Source: an uncultured Candidatus Saccharibacteria bacterium (GTDB taxonomy: Bacteria; Patescibacteriota; Minisyncoccia; Phycocordibacterales; UBA12088). From it: a stretch of DNA of 64,000 bases. Location: positions 7,880 through 71,879 of the forward strand of contig CAZHFF010000001.1 of assembly GCA_964531785.1 (NCBI GenBank). The letters are read 5' to 3'. This document shows positions 1 to 64,000 of this stretch, piece by piece. Positions within the stretch are counted from its first letter, which is position 1; each line of letters opens with the position of its first letter. Under the pieces are notes generated by a model, which saw only the letters and a list, made by a program, of their open reading frames with translations, did not search any database and was not told where the DNA came from. A program made the translations under genes and the position numbers.

Positions 1-809
1 TCCTTAAGCCATCCGCACTGTTCGGCCTCAGGTACTGCGGAGAACGCGCTCCAGTAGTGATCTATCTCCTCCTGCGTGTCGCACCGCACCATGAGCGAAA
101 TGCCTTCGGAAAAGGCAAAGTCATGGATGGGTGCGCCATCCATTGCCGCAAACCATTGTCCCAAAAGCGCAACGTCAGTGTACATGATCCTGCCCTCCAT
201 TCCAGGTTCGCTCTCTTTTGGGTAGCGCAGGAGCGCGCCTCGTCTCGTCTCGGATGCGTTGCTCCCGGGCGCGTTCCGAAAGGTTGAGAGGTAGAGCTCG
301 GTCGCCTCCTCAGCCTTACTGGATCGGTCACCGGTAAAGAGGAGCGCAGGCATGATAAAGGGTGGTGGTTCGAACGCCGGATCGGTGAGTGCTAGCTGCC
401 ATGAGACCCCGTACCGGTCTTCGACCCAACCGTACTGCTCGCTCCATGGATAGGCACTAAGCGGCAGGAGTACCTTCCCGCCCTTGAAGAGCGCGTCCCA
501 GAACGTGTGCAGGAGCGGGGAAGCGTCTGTGTCGACGGAAGGGTCGAAGTTGAGCATGAACGAGATGGACGGGTTTGGCGCGAAGAGCGGCCCGGCGCTT
601 ATGGCCGTGAACGAGTATCCGCAGAGCGAAAAGGATACCATGTCTGTTTCGCCGGACGGTGTCCCGGTCAAGGGCGTGACCTGCTCTACTCTGGAGGGCC
701 CACTGGTGCTCCGTTTAGAAAACAGTTCCGTATAGAATACCGCAGCATCGCGTGCCTCGGTGTCGAACCAGAGGTGGAGAACGATGCGTTGTGGCGTGGC
801 GTTGCTCAT
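1..809 (-). CDS. VOC/glyoxalase-superfamily protein of the PhnB / 3-demethylubiquinone-9 3-methyltransferase-domain type (two tandem halves). The C-terminus runs off the left edge, so the CDS is partial.
   Basis: Absent from the supplied ORF track because it has no in-window stop. My own translation of the minus strand from ATG 809-807 stays open to position 2: MSNATPQRIVLHLWFDTEARDAAVFY..SFSLCGYSFTAISAGP..YPWSEQYGWVEDRYGVSWQL..MYTDVALLGQWFAAMDG..DHYWSAFSAVPEAEQCGWLK. YGVSWQ and CGWLK are hallmark motifs of this family. Confidence 0.75.
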   Translation of the reverse strand, partial: MSNATPQRIVLHLWFDTEARDAAVFYTELFSKRSTSGPSRVEQVTPLTGTPSGETDMVSFSLCGYSFTAISAGPLFAPNPSISFMLNFDPSVDTDASPLLHTFWDALFKGGKVLLPLSAYPWSEQYGWVEDRYGVSWQLALTDPAFEPPPFIMPALLFTGDRSSKAEEATELYLSTFRNAPGSNASETRRGALLRYPKESEPGMEGRIMYTDVALLGQWFAAMDGAPIHDFAFSEGISLMVRCDTQEEIDHYWSAFSAVPEAEQCGWLK

Positions 810-821
810 AATAAGGTTTGA

Positions 822-1220
822 TCAGAGTCCGCCCCCTACCTCGACGGTGAAGCCGCCGTAGGACATCCTGGTCACATCGAACGGCATGGGCAGGTTATGC
901 ATTTCCGGGTCATTCATACGCGGGTCGCTCATGACCTTGGCGTTCACCTCGTCGCGGTGCTCTTTCGAGCGGAACACGATGAACGAGAACCATACGGACT
1001 CGTCCTCTGCCGCTCCTGCCGTGTCCATGAACGATCGAGCTTTCATATCCTCCATTCCCTCCGGAACCTTTGGATAGAGATCGTCCCCTCTGCACTCCAG
1101 GTAGGCGAGCGCACCATGCTCAAGCCACGTTTCTTTGCCCAAGGTTGCCATGTTCTTGTACGCATCACTGTTTGCTTTTGGCACAACCACTAAAAACCCA
1201 TCAACATATGTTCCTTTCAT
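822..1220 (-). CDS. DUF1428 (YbaA-like) family protein
   Basis: ORF 822..1289. I start it at the internal ATG 1220 (MKGTYVDGFLVVVPKANSDAYKNMATLGKETWLEHGALAYLECRGDDL..), which matches the usual N-terminus and ~130-aa size of DUF1428. The upstream 23 codons overlap an AT-rich palindrome. Confidence 0.7.
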   Translation of the reverse strand: MKGTYVDGFLVVVPKANSDAYKNMATLGKETWLEHGALAYLECRGDDLYPKVPEGMEDMKARSFMDTAGAAEDESVWFSFIVFRSKEHRDEVNAKVMSDPRMNDPEMHNLPMPFDVTRMSYGGFTVEVGGGL

Positions 1221-1426
1221 GGTACTGAAATGGTTAATGATCATTGATAATGCTGCGCGTAGTATGTTGAACGGTTTCCTGGTACGCACGCAACATACTC
1301 ACCATACTTAAGTATTCGCGACGAGGCGAGTTGCGCCCATCACACCCATTATCATGCTCGCACGCCGTGAACACAGGGTGAAGTGACGCGTGCTGCGCTA
1401 CGTGTCGCGTGTGTTAGGATATGCGT

Positions 1427-1819
1427 ATGGACCTCGTAACACAGCATTGCGTGCCGTGCGAAGGCGGTGCGCCTGCGCTCACCCGCGAGGAAGTGCTGCT
1501 CTTGTGCCGCAACGTGCCGGGATGGGCGCCCTCAGGCGAGGGCACGCGTATCTGTCGCGACTACACCTTCCCTGACTTTGCGCGCGCGCTCGCTTTCATG
1601 AACGAGGTCGGTGCGCTCGCCGAAGTTGAGGGGCACCACCCCGATCTGCATCTTACGAACTACAAGCACGTACGCATCGAGTGTATGACCCATGCGATCG
1701 GCGGTTTGTCGCGGAACGACTTCATCCTCGCAGCAAAGATCGATACTCTCGGCTCAGTGCAAAGCACTGGTGGTGTACGTACGGAGAAAGACCGAGCTCA
1801 GAAAAGTACAGCCGCATAA
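1427..1819 (+). CDS. Pterin-4-alpha-carbinolamine dehydratase (PCD/DCoH family)
   Basis: MDLVTQHCVPCEGG.. with the EVEGHHPDLHL..Y..V.I..TH core typical of PCD. The track ORF starts at 1421. ATG 1427 lies 6 nt after a TAGGAT hexamer (1415-1420), so I prefer it. Confidence 0.85.
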   Translation: MDLVTQHCVPCEGGAPALTREEVLLLCRNVPGWAPSGEGTRICRDYTFPDFARALAFMNEVGALAEVEGHHPDLHLTNYKHVRIECMTHAIGGLSRNDFILAAKIDTLGSVQSTGGVRTEKDRAQKSTAA

Positions 1820-1835
1820 GGACCGACGTTTTGTG

Positions 1836-2306
1836 ATGACGCGAAACCAGCTATTTACGGTCGGATTCATCTTCGACACGACACGCACCAAGGTGCTCTT
1901 GGTGCACAAGCAGAGACCTGCGTGGCAAAAGGGCAAACAAAACGGTGTGGGCGGGAAATATGAACCAGATGAGTCGCCCGAGGCGTGTATCAAGCGAGAG
2001 ACGGAAGAGGAAACAACACTTGTTATAGATGAGTCCGCGTGGGCCTACGTCGGAACCATAGAGCAGGACGAGGGCGATGTCGGGGTGCTTGCAACGGTCT
2101 ATGGAGGAGCGCTCAGCGACGCGCGTGCAAGCGGCTACGAGGATATCGAATGGTTCTCGGTCAATGCGTTACCTCAGACGGTAGTGCGTAACCTTCGATG
2201 GCTCATACCGCTCGCGCTTGAGAAGCTCGATACCGGCCTCGATCGGTTTTCAGTTCGGTATGTCGGGGAAGCTGCTCAACGTTACGTTAGCGACGCGCAG
2301 CAGTAG
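1836..2306 (+). CDS. Nudix hydrolase
   Basis: Nudix box GGKYEPDESPEACIKRETEEETTL. I start at ATG 1836 (MTRNQLFTVGFIF..) because the track start at 1692 would overlap the PCD gene. Confidence 0.8.
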   Translation: MTRNQLFTVGFIFDTTRTKVLLVHKQRPAWQKGKQNGVGGKYEPDESPEACIKRETEEETTLVIDESAWAYVGTIEQDEGDVGVLATVYGGALSDARASGYEDIEWFSVNALPQTVVRNLRWLIPLALEKLDTGLDRFSVRYVGEAAQRYVSDAQQ

Positions 2307-4389
2307 TATGCTGTTCCAGCACTCGTACTATCGACTGTGCGTCCACCGGCTTCGTGAAGTGGTGATCAAAACCAGCCTCGCGCGCTTTTCTCTTGTCCTC
2401 CTCCTGGCCGTACCCGGTGACCGCAATGAACGTTGTTTCGCGTAATGCTTCAGCGCTCTGCATAGCCAGGAGCGTTTCATACCCATCCATGCCGGGCATG
2501 CGAATGTCGAGGAAGACGTAATTCGGCAGGAAGGCGCGGAGCGCCGCGATCGCCTCCTCACCGTTAGAAGCGGTCTTTACATTACCGTACCCGGTGAAGG
2601 TAAGGTACGAGGCAAGGGCGTTTGCAGCGTCCTCGTTATCATCAACGATCAGTATGGCGGGCCCTGACGGGTCTTTGCGCATGTCGGTTGCGATCGGCAA
2701 TGTGACTACGAATTCCGCACCCTTGCCCTCACCCTTGCTCGATGCGCTGAGCGTACCGCCGTGCAGCACAACCAGGTCTCTTGAGAGCGCAAGGCCGATG
2801 CCGAGGCCCCCTCGTGTCTCGCGCCCTTCACCTTGAACGAATAGCGAGAAGATGCTTTCAAGGACATCGGGATGAATACCCAAACCGTCGTCACGTACCC
2901 GAATTGCTACGTCACGGTCGGTGTGAACAGCCGTGATCCAAATGTTTCCGCCCGCGCGGTTATATTTCGCGGCATTGTTGAGCAGGTTCACGATGACCTG
3001 TTCGATGCGGAGGGGGTCGGCATATATGGACAGGGGTTGGGCTGAGACATGTTGGTGCAGGGTGACCCCGTACTGCTCGAAGAGCGGCTTCGCTGTCTCG
3101 AGGGCGCGTTCGATGATGGTGGCAACGTCAAGGAGTTCTTTCTTCAGCGCTATCTTGCCACGCATGAGGCGTGACATGTCGAGCAGGTCGTCCAGAAGCC
3201 TTGCCATGGTCTTTGCTTGTCGTTCCACGATATGAGCGGTTTCCTCGAGCACAGGTTCGTTCTTTCCGTGCTGTACCGAATACCTTTGCAGGAGCTGGGC
3301 GCGGAGCAAGAGCGGCGCGAGCGGGTTACGCAGTTCATGAGCGAGCGTGGCGATGAGATCATCCTTGCGACGGTCAGCGGTCTGAAGTTCTTCATAGAGT
3401 CGTGCATGCTCAATCGCTACACCTGCCCGTTTTCCGATCTCCTCTGCAAGTTCAAGTGAGTCCGCTGTGTAGCGCTCACGTCCTTCTGCCCTCGCGAACG
3501 TGATGACACCATCCATTCGCTCCCTGCACATGATCGGTACACGCAACAACGAGCGGAACGAAAGCCGTTCCTGCAGTTCGCGCTGCTCGTCTGCGGCGGT
3601 GCCCGTTCGGTCGAGTGATCCGTTCGAGAGTTCGGGCAAAAACTCGCTTTGTCCTGTTTCGAACACTTTCTGTGGACCGTAACGTTTGTTCGTCGCGTTG
3701 AGGTGCGTCTGTTCGTGTAAGCGGTCAGCGATCGTGAGTATCAATGGATCCTTGTGCTTTGTAGCAACCTTCCGGAGCGCGCTCGGGCGCGCCTGGTTCG
3801 TAGCAAGATCGATCGCGCACCAGTCGGCAAAGCGCGGAACCATGAGGTCTGCAAGGCGGCGGAGCATGGCTTCATAGTCGAGCGATGAAGCGAGTGTGAC
3901 CGTCGCGTCGGCAAGAAGTTCCGAGTCGTCCTTGCGCTTGTGCAGTTCCTCTTCGATCTGCTTACGTTCGGTTATCAAGAAGCGCACCGACACATACTTC
4001 TCTGGTTTGGTGCTGGTGCCGAAGATGGGAGCGATGCTCGTGTCCACCCAGTAGTAGGTACCGTCCTTAGCGCGGTTCTTGATCTCACCACGCCAAACCC
4101 TGCCGCTTATAATGGTCTTCCAAAGTTCGCGGTAAAAATCGGGATCATGGGCTCCAGATTTCAAAATCCGATGGTTCTGGCCGATGAGCTCAGCTTTGCT
4201 ATACTTCGAGACCTCTACGAACCTATCGTTCACGTAGATGATGGTGCCCCGCGCATCGGTCGCCGAGGCGATGACGTGGCTGCCGAGGGTCTCAAAGAAC
4301 TCTTTGTAATCCTCCAGACGCAACGTACCCGACGCACCGTCATGGTGCGTCGTGGCGTTCCGGGCGTGGTTTTTCCTGCGTCGTTTCAT
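2287..4389 (-). CDS. Hybrid sensor histidine kinase (PAS - GAF - HisKA - HATPase_c - receiver)
   Basis: PAS: ..TIIYVNDRFVEVSKYSKAELIGQNHRILKSG..DGTYYWVDTSIAPIFG. H-box: LIATLAHELRNPLAPL. ATPase: NLLNNAAKYN..DDGLGI..GGLGIGLALSRDLVVLHGG. C-terminal receiver: ILIVDDNEDAAN..FLDIRMPGMDGYE..TGYG.. Confidence 0.9.
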   Translation of the reverse strand: MKRRRKNHARNATTHHDGASGTLRLEDYKEFFETLGSHVIASATDARGTIIYVNDRFVEVSKYSKAELIGQNHRILKSGAHDPDFYRELWKTIISGRVWRGEIKNRAKDGTYYWVDTSIAPIFGTSTKPEKYVSVRFLITERKQIEEELHKRKDDSELLADATVTLASSLDYEAMLRRLADLMVPRFADWCAIDLATNQARPSALRKVATKHKDPLILTIADRLHEQTHLNATNKRYGPQKVFETGQSEFLPELSNGSLDRTGTAADEQRELQERLSFRSLLRVPIMCRERMDGVITFARAEGRERYTADSLELAEEIGKRAGVAIEHARLYEELQTADRRKDDLIATLAHELRNPLAPLLLRAQLLQRYSVQHGKNEPVLEETAHIVERQAKTMARLLDDLLDMSRLMRGKIALKKELLDVATIIERALETAKPLFEQYGVTLHQHVSAQPLSIYADPLRIEQVIVNLLNNAAKYNRAGGNIWITAVHTDRDVAIRVRDDGLGIHPDVLESIFSLFVQGEGRETRGGLGIGLALSRDLVVLHGGTLSASSKGEGKGAEFVVTLPIATDMRKDPSGPAILIVDDNEDAANALASYLTFTGYGNVKTASNGEEAIAALRAFLPNYVFLDIRMPGMDGYETLLAMQSAEALRETTFIAVTGYGQEEDKRKAREAGFDHHFTKPVDAQSIVRVLEQHTTAARR

Positions 4390-4628
4390 GGTGGTTCTGC
4401 TCGAGTATCGCTACGCGCAGGGACACGCGGGCACCAGGGTAGCCCACGTGCCTTGTCTGTAGCACAGGGATGAGCGATCCCCGTGCCTGGTATACATCAA
4501 AGCATTAGTACCACTCTATCACAGGTCGTTCTCGTCTATCTATACCGCACCTCGTATAGTGCGCGCCAGGTATAGAGCAGGGAACATACTGGGCGACGTC
4601 GTTCCTGTACAGGTTCGTGCTTTCGTGG

Positions 4629-4634
4629 TATGCT
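4629..4634 (+). promoter_or_regulatory. -10-like hexamer TATGCT (preceded by TGG) 6 nt upstream of the rlmB ATG, suggesting a leaderless transcript
   Basis: Sequence ttcgTGGTATGCTcgttccATG. There is no Shine-Dalgarno. Confidence 0.45.
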
Positions 4635-4640
4635 CGTTCC

Positions 4641-5384
4641 ATGCCTGCACAGCAGACCACGTATATCTATGGACGGCACCCCGTTGCCGAAGCGCTCAAA
4701 CACCTGCCCGGTGCGGTACGTCATGTGTACTTCGTCGGCCGAGGTGACGAAACGGTTGAGCTCAGGGAACTGGTACAGAGGCTGAACATACCGTTCGATC
4801 GCTGCGAGGAAACGCATCTCCCCCGAGGCGTGGACCGCGATGCGGTGCACCAGGGTGTCGTCGCTATCGTGTCACCTGGGAAGATTCTCAGGACCTATAA
4901 GTCGTTCATCGATGGACTCACCATCACGAACGACACAGCGCTCATCCTCCTCGATGAACTCGAAGACCCACACAATGTCGGCGCGGTGATACGGAGTGCC
5001 GCAGCGCTCGGTGTCGCGGGCGTGCTCATTCCGGAGCATCGGCAAGCACCGGTCACCGGTACCGTCGTGAAGGTTTCCGCCGGCATGGCATTTCTTGTAC
5101 CGCTCATTACGATCGGTAACGTGAACACCGTTCTGCGTGACCTTAAAGACCGGGGCTTCTGGGTCTATGGCCTTACTGAGAACGGAAAGAACCCGCTGCC
5201 GGCGGAGGTCTTTGATCGTCCTTCCGTGTTCGTGCTCGGCAATGAAGGTCGCGGCATACGGGAAAAGACGCTCGAGCTCTGTGATATTCCATTGCGCATC
5301 CCGCTTTCGCCCGGATGTGACTCGCTCAATGCGTCCGCTTCTGCAGCGATCACCCTCTACGCGTGGAAGACGCAACGAGCATAG
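4641..5384 (+). CDS. rlmB: 23S rRNA 2'-O-ribose methyltransferase, SpoU/TrmH family (RlmB-like)
   Basis: N-terminal substrate-binding region YIYGRHPVAEALKH. SpoU motifs LILLDELEDPHNVGAVIRSAAALG, FVLGNEGRGI and IPL..G.DSLNASASAAITLY. Confidence 0.85.
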   Translation: MPAQQTTYIYGRHPVAEALKHLPGAVRHVYFVGRGDETVELRELVQRLNIPFDRCEETHLPRGVDRDAVHQGVVAIVSPGKILRTYKSFIDGLTITNDTALILLDELEDPHNVGAVIRSAAALGVAGVLIPEHRQAPVTGTVVKVSAGMAFLVPLITIGNVNTVLRDLKDRGFWVYGLTENGKNPLPAEVFDRPSVFVLGNEGRGIREKTLELCDIPLRIPLSPGCDSLNASASAAITLYAWKTQRA

Positions 5385-5457
5385 GGACAGGCAACCACAG
5401 AGGTTTGAGCCACGCGGCGTTCTTGTATCAAAGCGATGCGCACGCTATCATTACTAC

Positions 5458-5742
5458 ATGGCAGCGCGTAAACAAACCCCCGCAGTGACGCTTGAATCGC
5501 TTAATGAAACGTTGGAAAAGCTTGTAACTGTTGTTGCGACAAAAGACGAGCTGTTGCAGGTGGACGAAAGATTGACAGAACAATCAGACTTGCTTCAAAG
5601 GATCATGCAAGCAACGGACGCCATGGTAGGCAATTATGATAAGCTGTATGTTGAGTACGCGGCGATAAAGCTCCAGCTTTCTCGCTACGAGCGGTGGTTC
5701 GAGCAGCTTGCAAAAAAGACAGGTACGCGCCTTGAATATTAG
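5458..5742 (+). CDS. Hypothetical 94-aa coiled-coil protein
   Basis: Inner part of track ORF 5137..5742. ATG 5458 lies 6 nt after a TATCAT hexamer (5446-5451). The heptad-like sequence is LESLNETLEKLVTVVATKDELLQVDERLTEQSDLLQRIMQ... I recognise no family. Confidence 0.45.
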   Translation: MAARKQTPAVTLESLNETLEKLVTVVATKDELLQVDERLTEQSDLLQRIMQATDAMVGNYDKLYVEYAAIKLQLSRYERWFEQLAKKTGTRLEY

Positions 5743-6172
5743 TCTTTCATAAAGATAACGGTGACATGACACCCCACCTTCAGCACTAGCTGCAGGTGAG
5801 CACTGCAAGGCTGTGGAGGGGACGGGGGACACGTTCACTGGAGCCTACACTTCGGTGTCATGGTATTTCACGTGTCTCGGCAGGTAACGTACCGTATTAC
5901 GTACCTGACCGTGGGATCGAGACGCGACCACGTACCAGGACCTAGGCACCCCCGCAAGATAGCGAGCGCATCGGCTGCGTTAGTGCTAACGACGGTGCCA
6001 ACGTGAAGTTGTGCCTGTCCCGAACACCACAGTGCAGGTAGTGAAGTGGGACGTGTCTCATATCGTTTGTGCATGGTACAGAAGTGGTGTACCGTTCCAT
6101 GTATGGTCGCGACAACCTCTTGTAAACGTTATCAGCGATCACTTTGGGGACGTTCCGTCTAATCATGGGCCT

Positions 6173-6556
6173 ATGTTAAAGCTTATACACTATTTCTTCA
6201 CTGCGCTCGGGGTCATCTTCTTCTGTTTGATCCTCGGTGCTGCGTACCTCTGGTTCGCAGACCCGTGGAACCTCCGACCGCTCGTGAGCGCGTTCGTTTC
6301 GCCCCAGCTCAAGTCCCAGATGCCGCGCTCGATCGACCGAGGTGACCGACCACAAGCGCCGGCGTACCTCAGCGATCAGCAGGTCATGATGCTCGAGACG
6401 GCCGGTATCGATACGTCCGCACTGCCGAGCACGATCTCACCGGAGACGGAAGCCTGTTTGGTCGGCGTGGTCGGGGACGAACGTGCGGCCGAGATACGTG
6501 GAGGGAGCGCACCTTCCGCTCGCGAGCTCTTTGAAGCGCGGGCGTGCCTCGAGTAA
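6173..6556 (+). CDS. Hypothetical membrane-anchored protein (one N-terminal TM)
   Basis: MLKLIHYFFTALGVIFFCLILGAAYLWF.. is the inner part of track ORF 6011..6556. The 54 codons upstream look non-coding. Confidence 0.5.
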   Translation: MLKLIHYFFTALGVIFFCLILGAAYLWFADPWNLRPLVSAFVSPQLKSQMPRSIDRGDRPQAPAYLSDQQVMMLETAGIDTSALPSTISPETEACLVGVVGDERAAEIRGGSAPSARELFEARACLE

Positions 6557-6567
6557 TGCAGGGCACC

Positions 6568-7452
6568 ATGAGCAAAACGATCCGTATTGCTGTCCTTGCG
6601 GAAGAGGACAGTCCCACGCTCAGGGACCATATCGTACCGGCTGCGAGCAGGCGGGGCCACACGCTCGATGTGATCAACCTTCCGACGGTCGATCTACGGA
6701 TGCTCTTCAGCGACCCCCGAGTAACGCAGCTTCTCTCGTATGACGTGGTGTACTACCGGACCGGCCTTGGTCCGTTCGGCTCTTTCCTGCTTGGCGAGTA
6801 CCTGCGCGAGCATGGCGTTCCGACGGTGAACTTCACGTCGGCACAGCATCCTTACCTCGCACAGAAGGTCTACCAGGTCGCGCGCGTTGCGCCTTTGGGC
6901 ATACGGACACCTCGCACTCTCATGGATGTTTCCGATTCGTACCCGACGATCGTTCAGTATCTCGGGTCCCCGTTCATCATGAAAGCGGACGTGAGCTCAC
7001 AGGGGCGGGACGTGCACCTGATTGGTACGGAGGAGGCATGGCAGGAGCTGGTCGTGTACCGGAAGGAAAAGGCATACTTTTACCAAGAGTACGTAGCGCA
7101 CGAGCATGACTGTCGCGTCCACGTGATCGGTGGTATGGCGGTCTTTCCGTACCGGCGCATTCCGACCGGGGATGACTTCCGCGCGAACGTGAGCCGGGGC
7201 GGCTCCATGGAAACGCTCACCGGCGAAGAAGCTGTCGAAGTGAGCGCGCTCGCCGAGCGCGTTGCGGCGCATTTCGCGTGGGACGTCTGCGCCGTTGACT
7301 TCTTGCCGCACCAAAAGACCGGCGAGCTCTACTTCACCGAAATAAACATGAACCCTGGCTGGCAGGGTGTGAGAGCGGTGCTCGGGGGTGACCCGAGCGA
7401 GGCGGTTATCGACCTCCTTGAAGCGCGTGTGCTCCGTGCGGACACGAAGTAG
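6568..7452 (+). CDS. ATP-grasp enzyme, RimK-like (alpha-L-glutamate ligase family)
   Basis: PFIMKADVSSQGRDVHLI, YFYQEYV..HDCRVHVIGG, FRANVSRGG, AVDFLPH..GELYFTEINMNPG. Confidence 0.75.
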   Translation: MSKTIRIAVLAEEDSPTLRDHIVPAASRRGHTLDVINLPTVDLRMLFSDPRVTQLLSYDVVYYRTGLGPFGSFLLGEYLREHGVPTVNFTSAQHPYLAQKVYQVARVAPLGIRTPRTLMDVSDSYPTIVQYLGSPFIMKADVSSQGRDVHLIGTEEAWQELVVYRKEKAYFYQEYVAHEHDCRVHVIGGMAVFPYRRIPTGDDFRANVSRGGSMETLTGEEAVEVSALAERVAAHFAWDVCAVDFLPHQKTGELYFTEINMNPGWQGVRAVLGGDPSEAVIDLLEARVLRADTK

Positions 7453-7454
7453 GG

Positions 7455-7460
7455 TATACT
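7455..7460 (+). promoter_or_regulatory. -10-like hexamer TATACT 6 nt upstream of ATG 7467 (leaderless-type promoter)
   Basis: Sequence gtagGGTATACTatcgccATG. No Shine-Dalgarno. Confidence 0.5.
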
Positions 7461-7466
7461 ATCGCC

Positions 7467-8804
7467 ATGTCTCGCACGATCCTCGCACAGTTCGCTGCTC
7501 TTGCGCTCGTACTCGCCGGCTGTTCGTTCGGCGTCGGGTACTACCTTGGCGAGGGTAACGTGCCTGCGGTAGCACAGGTCGCCGGTATAGCGAACAAAGA
7601 GCGCGATACGTACTCGGAGCCGGTGGGTCAGGTCGGTATCGACTTCACGCCGTACTGGCGTGTGTGGAATACGCTCGAGCGAAAGTTCATTCCGTTCGCC
7701 ACGACGACCGAGAACAGCATCCCTCAGGAGGAGCGACTCTACAGCTCGATCGAAGGACTGGTCGCGAGCTATAAGGACCAGTACACGGTGTTCATGCGAC
7801 CCGCACAATCCGAGGACTTCAAGGTGATGGTGAAGGGCGAGCTCGAGGGTATCGGCGCGCTCATCGGAGAACGCGAGGGTGGAATCGTCGTGGTCGCGCC
7901 ACTGCCGAACTCACCTGCGGAAGCGGCAGGTCTCAAGAGCGGCGACCGAGTGCTCCGCATCGACGGGGTGGCGACCGAGGGTATGCAGGTCAATGCTGCG
8001 GTCGACCGTATCCGGGGACAGGGAGGTACGGAGGTCGTCCTTTCGATCGGAAATGCTGAGGGTGAGCGCGATGTCGCGATCGTGCGTGGCCGGATCGAGA
8101 TACCCTCCACCGCACATGCGGTCGTGACGCGAGACGTGCCGGTCATTGCTGCTGCGTCCGAACCGCCGTCGGGTGCGGAACCTGGCACTGCGGGCACCGG
8201 GCCGGTCCCGCCCAAAACGGAAAAGAAGGACTTCTATGTGCTCCGCTTGTTCAACTTTTCTGAGAGCTCGGTCACACAGTTCGAGCGCGAGCTTCGTGAA
8301 TACGTAAAGAACGGAACCGATCGACTGATCATTGACCTGCGCGGCAATCCGGGTGGGTACATGGATGCAGCGGTTGCGATCGCTGGGTGGTTCTTGCCCG
8401 AAGGCAGTCCGGTGGTCCGTGAGTACACAGGACCCGAGAAACGCGAGCGCGTCCTCCGCACGAAGGATCAGCCGCTCTTTACCGAACCGCCACGGCTTGC
8501 GATACTCGTCGACAAGGGTAGTGCGTCCGCTGCCGAGATCCTTGCCGGGGCGCTCCAGGAGGAAGGGCGGGCGGTCCTCATTGGCCAGACCACGTTCGGC
8601 AAAGGCTCGGTCCAGGAGCTCGTGAACATTACCGATACGCTCTCGCTCAAGGTCACGGTCGCTCGCTGGTTCACACCGAGCGGCGTTTCGATCTCCGAGC
8701 GGGGACTCACGCCGGATATCCTCATCGATGATGAGCAGCTGGCGAGCGCGACCTCAACGGACCCGTTCGTCGAAGCGGCTATTACGCACCTCACCCAGAG
8801 CTGA
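7467..8804 (+). CDS. S41 family C-terminal processing peptidase (Ctp/Prc) with PDZ domain
   Basis: N-terminal TM/signal. PDZ: GIGALIGEREGGIVVVAPLPNSPAEAAGLKSGDRVLRIDG. Catalytic regions: LIIDLRGNPGGYMDAAV and ILVDKGSASAAEILAGALQE. Confidence 0.9.
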   Translation: MSRTILAQFAALALVLAGCSFGVGYYLGEGNVPAVAQVAGIANKERDTYSEPVGQVGIDFTPYWRVWNTLERKFIPFATTTENSIPQEERLYSSIEGLVASYKDQYTVFMRPAQSEDFKVMVKGELEGIGALIGEREGGIVVVAPLPNSPAEAAGLKSGDRVLRIDGVATEGMQVNAAVDRIRGQGGTEVVLSIGNAEGERDVAIVRGRIEIPSTAHAVVTRDVPVIAAASEPPSGAEPGTAGTGPVPPKTEKKDFYVLRLFNFSESSVTQFERELREYVKNGTDRLIIDLRGNPGGYMDAAVAIAGWFLPEGSPVVREYTGPEKRERVLRTKDQPLFTEPPRLAILVDKGSASAAEILAGALQEEGRAVLIGQTTFGKGSVQELVNITDTLSLKVTVARWFTPSGVSISERGLTPDILIDDEQLASATSTDPFVEAAITHLTQS

Positions 8805-8806
8805 TC

Positions 8807-9418
8807 ATGTCCGGGGTCCAACGTATCGCGTACGTGCACGGCGGCATGACCTATCGGACGGACGATGAGTACCGGCAGAGTCTCGCGAGAAGCGAGATCA
8901 CCCTCGAGCGTTTGCGCGCCACGCGTGACTGGAAAGACCGGCTCGAAGAGGTGCTCGGCCCAGCATTCGAGGTGTATGCGCCGCGCATGCCGCTCGGCGG
9001 CAATGCACGGTACAAGGATTGGGAGCTGTACTTTTCGCGCTGCTTGCCGCTCTTCGGTGACGGTATCGTGCTGATCGGGCACTCGCTCGGCGGTGTGTTC
9101 TTGGCACGCTACCTTGCAGAGCATGAGTCACCGGTCAGGATCAACGCGACACTCCTCGTTGCTGCGCCCTATGGTGAGGATGCCGGGGAGTACCTGGGAG
9201 GTTTTGTTGCACCCGCATCCCTCGCGACGTTCGCAGCACGCGCGGGCCAGGTCTTTCTCTACCACAGCACCGACGACCCGGTGGTGCCCTATGAGCATGT
9301 CCTGCGCTACGCTAAGGCGCTCCCGGATGCCGTGGTGCGTACCGAGACGAGCTTGGGACACTGCAATGCCGCGTCGTTCCCGCGCCTCGAAGCGGACCTG
9401 CGTGGGCTGGCTGCCTAG
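8807..9418 (+). CDS. Alpha/beta hydrolase (YdeN/RBBP9-like serine hydrolase)
   Basis: Nucleophile elbow VLIGHSLGGVF, later acid/His region YHSTDDPVVP..LGHCN. Size is ~200 aa. Confidence 0.7.
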   Translation: MSGVQRIAYVHGGMTYRTDDEYRQSLARSEITLERLRATRDWKDRLEEVLGPAFEVYAPRMPLGGNARYKDWELYFSRCLPLFGDGIVLIGHSLGGVFLARYLAEHESPVRINATLLVAAPYGEDAGEYLGGFVAPASLATFAARAGQVFLYHSTDDPVVPYEHVLRYAKALPDAVVRTETSLGHCNAASFPRLEADLRGLAA

Positions 9419-9457
9419 CTCTTGTTTGCGCTCCGCTGCTCCTGTACCATTCTGTCC

Positions 9458-10066
9458 ATGGCATACCTCATACTCGTCCGCCACGGACATTCCGCATGGA
9501 ACGAGCTCGGGCTTTGGACCGGGCAGACAGATGTTGCACTGACCGAGCGGGGACATGCCGAGGCCGAGCGTGCGGGTCGTGCGGTCAAGGACCTTCCGAT
9601 CCACCACGTTCAGGTCTCGCACCTTTCGAGGACCCATGAGACAGCACGATCGCTCCTCAAGGCTCATGGCACCGAGCATGACCTGGTGCCCCATGCTGCG
9701 CTCAACGAACGGCACTACGGGATCCATACCGGCAAGAACAAGTGGCAGGTGAAAGAGGAGGTCGGTGAATCGATCTTTATGCGCATACGGCGTGGGTGGG
9801 ATGAGCCGATACCGGAAGGTGAGACCCTAAAGGACGTACACGCCCGGGTCGTGCCGCACTATGAGGAGCACGTGCTGCCTCACGTGCGTGCAGGGAAGAA
9901 CGTCCTCCTGGTCTCCCACGGCAACACCCTTCGTGCGCTGGTCAAGCATCTCGATGAACTCGGCGAGGACGAGGTGGCTGAGATCGAGATAGCGACCGGC
10001 GAGGTGCACTGTTACGAGATCGATACGGAAGGTCGTGTACTTGGCAAAGAGGTGCGAAAGGGCTGA
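9458..10066 (+). CDS. gpmA: 2,3-bisphosphoglycerate-dependent phosphoglycerate mutase / histidine phosphatase family
   Basis: LILVRHGHSAWN (RHG motif), LNERHYG, LLVSHGNTLRAL. ATG 9458 lies 7 nt after TACCAT (9445-9450). Confidence 0.8.
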   Translation: MAYLILVRHGHSAWNELGLWTGQTDVALTERGHAEAERAGRAVKDLPIHHVQVSHLSRTHETARSLLKAHGTEHDLVPHAALNERHYGIHTGKNKWQVKEEVGESIFMRIRRGWDEPIPEGETLKDVHARVVPHYEEHVLPHVRAGKNVLLVSHGNTLRALVKHLDELGEDEVAEIEIATGEVHCYEIDTEGRVLGKEVRKG

Positions 10067-10151
10067 GGCCGGTGTAGCACGAACGAAACGCAAGCACCCG
10101 GGTTTGTGCGGGTCCTTTGCATGCGGTGTGGTCCGTAGTACCATTACACAC

Positions 10152-11090
10152 ATGGACAGCGCCCGTGACATGCTGAACTCGTTCTCACTTGAGACCCTGC
10201 CTGACCTTGATGTCGCGGTTGCTGGTGCGCTCGAACTCTTCGCTGACCCGGCCACGGAGCTGCCGAGTCTGCCTAAGAACACCTATGCGCGGCCGCTCGT
10301 CGTAGGTTCCGGGAACGCAGAGGCGACCGGCAGGCTCATGTTCGAAAGGGAAGACGCCGTGTTCGCGTCAGAGAGCAACTACGCACAGAAGCTCTCACAG
10401 ATCATTGATATCGACGGGGTCTACCTCATCTCCGCTTCGGGCGGCAAACACGCGCCGTACATAGCACAGCGCGCGCGTATGCTCGGGAAACCAGTGACGC
10501 TTATCACGGCGAATCCGGACGCACCCGCCCGCGCGTTCGTTGACCCTGACCATGTTTTCGTCTATCCCAAGAACCGTGAACCGTACACCTACAACACGTC
10601 CACCTACCTCGGCATGCTGCTCTCAAGAACGCACGAGGACCCCACTACCATCCTCGCGTACCTCAAGGAACATATCGAAACGCTCGAATTGCCCGGCCTC
10701 AGTGCGTACGATAAGTTCTTTCTGATCGTTCCGCCGCACCTTGCAGGGATCACCCGCATGCTCACGGTAAAGTTCATCGAACTCTTCGGTCGACGGATCG
10801 CGCGCGATGTGGAAACGAGCGAGTACATGAAGCATGCGGTCACGGTGGTGCCGGGCGGGGAACTGTTCATGAGCTTCGGCGTAGAGAACCGTGTGTGGGG
10901 TGAGCCGGGGAACCGAGTCGAGGTGCCGCTCCCCGAGCACGCGGGCTACGGCATGATGCTCGCCGTCGGGTACACGCTCATCGGGAAGATCCAGCGAGCG
11001 CACCCGCCCTACTTCAAGGATAACCTTCTCACCTACACGCAAGCAGCCTCGGAAGCGTTCAACGAGAGCATTCTCCCTATCGTTGAATAG
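10152..11090 (+). CDS. Hypothetical protein, possibly a SIS-like (sugar-phosphate binding) fold
   Basis: PLVVGSGNAEATG..GVYLISASGGKHAPYIAQRARMLGKPVTLITANPDAPA resembles SIS-domain topology, but this is tentative. ATG 10152 lies 7 nt after TACCAT (10139-10144). Confidence 0.55.
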   Translation: MDSARDMLNSFSLETLPDLDVAVAGALELFADPATELPSLPKNTYARPLVVGSGNAEATGRLMFEREDAVFASESNYAQKLSQIIDIDGVYLISASGGKHAPYIAQRARMLGKPVTLITANPDAPARAFVDPDHVFVYPKNREPYTYNTSTYLGMLLSRTHEDPTTILAYLKEHIETLELPGLSAYDKFFLIVPPHLAGITRMLTVKFIELFGRRIARDVETSEYMKHAVTVVPGGELFMSFGVENRVWGEPGNRVEVPLPEHAGYGMMLAVGYTLIGKIQRAHPPYFKDNLLTYTQAASEAFNESILPIVE

Positions 11091-11094
11091 CAGG

Positions 11095-11122
11095 AAGCCG
11101 CGACATCAGTGTGTCGCGGCTT
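11095..11122. terminator. Bidirectional stem-loop between convergent genes
   Basis: AAGCCGCGACA-tcagtg-TGTCGCGGCTT, a perfect 11-bp stem. Confidence 0.6.
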
Positions 11123-11127
11123 GAGGC

Positions 11128-11868
11128 TCATGCCCGCTTTGCCTCGAGGAGCGCTTGTCTGCGCTCCTGCTGGATTTTCACCAGCAGTTTTCGGTACGCT
11201 CGGAGCGGGGCCTCGGCCCAGTACCCGAGGATACCGATCGGAAGACAGGCAAGATCTGCAATGGCCTCGACCAGCGTACCCTCGCGGATCGGGATCCGGA
11301 GGTCGCGCGTGCCGTCGACCATCTTGTAGGTGCTGCCAGGATGCTCCTGGTGCAGCCGGTAGAGCGATTTTGTCATGGCGGTGTTCTCGCAGAGGGCGGT
11401 CGCCTCGAGCTCGACACCAACCCATCGCTCTTTGCACAGCTCGAGTGCAGCTTCGGTGAGTCTACGGGTAAGGCCTTGCCCACGCCATTCCGGCGCGGTC
11501 ACGAACGCAGCTTCGACCACGTCCGTCGGGACCAGCTTGTTGTCCCGAGCACGGACCCTGCCGCACCCGAGCCAGCAGACCGCCGCAATCTCGCCGTGAG
11601 GGGTGAGTGCGGCCAAAACCAGCCAGGTGTGCTTGTGGTTCTGCCGTTCCGCCTTCGCTACATCCCGAACCGGGGCGAAGTAGCGGTAGCGGCGCTCCTC
11701 GAGGTTCTGCAGCGAGTGCTCGACGAAACCCGTGAGCTTTTCGCTCCAGCCGGGGCAACCGCACAGCGTGCGGCCGTTGCACAGACTTCGAATTTCAAGG
11801 GGCTCGCCATTTTTAGCGAAGATCTTTGTTATGAACGTGCCTCCCTGCGCACAGGTTGGTGTGTACAT
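11128..11868 (-). CDS. GNAT-family N-acetyltransferase with a Cys-rich N-terminal extension
   Basis: Acetyl-CoA motif A: FVTAPEWRGQGLTRRLTEAALE. The N-terminus carries C6, C30, C35 and C37 (LCNGRTLCGC). The plus-strand ORF 11155..11907 is the antisense shadow. Confidence 0.6.
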   Translation of the reverse strand: MYTPTCAQGGTFITKIFAKNGEPLEIRSLCNGRTLCGCPGWSEKLTGFVEHSLQNLEERRYRYFAPVRDVAKAERQNHKHTWLVLAALTPHGEIAAVCWLGCGRVRARDNKLVPTDVVEAAFVTAPEWRGQGLTRRLTEAALELCKERWVGVELEATALCENTAMTKSLYRLHQEHPGSTYKMVDGTRDLRIPIREGTLVEAIADLACLPIGILGYWAEAPLRAYRKLLVKIQQERRQALLEAKRA

Positions 11869-11906
11869 CGGGTCGCCCTTTCTTCTTGTTACGCAGGTCA
11901 GCCTTA

Positions 11907-11935
11907 AAATTAGCATATAACAGCATAAATGTCAA
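11907..11935 (-). promoter_or_regulatory. Consensus-like sigma70 promoter for the GNAT gene (TTGACA-17-TAATTT)
   Basis: Minus strand reads TTGACAtttatgctgttatatgcTAATTT, about 40 nt upstream of ATG 11868, inside an AT-rich intergenic region. Confidence 0.5.
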
Positions 11936-11944
11936 TCTCAAGTA

Positions 11945-11972
11945 TTGACAAAATACACTAAAAGCGTACAAT
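11945..11972 (+). promoter_or_regulatory. Consensus-like sigma70 promoter (TTGACA-16-TACAAT) firing toward the nuclease gene at 12204
   Basis: Sequence agtaTTGACAaaatacactaaaagcgTACAATat. This implies a ~225-nt leader. Confidence 0.5.
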
Positions 11973-12064
11973 ATAGGTGTATATCGCGCTGCAAAGATGG
12001 AAAGACCGCTGCTCGCGCAAAGTGAGGACGTGTGACCCGGACCCTGCAGTGGCCACCTATGATC

Positions 12065-12097
12065 AAAAAAGCCGCCGAGCAGCAAATGCCGGCGGCT
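12065..12097 (-). terminator. Intrinsic-terminator-like hairpin oriented for the minus strand
   Basis: Stem AGCCGCCG (12070-12077) / CGGCGGCT (12090-12097). The A6 run at 12065-12070 gives a U-tract only on the minus-strand transcript. Confidence 0.4.
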
Positions 12098-12203
12098 GTT
12101 CGTGTATGCCTGCGCTCCTGTCCTGTACAGGTAACAACCTGTACAATGGTTACGTGCGAACGTTGCTACTGGGAGTAACTCCTTTACCCGCCCTATCACT
12201 CGT

Positions 12204-12983
12204 ATGTCCGACTACCATACTGCCAAACGAACACGGAACCTCTACACGCCCGGTGCCAAGGAGCCGTTCAAGCTCTCGCGGTCGAAGATCGACCTTGCGC
12301 TCGAGTGTCCACGCTGCTTCTATCTCGATCGCCGACTTGGTGTCGGACGGCCGCCGAGCTTTCCGTTTAACCTCAACAATGCGGTCGACGCGCTCTTGAA
12401 ACGGGAGTTCGACCTGCACCGAAGCGCGGGAAGCAAACATCCGCTCCAGGAGCACTACGGGATCGACTGCGTGCCGGTCGTCCATGAAGAGCTTGCTGTA
12501 TGGCGTCATAACTTCACAGGTGTGCAGTACCGCCATGCTCCGACCAACCTATTGGTATATGGGGCGATCGACGATCTCTGGGAGAACGGGAAGGGCGAGT
12601 ACGTCGTCGTTGATTACAAGGCAACGTCAAAAGAGGGGAGCATCGAGGCGCTCGATGCACCCTGGCACAGAGGCTACAAACGCCAGATGGAGGTCTACCA
12701 GTGGCTCTTGCGAAGGCGAGGTCACCAGGTTTCCTCCACCGGGTACTTCGTGTACGCGAACGGCCGGGCAGACGCGGTTGCGTTCGATGCGCGTCTCGAG
12801 TTCGAGGTCACGCTCATACCGTATGAGGGGGACGATGCTTGGGTCGAACGGGCGCTCACGGACATCAAGGCGCTCTTAGAAAGTCACATCGTGCCCAAAG
12901 CAAGCGATGTGTGTGATTACTGTGCGTACGCCACGGCTCGACGTGACGTGCTTACCGCGATCGATCCACGCGGCGACGCCTAA
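12204..12983 (+). CDS. PD-(D/E)XK nuclease, Cas4/AddB-like with a 4-Cys cluster
   Basis: LECPRCFY (N-terminal Cys), GAIDDL..YVVVDYKAT (D..D/ExK), RQMEVYQWLL (QxxxY), C-terminal CDYCAY. Confidence 0.75.
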   Translation: MSDYHTAKRTRNLYTPGAKEPFKLSRSKIDLALECPRCFYLDRRLGVGRPPSFPFNLNNAVDALLKREFDLHRSAGSKHPLQEHYGIDCVPVVHEELAVWRHNFTGVQYRHAPTNLLVYGAIDDLWENGKGEYVVVDYKATSKEGSIEALDAPWHRGYKRQMEVYQWLLRRRGHQVSSTGYFVYANGRADAVAFDARLEFEVTLIPYEGDDAWVERALTDIKALLESHIVPKASDVCDYCAYATARRDVLTAIDPRGDA

Positions 12984-13036
12984 GTGCATGAGCTAATGCA
13001 AACCGGTACGGATGAGGTACAATGGGTACACGACCT

Positions 13037-13687
13037 ATGACCGTGAGCAAGATCGGTATCATCGGCAGTAGCACCGTCGGCCAGACGCTTGCGGCCGGCT
13101 TCTTGGACCGGGGGTATGAGGTCATGGTAGGGAGCCGGAGCGGAACGCTCGCAGCGCTCGTTGACGAAGCGTTCGGGACGGACATTTCGACCGGCACCTT
13201 TGCCGAGGTCGCCGCATGGGCAGAACTCGTTGTGCTCGCGGTAAAGGGGGGCGCGGCGGAAGGGGTCGCGGGTGACCTCGCTGACCTGCTTCGCGGCAAG
13301 GTGGTGATCGACGTGACGAATCCGATCAGCGACGCACCACCCGAGAAAGGCGTCCTCAGGTTCTTCACTAGTCTTGAGCGGTCGCTCGGGGAAATGGTGC
13401 AGGACGCTGCTCCCGACGCGAAGGTGGTCAAAGCGTGGAACAGTGTCGGGCATCGGCACATGGTCGACCCTGACTTCGGTTTGACGCCAACGATGCCTAT
13501 ATGTGGGAACGATGCCGAGGCTCGCGCACTCGTTAGCGAGCTCCTCGCTGAGTTTGGGTGGGAAGCGGAAGATCTGGGAAGCATGACCGCGGCACGTGCG
13601 ATCGAACCGCTCTGCATACTCTGGTGCATACCTGGTTTCTTGCATAACGACTGGGACCACGTATTCAAACTGGTCCGCAGGCCGTGA
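13037..13687 (+). CDS. NADPH-dependent F420 reductase-like / NAD(P)-binding oxidoreductase
   Basis: Rossmann N-terminus KIGIIGSSTVGQTLA, plus VLAVKG, VIDVTNP, VKAWN. The track start 13022 overlaps a TACAAT hexamer (13018-13023), so I prefer ATG 13037. Confidence 0.8.
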   Translation: MTVSKIGIIGSSTVGQTLAAGFLDRGYEVMVGSRSGTLAALVDEAFGTDISTGTFAEVAAWAELVVLAVKGGAAEGVAGDLADLLRGKVVIDVTNPISDAPPEKGVLRFFTSLERSLGEMVQDAAPDAKVVKAWNSVGHRHMVDPDFGLTPTMPICGNDAEARALVSELLAEFGWEAEDLGSMTAARAIEPLCILWCIPGFLHNDWDHVFKLVRRP

Positions 13688-13712
13688 ACATCGGTCCATA
13701 TTCGCGATTCCC

Positions 13713-14144
13713 ATGCAGCACTACGAACGACCCAAAGGTATACCGACCGGCCCGCTCCCGCCGGGTGCGGATGAGCTGTTGCGCCAGGAAGAGCTGCGCG
13801 AACGGTTGCATCGCCAGTACCCCCATCACAGCGACCCGGCTGTCGAAGCTCTCTATCAGAAGGCGCACGCACGAACCGAGACGGAGCGCCCGGCGGAAGA
13901 TCTGGTCCCGCCTCTGTTGCACGCATGTACCACGTACAAGCAGATCATGTATTGGGCGCTCAAGCATTACGACCGCGATCATCCGAGCAGGACGGCGCAC
14001 GCGATACAGGGCCGCCTACGGGAGATAGGTGATCGGAGCGATGCGGAAGGCTTGACCACGGAGGAGGTGCGGTTCCTCGATCGGTACGCCGGCAGGCGAG
14101 CCCCGGAGACTGATGCCGATTTCAAGAGGCTTCGGCTCCACTAG
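13713..14144 (+). CDS. Hypothetical protein
   Basis: Inner part of track ORF 13596..14144, starting at MQHYERPKGIPTG.. I recognise no family. Confidence 0.45.
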   Translation: MQHYERPKGIPTGPLPPGADELLRQEELRERLHRQYPHHSDPAVEALYQKAHARTETERPAEDLVPPLLHACTTYKQIMYWALKHYDRDHPSRTAHAIQGRLREIGDRSDAEGLTTEEVRFLDRYAGRRAPETDADFKRLRLH

Positions 14145-14158
14145 GTACAACAAGAGAA

Positions 14159-14179
14159 CGGCCCCTCTGGTAGGGGCCG
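14159..14179. terminator. Stem-loop between convergent genes
   Basis: CGGCCCCT-ctggt-AGGGGCCG, a perfect 8-bp GC-rich stem. Confidence 0.55.
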
Positions 14180-14185
14180 CTCCGT

Positions 14186-14791
14186 TCACGCGAGCTGTCG
14201 ATCCGACCGGAGGCAGCAGCTCCCGATAGCGACGCTTTGTATGAAAAGCTGTGCCGGTAGCAGTATGCCGCCCGTATCATCGGGATACATCAGGTTGTTC
14301 TGTATGGTGCACAGGCACGCGCAAGCCCAGAGCAACCAGGGAAGCGGTGCTTCGCACAACGGTTCGCGCCGGACCGTTCGAAAGGTCGGCAGGAACGCCA
14401 AGAACGTCGTGCCGTGAACCGTGATATCGCGTGCGGTTTCTCCCGATAGGGTCGATCCGCTCCAGAGCGGTCCGTCACCAAGGAACACCACGACACTCAG
14501 TGCGGTGAACGCCAAGGCCATCAGGTGCCAATCCGAGGCCCGTGGCCGTTCGAGGCGGCAGTGGAACAAAAGCCATGCGAACGTGAACGTGCATAAGCAT
14601 GCGCTCACCATGAACTGTGCCGCGGCGAGGTAGCTTGGGGCGCTCCCGAGGTAGTAGTACAGGTTGACCGACGCGAGCACCGCGCTGGTGCCCCAAGTGG
14701 TTCCGTTCGGACGTGTCCGTCGATTGCAAAGGTACGTAACGAAGGCAGCCGCACTCAAACCCGCGGCCGCCACAGCAAGAGGATCATCCAT
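14186..14791 (-). CDS. Hypothetical polytopic membrane protein
   Basis: Five to six hydrophobic segments (e.g. AVLASVNLYYYLG, FMVSACLCTFTFAWLLF, LMALAFTALSVVVFLG). Start chosen at MDDPLAV (14791). Confidence 0.5.
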   Translation of the reverse strand: MDDPLAVAAAGLSAAAFVTYLCNRRTRPNGTTWGTSAVLASVNLYYYLGSAPSYLAAAQFMVSACLCTFTFAWLLFHCRLERPRASDWHLMALAFTALSVVVFLGDGPLWSGSTLSGETARDITVHGTTFLAFLPTFRTVRREPLCEAPLPWLLWACACLCTIQNNLMYPDDTGGILLPAQLFIQSVAIGSCCLRSDRQLA

Positions 14792-14850
14792 TACGAGCTC
14801 CGTATTAGCCGCTGTGATGACGGCCTGGCGGCGCAATTCTTACGTTTTTA

Positions 14851-15648
14851 CTACGCGAGCCCAAACCCGTCCGGGAGCGGTAGCTCCTCTTCCTCGTGCT
14901 CATGGGGTGCGAGGAATGAGACCGTGAACATCAATCCGATACCACACAAGAGCGCCACGGCATATCGCGTCGGTCTTCCATCCTGCTTCACCTGGCGAAC
15001 GACGCTCGGTACGAGGTCGCGCAGGACGATATAGAGGAAACTACCAGCCGAGAATGCGATGAGCGGGTGCGCCAGCTCCTCTACGGAGACGAGCAGCAGT
15101 GCGAGCACGACGCCGAGCAGGATCGTTGCCGAGGTGAACAGGTTCAACAGGAGCGCCTTTTTTGCGCTGTATCCTGCTTCTCGGTAGACAAAGTACTCCG
15201 AGATCTCTTGCACGAGCTCGTGGAAGAATATCCCAGCCGTGGTCGCAAAACCGACGACCGGTGAGACCAGGAACGCAGGTACCAGGATAAGGCCGTCGTG
15301 CACGTTGTGTACGCTGTCGCCGATAAGAAGACGGCGCGCATCGATGCGGCTGTGCGTATGTTCGGGGTGTGGGCCATGGTGGTGATGTGTCTGGGGAAGC
15401 AGTCTCGTCACGCCCTCAAGTATGAGCACACCGAAGAGGAATGCGACTACCACCTCGAGCGAGAAGCCATCGTGGAGGGCTTCTTCGGTCAGGTGCCAGA
15501 ACACGACGACGAAGACACCGATCGCGAACGCGACAAGGATGCGGAGCCGCGGCTCTACCCAACCGGCGAGGTAGCGCGCAGTGAACAAGACGCCAGCAAG
15601 CGATGCCAGCATGATGGCTATGGCCGCGAGCGTTACATAGACGAGCAT
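14851..15648 (-). CDS. ZIP family metal (zinc) transporter
   Basis: His-rich loop HHHHGPHPEHTH. Metal-site motifs HNVHDGL and FFHELVQEISEY. About 8 TM segments. Confidence 0.9.
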   Translation of the reverse strand: MLVYVTLAAIAIMLASLAGVLFTARYLAGWVEPRLRILVAFAIGVFVVVFWHLTEEALHDGFSLEVVVAFLFGVLILEGVTRLLPQTHHHHGPHPEHTHSRIDARRLLIGDSVHNVHDGLILVPAFLVSPVVGFATTAGIFFHELVQEISEYFVYREAGYSAKKALLLNLFTSATILLGVVLALLLVSVEELAHPLIAFSAGSFLYIVLRDLVPSVVRQVKQDGRPTRYAVALLCGIGLMFTVSFLAPHEHEEEELPLPDGFGLA

Positions 15649-15657
15649 AGGTTCATA

Positions 15658-15674
15658 AATTATTGCAAATAATT
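15658..15674. promoter_or_regulatory. Putative Fur/Zur-type operator, a 7-3-7 inverted repeat in the ZIP/fur divergent intergenic region
   Basis: AATTATT-gca-AATAATT is a perfect inverted repeat. It overlaps the TAATTT -10-like hexamer of the ZIP gene (15657-15662, minus strand) and lies 11 nt upstream of TACTAT (15686-15691) of the regulator gene. Confidence 0.55.
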
Positions 15675-15699
15675 CTTATCTACGATACTATCACGTCAT

Positions 15700-16164
15700 A
15701 TGGAAAAGGCAAGGGACCGTACGTGTCGGTCGGAACGTTCGGTGAGCGACCACCAGGCGAGTCTTCGGAGCGCCGGTCTTCGGGCGACCGCACAGCGTGT
15801 CGACATCCTCACAGCCCTCGAACACGCTGGTAGACCGCTCTCGCTCGAGCAGGTGCATGCGCGACTCCCGGGTCGGGTCGACCTATCGACCCTCTATCGG
15901 AACATGCGCGAGTTCTCGGAGGCGGGGTTGGTGCGGAGCGTCGACCTGCGGCATGGACATGCACACTATGAGCTTGTGCAGGGTGAGGAGCATCACCATC
16001 TAATATGCACGAGCTGTGGCCATGTCGAGGCGTTCACCCTACCGCTCTGCGACGACCTCGAACGTGTCGTGCTCAGGCGCGCGGTCTCGTTCGATTCGGT
16101 CATGGATCATGCGCTTGAGCTCTACGGTACGTGCGTGTCCTGTGCGGGTGGTGTGCAGCGTTAG
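15700..16164 (+). CDS. Fur family transcriptional regulator (likely Zur)
   Basis: LRATAQRVDILTAL..LSTLYRNMREFSEAGLV (winged helix), HHHLICTSCG and C-terminal CVSC (two CxxC pairs). Divergent from the ZIP transporter. Confidence 0.85.
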   Translation: MEKARDRTCRSERSVSDHQASLRSAGLRATAQRVDILTALEHAGRPLSLEQVHARLPGRVDLSTLYRNMREFSEAGLVRSVDLRHGHAHYELVQGEEHHHLICTSCGHVEAFTLPLCDDLERVVLRRAVSFDSVMDHALELYGTCVSCAGGVQR

Positions 16165-16177
16165 TAGTGCGTTCTGT

Positions 16178-16183
16178 TATACT
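16178..16183 (+). promoter_or_regulatory. -10-like hexamer TATACT 6 nt upstream of ATG 16190 (leaderless-type)
   Basis: Sequence ttcTGTTATACTggctgcATG. Confidence 0.45.
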
Positions 16184-16189
16184 GGCTGC

Positions 16190-17314
16190 ATGCGACCGCT
16201 CTTCCTGGTGCTCGTGGTCCTCGGCATGTCGTGCGGCTCTAGTGCGCCCGTGCTCCACGCACAGGAGCTCTATGACGATGTTGCAGAGACCGTGCGCGCG
16301 GTCGTGGTCTCGGTCGAGGGGACCGAGGAGCGGCTCATACCGGGTACTGACACGCCCCACCGCTATCAGACGATCCGCGCACGGGTCGAGACCGGAAGCC
16401 AAGCAGGGGCGCTCGTGACGATCGAGAACGATTTTCTGGAGCTTGCGCCGGGTGACCGGTTCCTCGCCATCCGTCATGAGGATGTCGGTGGGTTCGAGAC
16501 CTATTCGGTGCAGGATGTCGATCGACGTTCTTCACTCGTCCTTTTGCTGTTCCTGTTCGTATTCGTCGTGATCCTGTTCGGCGGCTGGTACGGGGCACGA
16601 TCGCTCCTTTCGCTCATTGGTTCGCTGCTGGTCCTGGCGTATGTGCTCGTGCCCGGTATACTCGGCGGCTGGGATCCGCTCTTTGCTTCGTTCGTGATCG
16701 CATCGCTCATCCTTATTGGCGTGCTGTTCCTTACCCACGGGGTGAATCGTGAATCGGTGATAGCGGTCGGCGGTACGATACTTGCCGTCCTGCTCACCCT
16801 CATCATCGCTGCCTGGGCCGTATCGTTCACGAGTCTCTCCGGGTATGCGGCGAGCGAGAGCGTCTATCTCAACTTCAATACGCGAGGTACGCTTGATCTC
16901 GTCGGGCTCTTGATCGGCGGGATCGTGATCGGTGCGCTCGGTGTGCTCGATGACGTTGCGATCACCCAAGTTTCGGTCGTGCGCGAGCTCCTTGTTGGTA
17001 CCAGGTACACGCGACGTGAGGTGTTCTTCCATGCGATGCGCGTGGGGCGCGAGCATGTCGGCGCGGTCGTGAACACGCTCGCGCTCGCGTATATGGGCGT
17101 TTCGCTTCCGCTCGTGCTCCTTATGCACCTGTCCCCGACCTCGACCGATCTACTGTTCAACATGGAGGTGTTCGCGACCGAGATCGTGCGTACTGTCGTC
17201 GGGTCGATCGGTATCGTGGCTACCGTACCGCTCGTGACGCTCCTCGCGGCCAGGTACCTGGTGCGTCAGGCAGCTACCCAAGAGCCCGGCAGTGTGGCAC
17301 ACTACCACTGTTAG
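16190..17314 (+). CDS. YibE/F-like membrane protein
   Basis: Signal/TM MRPLFLVLVVLGM, a soluble N-terminal domain, then 6-7 TM segments with GALGVLDDVAITQVSVV and VVNTLALAYMGVSLPL, as in the YibE/F family. Confidence 0.75.
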   Translation: MRPLFLVLVVLGMSCGSSAPVLHAQELYDDVAETVRAVVVSVEGTEERLIPGTDTPHRYQTIRARVETGSQAGALVTIENDFLELAPGDRFLAIRHEDVGGFETYSVQDVDRRSSLVLLLFLFVFVVILFGGWYGARSLLSLIGSLLVLAYVLVPGILGGWDPLFASFVIASLILIGVLFLTHGVNRESVIAVGGTILAVLLTLIIAAWAVSFTSLSGYAASESVYLNFNTRGTLDLVGLLIGGIVIGALGVLDDVAITQVSVVRELLVGTRYTRREVFFHAMRVGREHVGAVVNTLALAYMGVSLPLVLLMHLSPTSTDLLFNMEVFATEIVRTVVGSIGIVATVPLVTLLAARYLVRQAATQEPGSVAHYHC

Positions 17315-17335
17315 CAGTAAGACCCACTTTGCGCT

Positions 17336-17740
17336 ATGAAAGCCTTCATCCATGAATTCAAATCGTTCGCGATGCGGGGGAACGTGGTCGACCTGGCGGT
17401 AGCGGTCGTGATTGGCGGCGCGTTCGGGAAGATCACGACGTCGCTTGTTGACAAGGTGCTCATGCCGCTCCTCAGCATGCTCACCGGCGGCATCGACCTT
17501 GCCCACCTCAGCTGGACCATTCGAGCGGCAGAAGAAGCGCGACCGGCGCTCGTCTTGGGGTACGGAGCGTTCCTCCAGAGCGTGGTCGATTTCCTCATCA
17601 TCGCGTTCGCGATCTTCATCGTCATGAAGCAGATGAACCGCTTCTTGAAGAAGGAGAAGGAAACGCCGTCCGAGCCACCGGTGCCAACGAAAGACCAGGA
17701 GCTCCTCATGGAGATACGTGACCTGCTCAAGAACAAGTAG
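17336..17740 (+). CDS. mscL: Large-conductance mechanosensitive channel
   Basis: MKAFIHEFKSFAMRGNVVDLAVAVVIGGAFGKI..FLQSVVDFLIIAFAIFIVMK. Confidence 0.95.
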   Translation: MKAFIHEFKSFAMRGNVVDLAVAVVIGGAFGKITTSLVDKVLMPLLSMLTGGIDLAHLSWTIRAAEEARPALVLGYGAFLQSVVDFLIIAFAIFIVMKQMNRFLKKEKETPSEPPVPTKDQELLMEIRDLLKNK

Positions 17741-17743
17741 CGC

Positions 17744-18541
17744 ATGGGCTCCGCACCACTTGAGCGAGCGCGTGAGGTGGAACGTGCGCTCGCTGCACAT
17801 GCTTCACCCAAGAAGGCAGCATCTTCCTCGTGGTTCTTTAAGACAGGACCAGGTCAGTACGGCGAGGGAGAGGTCTTCATCGGGGTGACGGTGCCCGAGC
17901 AGCGAAAGGTCGCCAAAGCGTTTTGCGGGCTCCCGCAGAGCGAGCTCGCAAAGCTCCTTAAGAGTCCGGTACACGAGCACCGGCTCACTGCGCTCCTCAT
18001 CCTCACCTACCAGGTCGAGCGTCTCGATCGGTCAGAGGCAGAGGTATGCAAGGAAAAGGGCAGAGCAAGATCGAGCGGCCGATCTCGCGACACGAAGGGA
18101 CTGGAAGGACTCGTGCGCTTCTACCTCGCACACCTTGACCGCGTGAACAACTGGGACCTGGTCGACCTATCGGCGCCGAGCCTGCTCGGGACCTGGTGCG
18201 TGCGAACGGGGACGTATCACAAGCTCTACACGTTTGCACGATCAAAAAACCTCTGGCACAAGCGTGTGGCCATCGTCGCGACCCTTGCGTGCATCCGTGC
18301 CGGCGACCTTTCGCATACGTTCGCGCTTGCTCGGATACTGCTTTGCGACCAGCACGATCTTATCCATAAAGCGGTCGGGTGGATGCTCCGTGAGGCGGGG
18401 AAGCGCGACCAGGCCGCCCTGCGACAGTTCCTGGCCGAGCATGGTTCGGACATGCCGCGCACCATGTTCCGGTATGCGATCGAGCGCTTCCCAAAGGAAG
18501 AGCGAGTGCGGTTACTTGCTGCGAGCAAAGGCCGGCCGTGA
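17744..18541 (+). CDS. DNA alkylation repair protein (AlkD-like HEAT-repeat family)
   Basis: WFFKTGPGQYGEGEVFIGVTVPEQRKVAK, NNWDLVDLSAP, LWHKRVAIVATL, HKAVGWMLREAGK. Confidence 0.85.
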   Translation: MGSAPLERAREVERALAAHASPKKAASSSWFFKTGPGQYGEGEVFIGVTVPEQRKVAKAFCGLPQSELAKLLKSPVHEHRLTALLILTYQVERLDRSEAEVCKEKGRARSSGRSRDTKGLEGLVRFYLAHLDRVNNWDLVDLSAPSLLGTWCVRTGTYHKLYTFARSKNLWHKRVAIVATLACIRAGDLSHTFALARILLCDQHDLIHKAVGWMLREAGKRDQAALRQFLAEHGSDMPRTMFRYAIERFPKEERVRLLAASKGRP

Positions 18542-18629
18542 GCCGAGGAGGGAACGGAGCACTAGGTTGTTTTCGTGTGGTACACTGAGCGTCTACTCGA
18601 TCACCACTATTCAGTAACCTCAACATGCT

Positions 18630-19331
18630 ATGAAGTACACGCTCATCGGAATAGGTTTGCTAGGTATGCTCGGTATCGGCTATGCCCTGTGGGACCCCGG
18701 GGACATTACTCTGACCGTCCCGCTGGAGCAAAGCGAAGCCCAGGCTAGCGACGAGGTCGATCGTGCAGTGGTCGGCGAGGGTACGTACCGTGTGCGTACG
18801 GGCGAGAGTACGGTGCGTTGGGCGGGTCAGAAACCGCTCATCAGCGGATACGTCAATGCCGGTTCGATCGGTATCAGTGAGGGATCGATACGAGTGGAAC
18901 GTGAAGCGGCGACCGGTTCGTTCACGATCGCCATGGACACGCTCTCGGTTTCCGAGACACCCACGAAACCCGGCCAGGAGTCAGCGCTCGAGGGTCATTT
19001 GAAGGGCGAACGATGGTTCAACGTCGAGGGTTTTCCGACCGCGACGTTCAGCATACTCGAGGTCACGCCACGTATCGACAGTGACACCACGTTCGTCTAC
19101 GATGTGCGCGGCGAGCTCACCTTGAAGGGCGAAACGGGAGAGCTGGTCTTTCCGGCGACCATATTCGAAGATGGCGAAGGGCTGCTTCGGGCACAGGCCG
19201 CGTTCGAGTTCGACAGGACCAAGTGGGGCATCACTGCCGGTTCCGGTTCGTTCTTCGACAACCTGGCCGACAACGCGATCGCTGATATGGTAGCGCTTAG
19301 CTTCTCGCTCGTCGCCGAACCTGTGGAGTAG
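18630..19331 (+). CDS. YceI family periplasmic/lipid-binding protein with N-terminal anchor
   Basis: VRWAGQKP.., HLKGERWFNVEGFPTATF, GELTLKGETGELVFPATI, FEFDRTKWGI. Confidence 0.85.
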   Translation: MKYTLIGIGLLGMLGIGYALWDPGDITLTVPLEQSEAQASDEVDRAVVGEGTYRVRTGESTVRWAGQKPLISGYVNAGSIGISEGSIRVEREAATGSFTIAMDTLSVSETPTKPGQESALEGHLKGERWFNVEGFPTATFSILEVTPRIDSDTTFVYDVRGELTLKGETGELVFPATIFEDGEGLLRAQAAFEFDRTKWGITAGSGSFFDNLADNAIADMVALSFSLVAEPVE

Positions 19332-19345
19332 CACCGAGAGCTGAG

Positions 19346-19771
19346 CTACTCGAAGTCGATCTGGAAGTGGTACATCGCCATCGAGCACATGCCCTTGAGC
19401 GTACCCTGCGTCTTTTCGACCGGTACCGGGATCTCGACCGTGTCGGTCGGCTTGAGGTAGCTCTGGTACCCGAGGTCCGGTATGACGAGCGCGATGGAGC
19501 AATCGTAGGTGTTCTCGGTCTTCATGCGTATCACGGTCGGCACCCCGGCTGCCGCTTTGATCACACGCGGTGAATAGCCACCGCGCGCGGTTATGTCGAC
19601 GTACTGAACGTCGCCCTCACGGGTCGCGGTGCCGAACTCAACCACGCCCGGTCGCACGAACGGGCCGGCTTCATCGACGTCACGCCCCTTGCTGCCGAAG
19701 AGCACTGCACCGCCTATCACGGCAAGGCCCAGGATGAGCGCCAGGATCGTGTAACGGGTTTCTTTGGTCAT
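19346..19771 (-). CDS. Membrane-anchored cupredoxin-like domain protein (copper cluster)
   Basis: N-terminal TM YTILALILGLAVIGGAVLF. The domain ..GYSPRVIKAAAGVPTVIRMKTENTYDCSIALVIPDLG..LKGMCSMAMYHFQIDF parallels the C-terminus of the protein at 26367..27779. Confidence 0.7.
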   Translation of the reverse strand: MTKETRYTILALILGLAVIGGAVLFGSKGRDVDEAGPFVRPGVVEFGTATREGDVQYVDITARGGYSPRVIKAAAGVPTVIRMKTENTYDCSIALVIPDLGYQSYLKPTDTVEIPVPVEKTQGTLKGMCSMAMYHFQIDFE

Positions 19772-19774
19772 GAG

Positions 19775-20794
19775 CTAAAAGGTTAGGATCGGGCTGATAA
19801 TGCCGAATACCACCAGTGCACCGTAGAGGTTCGTGAGCGCAAAGAGGATCACGACGAGACCTGCGGTCTTGAAAAAGACGCCGCGGTATCTGCCTTTCGC
19901 CAGGTCGAGCGAGCCGAACGAGAGGAGTGCTAAGACCGGCAGCGTGCCGAGCGCGAACACGAGCATGGTGAGTGCGCCGGTCACCGCGCTTCCAGAGGAC
20001 AAGCTCATGACCTGCATCGACTGGGTAAAGCCGCAGGGCAGGAAGAACGTGAAGGCGCCGAGGAGTATCGGGGCAACACTCCCCGCACGCTCTGCCACAG
20101 CTGTGAGCCTTTCGGAGATGCTGCGAGGCAGCGTCCATGCGCGTACCTTTTTCGTGATATCAAGAAGGTGTATACCGAGGATGAGCATGACAAAGCTCGC
20201 GAGCGCACCTAAGACCGCGCTCCCATAGACCCCGATCTGCATGACCTCGCCGAGCGCACCGAGCAATCCTCCAAGCACGAAGAAGCCGGCCAAACGACCT
20301 GCATGAAAGAGGATCTGGGGTCGTGCGCCTGCATTGCTCTGCGCGTAGGTCGCACTGACCGAGAGTACGAGGCCCCCAACTACCGCAAGACAGGTCGAGA
20401 CAGAAGCGACGAGGCCGACCACGAGCGCGGTCGTGAGGGTTGCTTCGCTCGATCCGATGAGGGAGGTTATGCCGGCTCTGTGAAGGAGCACAAAGCCAAA
20501 CACAAGCAGAACGACGACCGGTAGTGCTGTGAGCCACTCGCTCCAGTTCGTCTGCGCAAGCGGAGGTGTCGCATGTACGGTATACCCGTGTGTCGAGATA
20601 AGGCCGGTCAACCGAGCACTGAGCGACTCCGCATCTACGTGGCGCTCTGTTGTAAGGGTGATCGTCTCGCTTGTGAGGGAAACGGAGACACTGCTTACGT
20701 CAGGCTCTTTTTGAAGCGTGGCCTCGATCAGGTGCTTACAGGCGCTACAGTGCGTGCCGGTAACGTAGAGGGTGTGCGTGCGGGTCTCGGTCAT
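19775..20794 (-). CDS. HMA (heavy-metal-associated) domain fused to a DsbD/CcdA/TauE-like polytopic membrane domain
   Basis: LYVTGTHCSACKHLIEATL (HMA CxxC), then ~7 TM segments with FFLPCGFTQSMQ. ATGA start/stop overlap with copA at 20791-20794. Confidence 0.8.
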   Translation of the reverse strand: MTETRTHTLYVTGTHCSACKHLIEATLQKEPDVSSVSVSLTSETITLTTERHVDAESLSARLTGLISTHGYTVHATPPLAQTNWSEWLTALPVVVLLVFGFVLLHRAGITSLIGSSEATLTTALVVGLVASVSTCLAVVGGLVLSVSATYAQSNAGARPQILFHAGRLAGFFVLGGLLGALGEVMQIGVYGSAVLGALASFVMLILGIHLLDITKKVRAWTLPRSISERLTAVAERAGSVAPILLGAFTFFLPCGFTQSMQVMSLSSGSAVTGALTMLVFALGTLPVLALLSFGSLDLAKGRYRGVFFKTAGLVVILFALTNLYGALVVFGIISPILTF

Positions 20795-23016
20795 AGGGTC
20801 GTTGCGCGCAAACGCAGGGAATTAGTAACGACCGATACGCTCGAAAGTGCCATGGCTGCACCCGCAAATGCAGGGGAGAGCATGATGCCGAGGGTGGGGT
20901 AGAACAGGCCCGCAGCAAGGGGGATGCCGAGGAGGTTGTAGATGAACGCCCAGAACAGGTTCTGCTTGACGGTGCGCATCGTCTTTTTTGCAAGCACGAC
21001 GGCAAGTACGAGCTTTCGTATCTCACCACGCAGGAGCGTCAGGTCGCTTGCCTCGATCGACACGTCGGTCCCGGTCGCCATTGCTACCGACACATCGGCG
21101 GCTGCAAGCGCCGGGGCATCGTTCACCCCGTCACCGACCATAGCCACACGCTTGCCTTTCGCCTGCTCTTGTTTTACCAGCTCGAGCTTGGTTTCCGGAT
21201 AGATGCCCGCATGGACCGTTTCGATCCCGACCGCATGCGCCACCGCTTGTGCGGCGCCCTGGTGGTCGCCGGTCGCGAGGATCACCCGGATGCCAAGCTT
21301 CTTAAGCGTGGCGACCGCGTCCTTGGCCCCGAGCTTGAGCGGGTCACCAAGGCCGAGCGTTGCCACATGGGTCGCGCCGCGCGCAACGACGACCGGCGTC
21401 TCCCCGGCCCGTGTCACGGCACCGATCGCGCTCGTGTTCAGTGCTACGCCCAGCTCTTCGAGGTACTCGATGCGACCGACCGCATAGGCAAAGCCGCCGA
21501 CCTCTCCGCGTATGCCCTTGCCCGGAACGGACAGAAGGTCCGTGACCGGTACCTCATCGATGTTCCGGTCACGCAGGTAGTGCACCACGGCTTCAGCGAG
21601 CGGATGCTCGGAACGTCGCTCGAGCGCATAGAGCGCACGCAAGAGATCCTCTTCGTCATGAATATGGAGGTTCCAGCTCTGGACCGTCGGTTTGCCCTCG
21701 GTCAAGGTCCCGGTCTTGTCGAGGATGATCGTATCGATCTTCGCGAGTGTTTCGATCGCTGCCGCGTTCTTCACAAGAACACCATGCCCGGCGCCCTTGC
21801 CGACCCCGACCATGATGGCGGTCGGGGTGGCGAGTCCCAGGGCACAGGGGCATGCGATAACGAGGACCGAGACGAATGCGACAAGCGCGTAGGGCAGTGC
21901 ACCGCCTACGGTTGCGCTACCGAACACGAGCCAGAGGAAGAACGCGGTCACGGCGATACCGAGCGCGATAGGCACGAATACGGCAGAAATGCGGTCGGCA
22001 AGCCGTTCGATGGGAGCCTTCGAGCCCTGTGCGTCGCTAACGAGCTGTACGATGCGCGCGAGGAGCGTGTCGCTCCCAATGCCGTCGACACGCATGAGGA
22101 ATGCTCCGGTCGTGTTCATCGTGCCGGCACGGACGGTGGATCCCGGCTCGCGGAACACGGGCACCGGCTCGCCGGTCAGCATGGATTCGTCGATGTTCGA
22201 GGTGCCCTCAAGCACCGTACCGTCGACTGGTATGCGCGAACCCGGCTTGATGACGACTGTGTCCCCCACAAGCACCTCACTGATCGGTCGGAGCGTCTCC
22301 TGTCCGTCGCGTATGACAAGTGCGCTCTTCTCCTGGAGCCCCACCAACTTCTTGAGCGCGTCTTTGGTGTGCGCCTTAGCACGGACCTCTAGGTACTTGC
22401 CGAGCGTGATGAGGCCGATCACCACGATGGTCGCGTCGAAGTACGTGACGCTCGTGTCGAGGTAGGGAGCAAGCGGCACGGCGAACACGGTGACGATGAG
22501 GCTGTAGAGGTATGCCGCGCCGGTACCAAGACCGACGAGCGTGTCCATGTTCGCCTTTCGGTAGCGCGCGAACCGGGCAACGCCAGCAAGGTACCGACGT
22601 CCGACCACGAAGAGCATATAGGTTGCAGCTATGAGGAGCACGAGACGCATCGGCATCATGAGCATTTCCGGCACGCGGGGGATGAGCCGCAGGGTCTCGC
22701 CAAGTATCTCCCAACCCATGCCGATCGTGGCGATGGCGACGAGCGGCATACCGGTTACGGTATGCAGGTAGAGCTGCCGCTCTTCCTCGCTCGTCTGTTC
22801 CTGGACCTCTGTGCGTGTGCTGAGGGAATACCCGAGCGGTACGAGCACCTCGGAGAGTGCGGCGAGCGAGGTCTTGTCGGTGTCGAACTCGATCTGTGCC
22901 GTCTCGGAACCGAAACTTGCCGTAGCGCTCGTCACACCCGGCACCTTACGAAGCGTGCTCTCGATGACGCTTGCGCAAGATGCGCAGTGCATGCCATTTA
23001 TTGTGTAGGTTGTCAT
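20791..23016 (-). CDS. copA: Copper-translocating P1B-type ATPase (host-like GC)
   Basis: MTTYTINGMHCASCASVIE (HMA), TGEP, CPCALGLATP, DKTGTLT, GDGVNDAPAL. I prefer ATG 23016 over the track's GTG 23025. Confidence 0.95.
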   Translation of the reverse strand: MTTYTINGMHCASCASVIESTLRKVPGVTSATASFGSETAQIEFDTDKTSLAALSEVLVPLGYSLSTRTEVQEQTSEEERQLYLHTVTGMPLVAIATIGMGWEILGETLRLIPRVPEMLMMPMRLVLLIAATYMLFVVGRRYLAGVARFARYRKANMDTLVGLGTGAAYLYSLIVTVFAVPLAPYLDTSVTYFDATIVVIGLITLGKYLEVRAKAHTKDALKKLVGLQEKSALVIRDGQETLRPISEVLVGDTVVIKPGSRIPVDGTVLEGTSNIDESMLTGEPVPVFREPGSTVRAGTMNTTGAFLMRVDGIGSDTLLARIVQLVSDAQGSKAPIERLADRISAVFVPIALGIAVTAFFLWLVFGSATVGGALPYALVAFVSVLVIACPCALGLATPTAIMVGVGKGAGHGVLVKNAAAIETLAKIDTIILDKTGTLTEGKPTVQSWNLHIHDEEDLLRALYALERRSEHPLAEAVVHYLRDRNIDEVPVTDLLSVPGKGIRGEVGGFAYAVGRIEYLEELGVALNTSAIGAVTRAGETPVVVARGATHVATLGLGDPLKLGAKDAVATLKKLGIRVILATGDHQGAAQAVAHAVGIETVHAGIYPETKLELVKQEQAKGKRVAMVGDGVNDAPALAAADVSVAMATGTDVSIEASDLTLLRGEIRKLVLAVVLAKKTMRTVKQNLFWAFIYNLLGIPLAAGLFYPTLGIMLSPAFAGAAMALSSVSVVTNSLRLRATTL

Positions 23017-23104
23017 TTGATGCACGTTTTACTGATGCACCTTCAGTATCTCCTCATGGGTCATTCCTAATGACTTCGGTGCCTGTTATTGTACTAAGCG
23101 TACA

Positions 23105-23329
23105 CTACTCCGCTCTAAACGCATACCCGTGTTGGGAGAGTTGCTTCGTGAACAGCTCCGCAAGTTGAGGAGCATTTTCGTCTCGGTCAGCCTTAACGAC
23201 CGCCTTTTGGAGTGCCTCGTCCACACTGACCGATCTAACGCCGGGCAGCTCTGAAAGTTCTTCCGTGATCAGGATACTGCACGACGTGCAGTGCATGCCG
23301 GTAACGGTAAAAGTGTGTGTTTGAGCCAT
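23105..23329 (-). CDS. copZ: CopZ-like copper chaperone (single HMA domain)
   Basis: MAQTHTFTVTGMHCTSCSILITEEL.., 74 aa. Confidence 0.85.
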   Translation of the reverse strand: MAQTHTFTVTGMHCTSCSILITEELSELPGVRSVSVDEALQKAVVKADRDENAPQLAELFTKQLSQHGYAFRAE

Positions 23330-23366
23330 GGTGGTTATGTAAGAGTTAGTGTTTTTATACAGTTAC

Positions 23367-25679
23367 TTAACGTGTAGAAGCGCGTTTTTTGCTGAGCCTC
23401 AACGTTTTCAACCGCAGTGAATTCGTAAGGACCGACACGCTCGATCCGGCCATAGCAAACCCTGCGAAGACCGGGTTGAGGAGTATTCCCCAGAACGGGT
23501 ACAGTACGCCTGCAGCGATAGGGATACCAATGAGGTTGTATATGAACGCCCAGAACAGGTTCTGCTTCACGGTGCGCATGGTTCGTCGAGCAAGAATAAG
23601 TGCCTGTGGCAGTTTGGCTATGTCGCCGCCTAAAAGTGCTATGCCCGCTGACTCGATCGCAATGTCCGTGCCGGTTGCCATGGCTATGCCCACATCCGCC
23701 TGTACCAGAGCCGGCGCATCATTGATACCATCACCCACCATCGCGACTTTTTTGCCGCTCTGCTGTAATTCGACGATCTTATCTGCTTTTTCGCTCGGCA
23801 AAACCTCACTGATCACGGTATCGATGCCAACGGAAGTCGCAATGAATTGTGCGGCACGTGCATTGTCTCCGGTAAGCATGACCGTAACGATCTTCTGTTT
23901 TTTGAGCAATGCTATCGTTTCGTGCGCCCCCTCTTTAACGGTATCGCTGATCGCTACAAGTGCAATGGGTGTTTCGTTTTGCACGATCACCACAACCGTC
24001 TTGCCTTCGCTTTCGAGACGTTCTGTCCCCTCAGGTTTACTTGCCAGCACTTGTGGCTTAACGACAGAAACACGGTTACCATTTATCGACCCTTCAACAC
24101 CGACACCTTCCAACGCACGGAAATCAAGCACATCCATGAGACCAGCTGTGCCTCCCTGACGTGCTACTATCGCTTGCGCTAATGGGTGTTCTGAGTGCCG
24201 CTCAAGACTGGCCGCCAGTTTAAGTGCCTCCGCTTCGTTCGTTGAGCCGAGTGTGACGATATCGGTTACGGAAGGTGTACCATTCGTTATGGTCCCCGTC
24301 TTATCGAATACGATCGTCGATACGGTGCTTAGCGTTTGCAGACTCTCTGCATCTTTGATGAGCATGCCGTGCTCCGCCCCTTTTCCAACACCTACAATGA
24401 TAGCTGTTGGTGTCGCAAGGCCTAGCGCGCAAGGACAAGCGATCACAAGGATGCCCACGAATGAAAGGATTCCGTAGGTGAACGCGAGCGTAAAGCCAAG
24501 ATAACTCGTGCCGACGGTGAGCCACACGCCAAATGTCAAAACAGCAATGACCAGGACGATGGGTACGAACACGCTCGAGATGCGGTCTGCAAGTGCCTGT
24601 ATCGGTGCCCGTGAACCCTGTGCACGCTCCACCATCTTGATTATTTGAGAGAGCATCGTGTCAGCTCCCACTTTGGTCGCGCGGAATCGTATGCTTCCTT
24701 GTTTGTTCAATGTGGACCCTACGACCAAGTCGCCAGGCTTCTTGTCAACGGGAACTGGTTCGCCGGTGATCATTGCCTCGTCGATCGATGTGGTACCCTC
24801 CACGATCTCACCATCGACCGGTACTTTTGCGCCCGGCTTGACTATGACGATATCATCAAGCACCACATCGGAGATAGGTACCTCGACCTCTTCACCGTTA
24901 CGGATCACCAGTGCGGTCTTAGCCTGTAATTCCATGAGCTTCTCGATCGCTTCACCGGTTTTCAGTTTTGATCGTGCTTCAAGGTATTTGCCAAGCGTGA
25001 CAAAACCGATGACCACGATCGTAACGTCAAAATACACATACTCAGGCAGGCCAAGAAGTTCTCGTACTGGTGGAAATAAGACGATGATGGAACTATAGAG
25101 GTACGCTGTGAACGTTCCTATGCCAATGAGCGTGTCCATGTTTGCGACCCGATACTGCAAGAAACGGAGCACTCCCTGAAGGAATGGTTGACCGATCCAG
25201 AACATAACGATGCTAGCTAATATGAACATGATCATGTTCAGAAGCTCCATAGGTATGGGGAGTGTGGGAAGAGAAGGCAGCACTTTTGCGAGGATGTCCC
25301 ACATCATGATCGCAAAGATCAACAAGGAGAGCGGAAGTACGAACTCAACCTTTCCTTTTTCTTTCGCGAGTTCCTTGAGCTTTGCTGCTTTGGTCTGTGA
25401 TAGGCCCGTATGCTCGCTGTGGTCGTTTACAGCCATTGCCGCATGTGCCTCATTGTTATGTTGACGCTGCGCATCGGGGGTGAGGCTATACCCAAGCGGT
25501 GCGATAGCTTCGTTCAGGACAGTATCAGCAAGATACTGTCCGCTAAAGGTAACCGTAGCTTTTTCGTTTGCGAAGTTTACCTCGGCGTCGCTAATGCCGT
25601 CGAGCTTTTTGAGACGTTTCGTGATTATTGCAGAGCAACTTGCGCAATGCATGCCCTGTACTGTGTAGGTATGTGTCAT
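23367..25679 (-). CDS. copA: Copper-translocating P1B-type ATPase (lower-GC paralog)
   Basis: MTHTYTVQGMHCASCSAIITKRL (HMA), TGEP, CPCALGLATP, DKTGTIT, GDGINDAPAL. Confidence 0.95.
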   Translation of the reverse strand: MTHTYTVQGMHCASCSAIITKRLKKLDGISDAEVNFANEKATVTFSGQYLADTVLNEAIAPLGYSLTPDAQRQHNNEAHAAMAVNDHSEHTGLSQTKAAKLKELAKEKGKVEFVLPLSLLIFAIMMWDILAKVLPSLPTLPIPMELLNMIMFILASIVMFWIGQPFLQGVLRFLQYRVANMDTLIGIGTFTAYLYSSIIVLFPPVRELLGLPEYVYFDVTIVVIGFVTLGKYLEARSKLKTGEAIEKLMELQAKTALVIRNGEEVEVPISDVVLDDIVIVKPGAKVPVDGEIVEGTTSIDEAMITGEPVPVDKKPGDLVVGSTLNKQGSIRFRATKVGADTMLSQIIKMVERAQGSRAPIQALADRISSVFVPIVLVIAVLTFGVWLTVGTSYLGFTLAFTYGILSFVGILVIACPCALGLATPTAIIVGVGKGAEHGMLIKDAESLQTLSTVSTIVFDKTGTITNGTPSVTDIVTLGSTNEAEALKLAASLERHSEHPLAQAIVARQGGTAGLMDVLDFRALEGVGVEGSINGNRVSVVKPQVLASKPEGTERLESEGKTVVVIVQNETPIALVAISDTVKEGAHETIALLKKQKIVTVMLTGDNARAAQFIATSVGIDTVISEVLPSEKADKIVELQQSGKKVAMVGDGINDAPALVQADVGIAMATGTDIAIESAGIALLGGDIAKLPQALILARRTMRTVKQNLFWAFIYNLIGIPIAAGVLYPFWGILLNPVFAGFAMAGSSVSVLTNSLRLKTLRLSKKRASTR

Positions 25680-25690
25680 AGAGTCTATGC

Positions 25691-26248
25691 TTATCCATTA
25701 AACCAATCATTCCTCCAAGACCTTAGCGTCACCAGGTCTCGTGCAAGCGCTTCTTCGAGTGCACGTGCATCTTGCCTCACCTTTGCTCGAACAGGACTTG
25801 AAGCAACACTCTGCACAATGGCAAGTGTTGCTTCTTGGTGCGCTATGAGGGCGTCCAGATACCGTACGTCGAACGCACCATCCTCGTCTGTGCCAAGATC
25901 GGGTATCTTCGGCTCACGTACTTGCTGAGTATCATCGAACCAGTCACGTTTGAGCACAAGAATATCGGCCACGCGTTGTGTTTCGGCGCGTATGATGTTC
26001 GCTGCAAACTCATGCAATTCTGGTCGATGCGTTTCCCGTACCTGTCGAGCGAGCCCGATTGCTATTTTGCTCTGGGTGATCTGTGCGTCAAAATATGCCG
26101 CCTCGACCTGCTCGGAGGCCGATTCGTTCACGTTCATACTTTTTTCTGGTCCGGCATATGCGGGTGCGAGATACGCCCCAACACCGATGCCGATAGTCAA
26201 GGTCATGATGCTAATGGCGAGGGACAGTGGGAGTGAGAGCTTGATCAT
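25691..26248 (-). CDS. DUF305 family protein (four-helix, copper-resistance associated), secreted
   Basis: Signal/TM at the N-terminus. Duplicated helical motif ..FDAQITQSKIAIGLA.. and ..DVRYLDALIAHQEATLAIVQ.., as in DUF305. Confidence 0.7.
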   Translation of the reverse strand: MIKLSLPLSLAISIMTLTIGIGVGAYLAPAYAGPEKSMNVNESASEQVEAAYFDAQITQSKIAIGLARQVRETHRPELHEFAANIIRAETQRVADILVLKRDWFDDTQQVREPKIPDLGTDEDGAFDVRYLDALIAHQEATLAIVQSVASSPVRAKVRQDARALEEALARDLVTLRSWRNDWFNG

Positions 26249-26366
26249 ACGTACGTAGTTTATAAGTTCTTAATTACCGTTTTTATCGTGCAACAGCTTA
26301 TGTCTGATGCTTGTAACGGACCATGTCGCAAGCTTAGACCAAGTATGTTGGGTTCGTGGACAATGG

Positions 26367-27779
26367 TTACGGAATCACCGTAAATGTGCCCGAGTACATA
26401 CCCATGGAGCAGGTGAACCTGATCGTGCCGATCTTGGTCGGTGTGAACTCGATCACATTTTCCCCCTCTTTGAGCCCTTGTCTAATACCGTAGGTAGGCA
26501 TTGCAATGAACGCGGCGCAGCTGTATTGCGTCTTCGAGGTTATGATCCACCTGACCGGTACGTTGTTCTTGATCGTAAACTGGTTCGGTCTATACCCACC
26601 TCCTAGTTGGTCCATACGGACGATCTGTACGCCGTTCTGCTGCTCTGCAACAGCAGTATCATTATTTCCTTTTCGGCTTTGGGAAGTGCCAGTCCTGCCG
26701 GTGTCGTCACCAGCTTCACTCGATCCGAAACTGAAGATCGCTGGCGCCGGAATACCGGCGAGTGTGAGTCCGGTCTGAAGGTTGAACAGGCCGAATACGA
26801 TGACCGCAAGGCCGGTAAATTTGAAGAAGTAGCGTGCAAACTGACCTTTGACGAATGACGTAAGACCGCCGATACCGAGAAGTCCAGGAGTTGTACCCAG
26901 CGCAAATAGGCCCATGATGAGTGCTCCCTCGGTGAAGCTTCCCGTCGACACCGCGTAGATCTGCATTGCTTGGGTGAAGCCGCAAGGAAGGAAGAAGGTC
27001 GCCGCTCCGGTAAGAATGGCTCCCCGATGGCTATATTCTTTCCGATCATCCTCTGCGCGTATCAGTCGCATACTCAATGACTTAGGCAGGAGCAGAGCCG
27101 CTTTGCTTATCCCTGGCATAATGCCAATGAGTCGAATACCAAGGATGAACATTACCACGCCAGCAGCGGCCACAAAGAGGCCCATACCCGAGCCGGAAAG
27201 ATTTATCGCTCCACCAACAGTGCCGATAACGCCACCGAGGACTGTATAGGAGACCAAGCGACCCAGGTTAAAGAATAGGTTCGGACGAAACTTCTGCATG
27301 ATGGTCGCCTCAGGGTGTAGTTTGGCGTGCTGTGCGGTTATGCCAAGGACAAGTCCGCCCACGAGCGCCATACAGGTGGAGACACCGGCAACGAGACCTA
27401 TAACGAATACCAGTGAGAGTGCAGGTGTTGAGCCAAAGTCGACTGAGCGGTCCATAAGGCCAGACCCAGCGAGGAAAAGCCAGAGCATGATAAGGATGCT
27501 CGCTGCGATCAAAAGCTCAAAGTAATCTGCAGGGTCTTTCGAGAAGAAGGTACGCCCATGTCGTGTTTCCGCTACCGCGTAGCCTGCTTCTCTCACAGCT
27601 TCCGCAAGTTCCTCATGCGATGGAGGTGTTTTGCTATACAGTACTTTTGCTAGGCCAGTAGCATGGTTGACCGAGACCTTGAGAACGCCTTCAACTTTGC
27701 TTATTTTTTTCTCCAGTAGTATTTCGCAGGATTTGCAGTGCATTCCGGAGATCGGAACGGTAAGTGTTCTTTGTTCCAT
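26367..27779 (-). CDS. Tripartite fusion: HMA domain - DsbD/CcdA/TauE-like membrane domain - C-terminal cupredoxin-like domain
   Basis: LTVPISGMHCKSCEILLEKK (HMA), FFLPCGFTQAMQ (membrane core), C-terminal ..GYRPNQFTIKNNVPVRWIITSKTQYSCAAFIAMPTYG..RFTCSMGMYSGTFTVIP. Confidence 0.8.
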   Translation of the reverse strand: MEQRTLTVPISGMHCKSCEILLEKKISKVEGVLKVSVNHATGLAKVLYSKTPPSHEELAEAVREAGYAVAETRHGRTFFSKDPADYFELLIAASILIMLWLFLAGSGLMDRSVDFGSTPALSLVFVIGLVAGVSTCMALVGGLVLGITAQHAKLHPEATIMQKFRPNLFFNLGRLVSYTVLGGVIGTVGGAINLSGSGMGLFVAAAGVVMFILGIRLIGIMPGISKAALLLPKSLSMRLIRAEDDRKEYSHRGAILTGAATFFLPCGFTQAMQIYAVSTGSFTEGALIMGLFALGTTPGLLGIGGLTSFVKGQFARYFFKFTGLAVIVFGLFNLQTGLTLAGIPAPAIFSFGSSEAGDDTGRTGTSQSRKGNNDTAVAEQQNGVQIVRMDQLGGGYRPNQFTIKNNVPVRWIITSKTQYSCAAFIAMPTYGIRQGLKEGENVIEFTPTKIGTIRFTCSMGMYSGTFTVIP

Positions 27780-27895
27780 AGGTGTAAGGATTAAGTAATG
27801 TTTCTATGCAGGACCGTGCGTCTAATGCTGTGTTCGTCAGAACAGACAGCACAGTACCTGCCCGCGCGTGCGAGTTGAACTGCTTAGAGCTAGCT

Positions 27896-28339
27896 TCAAC
27901 GATAGAGACAGTACACCTTCGGATGGATGATGCCGCTTGAGAACGCATCATGAAGTGGCCTACTGGGGACGATATGCATTCTGTGCACGTATTGCAGGGC
28001 AATACGTGGCAGCATGGATCGTTTCCATGGTATGCGAAATCGAAATGTTGGTTGCATTGAAAAACGCGCCAGAATTACGAGTAGTATGAGGTACGTAAAT
28101 AGCGCAAACGGAACAACAGCGAGGTCTGCAAACCATTGCCAGGCCGAGTCTATCCACTTGAATGGGCAAATAACCCCTTCGTTATGGAATGACATTGTGC
28201 AGGTCAGGATATCGCCCTCTGCGTGGCTCGTGGACATGAACTGAAAAACACCAAAAAGCTGGAGGCTGACCAGTAGCATAAAAGCCGCCATCATCAAGGT
28301 TCGTGCAAGCTGTTTATGAAAATACGACAAATGGTACAT
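27896..28339 (-). CDS. Hypothetical membrane protein in the cop operon
   Basis: Two TM segments (MMAAFMLLVSLQLFGVF, VVPFALFTYLILLVILA) and a Cys/His-containing loop HAEGDILTCTMSFHNEGVICPF. I recognise no family. Confidence 0.5.
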   Translation of the reverse strand: MYHLSYFHKQLARTLMMAAFMLLVSLQLFGVFQFMSTSHAEGDILTCTMSFHNEGVICPFKWIDSAWQWFADLAVVPFALFTYLILLVILARFSMQPTFRFRIPWKRSMLPRIALQYVHRMHIVPSRPLHDAFSSGIIHPKVYCLYR

Positions 28340-28385
28340 GAAATGTTGTTATCACCTACGCATGCGTGTTCTCGAACGCATCGCC

Positions 28386-28655
28386 TTAACGTCGTTTTAG
28401 CTGATACACTTTTAATATTTCCGCCTGCGCTTTGCGTACCTTGCCACCCTGTATCTGATCGATGACACAGTGCGAGAGGTGGTCTTCAAGCAAGAGGTCC
28501 TCAAGGTTCGAGAGCGCCTGCTTAACGGCGCTCGTTTGCGTAATGATGTCGATGCAGTAGGTGCCCTCCTCGATCATGCGCTGGAGGCCGCGCACCTGTC
28601 CCTCGATGAGTCTAAGCCGCCGCACGAGCTTCGGCCTACCGGTGTCGTGTTTCAT
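28386..28655 (-). CDS. csoR: CsoR/RcnR family copper-sensing transcriptional repressor
   Basis: LVRRLRLIEGQVRGLQRMIEEGTYCIDIITQTSAVKQALSNLEDLLLEDHLSHCV (C-H-C ligand pattern). I prefer start ATG 28655 because the longer ORF would cover its own operator. Confidence 0.9.
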   Translation of the reverse strand: MKHDTGRPKLVRRLRLIEGQVRGLQRMIEEGTYCIDIITQTSAVKQALSNLEDLLLEDHLSHCVIDQIQGGKVRKAQAEILKVYQLKRR

Positions 28656-28662
28656 AGCTTGC

Positions 28663-28691
28663 AGCCTATACCCCCTAGGGGGTATAGTCAA
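28663..28691 (-). promoter_or_regulatory. csoR/cop promoter with an embedded CsoR operator
   Basis: Perfect 20-bp palindrome TATACCCCCTAGGGGGTATA (28667-28686). It lies between TTGACT (-35, 28691-28686, minus strand) and TAGGCT (-10, 28668-28663) with 17-nt spacing. The ATG is 7 nt after the -10. Confidence 0.8.
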
Positions 28692-28784
28692 CCACAGCCT
28701 GGGGATAGTGGAAGATGATCTGGAAGTGACAAAGCCAGCTCTGCATAATAGAAAACACCCGGAGCCATTGCCCCAGGTGCCCGC

Positions 28785-28898
28785 CTAGTCTTTTCGCATG
28801 AGCTCTCGCAGGAGGGTCTTGACCATGTTTCGCCCCAGCACAAGCATCAGCACAGCTGGCATGAGCACCAGCAACAGTACATACAGGTTGATCTCCAT
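28785..28898 (-). CDS. Possible 37-aa hydrophobic micro-protein
   Basis: MEINLYVLLLVLMPAVLMLVLGRNMVKTLLRELMRKD. GAGGA lies 13 nt upstream and a strong promoter ~40 nt upstream. It is very short, so confidence is low. Confidence 0.3.
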   Translation of the reverse strand: MEINLYVLLLVLMPAVLMLVLGRNMVKTLLRELMRKD

Positions 28899-28938
28899 TT
28901 TTCCGCGTGTCCTCAAGCTAAAGCGAAGCCTGTAATTA

Positions 28939-28967
28939 ATTATACCATGCATATGAATAAGCAACAA
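28939..28967 (-). promoter_or_regulatory. Near-consensus extended -10 sigma70 promoter (TTGTTG-17-TGGTATAAT region), minus strand
   Basis: Minus strand reads TTGTTGcttattcatatgcaTGGTATAAT. Confidence 0.55.
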
Positions 28968-28984
28968 GTACCAGAAATAAAGAG

Positions 28985-29013
28985 TTGACACATGCTAATA
29001 GATATTGTAGATT
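28985..29013 (+). promoter_or_regulatory. Near-consensus sigma70 promoter (TTGACA-17-TAGATT), plus strand, back-to-back with the previous one
   Basis: Sequence agagTTGACAcatgctaatagatattgTAGATTc. Confidence 0.5.
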
Positions 29014-29300
29014 CATACGCGTGGTCGCATGACCATGAGGTACGAAAGGAGAAAGCTTTGTCGATCCGTTGTCAAATTCAACCACCGAACGTCGTGCTCG
29101 AGGACCTGTTGGCTGCGCTCGGGACAGGCAAGAGACTCTCTGGGTATTTTGAGACCGATCAGGTCACGATCGGACCCATGGACCATGAGCCACCGCAACG
29201 GCTCGGCGATTTCAGCCGCATCTCGGCACATATACTAAGTGAACGTCTTGTTGCGCTGCCTCAGAATGCGCGGTACCTGGTCATCACAGAGATCCGGTAG
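28992..29300 (+). CDS. Hypothetical protein; the true start may be TTG 29058
   Basis: Track ORF of 102 aa. ATG 28992 lies inside the predicted promoter, whereas TTG 29058 is preceded by AAGGAG (29046-29051). An intrinsic terminator follows. I recognise no family. Confidence 0.4.
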   Translation: MLIDIVDSYAWSHDHEVRKEKALSIRCQIQPPNVVLEDLLAALGTGKRLSGYFETDQVTIGPMDHEPPQRLGDFSRISAHILSERLVALPQNARYLVITEIR

Positions 29301-29324
29301 ATCGGTTCGAAAACGGTAACCCTA

Positions 29325-29354
29325 GAGCTCGGCACGTGCGCCGAGCTCCTTTTT
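29325..29354 (+). terminator. Rho-independent terminator
   Basis: GAGCTCGGC-acgtgc-GCCGAGCTC followed by CTTTTTAT. Confidence 0.75.
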
Positions 29355-29439
29355 ATCGGTGTACTGTCGATGGTTCGTGCTTGCTTAGCGAGCGGATGGT
29401 CTCGGGGTTGCGGCGTCTGCCATGGTACACTGGGTGTCT

Positions 29440-30357
29440 ATGGAGCACGCGCTTGCCATTACCGACCTCAAGAAGACGTACGAGAACGGTACGGTGGCGC
29501 TCTCCGGTATCGACCTTACTGTCGCGAAGGGAGACTTCTTTGCGCTCCTCGGTCCTAACGGTGCCGGTAAGTCAACGACGATCGGCATCATCACCGGTCT
29601 TACGAAAAAGTCCTCCGGAACGGTCGAGGTGTTCGGCACGTCGATCGATGCGGACCACGACAAGGCAAAGACGTACATCGGGCTCGTGCCGCAGGAGATG
29701 AACTTCAATATCTTCGAGAAGGTGGTCGACATCGTCTGTACCCAGGGCGGGTACTATGGTTTGCCAAGGAAGCTCGCGCGCGAGCGTGCGGAGAAGTACC
29801 TGACCGCGCTCGGTCTCTGGGAGAAGCATAACGACAAGAGTCAAACGCTCTCCGGCGGCATGAAACGCCGCCTCATGATAGCCCGGGCACTCGTCCATGA
29901 GCCGGAGCTCCTGATCCTCGACGAGCCGACCGCGGGAGTCGATGTCGAACTCCGGCGTGGTATGTACGACTTTTTGCGCGAACTCACGAAAGCGGGAAAG
30001 ACCATCATCCTCACCACGCACTACCTGGAGGAAGCGGAAGAGCTAGCGAAGGAGCTCGCGATCATCGATACAGGGAAGATCGTCGCGAAGGGCAAGGTCA
30101 AAGAGCTCTTGGCGGGCATGGACACGGCGGTCTATGTGCTTGACCTGGGGCGAGCGGTTACGGAAGGTCAGCTTGCGGTCATAAGCACGTACCGCCCACT
30201 GGCGCGTGATGCTGATACGGTCGAGATCACGGCCACTAAAGCATTGCCGCTCGGTAAGGCTGTGTCGCTGCTCGAGAGGTCGGGCATTCCGGTCGTGAGC
30301 ATCCGGCCGAAGGGGAACAGGCTGGAAGAGCTGTTCGTGAAGCTCACGAAAGGGTAA
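29440..30357 (+). CDS. ABC transporter ATP-binding protein (YadG/DrrA-like, ABC-2 type)
   Basis: Walker A GPNGAGKST, signature LSGGMKRRL, Walker B LLILDEPTAGVD. ATG 29440 lies 8 nt after TACACT (29426-29431). Confidence 0.9.
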   Translation: MEHALAITDLKKTYENGTVALSGIDLTVAKGDFFALLGPNGAGKSTTIGIITGLTKKSSGTVEVFGTSIDADHDKAKTYIGLVPQEMNFNIFEKVVDIVCTQGGYYGLPRKLARERAEKYLTALGLWEKHNDKSQTLSGGMKRRLMIARALVHEPELLILDEPTAGVDVELRRGMYDFLRELTKAGKTIILTTHYLEEAEELAKELAIIDTGKIVAKGKVKELLAGMDTAVYVLDLGRAVTEGQLAVISTYRPLARDADTVEITATKALPLGKAVSLLERSGIPVVSIRPKGNRLEELFVKLTKG

Positions 30358-30514
30358 TGTATCGTAAGCACCAGATAACAAATAGCAAGTTCCAAATAAA
30401 TCACAAATCCCTCATCTCAAACAGAACCACACTCAAGATCAATTTTATTTGGAGCATGCAATTTTGAATTTGGTGCCGAGCAAAACGACGATATCGAGTT
30501 ACACACCTCACCGT

Positions 30515-31285
30515 ATGACCCAACGAACGTACATCGCTTTCCAAACCATTGTCCGCAAAGAAGTGGTGCGATTCATGCGCATCTGGACCCAGACGCTCTT
30601 GCCGCCGGTCATCACCGCGACCCTCTATTTTCTTGTGTTCGGCGCGTTCCTGGGCGAGCGCATCGGCGTGGTCGAAGGGGTGCCCTACATCGCGTTCATC
30701 GTGCCGGGTCTCGTCATGATGGCGGTCATCACGAATAGCTATAGCAACGTCGCATCGAGCTTCTTTGGCGCGAAGTTCATGAAGAACCTCGAGGAGCTCA
30801 TGGTCTCGCCCGTACCGCACGCGGTCGTGATCGCCGGCTTCGTCGTGGGCGGTGCGCTGAGGGGGCTCCTGACCGGTGTGCTCTCGCTTATGGTCGCGCT
30901 CTTTTTCACCCAGCTTCCTGTTGTGCACCTTGGCGTCATCCTGCTCTTCTTTGTGCTCACCTCGATCCTCTTTTCGCTCGGGGGCCTCATCAATGGGGTG
31001 TATGCCAAGACCTTTGATAGTGTGATGATCTTTCCCACGTTCGTGCTCACACCGCTCATCTACCTCGGCGGGGTGTTCTATCCGATCTCCGTCCTGCCTT
31101 CGTTCTGGCAGACAGTGTCCCTGGCGAACCCGATACTCTACATGATCAATGGTTTTCGCTATGGCTTTTTAGGTACCTCTGACATGAACGTCGTGCTCTC
31201 GCTTTCGGTGCTTGTGACGTTCATCGGTATTGCGCTCGTCTGGGTCAAGTACCTCTTCAGCAATGGCCGCGGCTTGCGCGCATAA
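30515..31285 (+). CDS. ABC-2 type transporter permease (YadH-like)
   Basis: MTQRTYIAFQTIVRKEVVRFMRIWTQTLLPPVITATLYFLVFG is collinear with the YadH-type N-terminus. Six TM segments. Confidence 0.85.
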   Translation: MTQRTYIAFQTIVRKEVVRFMRIWTQTLLPPVITATLYFLVFGAFLGERIGVVEGVPYIAFIVPGLVMMAVITNSYSNVASSFFGAKFMKNLEELMVSPVPHAVVIAGFVVGGALRGLLTGVLSLMVALFFTQLPVVHLGVILLFFVLTSILFSLGGLINGVYAKTFDSVMIFPTFVLTPLIYLGGVFYPISVLPSFWQTVSLANPILYMINGFRYGFLGTSDMNVVLSLSVLVTFIGIALVWVKYLFSNGRGLRA

Positions 31286-31290
31286 GGAAA

Positions 31291-31312
31291 ACCGCGGCTT
31301 GGGAGCCGCGGT
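31291..31312. terminator. Stem-loop between convergent genes
   Basis: ACCGCGGCT-tggg-AGCCGCGGT, a perfect 9-bp stem. Confidence 0.6.
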
Positions 31313-31318
31313 CCGGGT

Positions 31319-32098
31319 TCAGCGCAGGATGCGTGTCCCCTGGAACTTTGCTGGTCTAAGGACGAATGGTACGATGTCGTGACGAGAGCCGATGCCAACG
31401 TTCGGCACCCGGTCTGCGCATTTGTCGGCGGCATAGAGCTTCGGCAGGATCCCGTTCTGATCGGTGCCGCCGCGGGTGCGGTCCATCGCTTCGTACATGC
31501 CCAGTTTGAGCTCCGGATGATCATCCAGACGCAGGGAAGGTATACGCACACCTTCACAATTGTAGCCGCCGGCGCCGGTGACGAACAGGACGTGTGACAC
31601 AGGGCTGTGCTGCCCAATGCATTCGCAGAGGAGCACCGTATGGAGGTCGTTCTCGCCGCGCCCTCTGCGCACCTCGTCCATCGCCTCGTGGCTCACGAAG
31701 TCGTTCCAGTTGGCGACCACGATGGTGTGGGGATTGTAGGTCATGCGCACGGTGCGCTCACCGACCGATGCAGACTCACCGTCGTGGAGGAAGTTCGTGT
31801 GGGTCGGCAGGAGCTGGGCAACGAGTACTCCATGCACTTCGAACGCATCGGTCCATTCCCGAAATAGGAGGGATGAACCCAGTGCGGCGAGCTCTGCGGC
31901 ACTGTAGGGGCTGCTGTCGTCCTCCTTCCGCTTGGAAAGCCAGGCTTCCGCGCGTGCGCGTGCGCCTGACGACACGATGATCGGGAAGTAGCCTTGCTCG
32001 CGCAGGAGCATGCAATCGTCCGCTATGGCGGCGATCGCGCCAGGCGTCTTCAGTGTTTCGGTGCCGAACTTGACGATAACGATGCCTCTGGTGTTCAT
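31319..32098 (-). CDS. Amino-acid kinase (AAK) family protein, glutamate-5-kinase-like
   Basis: IVIVKFGTETL..FPIIVSSGARARAE resembles the ProB/ArgB N-terminal nucleotide-binding pattern, but the rest is divergent. AAAGGAA lies 5 nt upstream of the ATG. Confidence 0.55.
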   Translation of the reverse strand: MNTRGIVIVKFGTETLKTPGAIAAIADDCMLLREQGYFPIIVSSGARARAEAWLSKRKEDDSSPYSAAELAALGSSLLFREWTDAFEVHGVLVAQLLPTHTNFLHDGESASVGERTVRMTYNPHTIVVANWNDFVSHEAMDEVRRGRGENDLHTVLLCECIGQHSPVSHVLFVTGAGGYNCEGVRIPSLRLDDHPELKLGMYEAMDRTRGGTDQNGILPKLYAADKCADRVPNVGIGSRHDIVPFVLRPAKFQGTRILR

Positions 32099-32176
32099 AG
32101 GTTCCTTTCCTTCCGGTCTGCCCGCAGTGTATACGCGTCGATGTCAAGCCGCAACCGTTCGTGGTACTGTGTACGT

Positions 32177-32389
32177 ATGGAACCTGAACCGGCTCTAGAC
32201 GACGCTCACGCACAGCTCGATCGGCTCGAGCGCAAGCTCGATACGATCCAGCAAACGGTACAGCAGTTGAAGCTGTACTTTACCATCATGGTCTGGGTCA
32301 GTGTCGGCATGGTGCTCCTGCCGCTCCTCGGTATCGTCGTCCTCCTGCCGATGCTGCTCTCGACGCTCACGAGCGTTGCCGGGCTCTAG
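32177..32389 (+). CDS. Hypothetical 70-aa protein, coiled-coil plus C-terminal TM
   Basis: MEPEPALDDAHAQLDRLERKLDTIQQTVQQLKLYFTIMVWVSVGMVLLPLLGIVVLLPML.. ATG lies 6 nt after TGGTACTGT (hexamer 32165-32170). Confidence 0.45.
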   Translation: MEPEPALDDAHAQLDRLERKLDTIQQTVQQLKLYFTIMVWVSVGMVLLPLLGIVVLLPMLLSTLTSVAGL

Positions 32390-32402
32390 TAGGCAAACAG
32401 AG

Positions 32403-32423
32403 CACCCGCCAAGGAGGCGGGTG
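32403..32423. terminator. Stem-loop between convergent genes
   Basis: CACCCGCC-aagga-GGCGGGTG, a perfect 8-bp stem. Confidence 0.55.
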
Positions 32424-32429
32424 TAAGGT

Positions 32430-33038
32430 TTAGCGGTATTCACCGTGCTCGTAGATGAGCAGACGGCCTCGGTATTTGGGTCTCTGCAGTTCTTTCCTGA
32501 GAACGGTGCGCTCCGCACGGTCTGGGACCGCTCCATCGAGCAACAGATCGAGCGTGGCGAGCAGTTCTTGGAACGCGGGTGTCGGTACCTCAGGTCGGTC
32601 GCCTGCGTTCGCTGTGTCGCTGTGGTACTCGATCGGCAGCGGCAGCACGCCGGGAAGTGCATTGTACTCGGCCTTGAGCGGCTGCAGGTTGCTGCCACCT
32701 ATGTGCGAGTGTGCAACGACCAGGCCGTTATGCAGGAATGCGCCTACGTCGGCGACCGAGCGTGTCTCAAGGTTCCCCCTGCCGTACCGTGCATGGGTCA
32801 CCGGGGTGCGTGCATACCACACGAGCATGGCAGCAACGAGGAAGACCTGCTGACGCCTACTTTGACGCACGATATCCGAGAGTGCCCGTGTCTGCTCGAT
32901 CACGAGGGAAGCCTGGTCGTTCTTGATCGTCAGGTACCAGTTCCGAGCAAAAAGCTCAGCGTAGGCGGCTCGGGAGAACCGCGGATTCCGGGCGCGGGCC
33001 AAGAGTCGTATCCGCTGGAGCAGCAGTGCAGCGTCCAT
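32430..33038 (-). CDS. Hypothetical protein
   Basis: The minus frame has high GC3 and a canonical Shine-Dalgarno (GGGAGGTGA ending 3 nt before ATG 33038). The equally long plus-strand ORF 32445..33053 is Cys/Arg-rich and looks like a shadow. Confidence 0.5.
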   Translation of the reverse strand: MDAALLLQRIRLLARARNPRFSRAAYAELFARNWYLTIKNDQASLVIEQTRALSDIVRQSRRQQVFLVAAMLVWYARTPVTHARYGRGNLETRSVADVGAFLHNGLVVAHSHIGGSNLQPLKAEYNALPGVLPLPIEYHSDTANAGDRPEVPTPAFQELLATLDLLLDGAVPDRAERTVLRKELQRPKYRGRLLIYEHGEYR

Positions 33039-33168
33039 TCGTCACCTCCCTAGTGTCTGTGCGCACTCTGGACCACAGAAACGACTGTGTCAAGGGCCAT
33101 GACGTAGTGTACGCTGGGGAGATATCTTCCGCGCGAAGCGCAACTAGTAACCTAACACGACGACCAGT

Positions 33169-34467
33169 ATGTCATTTCTCACCAGTGTTGAACGATCCAT
33201 AGAGCGAGCGAGCACCCTTCTTGCGCTCGGACCAGCTGCACAGCAGCTTGTCGCGGCGCCAAAGAACGTGATCGAGGTAACCTTCCCCGTACGCCTTGAT
33301 TCCGGTGAGACGGAGGTGTTCACGGGGTGGCGGATCCAGCACAATGACGCACTCGGCCCGTATAAGGGCGGCATTCGGTTCGCACCGCAGGTCGACCGGG
33401 AGGAGGTGCAGGCGCTTGCGACCACGATGAGCATCAAGAACGCTGCACATGGGCTCCCGTATGGCGGCGCGAAGGGCGGGGTTCGCATTGACCCGCTCAA
33501 GTATTCCACGCGTGAGCTCGAGATGGTCGCACGGCGCTATGTTGACGCGATCTTCAAGATGATCGGACCCGAGGTCGATGTGCCCGCTCCCGATGTCAAT
33601 ACGAACCCCATGCTCATGGGGTGGATGATGGATGAGTATTCGCGCCTGGCAGGGAGGACCGTCCCAAACAGTTTTACTGGGAAACCCTTGGTCCTCGGCG
33701 GGACCTCGCTTCGCGAGGAGGCGACCGGCTACGGCGGATATGTCATCCTGCGTGAGGCGCTTGCTGACAGTGGTTTCGACAAGGCACCTGCAGATACCAC
33801 GGTCGCGATACAAGGGTTCGGCAACGTCGGCGCGACGCTCGCAAAGATCATGTCCGAGGAAGGTTTCAGGGTCGTTGCGGTGTCCGACAGTAAGGGAGGC
33901 ATATACGACGAGGGTGGGCTTGATATCGAAGAGATCATCCGGGCACAAGAGCAAGCGGGTACGATCGAGAAGAACCGGTGCTATCCGAAAGCGCTCACGA
34001 ATGGCGTGGCGCGTGAGGTCGACTGTACAACGGTCACGAACCGTGAGCTCCTCGAGCTGCCCGTCGACATTTTAGTACCGGCTGCGATCGAGAGCGTGAT
34101 CACCAAGGAGAACAGTGCGAAGGTGCAGGCACCGGTGATCCTAGAGATGGCGAACGGCGCCCTTGATGAGCATGCGGAGTCAGAGCTACTTGCGCGAAAC
34201 GTATCCATCGTGCCCGACGTGATCGCAAACGGCGGCGGCGTAGCTACGAGCTACCTTGAGTGGGTGGAGAACCGACAGGGAAAACGGTGGCATGAACACG
34301 AGGTCAAAGCCATGCTCGACGAGCTTATGAAGACGGCGTACCGCGAGACCAAACAGCGGAGCGACAAACACACGACCTCGCTCCGGACCGGCGCCTATAC
34401 GGTCGCCCTCGACCGGATCACGAGCGCCATGGTCGCACGCGGATGGCTGGGATCGACCTCGCGGTAA
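33169..34467 (+). CDS. gdhA: Glutamate dehydrogenase (Glu/Leu/Phe/Val dehydrogenase family)
   Basis: GPYKGGIRF, GLPYGGAKGGV, Rossmann VAIQGFGNVG. Confidence 0.95.
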   Translation: MSFLTSVERSIERASTLLALGPAAQQLVAAPKNVIEVTFPVRLDSGETEVFTGWRIQHNDALGPYKGGIRFAPQVDREEVQALATTMSIKNAAHGLPYGGAKGGVRIDPLKYSTRELEMVARRYVDAIFKMIGPEVDVPAPDVNTNPMLMGWMMDEYSRLAGRTVPNSFTGKPLVLGGTSLREEATGYGGYVILREALADSGFDKAPADTTVAIQGFGNVGATLAKIMSEEGFRVVAVSDSKGGIYDEGGLDIEEIIRAQEQAGTIEKNRCYPKALTNGVAREVDCTTVTNRELLELPVDILVPAAIESVITKENSAKVQAPVILEMANGALDEHAESELLARNVSIVPDVIANGGGVATSYLEWVENRQGKRWHEHEVKAMLDELMKTAYRETKQRSDKHTTSLRTGAYTVALDRITSAMVARGWLGSTSR

Positions 34468-34486
34468 GCATGTGCACAGAGTGTTG

Positions 34487-34566
34487 ATAACCTGTGGATA
34501 ACTATTGCATAACCTGTGTGTGGACAAGTGCCTGAGCCATATATTGTCCAGTTGATACAATATATG
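34487..34566. promoter_or_regulatory. Motif cluster in the 400-bp region upstream of the surface locus: two ATAACCTGTG..TGGAYAA repeats (one a perfect DnaA-box nonamer) plus a 10-bp inverted repeat
   Basis: ATAACCTGTG at 34487-34496 and 34509-34518. TGTGGATAA at 34493-34501 and TGTGGACAA at 34519-34527. CATATATTGT (34538-34547) / ACAATATATG (34557-34566). Confidence 0.4.
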
Positions 34567-34869
34567 GGAAAGAAGTAACACTCGGAGGAGCGTCTTCTTT
34601 GTCGGGTCATGCAGGAGCACGAGCGTCCGTACACACACAAGAGCCCCACCATCGTCTTACAGAAAAGGCGTACCGTTGCGTTTGAAGCGCAAAATAATGG
34701 CCTAAAAACAGGATGTTTTGTGGAGCGGGCACACGCTCCACCGGCCTATCAGGTGCGGCAGAGCGCGCGCGCCGGTCCCTCTGTGCGCGGACCGACCGAG
34801 ATACGCCGGGCGCAGCAACAAGATCCACAACGAGAAGCCGACCTCCTCGTGCGTTTTGGTATTGACACG

Positions 34870-36261
34870 ATGCTGGGACGCATGGTGACACGCATGCTCG
34901 TCATGCTGCTCCTTTTGCAGCCGGTCTATGTCGCGCTCGCGGTCGAGCTCGATCAGGTACCCGAGGATGTGTCGCTTGCTGAAGCTACTGCGGTTTCGGC
35001 AAGCACCGACCTGGATGAAGGGACGACGGTTGCAGTATCGGACCTCGAGTCAGACGAGGGCGCCGTGGTTTCCGGGGACGAAGCACTGCTGCCAGATAGT
35101 GCTCCTGTACCGAGCGAGCTGGTGCCCCAAGAGCATGCCGACCTGGCGGGCAACGGTACGGCGGATGCTGTGCTGCCATTGTCCGAGGAGGAGGCAGCAA
35201 GTTCGACCGAACCGGACGGAAGTGACGATACGTCATCCGCAGTACTGCCGGATCTGTCGTTGCTTGCGTCCACGACCGTATCCGACGAAGGCGCTCCGTC
35301 AGGCGCAGAGGCTACCGAACCGGGGCACGTGCACGACGCGAGCAGTACGACCGACGCGCTTCCTGCCACATCGGACGAGCACGCGTCGACGACCGAAGAC
35401 CTCCCCGTAGACGAGGTCGAGGAACGATCCAACCGATACACCTTCGGCGAAGGGGATTGTACGCTCGTTGCCGATGGCGAGTTCTACTGCATCGCGACCG
35501 ATGTGCGTCGACATGTTCCGGGGGACCCGCGTGTCTATGCGGAGAAGGACCGTGAAGGCGATCGAGAGATCTACTACTTCGATGGGGTCGAGGTCAAGCG
35601 CATCACCAACAACGGGTACGACGATCTCGCGCCCATGATCGACGCGGACGGGAAGCGTATCGTGTGGCAGGCGATGATCAATGATCGGCTCCAGATCATG
35701 GTACACGAGCTTGGCTCCGGGGTGACGCGGCAGGTGACACAGGGTCGCTCGAACTCTTCGAATCCGTTCATCCTGGGCGATAAGGTCGTTTGGCAGGAGT
35801 GGGTCGATACCAACTGGGAGATCATGCTCGCCGACGTCTCGAGTACCGACGGTGACTACCGGGTGGAGCAACTCACTGACAATGTGGTGCATGACATGTT
35901 CCCACAGCTCTACCAGGGTCTGGTGACGTGGCAGCGGGAAAAGGGTAACAGCTGGGAGGTTATCGTTTACGACCTGCGGACAGGGTCTGCGCACGCGTTG
36001 CCGAAACAGGATGACACCAAGTACGAGAATCCTCGCTTCGTACTCTTGTTCGACTCTCGCCATGAGAACGGCGACGTTGCTACGATCGGGTACGAGCTTG
36101 AATCGGGAGAGATGGTGGAGCTCGGTACGCGCGCCCGTCCCATTCCCGCAAACCCGCAGACCCCCGACGACGAGACACCGGATGCATTGCCTCGCACCGC
36201 GTCGAGCACCTCTGAGCAGAAGCCGGTTCGGGAGGACGGCGACGATGACCAGGGTCTTTAG
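34870..36261 (+). CDS. Secreted protein: signal peptide, ~190-aa acidic Ser/Thr/Asp/Glu-rich spacer, then 4-5 beta-propeller-like ~45-aa repeats
   Basis: MLGRMVTRMLVMLLLLQPVYVALA (signal). Repeats: ..GKRIVWQAMINDRLQIMVHELGSG.., ..GDKVVWQEWVDTNWEIMLADV.., ..QGLVTWQREKGNSWEVIVYDLRTG... The track ORF begins at 34609, but a signal peptide must be N-terminal. Confidence 0.6.
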   Translation: MLGRMVTRMLVMLLLLQPVYVALAVELDQVPEDVSLAEATAVSASTDLDEGTTVAVSDLESDEGAVVSGDEALLPDSAPVPSELVPQEHADLAGNGTADAVLPLSEEEAASSTEPDGSDDTSSAVLPDLSLLASTTVSDEGAPSGAEATEPGHVHDASSTTDALPATSDEHASTTEDLPVDEVEERSNRYTFGEGDCTLVADGEFYCIATDVRRHVPGDPRVYAEKDREGDREIYYFDGVEVKRITNNGYDDLAPMIDADGKRIVWQAMINDRLQIMVHELGSGVTRQVTQGRSNSSNPFILGDKVVWQEWVDTNWEIMLADVSSTDGDYRVEQLTDNVVHDMFPQLYQGLVTWQREKGNSWEVIVYDLRTGSAHALPKQDDTKYENPRFVLLFDSRHENGDVATIGYELESGEMVELGTRARPIPANPQTPDDETPDALPRTASSTSEQKPVREDGDDDQGL

Positions 36262-36267
36262 TAAAGC

Positions 36268-39200
36268 ATGCAGCTTCCTATCATAGAAAAACTGGTCGCT
36301 CGTCTGTGCACGCTCCAAGCGTTCTGCGAAAAGCAGGGCCTCTCTGCCGGGCCGCTTTTCGTTACGGGCGGTGTGCTTTTGGGACTTGTTGGAGTGGTCC
36401 TGGTGCTGTGGCCGTACCTCGGTTTCGACCGTGCCCAAGCTGCCGGGTACCAGATGCAGACGGGGTACTACGTCGGCGATGGCGCATCGAAAGAGATATC
36501 CGGCCTGGGGTTCTCGCCGGAGCTTGTCATCATCAAGGCGGATACGGCAGCCGGTGTTGGTGCGGTCATGAAAACGATCGCAATGCCCCAGAATAACGTT
36601 GCCTACCTCGGCACTGCCACTGCAGATGATGTCGCAGCGCAGATACAGCTCACCGATGATGGTTTCATCGTGACCGGCACGCTCACGGACACGATCAACA
36701 ATCGCTATACGTGGGTCGCGTTCTCCGGTTCCGATTGTTCCTCCGGCGGGACATTTTGTGTCGGCGCGTACACCGGTGACGGGACCGGGTCCAAAGCGAT
36801 AACGACCGGCTTCGATCCCGATCTGGTGTGGGTGAAGCCTGCGACTGCTGCGTTCGCCACATGGCGCTCGAGCACCATGAGCAACAACCACGCGCAGTTC
36901 TTCAGCGCAACCGCAGAGGATACGAGCGGTGTCTACTTCACGACACTCGACAGTAACGGCTTCACCGTCGGGAGTTCCAATAACACCAGTGCGACCCGTT
37001 ACTACTACGTGAGCTTCAAGGAGGCGAGCGGCTTCATTGATGTAGGCACCTACACCGGAAACGGTATCGACAACAGGAGCATCACGGGGGCCGGTTTCAA
37101 GCCCGACTACCTGTTCACCAAGCAAGGTGGCGCTATTGCCGCGGTCGCGAACATAAGCGAAAGTTACGGCGACTCATCGCTCTACTTTACCGATACCGCG
37201 AACCTGGTGAACGCGGTGCAGGCACTCGAAAATGATGGCTTCCAGGTTGGTACGAGCGATCGTGCGAATGCGAACGGCATCACGTATCACTATGCTGCTT
37301 TCGGTGGGGCGACCGCGCACACCTCGACCGGCACCTTCGAGGCGATATCGGGGACCTATCTCGGGAACGGTAATTCGCAGACCATCACGAACCTCGGGTT
37401 CGAACCCGATCTTGTGATCGTTACCGCGAGCGGTACGGAGCACGCGGTCTTCTCCACGAAAATGATGGGTGGTGACTCGACCGCGTACTTTGCGAACAAC
37501 GTCGCTAACTTCGCTGGTGGTATCACGACACTTTCTCCCAATAGCTTCACGGTCGGTAGCCATGCGACCGTGAACAGTCCCGGGGTCGAGTACCACTTTA
37601 CCGCATACGGCAACGCCTGGGACCCAGAGACCCATACCGGCGCCACGGATTTTGTGATCGGTGCATACTACGGCAACGGTATCAATCTGCGCACGCTCAC
37701 GCGGGTGCCGTTTTCGCCCGACATGCTCGTGATCAAACAGAATGGTACCGCGCTCGGTACATGGAGGACGAGCGAACACGTGGGGGACAGTTCAAGTTAT
37801 TTTCATGCACTGGCCGATGGTGTGAACCTGATCGAGGAGTTCACGGGAGACGGCTTTATTCTCGGCAATGCAGCGAACGTGAACACGAGCGGCAGCTTGT
37901 ACTGGTACTTCGGCTTCGCGACGAGCAGCAACTTTTCCGTCGGGACCTATAGCGGGACGGGTGCGCCGCAGAACATCGAGACGCCATTTGAGCCTGATGC
38001 AGCTTGGGTGAAGCGGACGGGTGCCACCCAGGGTGTCATGCGCATGGCGAGCACGACCGGCTCAAGTTCGTACCCGTTCTTGAACGCCGCGACCGTGCAG
38101 ACCGGTGCGATCGAGGGCTTTTACGACGCGGGTTTTGCCGTTGGCGCCGCGCCCGAAGCGAACACGAGCGGTGTCGATAACTACCGGTATGCCGTTTGGC
38201 GCGATACGACCGAGCGGGGCACCTCGACCTACCGAATGCAGACCGGGTACTACGTCGGGGATGGCGGCGCGAAGGAGATCTCGGGCCTCGGATTCACGCC
38301 GGACCTGGTGCTCATTAAGGCAGATACTACGGCCGGTATTGGGGTGACCTGGAAATCGATCGCCATGCCCCAGAACACAGCTGCGTACCTTGGTTCTGCG
38401 ACGGCAGATAATACCGCAGGTCAAATAACCCTTGAGCCCGCCGGGTTCCGGGTCGCGGGCACGAACACGAACACCGCGAACACGCGCTATACGTGGATAG
38501 CATTCACGGGCTCCGATTGTACGGCGACGGGGCAGTTCTGTGTCGGACGCTACAGTGGAGATGGAGCGGGAAGTAAAACAATCGATACCGGCTTTGCACC
38601 TGACCTTGTCTGGGCAAAGCACGCGACCTCGACCGTGGTGCCACCCTCGTGGCGCTCGAGTCTCATGCCGGTCGACTATGCCCAGTTCTACAGTGCGGCT
38701 GCACAAGATACGACAGGCGCCTATTTCCGGACGCTGGACGGGAGCGGCTTTACGGTCGGGAGCAGCAACACCCTCAACTTCGGCGTCTACTACTTTGCTG
38801 CGTTCAAGGAGGTGGCAGGCAGTATCGATGTGGGCACATACCTCGGCAACTCGACGGTCGGCCGGTCGATCACCGGAGTCGGGTTCCGGCCCGACTGGGT
38901 GTTCACCAAGAACTCGACCGGTGCGGTCGCTGCGGTCTACAACCTGCAAGAATCTTATGGTAATCACTCGAGCTACTTCAGTGACACCAATAATCTCACA
39001 GGCGCGATCCAGGCGCTTGAAAGTAATGGGTTCCAGGTGGGGAGTAACAGTACCGCGCACAGCAACGGGGTGACGTACTACTATGCAGCGTTTGGCGGCG
39101 CGGAAGCCCCAACTCCAAGCGGCACGTATCAGATGCTCTCCGGTTCCTATGTCGGAACCGGTGACGTGCGGGTGATCAGTGATCTTGGCTTTGCACCCGA

Positions 39201-42200
39201 CCTCGTCATTGTGAAGGGCAATACCGGACAGCCGGGCATCTTCACGACGCGAATGATGGGAGGGGATTCGAGCGTCTACCTCGATGCGCCGACAGGGAAC
39301 ATAGCGAACGCGATCACGGCGCTTAGGCCCGACAGTTTCGCTCTCGGAACCGATGCGACCGTGAACAGCCCGGGCGTGACGTACCACTGGACCGCGTTCG
39401 GCAATGCATGGAAGCCCGATACCAATTCAGGTGCGGCGGATCTCATGATCGGCGCCTACTACGGCAATGGCCTTGATGGCCGCGACATCGGTCGCTTGCC
39501 GTTCTCGCCCGACATGCTTACCATTAAACGGAACGGTACGACCCAGGGTACCTGGCGTACGAGCGAGCACACGGGCGACTCTTCGAGCTTCTTTACCGCG
39601 ACCGCAGACGGTGCGAACCGTATTCAGGCGTTCAAAACGAGCGCGTTCGAGATAGGAACTAACGCAGAGGTGAACACTGCGAACAGTGTCTACTGGTACT
39701 TTGCGTTCGCCACCTCGAGCACGTTCACGGTCGGCACCTATAGCGGTAGCGGTTCGGCTCAGGATATCGACGTCGGTTTTTCTCCGTACCATACATGGGT
39801 CAAGCACACCGGAGCGACGCGTGCGGTCATGCGCCCTAACACGGTCGTGGGAGACGGGGCACTGCCGTTCATCAATGCATCGCTCGTCACAGGAGCGATC
39901 GCTGGAACCGCAGGCACCGGCTTTTCGGTCGGCACTGCCGCAGAGACCAATACGAGCGGGTCGAATAACTACCGGTATGCCGCATGGAAACAGCTGTCCC
40001 TGGCCCAGGAGCACTACCACTTTCGTGCCGACGACGGAACGGAGGCGAGTGCGTCATCGCTCACTGGCGGCACCGAAGACACGCCGCTTGGTGATGTGCG
40101 CGAAGGACGACCCTACCGATTGCGTCTCGCCGTGTCGAACCGTGCGACCGTTGCGGCAAGCACGACCGGGCTACGGCTCGAGTATGCCGAAAAGGTGACG
40201 ACCTGCAGCGCGGCTAGTTCCTGGACACGGATCGACGCCGACAGTGATGCCTGGAGGATGTACGATTCGCCGAACCTCACCGACGGAGCGGACACGACGA
40301 ACATAGCGCTGGGAGACGGTGGCGTGAGCGATCCCAATCCGACCTTTCTCACCCCGAACGGTGGCGTGAAGGACGCTTCGGACGAGATTTCCCCTATCGC
40401 TCTGAGCGCGGGTGCGTTCGTTGAGGTCGAGTATGCGATAACCCCTACGGTCCACGCGGGGGATGGGACCACGTACTGCTTCCGCGTGTCTGCCCAGGGC
40501 GAGCCGCTCTCGGTGTATGGCACCTACCCGGAGGCGACCTTCGCGGTCCACTTGATCGCGACCACGACCGGGTCGCTCGTGAGCGAGGTGGTCGTGCCAA
40601 GTGAGGATGTGCACGTCGGCGGCGCATTCGTGCTCAGTGATCTGGGTGGAGGTGATACCCATGCGATCACCGATATCGTAGTGACCGAGTCAGGGACGGT
40701 CCATGCATCAACCGGATTGGCGAACGTAAGGCTGTTCTACGAGTACGATACGAGCGCACCCTACGACTGTGCGAGCGAGTCATTTGGTGGCACAGAGACC
40801 CAGTATGGCCTCACCGTAGCGGGCGGCTTTAGCGGTGCGGACGGCACTGCGGCGTTCGCAGGGTCCGTTCAGGCGAGCAGTACGCAATCGGTCTGTCTGT
40901 ACGTGGTGCTTGATGTCGAGGAGTCCGCACTTTCGGGAGAAACGATCGCGCTTTCGATAGCAGAGGCGAGCGACCTGACCGCAAGCAATAATGACCAGGT
41001 GCGTCTTGTAGCAACTCCGCTCGTTATCCCCGGTACGCTTAGCCTCCGTGATGCGCGGCTCACCCAAGCGCACTACCATTTCCGGCTCGACAACGGGAGC
41101 GAGGCGGGGGCATCGAGCGCGACGGCAGGGAGCGAAGACACGCCGCTCATGAACCTGCCGAAGGCTTCACCACGGAGGATCCGGCTCGGCATCTCGAACG
41201 AGGGTTCCGCAACCTCGAGCGCGACGGCGTATCGTCTCGAGTATGCAGAGCGGCAAGGGACCTGTGCCGCGACCGAGGTAGGCTGGACCGATGTCGGGGA
41301 GAGTGGCGGTTCGTGGGACATGTACGATTCGACCAACCTCACCGAAGGCGATGATACGACCAACGTAGCTATCTCGAACGGTGGCGTGAGCGATGAAAAT
41401 ACCGATTACCTGGTGGTGAACGGTGGCGTGAAGGACACCTCATCAGAGACCGGAGCCCTCGTGCTCGGTCCGACCGAGTTCGTCGACCTTGAATACTCGG
41501 TGGTGGCCCTCTCTGGAGCGTCCGATGGTGCGACCTACTGTTTCCGGGTGACCGATGCCGGGGTGCCGCTCAAGGACTACTGGACCTACCCCGAGGCGAC
41601 CATAGCCGCCGATGTCCTCGTTTCGGCGCTCGGCGCACATCAGAGTGCGGTCAAGGCGAGCTCGACCTCGGTCCTCGTCGCGGGTGCGTGGGTGATCGCT
41701 GACCAGGCCGGTTCACGCAATGTGACGTCGGTCACGCTTACCGAGAGTGGAAGCATTAATGCGGCCGCCGACCTTGCGAACATACGTCTGCACTATGAGC
41801 TTGATACGTCCGCCCCGTATGACTGCGCGAGCGTCTCCTACAGTGGCGGCTCGCCACAGTTCGGCACGACCCAAGGTGCGTTCACCGGACCCAATGGCAC
41901 TGCGACCTTCACCGATACCGTGGGCATCAGTACCACGCAAACGCTCTGCCTGTTTGCGGTCATGGACGTGACCTCGAGCGCTGAAGATGGGGCAACGATA
42001 GCGCTTATGATCGCCGACCCGAGCGCCAATGTCGTCGTTTCGAGCGGTACCGTGAACCCGAACACGAGCGTTGCGCCGACCGGTTCCACGACGGTCCAAA
42101 AGGCGACTCTATCGCTCGTGCACTACCACTTCAGGAATGATGATGGGTCGGAAGCGCTTGCGACCAGTAAGACGGGCGGCGTCGAGGATGTTCCCGTAAG

Positions 42201-45200
42201 TGGCGCACAGCCGGGCCTGGTCGAACGTCTGCGCCTCGGCGTTTCGAATGAAGGGAGCACCACCTCCGATCAGACCACACTGCTTCTCCAGTATGCGGAG
42301 AAGGTATCGACCTGTGGTGCTGCCGATGCTTGGCAGGAAGTGGGTACCCCGGGTTCGCACTGGAGCCTCAGTGAATCGGCATACCTGACCGACGGGAGTG
42401 ACACGACGAACATAGCGCTTGCACTGGGCGGTGTGACCGACGAGAATCCGAGCTTCCTCACCCCAAATGGTGGCGTCCACGAGCACCGCCCGCTTTCGGA
42501 CGAGCTCGTTCTTGATGATGACGAGTTCGTTGAGCTCGAGTACGTGATCGAACCGAACACCGATGCGCTTCCCGGCACGACGTACTGTTTCCGGGTTACC
42601 GATCAGTACGGGCCACTGCCAAGCTACCTATCCTACCCGGAAGCAACGCTCAAGGCCAAGCGCGACTTTTTCATACAGCGCGGCGTGGTCGACATAGCGA
42701 ACGGCACGAGCACCGCCTCGATCCTGGCCGGGACGCATTACACGGCACCTGGGGCGAGCACCTCGGCCTTCATCAGGATCACGAATGCGCTCGCGACCGG
42801 AGCAGGCGCGACCGCTGGAGGCGGTACCCAGAACGCGAATAACGTCACCGTGGGTATCCTAAACCCGAGCGACATCGAGAGCGGCGTGACCTTCATACGT
42901 TCGGGTACATCGAACAGTACGCGCATATATTGGGAATTGATCGAGTATGTCGGGTTGCCGGGCGGTGACAACGAGATCAAAGTGCGTGCACAGGAACGGG
43001 CTACCTATGGGAGTAGCGACCTTCAGGTTACTACCGGTACGGTTTCCGGTGTGAACGAGGACGGTCAGGTCGTGGTCTTCATCACGGGCCAGCAGAACCC
43101 GGCCGCGAACACGACAGGCTACCACGCCGGGCTTTCGACCGCCGAGTGGAACGGCGGCAGTGACACGGCGACGTTCACCCGTGGAGCGACCACGTCGGTT
43201 GCCGCGGTCGTGAGCTATGCGGTCGTTGAGTTTACCGGCGCCAACTGGCGCATACAGCGCAGTGAGCATACCTACGTGACGCCCGGCGCGACCGAGACCG
43301 AGACCATTACCCCGGTGAACAGCGTCGCGCGCGCGTTCCTGCACACCCAGAAGCGGACCGGGGCGAACCAGGTCGACGAGCTGGGACATCAGGTGTGGCT
43401 CGAGGGCGTCGGCGAGGTACGCTACAGCATACCCTCGACTGCCGCCTTGGCGAGCACGCACGTGTCGGTCGCATGGGTCATCGAGAACACGCAGACCAAC
43501 GGTTCGCCGATGGTCGTATACCGTTCGAACAGTTCGCAGGGGGCAGGTGGTCCTGAGCCCTCCACGTATCCGATCTCCATAAACGGCACAGTATCTGCCG
43601 TGAATAATGCGTCGATCTTCATGAACATGTGGGGACTTGGAGACACCCTGAACCATCCGCGTGCGATCATGGGTGCCGGCATCACCTCGACGACGTTTTA
43701 CGAGCTCTGGATATCGGACACCGGCAGCGGCCGCGCGTACCGCACTGAGGTCGTCGACTGGCCGACCGCCGAGCTTTCGTTCGAGCAGTACTACTATGCA
43801 TGGTATGTGGATAACGGGCTTCTGACACCGAGCGACATGTGGCCTGCCGGACCCTCAGGAATTGGCGAGAACACCGCGATCACCTCGTACGATAAACCGC
43901 CAAGCTCTGGAGAGGTGCTCCGTCTGCGCATGGCGGTTCGGGTGCATGGGTCGAGCATTTCACGCGAAACCAAATCATGGAAGCTGCAGTACGGCGTGCG
44001 CACCGCGACCTGTGACGCTGTAGATATGTGGTTCGATACGGGCGACAGTGCGTCGACGACCGCGCTCTGGCGCGGGTACAATGCGGTACCTGAGGACGGT
44101 ACGCCACTCTCGACAGATCCGCCCACCCTGGGTGACCTGAAGCTCTCGGTCTCGATAACGGGACGCGCGGGTACCTATGAGGAGGCGAACCCGTCCGCAC
44201 CGAACCCGTACAAGACAGCGATCGGCGAGAGTATCGAGTACGACTGGATACTTGAAGCGAACGGTGTGCCGGATGAGACGAGCTACTGTTTCCGCATGGT
44301 TGAGGACAGCGACGACCTGTTCGGAACGTACACGTACTACCCGACGCTGACTACAGCCGGGTTCGAGGTCGAACAGAAAGCCTGGCGCTGGTACGATGAC
44401 GAGGAAAGCCTGACGCCTGTCGTGCCGCTTGCGGCGACCAATACCGCCCCGGTCGACGTTAGCATGGGGGCGGTACTCAAGCTCCGGGTGCTCTTACAGG
44501 AGCTTGCTGGTAAGGCGGGGAGCGGGGTCAAGTTCAAGCTGCAGTTCTCGGAGTCCTCCGACCCAGGAACCTTCACCGACGTCGCGTCACAGGATGCGTG
44601 CACGACCGGGTCGCGCTTCTGTTACACTGATGGTGCGGGTGAGGACAATGCGACGATAACCGCGAGCGTCATATTCGGTGCAGACAGCTGTGTCGCGGGG
44701 GTGGGTCCCGGATGTGGTACCCATAACGAGCTTCCCTATACCCCGGAGGTGGTGGGTGAGGTGGGTACGACGACCACGGACTTGGCAGGCACGACGGTCA
44801 CGCTCCTCCACACGTACACCGACCCGATCTTCATCGTTGAAGCGATAACCGGAGATAGTGGCGGCGGAAGTGCGAACCGGCCAGCGGCGGCGATGATTAC
44901 CGCGACCACCACGTCGAGCTTCACGGTGCGTATCCAGGAGACCGACGATGAAGCGGACGACCATGGTGAGGAGCTCATCGCCTATCTCGTCATGGAGCGC
45001 GGTGCGTACCTGCTTCCCGACGGGCGGCGCGTCGACGTGAACTCGACGACCACGCTCGCGTACCGGAACAATGTGCTGCCGGGGACCGGAAACGATACCT
45101 GCGCGTTCGAACAGGCGTTCGACGAATCGCCGATCGTCTACACATCGCTCCAGAGCAACAACAATGCGGGCACGCCCGACTTCCTGACCGCGACCCAGGA

Positions 45201-46305
45201 GAGCATTTCTGCCGAAGCGTTCTTATGCGCGATCGAGGTGCCTGATGCGGTAAACACGGCACCTACTGCCGCTGAGACGATCGGGTGGGTGGCGATCGAG
45301 GGAGGTTCCTTCAAGAACGGCGGTATCGCGCTCCTTGCGACCACGACCGGGACGGTCATTACGGGTTGGGGCAATACGCCATGGTACGAGTATCTCTTCC
45401 CCTATGCGTACTTCACGCAGGTACCAGGCATCGTCGCAAGCAAGCAGACACGCTTTGGTGCCGATGGTGGGTGGGTCCGGTACGCTAACGTAAGCCCGGT
45501 ATCCGCCCGGTTCGCTATCGATGAGGCTGATGGTGGGAACCGCGTGCACACAGCGGAAACGGTCGGCATTCTCGGCTTCTCGCAGAGCGGGCTCCTGTAC
45601 CGGAGCACGAGCTCAAGCTGGGTCTTCCCGGCGTACGCCAAGCAGGAGTACGAGTTCACCATTACGCAGTATGACGCCCGCCCGGGCCGCACGTACTTCT
45701 TCCGGCTCTATGACGTTGACGCTGATCTTCCGGTCATGGCCTCGTCGACCGTAGCCGGTTACCCCTCGCTCGTCACTGAGAGCGGGACGCTATCGTTCAC
45801 GGTCACCGGTCTCCCCATGGGGACCACGACCGAAGGCGTCACGACGGACGTGACTGCGAACGCGTTTTCGATCCCGTTTGGCAACCTTGCGCTGGGGGTG
45901 GATCGGACCGCGGGGCAACGGCTGAGCGTAAGCACGAACGCGACGCGGGGGTACCAGGTCTTCCTCTATGAACTCTTTGACATGACCGCCGGTGTCGGGG
46001 CGGTCATCCAGGACATCACTTCGACCAATGCGTCGCCACAGCCCTGGAGCACTGCGTGCACCATAGGTGCAGCAAGTTGCTTTGGTTACCACGCGGGTGA
46101 CAACACGCTCGCCAGTGGATCTACCAGGTTCCTCGTTGACGACACGTTCGCGGCACTTACCACCGCACCCGCCGAGGTCGCGTACAGTAGCGTGCCGGTC
46201 GTCAATGAGCATACAGACATTATATATAGGATACGCGTGGGGAGCAGCCAACCTGCGGGCTACTATGAGAGCCGCATGGGCTACGTGATCGTACCGGTGT
46301 TCTAG
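36268..46305 (+). CDS. Giant (3,345 aa) N-terminally membrane-anchored multi-repeat surface protein with a C-terminal domain shared with the 58242..59438 product
   Basis: Single uninterrupted ORF. TM at aa ~28-50 (GPLFVTGGVLLGLVGVVLVLWPYLGF), 12 ~100-aa modules, five HYHFR-type domains, C-terminus ..YYESRMGYVIVPVF. It starts 6 nt after the previous stop. Confidence 0.85.
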   Translation: MQLPIIEKLVARLCTLQAFCEKQGLSAGPLFVTGGVLLGLVGVVLVLWPYLGFDRAQAAGYQMQTGYYVGDGASKEISGLGFSPELVIIKADTAAGVGAVMKTIAMPQNNVAYLGTATADDVAAQIQLTDDGFIVTGTLTDTINNRYTWVAFSGSDCSSGGTFCVGAYTGDGTGSKAITTGFDPDLVWVKPATAAFATWRSSTMSNNHAQFFSATAEDTSGVYFTTLDSNGFTVGSSNNTSATRYYYVSFKEASGFIDVGTYTGNGIDNRSITGAGFKPDYLFTKQGGAIAAVANISESYGDSSLYFTDTANLVNAVQALENDGFQVGTSDRANANGITYHYAAFGGATAHTSTGTFEAISGTYLGNGNSQTITNLGFEPDLVIVTASGTEHAVFSTKMMGGDSTAYFANNVANFAGGITTLSPNSFTVGSHATVNSPGVEYHFTAYGNAWDPETHTGATDFVIGAYYGNGINLRTLTRVPFSPDMLVIKQNGTALGTWRTSEHVGDSSSYFHALADGVNLIEEFTGDGFILGNAANVNTSGSLYWYFGFATSSNFSVGTYSGTGAPQNIETPFEPDAAWVKRTGATQGVMRMASTTGSSSYPFLNAATVQTGAIEGFYDAGFAVGAAPEANTSGVDNYRYAVWRDTTERGTSTYRMQTGYYVGDGGAKEISGLGFTPDLVLIKADTTAGIGVTWKSIAMPQNTAAYLGSATADNTAGQITLEPAGFRVAGTNTNTANTRYTWIAFTGSDCTATGQFCVGRYSGDGAGSKTIDTGFAPDLVWAKHATSTVVPPSWRSSLMPVDYAQFYSAAAQDTTGAYFRTLDGSGFTVGSSNTLNFGVYYFAAFKEVAGSIDVGTYLGNSTVGRSITGVGFRPDWVFTKNSTGAVAAVYNLQESYGNHSSYFSDTNNLTGAIQALESNGFQVGSNSTAHSNGVTYYYAAFGGAEAPTPSGTYQMLSGSYVGTGDVRVISDLGFAPDLVIVKGNTGQPGIFTTRMMGGDSSVYLDAPTGNIANAITALRPDSFALGTDATVNSPGVTYHWTAFGNAWKPDTNSGAADLMIGAYYGNGLDGRDIGRLPFSPDMLTIKRNGTTQGTWRTSEHTGDSSSFFTATADGANRIQAFKTSAFEIGTNAEVNTANSVYWYFAFATSSTFTVGTYSGSGSAQDIDVGFSPYHTWVKHTGATRAVMRPNTVVGDGALPFINASLVTGAIAGTAGTGFSVGTAAETNTSGSNNYRYAAWKQLSLAQEHYHFRADDGTEASASSLTGGTEDTPLGDVREGRPYRLRLAVSNRATVAASTTGLRLEYAEKVTTCSAASSWTRIDADSDAWRMYDSPNLTDGADTTNIALGDGGVSDPNPTFLTPNGGVKDASDEISPIALSAGAFVEVEYAITPTVHAGDGTTYCFRVSAQGEPLSVYGTYPEATFAVHLIATTTGSLVSEVVVPSEDVHVGGAFVLSDLGGGDTHAITDIVVTESGTVHASTGLANVRLFYEYDTSAPYDCASESFGGTETQYGLTVAGGFSGADGTAAFAGSVQASSTQSVCLYVVLDVEESALSGETIALSIAEASDLTASNNDQVRLVATPLVIPGTLSLRDARLTQAHYHFRLDNGSEAGASSATAGSEDTPLMNLPKASPRRIRLGISNEGSATSSATAYRLEYAERQGTCAATEVGWTDVGESGGSWDMYDSTNLTEGDDTTNVAISNGGVSDENTDYLVVNGGVKDTSSETGALVLGPTEFVDLEYSVVALSGASDGATYCFRVTDAGVPLKDYWTYPEATIAADVLVSALGAHQSAVKASSTSVLVAGAWVIADQAGSRNVTSVTLTESGSINAAADLANIRLHYELDTSAPYDCASVSYSGGSPQFGTTQGAFTGPNGTATFTDTVGISTTQTLCLFAVMDVTSSAEDGATIALMIADPSANVVVSSGTVNPNTSVAPTGSTTVQKATLSLVHYHFRNDDGSEALATSKTGGVEDVPVSGAQPGLVERLRLGVSNEGSTTSDQTTLLLQYAEKVSTCGAADAWQEVGTPGSHWSLSESAYLTDGSDTTNIALALGGVTDENPSFLTPNGGVHEHRPLSDELVLDDDEFVELEYVIEPNTDALPGTTYCFRVTDQYGPLPSYLSYPEATLKAKRDFFIQRGVVDIANGTSTASILAGTHYTAPGASTSAFIRITNALATGAGATAGGGTQNANNVTVGILNPSDIESGVTFIRSGTSNSTRIYWELIEYVGLPGGDNEIKVRAQERATYGSSDLQVTTGTVSGVNEDGQVVVFITGQQNPAANTTGYHAGLSTAEWNGGSDTATFTRGATTSVAAVVSYAVVEFTGANWRIQRSEHTYVTPGATETETITPVNSVARAFLHTQKRTGANQVDELGHQVWLEGVGEVRYSIPSTAALASTHVSVAWVIENTQTNGSPMVVYRSNSSQGAGGPEPSTYPISINGTVSAVNNASIFMNMWGLGDTLNHPRAIMGAGITSTTFYELWISDTGSGRAYRTEVVDWPTAELSFEQYYYAWYVDNGLLTPSDMWPAGPSGIGENTAITSYDKPPSSGEVLRLRMAVRVHGSSISRETKSWKLQYGVRTATCDAVDMWFDTGDSASTTALWRGYNAVPEDGTPLSTDPPTLGDLKLSVSITGRAGTYEEANPSAPNPYKTAIGESIEYDWILEANGVPDETSYCFRMVEDSDDLFGTYTYYPTLTTAGFEVEQKAWRWYDDEESLTPVVPLAATNTAPVDVSMGAVLKLRVLLQELAGKAGSGVKFKLQFSESSDPGTFTDVASQDACTTGSRFCYTDGAGEDNATITASVIFGADSCVAGVGPGCGTHNELPYTPEVVGEVGTTTTDLAGTTVTLLHTYTDPIFIVEAITGDSGGGSANRPAAAMITATTTSSFTVRIQETDDEADDHGEELIAYLVMERGAYLLPDGRRVDVNSTTTLAYRNNVLPGTGNDTCAFEQAFDESPIVYTSLQSNNNAGTPDFLTATQESISAEAFLCAIEVPDAVNTAPTAAETIGWVAIEGGSFKNGGIALLATTTGTVITGWGNTPWYEYLFPYAYFTQVPGIVASKQTRFGADGGWVRYANVSPVSARFAIDEADGGNRVHTAETVGILGFSQSGLLYRSTSSSWVFPAYAKQEYEFTITQYDARPGRTYFFRLYDVDADLPVMASSTVAGYPSLVTESGTLSFTVTGLPMGTTTEGVTTDVTANAFSIPFGNLALGVDRTAGQRLSVSTNATRGYQVFLYELFDMTAGVGAVIQDITSTNASPQPWSTACTIGAASCFGYHAGDNTLASGSTRFLVDDTFAALTTAPAEVAYSSVPVVNEHTDIIYRIRVGSSQPAGYYESRMGYVIVPVF
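36448..38229 (+). repeat. Super-repeat copy 1 (six ~100-aa modules, aa 61-654 of the giant protein)
   Basis: Starts YQMQTGYYVGDGASKEISGLGFSPELVIIKADTAAG and ends ..GVDNYRYAVWRDTTERGTST. Collinear with copy 2. Confidence 0.8.
38230..40011 (+). repeat. Super-repeat copy 2 (six modules, aa 655-1248)
   Basis: Starts YRMQTGYYVGDGGAKEISGLGFTPDLVLIKADTTAG and ends ..GSNNYRYAAWKQLSLAQE. Confidence 0.8.
40012..42640 (+). repeat. HYHFR-type tandem units (starts at 40012, 41071 and 42121); the first two are ~350 aa two-domain units
   Basis: HYHFRADDGTEA.., HYHFRLDNGSEA.., HYHFRNDDGSEA... Each has RLRL..SN, Y/LRLEYAE/LLLQYAE, TC, TTN[IV]A, TYCFRV and YPEAT. Confidence 0.8.
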
Positions 46306-46359
46306 CGGTGGATAGCGTACCGCTTAGCCGGTCCTGAGGTGGTATAGTACGGATACCGT

Positions 46360-49300
46360 ATGCGCGAACGACCAGTTCCAGTACCCGTTGAGGAGGCCCA
46401 GCCTACGCGCGGCTTGGTCTTGAGCGAGATACCGACGAGCGGTGAGCTTGAAGCGCTCACAAGTAGTGAGCTGCTCGCACGCATGCGCTCGCTCGAGGAT
46501 TGGAAGGGGGCCGCGCACATGCTCATCACCACAGAGGAGCTCGACGCAGATCCGAAGCAGCGGTCGGCGGTGGAGACCCGAGTAGCCGAACTCGTGAGCG
46601 AGCTGGTGAAGCAGGGCAAGCTCTATCCGGGACAGGAGTACGTGATTGATCCTCTGACCGGGGTCGGAGCGTGGCTTCCGCACCAAGCGTCAAGCGAGGC
46701 ACAAGGTGTGGAAACGACCGATCTGTCGCCGAGTCCATCGAAAGGGGTACCAAAGCCGGAGCGTGTCATATCGACCGAGCATAAGCTGCTCGAGGTGCTC
46801 GGCTTCAAGAAGCAACAGAAAGACCTCGTGAACGCGTCGAACGGCGAACTGATCGCGGCGGCGCAGGAGCTCGCGCACCTCGACCCGAACATATTCAAGG
46901 TGGACGTCGGCGCGTTTCCGCACGACCTCGATGCGCTCACGGTCGAAGACCTGACCTCGCGGCCGGATGATGCGCCGGATGTCATGCGTCGCAAGATCGC
47001 GCTCAGAAAGGAGCTCGTCGATTGGATAGCTGCTGAAACGACCCACTTCGAGCAGCGTGAAGTATCTGGAGCACCCGAGTTGTCGCGCTCGGGAGCGCCC
47101 GCTGCGGTGCCACCGACCACCGAAGCCGGGGTGCCGCCCGTGCCGCCTAAGGCGGAAGGTAGTACCGAGCCGCATGAACCGAGCGAGACCGAACGTGCCG
47201 CGTACCAGGCGCGGGTTCGTGACGAGCTGGATCACCTGCCTCGGGAAGAGCTCGGTTCACCTGAGCAGCTCGCAGCGAACGAGCTCTTGGGTCGCTTGGA
47301 ACGTCAGACTGATCCTAAACGTATTGATGACCTGCGTGTCGGTATCGACAAGAACTTGAAACGTATGCGCGAGCGCATCAGCGCGCGCCGGGGTACGAGC
47401 ACTACGGGCGAGTCCGGCACAGCCGTAGTGCCGGAACCGGTCGCGACCGAAGACCTGGAAACGGTCGCGCGTTCGCTCGAGTCGCTCACAGACGTAGATG
47501 AGATCCGTACCGGACGCAAGCGCCTCGTGCTCATGTATGCCGACCTCGTCCTCAATGCGCTCCATACGCACAGTACGACCGATGCGCACTTCGCAGAACC
47601 AATGGGGATAACGCTCATGCGCAAGATCGTCGAGAAGCTCCGGAGCACGACCGAAATGACCGAGCAGACCGATCGGCTGGCCGAACTCATTTTGGAAGCG
47701 ATAGAGCGCAATCATGAAGAGATCACTCGGTATGGCATAGTGTTGCCGCCGTTGCCGAAACTCCCCGCGATACCTGAGACACCAACCGAACCCATGTCCG
47801 ATGCGGCCGCGGAAGGAGTGGTCGAAGAACCGCCAGCAGCGGAGCCGACCGCAGAACCAGCGGCACCCCGGCTGGCGGCAGAGACTGCGGGTGAGACGAA
47901 GCCAGACGTGAGCGAAACGTTCGAGACGGGCCTCGAGCAGGCGCTCGAACATAACGCGGCACTCCCCAATGCGGACACCTCCTCGGCTGACCGTTCGGTG
48001 AACATAACCTACAACATCGGTGATGGTGCCCAGGTCGGTGTCGTTGCCCATGAGGGTGTACACAACAGCATGATAGGTATAGCCGCGCAGCCGGGTACGG
48101 CGGCGGGTGTACCTGCCGAACGGACCGAACCATCGGTGCCGGAGCGGGTGCAGCAGACTTCGTCGGCGCCTGAGGCAGTGACCGAAAAACAGGATGCTCC
48201 AACAGCTCTGCCAGCGCATGAGCCGACCCCCGTAGCAGAACCGGCACCGGAGACGCCCACACAACCCAAGGCAGTACCTGCGGGTGCACCGGAGACAGAT
48301 GCCGCAGAAACCGCACCGACCCCGCCGGAGACAGCGTCCGATCGGACGGGCGAGGAAGCAGCTGCTCTCGCTGCACCAGCAGACATGGTGCCTAGCGAAG
48401 CCGCCGGAGAATCAGTATCGTCGCCTGGTGTGACTGCACCAGAAGCCACCCCGGCTGAGCCGACACCTGAAGCAGCTCCATCAGATCCGTACCAGCAGAC
48501 ACGTGCCGAGTACCACGAGTTCACGAGCCGGCTCCGTGAGGCGGGGAAGGAGTATCAGGCGGCGCTTATGGCGCTTACGACCCGGCGCAACGAGCTAGGT
48601 TTGCTGAAGCGGGCAAAAAATGCAAAGGAGCTCGTTCTGCTTGCGAAGGTTAGAGATGAGAAAGAGGCGGCGTATGACGCCCTCCTCGGCGAGGTTCGCA
48701 CGAAACGCACCGAGCGGGTCACAAAGATCGTCGAGGCCGTGAAAGCGCGACGCGAACGACGAGGCGATCTGGAAGAGGCGGTCTCGCGAGATCCCGCGGC
48801 GCATATCCTTGCGTGGCACGAGGCGATCCTCTACGCGCAGACTATGCGTCACGCAGCGACCATAGAGCAGCTGCAAGGCGTTGGGGCCCAAAAGGAACAT
48901 GGTCCGCTGGTACGGCGCATGCAAGCGGTCGCCGAGTACTACCGTAAGATACCTCTTGCGAACAAGCTCACCCTCCGCGTCGTTGGGGCGGGTGCGATCG
49001 GTGCGGGAGCAGCGCTCCTTGCCGCACCGACAGCAGCGGCTGCGGCGTTCTGGGCAGGTGGCGCAGCGGCCACCCGCGCAGGCGTCGGTTTCCTGACCGG
49101 TATGGGGGCAGCCGTCGGTACGAAGAAAGGACTCGATTCCGTTATCGAGAAGCGGGCCGCGCGAAAGACCGGGGAGCTCAAGAAGGATTTTGCCGGCAAG
49201 CACCTTGCAGATACACGGAAACAGTTGCTCGCGATACGCAAGCAAGAGCGCCAGCTGAAAACCGGTGCAACGGTGGTCGCGGGAGCAGCAGCGTTCGGCG

Positions 49301-51669
49301 CGGGCGCGACCGCAGGTCAAGCGGCTGCGCATGTCGTTGATGGCGGATCGCTCGCAGACGCCGAGGCATATACGGGCGTGCCCCGTGCGCTCGGCAACCT
49401 CAAGCGCGCGGCTGATTGGGTCGATGAGAAGGTCGGCCTCAGGGGTGTTCCCGAGACACCTGATGTGGCAGAGTCTGAGGTAGCCGGAATACCGGAAACA
49501 GAAAAGACGGCCTCGGTCAGTGAACCAAGCGTGCAGCCTGAGGACGCACCGATCAGCGAGCCGGCACGTTCGCCTGCGCCCGAAGTGGGAGAACAGGTAG
49601 AGCCGGATGCACAGCGTGCGGAACAGCCCGAGGCGAACCCGATCGAGTCGCGCGGCGTTTTCCGGCCGGAGGGTACGCTTGAAGTGCGGCTCGAGGATGA
49701 TTCCATCATGCTCCGTGATCCGAGCGATCCCCGTGTTGTCTACACCTGCTTCGACTCAGGTCGATGCTACCGCACCACACTGAACGATCCTACCGCGCCG
49801 GGTTACCGCAATAGCGACGGACCCCAGGATTCACCTGAGATCGAGAAGCACGAGCTCCCCCCGGCTATGCGTGAGCGGGTCATGCGGTGGGATCGTGAGC
49901 ACGACCTGCAAGCGGCGCTCGATCGCGAAGTACGGGAAGGAGCTATCCCGCACGCGGCCCCAAGAAGCGAGGAGGGGCGCGTCTGGTTGAACGACGAGCA
50001 AATGTTTAGTGAGGTAGAGCCGCAGGTCGGGCAACGCACGCCTCTAGCGCAGCCTGAAACGGCGCTACAGGTCGGTGCGATTGATACAACCTATGCACAG
50101 GGCGAGAGTCCAGTGAGCGTCATTCAGGATATGGTGCGAAAGCTCGACCCATCGCTCACCGAAGAGCAGGTCGGACGCGTTGCGTACCGACTGTTCCTTG
50201 AGATCCAGCATGACGGTGCGGCACAAGAGGCATTCAATGTACACGAGGGGAAGTGGAACCTGGTACGACCGGGAAGTACGGCCCGATACAGATTCGACGA
50301 GGCCCTTCTTGAGCGAGAGCTGCAGTCGGTGCGCGGAACACCGGCGACCGAACCTGCTCCGATCGAAGCACGTACAGAGGAACCTGTTGTCCTGCGCGAG
50401 AAGCAGGAACCGGCGCGTGTGGCCGCTCCGGAGCCTGTGCGTTACCGGCCGGGTGACTTCCCACGAACGCCGGAGCTTTTCAATAATCTTGAGAACCTGG
50501 GGCAGGTACCGGACCACCTGGGCGCAGGGACTCGGCCGGCGCTTGAGTACCTGTTCTCGTCCGGTGCGTGGAGCGCCGAGGTGACCGCACTCAGGCCGCG
50601 CATCCTCAGTGCATGGGGTGCGCTCAGCCAGGTGCCCGTAGCCAAGCTCATCGACGAAACCCCTGGGGCAGAGTTCGAGCTTGCGGGCGGCTCGGTACGG
50701 CTCACGCCCGAGACGGAGCAGCTGCTCGTCGTCCTTTCACACCAGCTTGAGCGAATGCCAGGCGCACGCGGGTTGCTCGAAGTGCACGCAGCTGCGGGCG
50801 GGACGTTCGGCGCGCTCTTACAGGACATCGCGCGTGAACAGAGCGGTGTCGCTGCACCTCCACAGCAGGTCGCGCCTAGTATACGCACACCCGCATACAA
50901 GCCGGGCGGCCGCATGGGCCTGGTGCTGCGCGACCCAGGTCGAGTAGCGGTGGAGATGATCGCCGATAACCGGCAGCAGGCAGAGATCGACCGTGCACGA
51001 GCCATTGCCGCATCTCGGGGGTACGAGCATGGGCGAGGCGGGTACGGCCGTCATACGCCGCTCGTGCCGGGGAGGGCAGGGGTCGGCGTGTATGGTGAGG
51101 CGGTCGGGGAGGTCCCGATCTCCCGGAACGGTTCGCTCCGGATAGGTGGGCGCGCGGGTGCTGAGGTCACCGTACAGGGCGGGCCGACGCTGCGTGCACC
51201 TGGAGCAGCAACGCCCGAAGCACTCGCGCAGGTCGAAGGCGACCTCCTGCGTGATCTGCGTTCAGGCTGGTTCAACGCCCCGAACTTGACCGACGCTGAG
51301 ATCACCCGGTTCCGCACTATCGATACTATTAGCGCTGAAGAGCTCGCGCTCTATACACCCAAGGCACAGCAAGCACTCATTGATGCTGGGCTCGCGGAGC
51401 AAGGAGAAGCACTGAGCCGGTACATGCGCAGCCTCATGCGCCAGGGGATCGATCGCCTCGAGGCGAACGCGGCAGCAGGGGTGAGGCGAGCGCCGGGGTA
51501 TAAGGTGGTGGGCGGACCCGACGCGAGCGCGCTCAGTCCGTTCGAGTATGCGCACCATATGAAGGGTATCAATGCGCGCGACCTGCCCGTCGGCGCAGCA
51601 CGCAACCGTCCTCTTAGGCAGCAGGGTTTCGGTATTCGCCGGGGCAGACCGTATAACTTAAATCAGTAG
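46360..51669 (+). CDS. 1,769-aa orphan protein: no signal peptide, Pro/Glu/Ala/Thr-rich spacers, coiled-coil segments, central Gly/Ala-rich hydrophobic hairpins
   Basis: Single ORF. TATAGT hexamer (46343-46348) lies 11 nt upstream. Hydrophobic G/A-rich segments are encoded at ~48960-49340 (LRVVGAGAIGAGAALLAAPTAAAAAFWAGGAA..GFLTGMGAAVG; ATVVAGAAAFGAGATAG). I recognise no catalytic motifs. Confidence 0.75.
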   Translation: MRERPVPVPVEEAQPTRGLVLSEIPTSGELEALTSSELLARMRSLEDWKGAAHMLITTEELDADPKQRSAVETRVAELVSELVKQGKLYPGQEYVIDPLTGVGAWLPHQASSEAQGVETTDLSPSPSKGVPKPERVISTEHKLLEVLGFKKQQKDLVNASNGELIAAAQELAHLDPNIFKVDVGAFPHDLDALTVEDLTSRPDDAPDVMRRKIALRKELVDWIAAETTHFEQREVSGAPELSRSGAPAAVPPTTEAGVPPVPPKAEGSTEPHEPSETERAAYQARVRDELDHLPREELGSPEQLAANELLGRLERQTDPKRIDDLRVGIDKNLKRMRERISARRGTSTTGESGTAVVPEPVATEDLETVARSLESLTDVDEIRTGRKRLVLMYADLVLNALHTHSTTDAHFAEPMGITLMRKIVEKLRSTTEMTEQTDRLAELILEAIERNHEEITRYGIVLPPLPKLPAIPETPTEPMSDAAAEGVVEEPPAAEPTAEPAAPRLAAETAGETKPDVSETFETGLEQALEHNAALPNADTSSADRSVNITYNIGDGAQVGVVAHEGVHNSMIGIAAQPGTAAGVPAERTEPSVPERVQQTSSAPEAVTEKQDAPTALPAHEPTPVAEPAPETPTQPKAVPAGAPETDAAETAPTPPETASDRTGEEAAALAAPADMVPSEAAGESVSSPGVTAPEATPAEPTPEAAPSDPYQQTRAEYHEFTSRLREAGKEYQAALMALTTRRNELGLLKRAKNAKELVLLAKVRDEKEAAYDALLGEVRTKRTERVTKIVEAVKARRERRGDLEEAVSRDPAAHILAWHEAILYAQTMRHAATIEQLQGVGAQKEHGPLVRRMQAVAEYYRKIPLANKLTLRVVGAGAIGAGAALLAAPTAAAAAFWAGGAAATRAGVGFLTGMGAAVGTKKGLDSVIEKRAARKTGELKKDFAGKHLADTRKQLLAIRKQERQLKTGATVVAGAAAFGAGATAGQAAAHVVDGGSLADAEAYTGVPRALGNLKRAADWVDEKVGLRGVPETPDVAESEVAGIPETEKTASVSEPSVQPEDAPISEPARSPAPEVGEQVEPDAQRAEQPEANPIESRGVFRPEGTLEVRLEDDSIMLRDPSDPRVVYTCFDSGRCYRTTLNDPTAPGYRNSDGPQDSPEIEKHELPPAMRERVMRWDREHDLQAALDREVREGAIPHAAPRSEEGRVWLNDEQMFSEVEPQVGQRTPLAQPETALQVGAIDTTYAQGESPVSVIQDMVRKLDPSLTEEQVGRVAYRLFLEIQHDGAAQEAFNVHEGKWNLVRPGSTARYRFDEALLERELQSVRGTPATEPAPIEARTEEPVVLREKQEPARVAAPEPVRYRPGDFPRTPELFNNLENLGQVPDHLGAGTRPALEYLFSSGAWSAEVTALRPRILSAWGALSQVPVAKLIDETPGAEFELAGGSVRLTPETEQLLVVLSHQLERMPGARGLLEVHAAAGGTFGALLQDIAREQSGVAAPPQQVAPSIRTPAYKPGGRMGLVLRDPGRVAVEMIADNRQQAEIDRARAIAASRGYEHGRGGYGRHTPLVPGRAGVGVYGEAVGEVPISRNGSLRIGGRAGAEVTVQGGPTLRAPGAATPEALAQVEGDLLRDLRSGWFNAPNLTDAEITRFRTIDTISAEELALYTPKAQQALIDAGLAEQGEALSRYMRSLMRQGIDRLEANAAAGVRRAPGYKVVGGPDASALSPFEYAHHMKGINARDLPVGAARNRPLRQQGFGIRRGRPYNLNQ

Positions 51670-51672
51670 TAC

Positions 51673-52026
51673 ATGGACACCGACCAACAGAACGAACAGG
51701 AAGCGTTCATTGACCTTGGGGGCGTGCCCGAGTCTGAGCAGCATGAGCTCCTTGAGGAGCTCGGCAGTGTCCTGTTCGAAGGTGTCATGGAGCGCGTGTT
51801 TGCACAGCTCGACGAGGAGCAGGGGAAAGCGTTGACCCTGCTCATTGAGGTGTCGAACCAGGACCCGGAGAGTGAAGAGAAGCGCACGCTCGTTGCACAG
51901 TACCTTGACGAGCACGTGCCGGACCTCGAGCAGCTCGTCATCGAGGAGGCACAGCTCCTCCATGAGGCTCAGGAAACCGTACTTGCTGAGCTTGGAGTAG
52001 CAGAGGAGAAGCCGGGCACCAGCTAG
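51673..52026 (+). CDS. Small (117 aa) highly acidic helical protein, translationally coupled to the 1,769-aa gene
   Basis: Starts 3 nt after the upstream stop. MDTDQQNEQEAFIDLGGVPESEQHELLEELGSVLFEGVMERVFAQLDEEQ... A 21-bp-stem hairpin follows. Confidence 0.55.
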   Translation: MDTDQQNEQEAFIDLGGVPESEQHELLEELGSVLFEGVMERVFAQLDEEQGKALTLLIEVSNQDPESEEKRTLVAQYLDEHVPDLEQLVIEEAQLLHEAQETVLAELGVAEEKPGTS

Positions 52027-52033
52027 CCCGCCA

Positions 52034-52078
52034 TCACTTAGGGACCCGGAAGCTATAAGCTTCCGGGTCCCTAAGTGA
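52034..52078. terminator. Very stable hairpin (21-bp perfect stem, 3-nt loop) ending the giant-gene operon; no U-tract
   Basis: TCACTTAGGGACCCGGAAGCT-ata-AGCTTCCGGGTCCCTAAGTGA. Confidence 0.6.
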
Positions 52079-52140
52079 GTAGCGCAGAGCAGCAGCTACG
52101 CGCTTGGACGAGCACAGGGTTGTGTAGTATCGTAGCTTGC

Positions 52141-53442
52141 ATGCGCAACAACATCGTCCATCCCGGTGCCGACGAGCTCACGTACGAGATACGCGGGATC
52201 GTCGCTGCTGCCGAAAAGCTCCGTGATCTCGGTGTGCCGATCTACTGGGAGAACATCGGCGACCCGGTCGCGAAAGGAAATCCGGTGCCGACATGGATCA
52301 AGGACATCGTTTCCGACCTGACGACGAACTGCGATGCGTCATACGGGTACTCGCCGACCAGAGGCATGCTCGAAACACGAAAGTTCCTGGCCGCTATGCG
52401 TAATGCTGAGGGCGGTGCCCAGATCACGGAGGACGATATCCTCTTTTTCAACGGCCTGGGGGACGCGATACAGACGTCGTTCATGTACCTGCATCCGACC
52501 GCACGGGTCCTGGGGCCCAACCCAGCCTACCCGACCCACTCGAGCGCAGAGGCCGCCCATGCGAAGAGTCCGCATCTCACCTATGACCTACTCCCAGAGC
52601 GTGGATGGCAGCCGGACCTCGAAGATATTCGTAATAAGGTCAAGTACAATCCGCAGGTAAGCGGCGTCCTGATCATAAACCCGGACAATCCGACCGGTAC
52701 CGTGTATTCACGCGAAACACTCGAGGGTATCGTTGCGATAGCGCGTGAGTACGACCTGTTCATGATGAGCGATGAGATCTATGCGAACATAACCTATAAC
52801 GGGCAGCGCATGGTGCCGCTCTCCGAAGTGCTCGACGGGGTGCCGGGCATAGCGCTCAAAGGTCTCTCCAAAGAGGTGCCCTGGCCGGGTGCTCGATGCG
52901 GCTGGATGGAGGTCTACAACCGGGATCGCGATATGAACTTCAGCCGCTACATGAAAGCGCTCGTCGATGCGAAGATGCTCGAGGTCTGCTCGACCACGCT
53001 GCCACAGATGGCACTTCCACGCATCTTTTCGAACCCGGAGTACGGGAAACACCTCCGGAGCGTGGCAGCGACGTATGGCAAGAAAGCGCTCCTGTTCGAG
53101 GAAGCATTCCGGCAGGTGAACGGGGTTATCGCGAACAAACCGAGCGGCGCGTTCTATGCCGCTGTGGTCTTTAAAGACGGCATGCTCCGGGACGACCAAA
53201 CGCTGCCGCTGCCTGATCAGGCGGTGCGCTCATACATCGAGGAACTCGTGGTCGGCATGCCCAACGATAAGCGGTTCGTACACTACCTCATGGCGGCGAC
53301 CGGTATCTGTGTCGTGCCGCTCTCCGGAATGAACTCGCACCTCGACGGCTTTCGGATGACCCTGCTTGAACCGGACACCGAGCGTTTCAGGGCAATGCTC
53401 ACGACCCTTGTTACCAGTATAGACGCATACCTAACCTCATAA
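52141..53442 (+). CDS. Class I/II PLP-dependent aminotransferase (alanine/aspartate aminotransferase-like)
   Basis: IVHPGADELTYEIRGIV.., NPDNPTG, LSKEVPWPGARCGWM (PLP Lys region). I prefer ATG 52141 (10 nt after TAGTAT) because the track start 52075 lies inside the hairpin. Confidence 0.9.
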   Translation: MRNNIVHPGADELTYEIRGIVAAAEKLRDLGVPIYWENIGDPVAKGNPVPTWIKDIVSDLTTNCDASYGYSPTRGMLETRKFLAAMRNAEGGAQITEDDILFFNGLGDAIQTSFMYLHPTARVLGPNPAYPTHSSAEAAHAKSPHLTYDLLPERGWQPDLEDIRNKVKYNPQVSGVLIINPDNPTGTVYSRETLEGIVAIAREYDLFMMSDEIYANITYNGQRMVPLSEVLDGVPGIALKGLSKEVPWPGARCGWMEVYNRDRDMNFSRYMKALVDAKMLEVCSTTLPQMALPRIFSNPEYGKHLRSVAATYGKKALLFEEAFRQVNGVIANKPSGAFYAAVVFKDGMLRDDQTLPLPDQAVRSYIEELVVGMPNDKRFVHYLMAATGICVVPLSGMNSHLDGFRMTLLEPDTERFRAMLTTLVTSIDAYLTS

Positions 53443-53448
53443 ACCACC

Positions 53449-54864
53449 ATGAAGCTACTCCTTGAAGCAACGCAGCCCGCTCCCTCGCGCCCCGACCATG
53501 TTACGGTCGCGTTCGACACGGCTACCGACCTGACCGATGTGCGCACGACGCCTGCGCGGGAGCTCGTACTCGGTGTCGAGGGTGAGCTGCCGCTCACGCG
53601 ACGCAAGCTCGTCACCTTGGTCCGCCGCATGGTGCTCGAGGCGAAAGCGCGCAGGTACCGCCGCCTCGTGCTCGATTTCGATGCGCTGCATGCGCTCGTA
53701 CCTACGTTCGAGCGAACCGAGCTTGCGCGTCAGATCGGCGAGAATGTCCACCTCGCGAACCACGAGTACAGCAAATTCCGCGAGGAACCCAAGAAAGGCT
53801 GGGCATTCCTTGATGAGCTCGTCGTCCGTGCGCCGGATGCCGAGGTCCTTCGAGCATCGCTTGTCCTTGGTGAGATCGTGGCACGTGAGGTGAACGATTG
53901 TCGCGATCTTGCGAACACGCCCGGGGGTGACATGACACCGCTCGTGCTGGCGAACCACGCTAAGAAGGCTGCACGCGGGACCGGTGCCACGGTGCGCGTC
54001 CTCGGGCGCACCGATATCGAGAAGCTCAAGATGGGGGCACTTCTTGGTGTCGCGCGCGGGTCGGTCCACGAGCCCAAGTTCATCATAGCGGAGTACTGGG
54101 GCGGCAAGCGAAAAACCGCACCCGTCGTCCTCGTAGGCAAAGGAGTTACGTTCGATACCGGCGGTCTCTCCATCAAACCGGCAGACTATATGTATGAAAT
54201 GCACCTTGACATGTCCGGCGGTGCTGCGGTGCTTCATGCGCTCTTTGCCGCAGCAAGGCTCAAGCTGCCAGTCAATGTCGTAGCACTCGTGCCTGCGGTC
54301 GAGAACATGCCCGGAGGCGAGAGCTATCGACCCGGCGACATCTTGCGGAGCATGAGCGGGAAGACCATCGAGGTCCTGAACACCGACGCGGAGGGCCGGC
54401 TCATTCTAGCCGACGCGCTCACCTATGCAGTGCGCTACAAACCCACCGCAGTGATCGACGTGGCAACGCTTACCGGCGCTGCGCTCGTTGCGCTCGGTAC
54501 CAAGGCGACCGCGCTCATGACCAAGGAAGACGCGTTCGCAGAAACACTGCTCGCGCTCGGTGAGGAGAGCGGCGATTACCTCTGGCGCCTACCGCTCTGG
54601 GACGAGTACAAGGGTATGGTAAAGGGAAAGTTCGCCGACCTTGCGAACGTGCCTCATGAGCAGTCCCGATTCGCGGGCAGTATCGGCGGCGGCATGTTCC
54701 TTGCCGAGTTCGCGACCGGTTACCCTGAGGGGACGCCGTGGGCGCACCTCGATATAGCGCCACGTATGACGAGCGACAAGGGCGACCAGTTGGCACCCGG
54801 GGCTGCTGGCGCACCGGTCCGTTTACTTGTGCGTTACCTCGAGCACGTCGGCAGGACTTCGTGA
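53449..54864 (+). CDS. pepA: Leucyl aminopeptidase (M17)
   Basis: VGKGVTFDTGGLSIKP, NTDAEGRLILADAL, ATLTGA. Confidence 0.95.
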   Translation: MKLLLEATQPAPSRPDHVTVAFDTATDLTDVRTTPARELVLGVEGELPLTRRKLVTLVRRMVLEAKARRYRRLVLDFDALHALVPTFERTELARQIGENVHLANHEYSKFREEPKKGWAFLDELVVRAPDAEVLRASLVLGEIVAREVNDCRDLANTPGGDMTPLVLANHAKKAARGTGATVRVLGRTDIEKLKMGALLGVARGSVHEPKFIIAEYWGGKRKTAPVVLVGKGVTFDTGGLSIKPADYMYEMHLDMSGGAAVLHALFAAARLKLPVNVVALVPAVENMPGGESYRPGDILRSMSGKTIEVLNTDAEGRLILADALTYAVRYKPTAVIDVATLTGAALVALGTKATALMTKEDAFAETLLALGEESGDYLWRLPLWDEYKGMVKGKFADLANVPHEQSRFAGSIGGGMFLAEFATGYPEGTPWAHLDIAPRMTSDKGDQLAPGAAGAPVRLLVRYLEHVGRTS

Positions 54865-54877
54865 TAGAATACACACC

Positions 54878-55417
54878 ATGTACCCGTTCCTCTTGCGTAA
54901 GGGGGTCCACAGCATTACAGCGGTCCTGCTTGCGTTCATCGGCGTGACCTATGGGCTCGTGCCAGTCGTTGCGATCGGCCTGGTGCTGCTCGGCGTCTTC
55001 CTGCTTACGAGGCAGCGTGCGGTCCTTGATGTCCTCGGTCTTGTACAGAAAGCGTCCTACGGAGAGCTCTTTCTCGCGCTCGGCGTGATCCTGTCCGCGC
55101 TCCTCTACCTCACTGGTGGCCCGGATGCGTTCGTCGGCAGCATCCTCGTACTCGCGTTCGCCGACCCGCTTGCAGCCATCGTCGGTACTCGGTATGGCAA
55201 GCGGGAGTACCGGGTGTTCGGCGAGCGACGAACCTTCGAGGGGAGTGCCGTATGCCTTGCAGTTGCTGCGTTCATCCTCATGGCCTTCGGTATGTACTGG
55301 CCCTACGCGCTTCTCGGCGGGCTCGTACTTGCGGTGGTCGAAGCGTTTGCCCCCCGTGGTTCGGACAACTTGTTGCTGCCGCTCGTTGCGGGTCTTCTGC
55401 TTGGTTTCATCGGCTGA
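54878..55417 (+). CDS. Polyprenol/dolichol/phytol kinase-like membrane protein (CTP-dependent kinase family)
   Basis: Polytopic, with LAFADPLAAIVGTRYGK..F..RTFEGS and VEAFAPRGSDNLLLPL. ATG lies 7 nt after TAGAAT (54865-54870). Confidence 0.65.
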   Translation: MYPFLLRKGVHSITAVLLAFIGVTYGLVPVVAIGLVLLGVFLLTRQRAVLDVLGLVQKASYGELFLALGVILSALLYLTGGPDAFVGSILVLAFADPLAAIVGTRYGKREYRVFGERRTFEGSAVCLAVAAFILMAFGMYWPYALLGGLVLAVVEAFAPRGSDNLLLPLVAGLLLGFIG

Positions 55418-55460
55418 GCGCTATCCACTGCTCCTGCTCTACACGTAGCGCGCTCTGCGC

Positions 55461-55466
55461 TACAAT
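55461..55466 (+). promoter_or_regulatory. -10-like hexamer TACAAT 6 nt upstream of ATG 55473 (leaderless-type)
   Basis: Sequence ctgcgcTACAATagtgctATG. Confidence 0.5.
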
Positions 55467-55472
55467 AGTGCT

Positions 55473-56705
55473 ATGCGATGGTACCTGTCGCGGGTGCGTT
55501 CCGGTGCGGCTGTTTTGGCTGTAGGCGTGTTGACCATGCTCGTTGCCGCGCCAGCCATTGTCGTATGGGCAGAGGATGACCATGGCACCGAGAGTCAGCT
55601 TCCGCCCGGGCACACCGGTTCAGGGCCGTTCACAGTGACCCCTATCGTGGCGAACGAGAAGGCGAAGCCGCGGGACATCATCAAGAAAGAGCTCCTGATC
55701 GTCAACACGTCGAACGAACGAAAGAGCCTGCGGGCGACCGTCGAGAACCTGGACCCGAACTCGGGTGCGCAGGCGATCGTTTCGCCCGGGGTCGCCGATC
55801 TGTCACAATCGCTCGCGAACTGGATCGAGATCACCCGTGGGGTGATCACACTTGCTCCGGGCGAGAGCCGCAAGGTGCCGTACCTGATCCATGTTAACCT
55901 CTCGGCAAAACCGGGAAGCTACTTTGCGCGCATCAGCTTTACCGATGGGACGATAGGTGTGCCGGGGAGCGGACAGAGCCTGCCTGACGGGACGAGCCTC
56001 GTGCTCAACCTTGAGGTGCAGGATGATGCCCGGGAACGGCTCCAGCTCGGGAGCTTCACCGCAGAAAGAAGCCTTATCTTGGGAGGGGAGGTAACCTTCG
56101 CGTACCTCCTCGAGAACGTCGGCAACCGTAAGCTAGAGCCGCGCGGTTCGATACGGATCTTCAACCGCCGCGGCGAAGAGGTCGGGAGCGTGCCCTTAAA
56201 CGCTGATGGCAAAGAGATCACCCCCGAGAATCGCGAGCAGCTCGCCGCGGCATGGACGGCTTCCGGCAGGTTCGGTAAGTACAAAGCGTTCCTCGACCTC
56301 GAGTACGGTGATAAGCAGCTCGCAAGCGTTCAAGATTCAGTCTACTTCTGGGTCTTTCCGTGGAAAGAGATCATGGCGACCCTGGTCGGTGTATTCGTCC
56401 TTGCGGTTCTGGGCACCTACGTGATCCACCTGCGCACCGTCGCCCGCCCTATCAGGGTGCACCAACCAGCGTATGCTGCCGAGGGTACGCGCGAGCATCC
56501 TCGCTCACGCGGTATCCATATGCCTTCCCAGGATACCCATCCGCGTCCCGAGCCTCAGCAACCCGCACCCGTCGCTCTGGCTCGCGTCACCGTTCCCCCG
56601 CTCGAGCGGTCCGGCCCCGAGGTGCGGGGTGCCACGATCGCGCTCACCCGAACCCCGCGTGCATCGACCCAAGGCAATGTCGTACAACTTCCCGCACGCA
56701 GGTAG
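55473..56705 (+). CDS. Surface-locus paralog 1: signal peptide, two beta-rich ectodomains, TM, Pro/Arg-rich tail (DUF916/DUF3324-like, tentative)
   Basis: ANWIEITRGVITLAPGESRKVPYLIHVNLSAKPGSYFARISF. Second half: ..FAYLLENVGNRKLEPRGSIRIFNRRGEEVGSVPLN... TM: IMATLVGVFVLAVLGTYVI. Confidence 0.7.
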   Translation: MRWYLSRVRSGAAVLAVGVLTMLVAAPAIVVWAEDDHGTESQLPPGHTGSGPFTVTPIVANEKAKPRDIIKKELLIVNTSNERKSLRATVENLDPNSGAQAIVSPGVADLSQSLANWIEITRGVITLAPGESRKVPYLIHVNLSAKPGSYFARISFTDGTIGVPGSGQSLPDGTSLVLNLEVQDDARERLQLGSFTAERSLILGGEVTFAYLLENVGNRKLEPRGSIRIFNRRGEEVGSVPLNADGKEITPENREQLAAAWTASGRFGKYKAFLDLEYGDKQLASVQDSVYFWVFPWKEIMATLVGVFVLAVLGTYVIHLRTVARPIRVHQPAYAAEGTREHPRSRGIHMPSQDTHPRPEPQQPAPVALARVTVPPLERSGPEVRGATIALTRTPRASTQGNVVQLPARR

Positions 56706-56718
56706 TTCGCTCGTACAC

Positions 56719-58056
56719 ATGCGACGCATGCTCCGTGCCCGTGCGTCGGTGTCCTGGTACCCTATAGGCGTCGTGATGTTGTTTGGCGCAAGTTTCGCAC
56801 TGCTACCTCTGCCTGCTGTCGCACAGGAGAGCCTATCGCTTACGGTTACGCCGCCCCTCTTTCAGGTGAGCCTCAATCCGGGCGAGATCTGGAGCACCAC
56901 CGTCAGGGTCGTGAACGGCGGTGTCGTGCCCGTCATGCTCTATGCGGATCCGGTGCCGTTTTCGCCTCTGGGTGAGGCCGGCCGGCCGCGGTTCGACCTC
57001 ACGGCCCGAGCAGGTGAGGGTTCGGACGATCGGGAGCTGCTCGCCGATTGGATCGAGACGCTCGAAGCACCGCTTGAGGTGCGCGGTGAGCAAACGGTCG
57101 AGGTGCCGATCACCATACGGGTACCTGCGGACGCCTCGCCGGGTGGCCACTACGCAGCGGTCCTCATCGGGAACCGGGCGCCTGAAGCGCAAGGCGAGAG
57201 CACGGTGAGCGTCGCGAGCTCGATAGCGACCCTGTTCCTCGTGACCGTTGCGGGCGACATCGACGAGCGGGCGAGGATACGCGATTTCGTGAGCGACGAA
57301 CGGCTCTACGAGAAGCCGGAGGCGCGGTTCTCGCTCCGGTTCGAGAACCAGGGCAACGTCCACCTCATGCCCCAGGGCGTGATCACGATCTACAACATGT
57401 TCGGCAAAGAACGGGGCAGGGTCACGTTCAATGAGGGCGAGCACTTCGGCAATGTCTTGCCGGGCAGTATTCGCAAGTTCTCCTTTAGCTGGAAAGCCGA
57501 TTCGGGGGTATGGGACATCGGGCGCTACCGGGCGGAAGCGGTCCTTGGCTATGGCCGGGAAGCCAAGCGGTTCACCCAGGCGACGACATATTTTTATGTG
57601 CTGCCGATTCTGCCGCTTGCCGGTGCGCTCGGCGGAACGCTTTGCTTCGTACTCTTGCTCCTCTGGGGGGTTAGGGCGTACATTCGCCGGGCACTCCTCC
57701 TTGAGACCGCGCACCTCGTTGACCGGCCGGTCGCAGAGCCCGTGTCCGTACCGATCGTGCGAGCGCATATCGCGCTCGAGCCCCGTACGCTCCTGCGACC
57801 GATCTCGGAAGGTATGGTCGACCTCAGGCGTATCGCACGGCCGACGAGTATGCCCGAAGCATCGAACGTGCCGACAGAGCCCGTGTTCGGTACGATCGGT
57901 TTTCTCACAAAGTACCGCTACTTCTTTCTGTTCATCGCGCTTGCCGGTCTCGGATGGGTCCTCATATCCGCGCTCCTTACCGACGTGCTCACCTATGAGC
58001 GATCGTTCGAGGTTTCGGTCGACGAGGCAGCATCTGAGGTGCACGACCTTGACTGA
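56719..58056 (+). CDS. Surface-locus paralog 2 (DUF916/DUF3324-like, tentative) with a second C-terminal TM
   Basis: Signal VVMLFGASFALLPLPAVAQE. ADWIETLEAPLEVRGEQTVEVPITIRVPADASPGGHYAAVLIG. FSLRFENQGNVHLMPQGVITIYNMFGKERGRVTFN. TMs: LAGALGGTLCFVLLLLWGV and YFFLFIALAGLGWVLISALL. The track start 56473 overlaps paralog 1. Confidence 0.7.
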   Translation: MRRMLRARASVSWYPIGVVMLFGASFALLPLPAVAQESLSLTVTPPLFQVSLNPGEIWSTTVRVVNGGVVPVMLYADPVPFSPLGEAGRPRFDLTARAGEGSDDRELLADWIETLEAPLEVRGEQTVEVPITIRVPADASPGGHYAAVLIGNRAPEAQGESTVSVASSIATLFLVTVAGDIDERARIRDFVSDERLYEKPEARFSLRFENQGNVHLMPQGVITIYNMFGKERGRVTFNEGEHFGNVLPGSIRKFSFSWKADSGVWDIGRYRAEAVLGYGREAKRFTQATTYFYVLPILPLAGALGGTLCFVLLLLWGVRAYIRRALLLETAHLVDRPVAEPVSVPIVRAHIALEPRTLLRPISEGMVDLRRIARPTSMPEASNVPTEPVFGTIGFLTKYRYFFLFIALAGLGWVLISALLTDVLTYERSFEVSVDEAASEVHDLD

Positions 58057-58241
58057 TCGGCATGCCGTGCGGTTATCCACAGGAGCCCACCTACCTCGTC
58101 GGTAAACCACGGTATACTGGTTCATGAATGCATGCCCCCTGTATTCCAACATAAGGTATGTGTTCGCACCATCACCGCGCGCCTCTGTGCACGATCGGTT
58201 TTTTCGTAGCTTTTTATTAACTTATCGGTAATACAACCACA

Positions 58242-59438
58242 ATGAATTCGTTAGCACATGTACTTACTTTGCCGGTGCGATCCATAGCGATCGTCACCGC
58301 GCTCGCACTTCTTGCCTGGAGCATGGGCCTGCCGGCCTGGATACACACCGCACAGGCAGCAACCCTCGAGGAGGTGAGCGACACGCTCTCGGTCGGACCT
58401 TCCGCGACCGAAGGTGCGTCCTCGCCCGGTGCCAACGCCGCGCACCGCATCCGCTTCACCACACCGAGCGGTATGGTGGGAGGCCAGAATCTCCGCGTCA
58501 CGTTCGATCCGGAGAATAGCCTGTTCGACCTTACAAATGTTGCCGTTGGGGATATCTACATCGTAGCGGGCGCTACTAAGGTGGACGCTGTCGGTAGCTG
58601 TACCGGTGGTGATACAAGCGAGATATACCCGACCATGAACCCTGACAGCATTGATTTCACCGTCTGTTCGGGTGACACGATCGCGTCGACGACCGACTTC
58701 ATCATCGATGTCGGCACCTCGACGGGCGGTAACCTGATCAATAACCCGGCAACTCCCGGTTCGTACGTGATCCAGATCGGCGGCGACCCGGCAAGCACCG
58801 CGGCCGACTCTGGCGATACCCGCGTGGTGATCCTCAACGAGGTCACCGTGACCGCGGCGGTCAATACGATCTTCACCTTCAGCGTGAACCCGGTCATTGA
58901 GGGTGTCACGGTAAACGGCGACGCCGTGCAAACCTCGACCACGACGACCGCGACCGCTATACCGTTCGGCGTGCTGTCACCGAATACGGCAAAGCTTGCA
59001 GCACAGGAGCTTCGCGTCGACACGAATGCCCTCAACGGCTTCAGCGTCACGGTCCAGGCGGACCAGACCCTGACCGCAGGGAATGGCGCAACCATCGATG
59101 AGTTTACGGACGGTACAGCCGACGCGACCCCGACCGAATGGGCTGGTCCGACCGGCACGATGGGTGCGGACGACACCTATGGCCACTGGGGACTCACCAC
59201 CGATGATACTGCGCTCTCGAGCCTCCTCGATTTCTTCCCGGACCCGGAGCCGCGCTATGTCGGCAACTTCATCGACAACCCGGTCGAGGTCTTCTATCAC
59301 AATACTGCGGTCGAACAAACTGCGGGAACCGGTGTGGGCTCGACCACGGTCGCGTACAAGATCGAGATCATGGAGCTGCAGGAAGCGGCAAAGGATTATA
59401 CTGCGACGCTCACCTACATCGCGACCCCGGTCTTCTAA
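58242..59438 (+). CDS. Secreted 398-aa protein. Its C-terminal ~190 aa is homologous to the C-terminus of the giant protein (WxL-like, tentative). Its N-terminal domain is related to that of the 61275..63149 product.
   Basis: Signal ..IAIVTALALLAWSMGLPAWIHTAQA. C-terminal IFTFSVNP..ATAIPFGVL..LRVDTNALNGFSVTV..YGHWG..VAYKIEI..YTATLTYIATPVF parallels LSFTVTG..AFSIPFGNL..LSVSTNATRGYQVFL..FGYHAG..IIYRIRV..YESRMGYVIVPVF. Confidence 0.7.
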   Translation: MNSLAHVLTLPVRSIAIVTALALLAWSMGLPAWIHTAQAATLEEVSDTLSVGPSATEGASSPGANAAHRIRFTTPSGMVGGQNLRVTFDPENSLFDLTNVAVGDIYIVAGATKVDAVGSCTGGDTSEIYPTMNPDSIDFTVCSGDTIASTTDFIIDVGTSTGGNLINNPATPGSYVIQIGGDPASTAADSGDTRVVILNEVTVTAAVNTIFTFSVNPVIEGVTVNGDAVQTSTTTTATAIPFGVLSPNTAKLAAQELRVDTNALNGFSVTVQADQTLTAGNGATIDEFTDGTADATPTEWAGPTGTMGADDTYGHWGLTTDDTALSSLLDFFPDPEPRYVGNFIDNPVEVFYHNTAVEQTAGTGVGSTTVAYKIEIMELQEAAKDYTATLTYIATPVF

Positions 59439-59468
59439 GTCCACAGAGAGTACATCGTGCTTCATTGG

Positions 59469-59506
59469 CAGAACGCCGCAGCTATGCGGCGTTCTGTTTA
59501 TTGTTT
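59469..59506 (+). terminator. Rho-independent terminator
   Basis: CAGAACGCCGCA-gcta-TGCGGCGTTCTG (12-bp stem) followed by TTTATTGTTT. Confidence 0.85.
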
Positions 59507-59586
59507 CCCCAGCCCGTGCATAGGTTCCGGTGCCGAGTTCGCTATGTGCATGGTATACTCTTCGTCATATACGCTAGCAACACGCC

Positions 59587-60660
59587 ATGTTCCAAACGGT
59601 TTTTCGCGTTTCGCGTCCGCTCGTACTCATTGCCCTGGTATTGTTTGCGATACTTAGCTCGGCATCGGAGCTTTTCGCTCAAGGCTTGGGAGTCACCATT
59701 GCACCTGCAACGATCGATGAGCGGGTCGACCCGGGTGGCAGTCTGACAGGCGCGCTCACGGTGACCAATGTGAGCAATGAGCGCGAGACTTACGTGATCG
59801 GCACACGTAACGTGACCGGCATGGAAGCGAAAGGGACGCCGCTCTTCGAGCGTGGCCCGAGCGCAGACCCGCTCGCGTCGGCGAGCTGGATCAAGCTCGA
59901 GGTTACCATGCTTGAGCTGGGACCCGGCGAGAGCGGACAGGTGCCCTACCGGATCGAGGTACCCGTGGATGCGGAGCCGGGAGGACACTTTGCGGCGTTC
60001 TTTATTACCCGCGAGGCTGATACGGTGCTCGAGTCCGGTGCTGGGGTCGGGTTCCACGTCGCATCGCTCGCGAACCTGCGGGTGAGCGGCGAGGTGGTCG
60101 AAGATATCGTGTTCAAGGAGTTCTCGACCGGCAAACTGCTCTACACGAAGCCACCGGTCGACTTTTCGGTCCGGTTCGAGAATACCGGCAACGTACATGA
60201 ACGGCCCCAGGGCATCATTACGTTGACCGACCTCTTAGGGAACGAGGTGAGCCAGCTGCCGGTCAACGAGAACGCTGGGGCTATTCTGCCAAGGGCCGAG
60301 CGCCTGTTCGCAGAGGTGTGGGAGCATGAGGGGTTCCTCCTCGGTCGGTACCAGGCACGAGCAAGCGTCATGTTCGGCGATCGCGAGAAGAAGACGATCA
60401 CGCGGGAGACGACGTTCTGGGTCGTGCCACTGCGCGAGGTCGGCGTGGTGCTCGGTAGCATACTCGGCCTCGTCCTGCTCTTAGCGCTCGTGGTCCGCGC
60501 GTACGTACGGCGCATACTGAGGTCCGCTGGCGCTGACACGGCACGAACCAGTGCGGCACGCGCTCGGGCGAGCTTTGCGCAGAGGCTCTTACGGACTACG
60601 CTCTGGTTCGCTGCACTCGTTGCCCTCGGTGTGATAAGCCTCATCGTGTTCTTTGCCTAG
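59587..60660 (+). CDS. Surface-locus paralog 3 (DUF916/DUF3324-like, tentative) with two C-terminal TMs
   Basis: Signal LVLIALVLFAILSSASELFAQ. ASWIKLEVTMLELGPGESGQVPYRIEVPVDAEPGGHFAAFFIT. FSVRFENTGNVHERPQGIITLTDLLGNEVSQLPVN. TMs: VGVVLGSILGLVLLLALVV and LWFAALVALGVISLIVFF. Confidence 0.7.
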   Translation: MFQTVFRVSRPLVLIALVLFAILSSASELFAQGLGVTIAPATIDERVDPGGSLTGALTVTNVSNERETYVIGTRNVTGMEAKGTPLFERGPSADPLASASWIKLEVTMLELGPGESGQVPYRIEVPVDAEPGGHFAAFFITREADTVLESGAGVGFHVASLANLRVSGEVVEDIVFKEFSTGKLLYTKPPVDFSVRFENTGNVHERPQGIITLTDLLGNEVSQLPVNENAGAILPRAERLFAEVWEHEGFLLGRYQARASVMFGDREKKTITRETTFWVVPLREVGVVLGSILGLVLLLALVVRAYVRRILRSAGADTARTSAARARASFAQRLLRTTLWFAALVALGVISLIVFFA

Positions 60661-60758
60661 CCTGGTGACTACTACCCTTGCTCGGGATACGTCCCGCTGG
60701 TACGCTAGAGGTACGGAAGGTAAGTGGTCGCATCCGTGCTCGTTTTCACAGCTTGTTT

Positions 60759-61115
60759 ATGCTTTGGCAGTACACACGACGTGATACCAAGGTGCTTCTC
60801 CTTGCGGTGCTCGCAACGTTTTCGGCGTATGGTTTCCTGGTCGGCGAAGGCTGGCGGACCGCGAGCAGCGGCATGCACCTCACGGCGAACACGGTCGCGG
60901 TCATGGCCGGGGTCGAGGAAAACCGGACGAACACGCTGCTCGCGGAACTGAACGCGCGCGAACGAGCCCTGGCTGCACGCGAGGCGGCCGCAGGCGCTGG
61001 TCTTCGTAGTGATGATGGGATACTGCTTGTCGTCACGCTCATCGGCACGTCGCTCCTAGGTCTTATTCTGCTCAACTTCTATCTTGACAGCCGGCGGCGG
61101 TTCACGTTCAAGTAG
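60759..61115 (+). CDS. Small 2-TM protein with an intervening coiled-coil
   Basis: MLWQYTRRDTKVLLLAVLATFSAYGFLV..NTLLAELNARERALAAREAA..ILLVVTLIGTSLLGLILLNFYL. Inner part of track ORF 60678..61115. Confidence 0.4.
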   Translation: MLWQYTRRDTKVLLLAVLATFSAYGFLVGEGWRTASSGMHLTANTVAVMAGVEENRTNTLLAELNARERALAAREAAAGAGLRSDDGILLVVTLIGTSLLGLILLNFYLDSRRRFTFK

Positions 61116-61274
61116 CAGAGACGTCCGTGCTTCGGTCTTCGCGGTGTGGTGGATAAGCCACGGCCCTAAGCCACGGGACGCGTTACAATAGCGCTACAGA
61201 CGTTCTGTGGCAGTGCGATCGTGCACGCACCACGCACGGCTTCGGTGGTGCCTGTACCACCGCTTCTTACGATC

Positions 61275-63149
61275 ATGAGTCCCCGCTTCACTCGTTCTGC
61301 TCCTCTCCTTTTCCTCTTCGTGATAGGTATGCTGCTCGGAATGGGGAGTCACGGTGCGGCGCAGACCACCTCGTACCTGTCGAACATTCGCAACCTGCTC
61401 TCCACGTCGGCACCGAATACGCCGACCGACCAGACGCTCACCTTCACGCTGGGCCAGTCGATACCGCCCAATGGCGCGATCGAGCTCATGTTCAACGAGG
61501 GTGGGTTCACCATACCCGCGCTCCTCAACTTCAGCGACGTCGATGTGGCGTTCGGGCCGCCGGGCGGTCCTTACACCGAGCGGCCGCTTTCCTCTGCACA
61601 GACCGCCGGTTCGGACCGGATCGTAGTGACATCGGGCACTGCTGGTAAGGTGCGCGTCGACCTCAATACCTCGGTCGGTATCGGGGCGGGGAACGAGGTG
61701 CGTATCAAGATCGGTCACCACGCGACGTTCGGTGCGTTCGGTGACCAGCGAATGGTGCTCGGCACGACGACCAAGTCCTACCCGGTGACGATCTACACCT
61801 ATGATGCGGCCGATGCCGAGCTCGAGTACGGGCGCACCATGATAGCTATCGTTGATCGGGTCGGCGTGGGTCCGGTCGACACCGACGATGTCACTCCGCC
61901 GGTCATACTGAGCGCCGAACCCTCAGGACTCCTCCAGGTCGGGACCCGTGCCGTGCAGCTCTGGGTCGTGACCGACGAGCGTTCCCGCTGTCGTTGGGCG
62001 ACCTCAAGCATCAGCTACGTGACGATGCCGTACCAGTTTACCTCGACGAGCACCTCAGGGCTGGCGTTCTGGAACTTCGGGATCTACAGCGGACTCGAGG
62101 ATGATACCGACTACGAAGTCTACGTCAGCTGTCGGGATTTCCGTGACAATACCATCGACCCACCCTACCTCCTTGAGTTCACGGTCGGTATCGAGCCCGG
62201 GAGTGCTTCCTCGACCGCGACTTCGACGGGAACCGGGACCGGCACAGGCACGTCGACCGCGACCTCAAGCTGCGTCGGCCCGGAGTGTACCGGCAGCGGC
62301 ACAGGGAGCGGCACCGGTGCATCGGGAAGCGGCAGCGGCTCGAGCCCTTCCGGGGGTGACGGATCGGGAAGCGGCAGCGGGAGCACGGGAACCGGGTCTG
62401 GCGCCGGTACGAAGCTCCCCCAGGCCTCTGTCCGTATCGACGGGTACGCGTACCCGGGCGCGACGGTCTCGATACTCCAGGACGGGGCACTCTCACGTGC
62501 GATCGTTGCCGGGAGCGATGCGCGCTTCGCGCACACGATCGACGGTCTGGATCGCGGTTCGTACTCGTATGGTGTCTTTGCGGTCGACACAGCGGGAGTG
62601 CGAAGCGCGACGTATGCGACGACGATGTGGCTCCGTTCGGCCAGCTTGAGCACCTTGTCGAACATCATGCTGCCGCCCACGCTCAGTGTTGCTGCGACGA
62701 AAGTAGACCCGGGTGTGCCGATCGCTGTGTCGGGCTTCAGTGCGCCCGGTGCGCTCGTAACGGTGTGGCTGCGTCCGCGACTTGCGGTGGTTACGACCGC
62801 TGACGTCGTGGCAACAACGACCGCAGCCGCAAGCGGCAGCTACACGCTCACGCTCGCAACGGACACGCTGCCTCAAGGAACCTACGAGCTTGTCGCACAG
62901 GGAAGCATCGCCGAGGCCGGTATAGAGAGCGATAAGAGCGCACGGAAGACGATCGGTGTCGGTGTCGATGTAGGACCCTCGGAAGGAGCAGGACAGGGGG
63001 ATCTCAACGGCGACGGGTTCGTGAACCTCGTTGACTTCTCGATCTTGCTCTTTAACTGGAACACCGCGAACGCGGTTGCAGACATCAACAAGGACGGAAT
63101 CGTGTCGCTTCCCGACTTCTCGATCATGTTGTTCTACTGGACCGGATAA
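61275..63149 (+). CDS. Secreted 624-aa surface protein: N-terminal domain related to the 58242 product, Ig-like middle domains, Gly/Ser/Thr linker, C-terminal dockerin-like module
   Basis: Signal MSPRFTRSAPLLFLFVIGMLLGMGSHGAAQ. Linker STGTGTGTGTS..GSGTGSGTGASGSGSGS..GSGSGSGSTGTGSGAG. C-terminus listed separately. Confidence 0.7.
   Translation: MSPRFTRSAPLLFLFVIGMLLGMGSHGAAQTTSYLSNIRNLLSTSAPNTPTDQTLTFTLGQSIPPNGAIELMFNEGGFTIPALLNFSDVDVAFGPPGGPYTERPLSSAQTAGSDRIVVTSGTAGKVRVDLNTSVGIGAGNEVRIKIGHHATFGAFGDQRMVLGTTTKSYPVTIYTYDAADAELEYGRTMIAIVDRVGVGPVDTDDVTPPVILSAEPSGLLQVGTRAVQLWVVTDERSRCRWATSSISYVTMPYQFTSTSTSGLAFWNFGIYSGLEDDTDYEVYVSCRDFRDNTIDPPYLLEFTVGIEPGSASSTATSTGTGTGTGTSTATSSCVGPECTGSGTGSGTGASGSGSGSSPSGGDGSGSGSGSTGTGSGAGTKLPQASVRIDGYAYPGATVSILQDGALSRAIVAGSDARFAHTIDGLDRGSYSYGVFAVDTAGVRSATYATTMWLRSASLSTLSNIMLPPTLSVAATKVDPGVPIAVSGFSAPGALVTVWLRPRLAVVTTADVVATTTAAASGSYTLTLATDTLPQGTYELVAQGSIAEAGIESDKSARKTIGVGVDVGPSEGAGQGDLNGDGFVNLVDFSILLFNWNTANAVADINKDGIVSLPDFSIMLFYWTG
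62991..63146 (+). other. Dockerin-like duplicated Ca-binding (EF-hand-like) module at the C-terminus of the 61275..63149 product
   Basis: GDLNGDGFVNLVDFSILLFNW and ADINKDGIVSLPDFSIMLFYW, two D-x-N-x-DG-x-[VI]-x(3)-D-F segments ~30 aa apart. Confidence 0.7.
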
Positions 63150-63361
63150 CGACCCGACCGATGACGCGTGAGTGCGCTACGTCAGACACCTCGCAGCTTT
63201 ATGTTATCTTGAATTGCCAAGTGATAAGGGCACCAGCGTGCGCAACGCGGACCTGCGTATCCGTTCGATCGATCACCTGGCGGTGCTGCATGAGCGCATC
63301 AGTGATCTTCGTTTTATCCACATCATGCTTCGCACGTGTTGCGCTCGCATCGTGTTGCTAG

Positions 63362-63370
63362 TGGTATACT
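63362..63370 (+). promoter_or_regulatory. Extended -10 promoter element TGGTATACT upstream of hsp20 (55-nt leader)
   Basis: Sequence gttgctagTGGTATACTgac. The same GGTATACT core also occurs upstream of 7467, 58242 (58111-58118) and 59587 (59552-59559). Confidence 0.45.
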
Positions 63371-63425
63371 GACAGTACTAACGCAGGAGGTTCGTCACGC
63401 GTTCTTTAGGGGTTAGCACATTCCT

Positions 63426-63911
63426 ATGGGCACATTCATGGATAAACTCAAAGGCAAAGGTATCGTCGACAAGGATGGCAATCCGTCTGCTACTCCTCCG
63501 CCTGCTGGCGGCCACCAGGAGGTGATCCCCGGGCACGCGCTCCAGCTTCCGGTCGACGTGTACCAGGCTGACCACGAGATCATCATCTACGCGCAGCTTG
63601 CGGGTATGGATATGCATACGCTCGATGTCTCGATATCGGGCGATAATGACGTGGTCACGATACAGGGCAGCTCACTTAGGCCGGAGCACCTCATGAAAGA
63701 GTCACACGCGGCGAACAGCGGTGAATTCACCCTTGAGGAGTGCCACTGGGGTGACTTCTATCGCCAGATCATCCTTCCGGACGAGATCGACCCTGAGCGC
63801 GCCGAGGCGAAGACAAAGGACGGCGTGCTCGTTCTCAGGCTTTCGCTTGCGGGGAAGGGTACCACCGGTCACAAGCTCAATATCGTACGTGCGGACGATC
63901 ACCAGGCATAG
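63426..63911 (+). CDS. Hsp20/alpha-crystallin family small heat-shock protein
   Basis: Alpha-crystallin core LPVDVYQADHEIIIYAQLAGMDMHTLDVSISGDNDVVTIQG..FYRQIILPDEIDPERAEAKTKDGVLVLRL. Confidence 0.9.
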   Translation: MGTFMDKLKGKGIVDKDGNPSATPPPAGGHQEVIPGHALQLPVDVYQADHEIIIYAQLAGMDMHTLDVSISGDNDVVTIQGSSLRPEHLMKESHAANSGEFTLEECHWGDFYRQIILPDEIDPERAEAKTKDGVLVLRLSLAGKGTTGHKLNIVRADDHQA

Positions 63912-64000
63912 GAGCGCACGAGCAAGCGCCATGTCCGCTCTCCGTACCGAAAAAACAAGCAAGACGCACGAACCTCGCTCGGGATGTATTTGGCTGAAGC

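Follow-up and report, generated by a model that had tools for sequence, protein, structure and literature searches.

In the present study, we analysed a window of 64,000 nucleotides of bacterial DNA, in which the gene at 61275..63149 (+ strand) encodes a secreted protein of 624 aa with a dockerin at its C-terminus. It is likely that the dockerin of this anchorless, Ig-rich protein binds a cohesin-bearing membrane protein, whose gene opens at the very end of the window, and that the 624-aa protein is thereby tethered to the cell. Both domain assignments, the topologies of the two proteins, the adjacency of their genes and the conservation of that adjacency are shown here by sequence analysis. 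The pair, non-cellulosomal and presumably for surface display, lies in a surface locus that is conserved and enzyme-free, and the dockerin, which had appeared to be partnerless, resolves to one half of an ordinary pair that the edge of the window cuts apart.

The dockerin-bearing protein

The translation of the reading frame at 61275-63149 reproduces exactly the 52-aa C-terminus that had been quoted in an earlier, model-made reading of this DNA (the first-pass annotation). An in-frame GTG lies 5' of this start, at 61221, and is the less likely start. By topology prediction, the sole hydrophobic segment is an N-terminal signal peptide at aa 5-23, and the protein carries no membrane or wall anchor; it had earlier been described as secreted, and the signal peptide agrees with this. 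The domains were delimited mainly on an AF2 model built on the homolog alignment (mean pLDDT 81.7). From the N-terminus, all on the + strand, they are a beta domain (NTD; aa ~31-200, 61365..61874), placed by a pLDDT >90 and by an hhalign match to the neighbouring 398-aa protein, an Ig/Fn3-like domain D2 (aa ~203-306, 61881..62192), a disordered Gly/Ser/Thr linker (aa 309-380, 62199..62414), two Ig-like domains (aa ~382-565, 62418..62969) and the dockerin module (aa 573-624, 62991..63146). The linker had previously been noticed at nt ~62200-62410, and it is borne out by its sequence and by a pLDDT <50. The Ig-like pair is Big_6/Big_13-like in homologs (precomputed PF17936/PF19077). When the full 624-aa model was compared with the PDB by Foldseek, only generic Ig-chain matches were obtained (e.g. 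S-layer proteins and receptors), and the NTD was uninformative. Neither a catalytic nor a GH domain was found by Pfam in the 624-aa protein or its neighbours, in line with the non-cellulosomal role that the first-pass annotation had favoured.

The same annotation regarded the C-terminus as dockerin-like and proposed that it be scored with a dockerin HMM. This check was passed, as Pfam Dockerin_1 (PF00404) matches aa 575-618 with 27.1 bits (E 4.9e-6) against a curated gathering cutoff of 22.9 bits; the NCBIfam model of GC-type dockerins (NF041540) gave 21.1 bits for the 624-aa protein, under its cutoff of 29. Overlapping EF-hand matches in Pfam are weak, all of them far under their own cutoffs, and they are outscored by Dockerin_1. 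A search of solved structures with this stretch gave 2y3n_B, a dockerin from a cellulosome, as the top match (E 1.1e-3), and the alignment spans both calcium loops. The module consists of two tandem segments of ~22 residues, DLNGDGFVNLVD and DINKDGIVSLPD, each made of a 12-residue calcium loop and then a helix; the loops start at nt 63000 and nt 63081, and the helices behind them are placed by the AF2 model at 585-593 and 612-623. The ligands are canonical, with D/N at positions 1, 3 and 5 and D at position 12 (D576/N578/D580/D587 and D603/N605/D607/D614), and the calcium-ligand Asp residues are invariant across 45 aligned homologs. Mean pairwise identity is 73% in the dockerin vs 38-43% in the other domains of this protein family. 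The Pfam match, the 2y3n_B alignment, the motif scan and the conservation confirm, at the level of sequence, that the last 52 aa are a canonical two-repeat dockerin. Since the two repeats are near-identical, a dual binding mode is possible. A regex motif scan and the HMM found no second dockerin in the 64-kb window.

The cohesin-bearing protein

In the complete genes of the window no cohesin was detected: Pfam, run at E values up to 10 on every protein of the cluster (the two giant ones included), was negative, as was a cohesin HMM specific to this lineage, which was applied to each ORF of the window. To this extent the first-pass annotation, which had recognised no cohesin partner in the window, was right; that no partner lies nearby is not supported, since at the edge an ORF on the + strand opens with ATG at 63931 and remains open to the window end, so that the first 23 codons of a cohesin-bearing membrane protein (63931..64000) are present. 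The cohesin was missing because its ORF is cut by the window end, and in this way a 'missing partner' can arise as a window-edge artefact.

Contig L088 matches window positions 61882-64000 without a single mismatch over 2119 bases and runs 1.9 kb further. In this contig, the ORF from 63931 lies at 2050-3603 and is completed to a protein of 517 aa, encoded two genes downstream of the dockerin gene. Pfam Cohesin (PF00963) matches aa 70-179 with 24.9 bits, only marginally over the cutoff of 24.1, so that the predicted cohesin module passes the Pfam threshold narrowly in this copy; the orthologs gave 38.4 (L001), 31.2 (L083), 29.2 (L003) and 27.4 bits (L018) against the same cutoff. When a profile of the cohesin region was made from 30 loci, 10 of its 14 PDB matches were cohesins, led by 5aoz and 5m2o. 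The 517-aa protein is ordered as signal peptide, cohesin, Pro-rich linker, Ig-like domains, TM helix and an 80-aa charged coiled-coil tail, and topology prediction places the single C-terminal TM helix at 416-434. The cohesin is the most conserved extracellular module of its protein (50%), as the dockerin is of its own (73%).

Neighbouring genes

All neighbours described here lie on the + strand. Between the dockerin and cohesin genes stands a gene for a small heat-shock protein, assigned by Pfam HSP20 (63426..63911). Directly 5' of the dockerin gene, a small coiled-coil protein with two TM helices by topology prediction (60678..61115) has 57 phmmer matches among the loci; it is 145 aa long from a TTG, but probably 118 aa from the ATG at 60759. 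Before it lies a gene for a protein of 357 aa (59587..60660), which has a signal peptide, two beta-sandwich domains and C-terminal TM helices. Pfam WxLIP_PGBD/DUF916 is matched by 21 of 36 members of its family, the window copy itself being unmatched, and no Pfam DUF3324 match was found for the second domain. The AF2 model of this protein (pLDDT 88.8) has 9i25_C and 9i1y, the WxLIP of E. faecium, as its top PDB matches in Foldseek, and hhalign aligned it with an annotated Enterococcus WxLIP over both domains (95.4%, E 1.8e-8). Two more WxLIP-like paralogs, at ~55473/55536-56705 and 56719-58056, were recognised by a local HMM and by the gene calls in contig L087. The 357-aa protein and its two window paralogs are homologs of WxLIP, the membrane protein with DUF916 and DUF3324 that is known from WxL clusters in Gram-positive bacteria.

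The gene at 58242..59438 encodes a secreted protein of 398 aa, composed of an NTD and a C-terminal domain (CTD) of ~190 aa. The first-pass annotation had seen a loose parallel between its N-terminal domain and that of the 624-aa protein; this turned out to be true homology, as aa 25-198 of the 624-aa protein were aligned with aa 32-203 of the 398-aa protein by hhalign (99.4%, E 2.3e-21). The CTD of the 398-aa protein, in turn, is found again as the last ~173 aa of a giant protein of 3345 aa (36268..46305; hhalign 97.6%, E 3.3e-12), in which Pfam detects DUF7483 seven times. The CTD family comprises 1477 cluster representatives; the CTD either stands alone or is part of proteins of ~380 aa or ~1000 aa, and it is always C-terminal. 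We also considered a 1769-aa protein as a carrier of the CTD or of a cohesin and rejected it, as no similarity was found.

In the first-pass annotation, the giant 3345-aa protein had been put forward as the scaffold, with the dockerin plugged onto its unassigned repeat domains. It does belong to the same strand-oriented cluster, and no function has been assigned to its seven DUF7483 repeats, but neither Pfam nor the lineage-specific HMM finds a cohesin in it, and the CTD is its sole link with the cluster. Because it bears a CTD, it resembles cargo more than a scaffold; moreover, in other genomes the giant gene lies elsewhere or has other domains, while the cohesin gene stays adjacent. We hold this proposal to be highly improbable, and docking onto the 517-aa membrane protein is preferred.

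The CTD was also examined as a possible WxL domain and rejected as such, since no Pfam WxL (PF13731) match was found in 35 + 10 CTD proteins, and hhalign against genuine Enterococcus and Bacillus WxL sequences and a WxL profile gave a probability of <=3%. A PDB profile search with the CTD, in which WxL was sought, was non-significant. The locus was kept apart from WxL clusters because the CTD has no detectable WxL similarity and the layout alone is alike.

Conservation of the locus

The dockerin-protein family includes at least 127 homologs of 600-640 aa, and many of its members already carry a Dockerin_1 tag in public databases. Among species-representative genomes there were 445 dockerin-family loci, of which 80 were kept; by record title these are mostly Patescibacteria/Parcubacteria (Kaiser-, Adler-, Nomura-, Falkow-, Azam- and Lloydbacteria and Paceibacterota), a few being titled only 'bacterium' or placed under other labels. 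Local HMMs built from alignments were applied to 85 sequences (the window and 84 loci). The order of genes is stereotyped: a large protein ending in a CTD, two WxLIP, the NTD-CTD protein (~380 aa), a third WxLIP (~357 aa), the small TM protein, NTD-D2-Ig-Ig-Dockerin, HSP20 and Cohesin-Ig-TM. This arrangement is kept down to ~30% identity. At 58 loci the sequence extends 2.6 kb or more downstream of the dockerin gene; 47 of them have a cohesin gene on the same strand, its median distance from the dockerin stop codon being 653 bp, and 45 of the 58 have HSP20 in between. On the upstream side, 55 loci extend for 7 kb or more, and every one of them has a WxLIP-like gene, while a CTD protein is encoded at 53. 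Gene order in small genomes can stay conserved without functional coupling.

The same genomes contain a second locus type, [WxLIP] [Cys-rich-Ig-Ig-Doc] [Coh-TM] [Coh-Ig-Ig-TM], in which dockerins and cohesins are paired independently; its opposite strand encodes a Coh-Doc protein whose dockerin is divergent. At the related locus L070, the genes adjoining a dockerin gene have cohesin-like N-termini. The remaining 11 of the 58 loci are without a nearby cohesin gene and retain the same dockerin type. Several of their dockerins show an F-to-S/T change at helix-1 position 18, and we considered for these loci a dockerin with a different partner; this was set aside, given that the dockerin is of the same type and the F-to-S/T change is no evidence for such a switch.

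These 11 loci bear on another explanation, namely that the module, a pair of EF-hands resembling a dockerin, binds no other protein and serves as a calcium-dependent stabilising cap or as a tail that binds glycan or the cell envelope. The conservation of the dockerin at 73% vs 50% in the presumed cohesin would fit this, as would the weak EF-hand matches that overlap it. We find this explanation quite improbable, since Dockerin_1 outscores those EF-hand models and a neighbouring cohesin gene recurs in both of the independent locus types. The dockerin being conserved far above the cohesin could also point to additional or different partners.

The linkage of the dockerin gene to WxLIP-like genes (55/55) is tighter than that to cohesin genes (47/58), and the second locus type opens with a WxLIP-like gene directly 5' of its Ig-Ig-dockerin gene. 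The dockerin might then dock to another protein of the locus, the candidates being a WxLIP-like membrane protein, with its two Ig-like beta-sandwiches, and the CTD that the 398-aa and giant proteins carry; within a WxL-like surface complex, the dockerin would stand in for the WxL-type module at the C-terminus of a 'long' subunit. Indeed, the minimal locus, with one WxLIP, a short CTD protein and a long dockerin protein, mirrors the Gram-positive set of '1 WxLIP + short WxL + long WxL'. We know of no precedent for the binding of a dockerin to WxLIP, which stands against this. The partners of WxLIP on record are WxL domains (PMC10599100; PDB 9i25), the CTD proteins offer WxLIP a more natural partner, and a bona fide cohesin adjoins the dockerin gene. 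This option is in our judgement unlikely. In general, the other readings are less likely than the binding of the dockerin to the membrane cohesin because the cohesin gene adjoins.

Discussion

Patescibacteria are mostly uncultured, ultra-small and host-dependent, and most of their surface machinery lacks annotation. The present findings identify a dockerin/cohesin pair that is syntenic across the phylum, set it within a surface locus of WxLIP type and offer a concrete model for the holding of anchorless surface proteins on Patescibacteria cells. According to this model, the 624-aa protein would be secreted, rich in Ig domains and enzyme-free, and would belong to the cell surface of a Patescibacterium of the Parcubacteria/Paceibacteria group. 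Its dockerin would dock, in a calcium-dependent manner, onto the lone N-terminal cohesin of the type I membrane protein starting at nt 63931, and this docking would keep the 624-aa protein attached to the surface of the cell, at the tip of an Ig-domain stalk. The physical contact of cohesin and dockerin and its dependence on calcium are expected here from established cohesin-dockerin biology. We infer a structural or adhesive role for the 624-aa protein; that the complex serves adhesion or envelope structure in host-dependent cells is more speculative.

The pair lies inside a locus of WxLIP-like proteins and proteins with a shared CTD, which suggests two parallel routes of non-covalent anchoring, through which the shared NTD would be displayed by the CTD with the WxLIP-like proteins on one side and by the dockerin with the cohesin on the other. 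A much broader proposal is that the whole cluster is a core cell-surface assembly of Parcubacteria, for example an attachment apparatus or an envelope or S-layer-like coat, with two orthogonal non-covalent anchoring systems, which in some genomes (those with type-2 loci) is extended to an enzyme-free, hierarchical cohesin-dockerin network. We offer this only tentatively, as a possibility with the balance tilted against it. The cluster would in that case bring together WxLIP-like anchors, short and giant proteins with the CTD as a new C-terminal module, two NTD-head proteins, the small TM protein, the dockerin protein, HSP20 and the TM-anchored cohesin. The two anchoring systems of such an assembly would be the CTD to the chaperone-like WxLIP and the dockerin to the membrane cohesin, and the network in type-2 loci would use cohesin-dockerin proteins as adaptors.

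The searchable literature yielded no account of a conserved cohesin-dockerin/WxLIP-like locus in Patescibacteria, and for cohesin or dockerin in Patescibacteria, Parcubacteria, CPR or Saccharibacteria we found a single mention (PMC10633639). The conserved locus is of moderate interest for work on the cell surface of ultra-small bacteria. A dockerin-domain envelope protein has been found essential in the one genetically tractable relative (PMC10633639).

Comparison with known systems

That essential protein is SEML1_0315 of the saccharibacterium Southlakia epibionticum, for which glycan targeting was proposed and a cohesin partner was unmentioned (PMC10633639). Compared by description only, it resembles the 624-aa protein in being a dockerin-domain protein of the Patescibacteria cell envelope with a proposed action at the surface (PMC10633639).

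The anchoring of cellulosomes (type I/II, Clostridium/Ruminococcus; PDB 2y3n, 5aoz, 5m2o, 2b59) is alike in its duplicated F-hand dockerin with near-identical repeats, in a cohesin near the cell surface and in cargo without an anchor of its own. Unlike the cellulosome, the present locus has no multi-cohesin scaffoldin, CAZyme cargo, CBM, SLH or sortase anchoring, and its cohesin is held by a TM helix. With one cohesin per protein, a non-catalytic dockerin protein and no GH in the cluster, it falls outside what defines a cellulosome.

The WxL/Csc clusters of Gram-positive bacteria (Siezen 2006, PMC1534035; Hassan, Chaudhuri & Williamson 2023, PMC10599100; 9i25/9i1y) share with it the WxLIP homologs, with a DUF916-type two-domain ectodomain and TM, short and long or giant secreted proteins with one common C-terminal module, and a small membrane protein, all in a single cluster. 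A WxL cluster is defined by at least one WxLIP (DUF916 + DUF3324 + TM helix) and at least two WxL-domain (PF13731) proteins (PMC10599100); the WxLIP is present here, and the two WxL proteins are lacking, with no Pfam WxL match. The locus further differs from these clusters in that its common C-terminal module is not recognisably WxL, one 'long' subunit bears a dockerin, a cohesin receptor and HSP20 are part of the cluster, and the lineage is Patescibacteria and not Bacillota.

Non-cellulosomal cohesin-dockerin pairs are a known kind, and noncellulosomal cohesin- and dockerin-like modules were reportedly surveyed across the three domains of life by Peer et al. in 2009. The present pair is like them in having Dockerin_1 and Cohesin on separate secreted proteins, no glycoside hydrolases and a presumed function in protein-protein docking. 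It differs from them in being a syntenic pair conserved phylum-wide in Patescibacteria inside a WxLIP-type locus, and in its single cohesin, which is borne by an Ig stalk that a TM helix anchors and that has a coiled-coil tail in the cytoplasm.

Results and Discussion

In the window, the gene of the secreted dockerin protein (61275-63149) is flanked by two small genes. The first, between it and the gene of a WxLIP-like membrane protein, lies at 60678-61115 with a probable ATG at 60759, and it encodes a two-TM protein that has in its middle a coiled coil rich in Ala, Glu and Arg. Its position between these two genes is conserved, with 57 phmmer hits in the fetched loci. One distant relative (L001, 5652-9946) carries an insertion between this small gene and that of the dockerin protein, consisting of three genes with FGE-sulfatase domains plus an ABC transporter. 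The second, an HSP20 small heat-shock gene (63426-63911), separates the dockerin and cohesin genes, and this arrangement was found in 45 of the 58 related loci with at least 2.6 kb downstream. HSP20 is a cytoplasmic-type chaperone, yet it is retained within a surface-protein cluster.

Eleven related loci (L011, L012, L016, L017, L022, L025, L033, L040, L058, L068 and L084) kept the dockerin protein, and both HSP20 and the cohesin gene were absent within 10 kb downstream. Several of their dockerins carry Ser/Thr, not Phe, at helix-1 position 18.

A second locus type was found in related genomes (L070 8418-15166; also L055, L071, L080 and L081). It contains genes for a WxLIP-like protein, a Cys-rich-Ig-Ig-dockerin protein, a cohesin-TM protein (~350 aa) and a cohesin-Ig-Ig-TM protein (~640 aa), together with a ~239-aa 'adaptor' on the opposite strand which combines a cohesin with a divergent dockerin. 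This gene set, including the adaptor, suggests that cohesin-dockerin assembly there is hierarchical and enzyme-free.

Three WxLIP-like (DUF916-type) paralogs are encoded at 55473-56705, 56719-58056 and 59587-60660. The predicted model of the last (357 aa) was also similar by Foldseek to the chaperone-usher chaperones CfaA, Caf1M and FimC.

The 1769-aa ORF (46360-51669) has no Pfam match, signal peptide, CTD (the C-terminal domain described below) or cohesin; the stretch holding it shows the maximum GC (0.63) and the strongest AT skew (0.15) of the window.

The CTD, of ~190 aa and ending in ...PVF*, stands at the extreme C-terminus of both the giant 3345-aa protein (36268-46305; CTD at ~45784-46302) and the 398-aa protein (58242-59438). 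It has no Pfam family, and public data hold 1477 cluster representatives, in stand-alone, ~380-aa and ~1000-aa forms. In layout, the CTD is like the WxL-type anchoring module, but homology between the two is not detectable.
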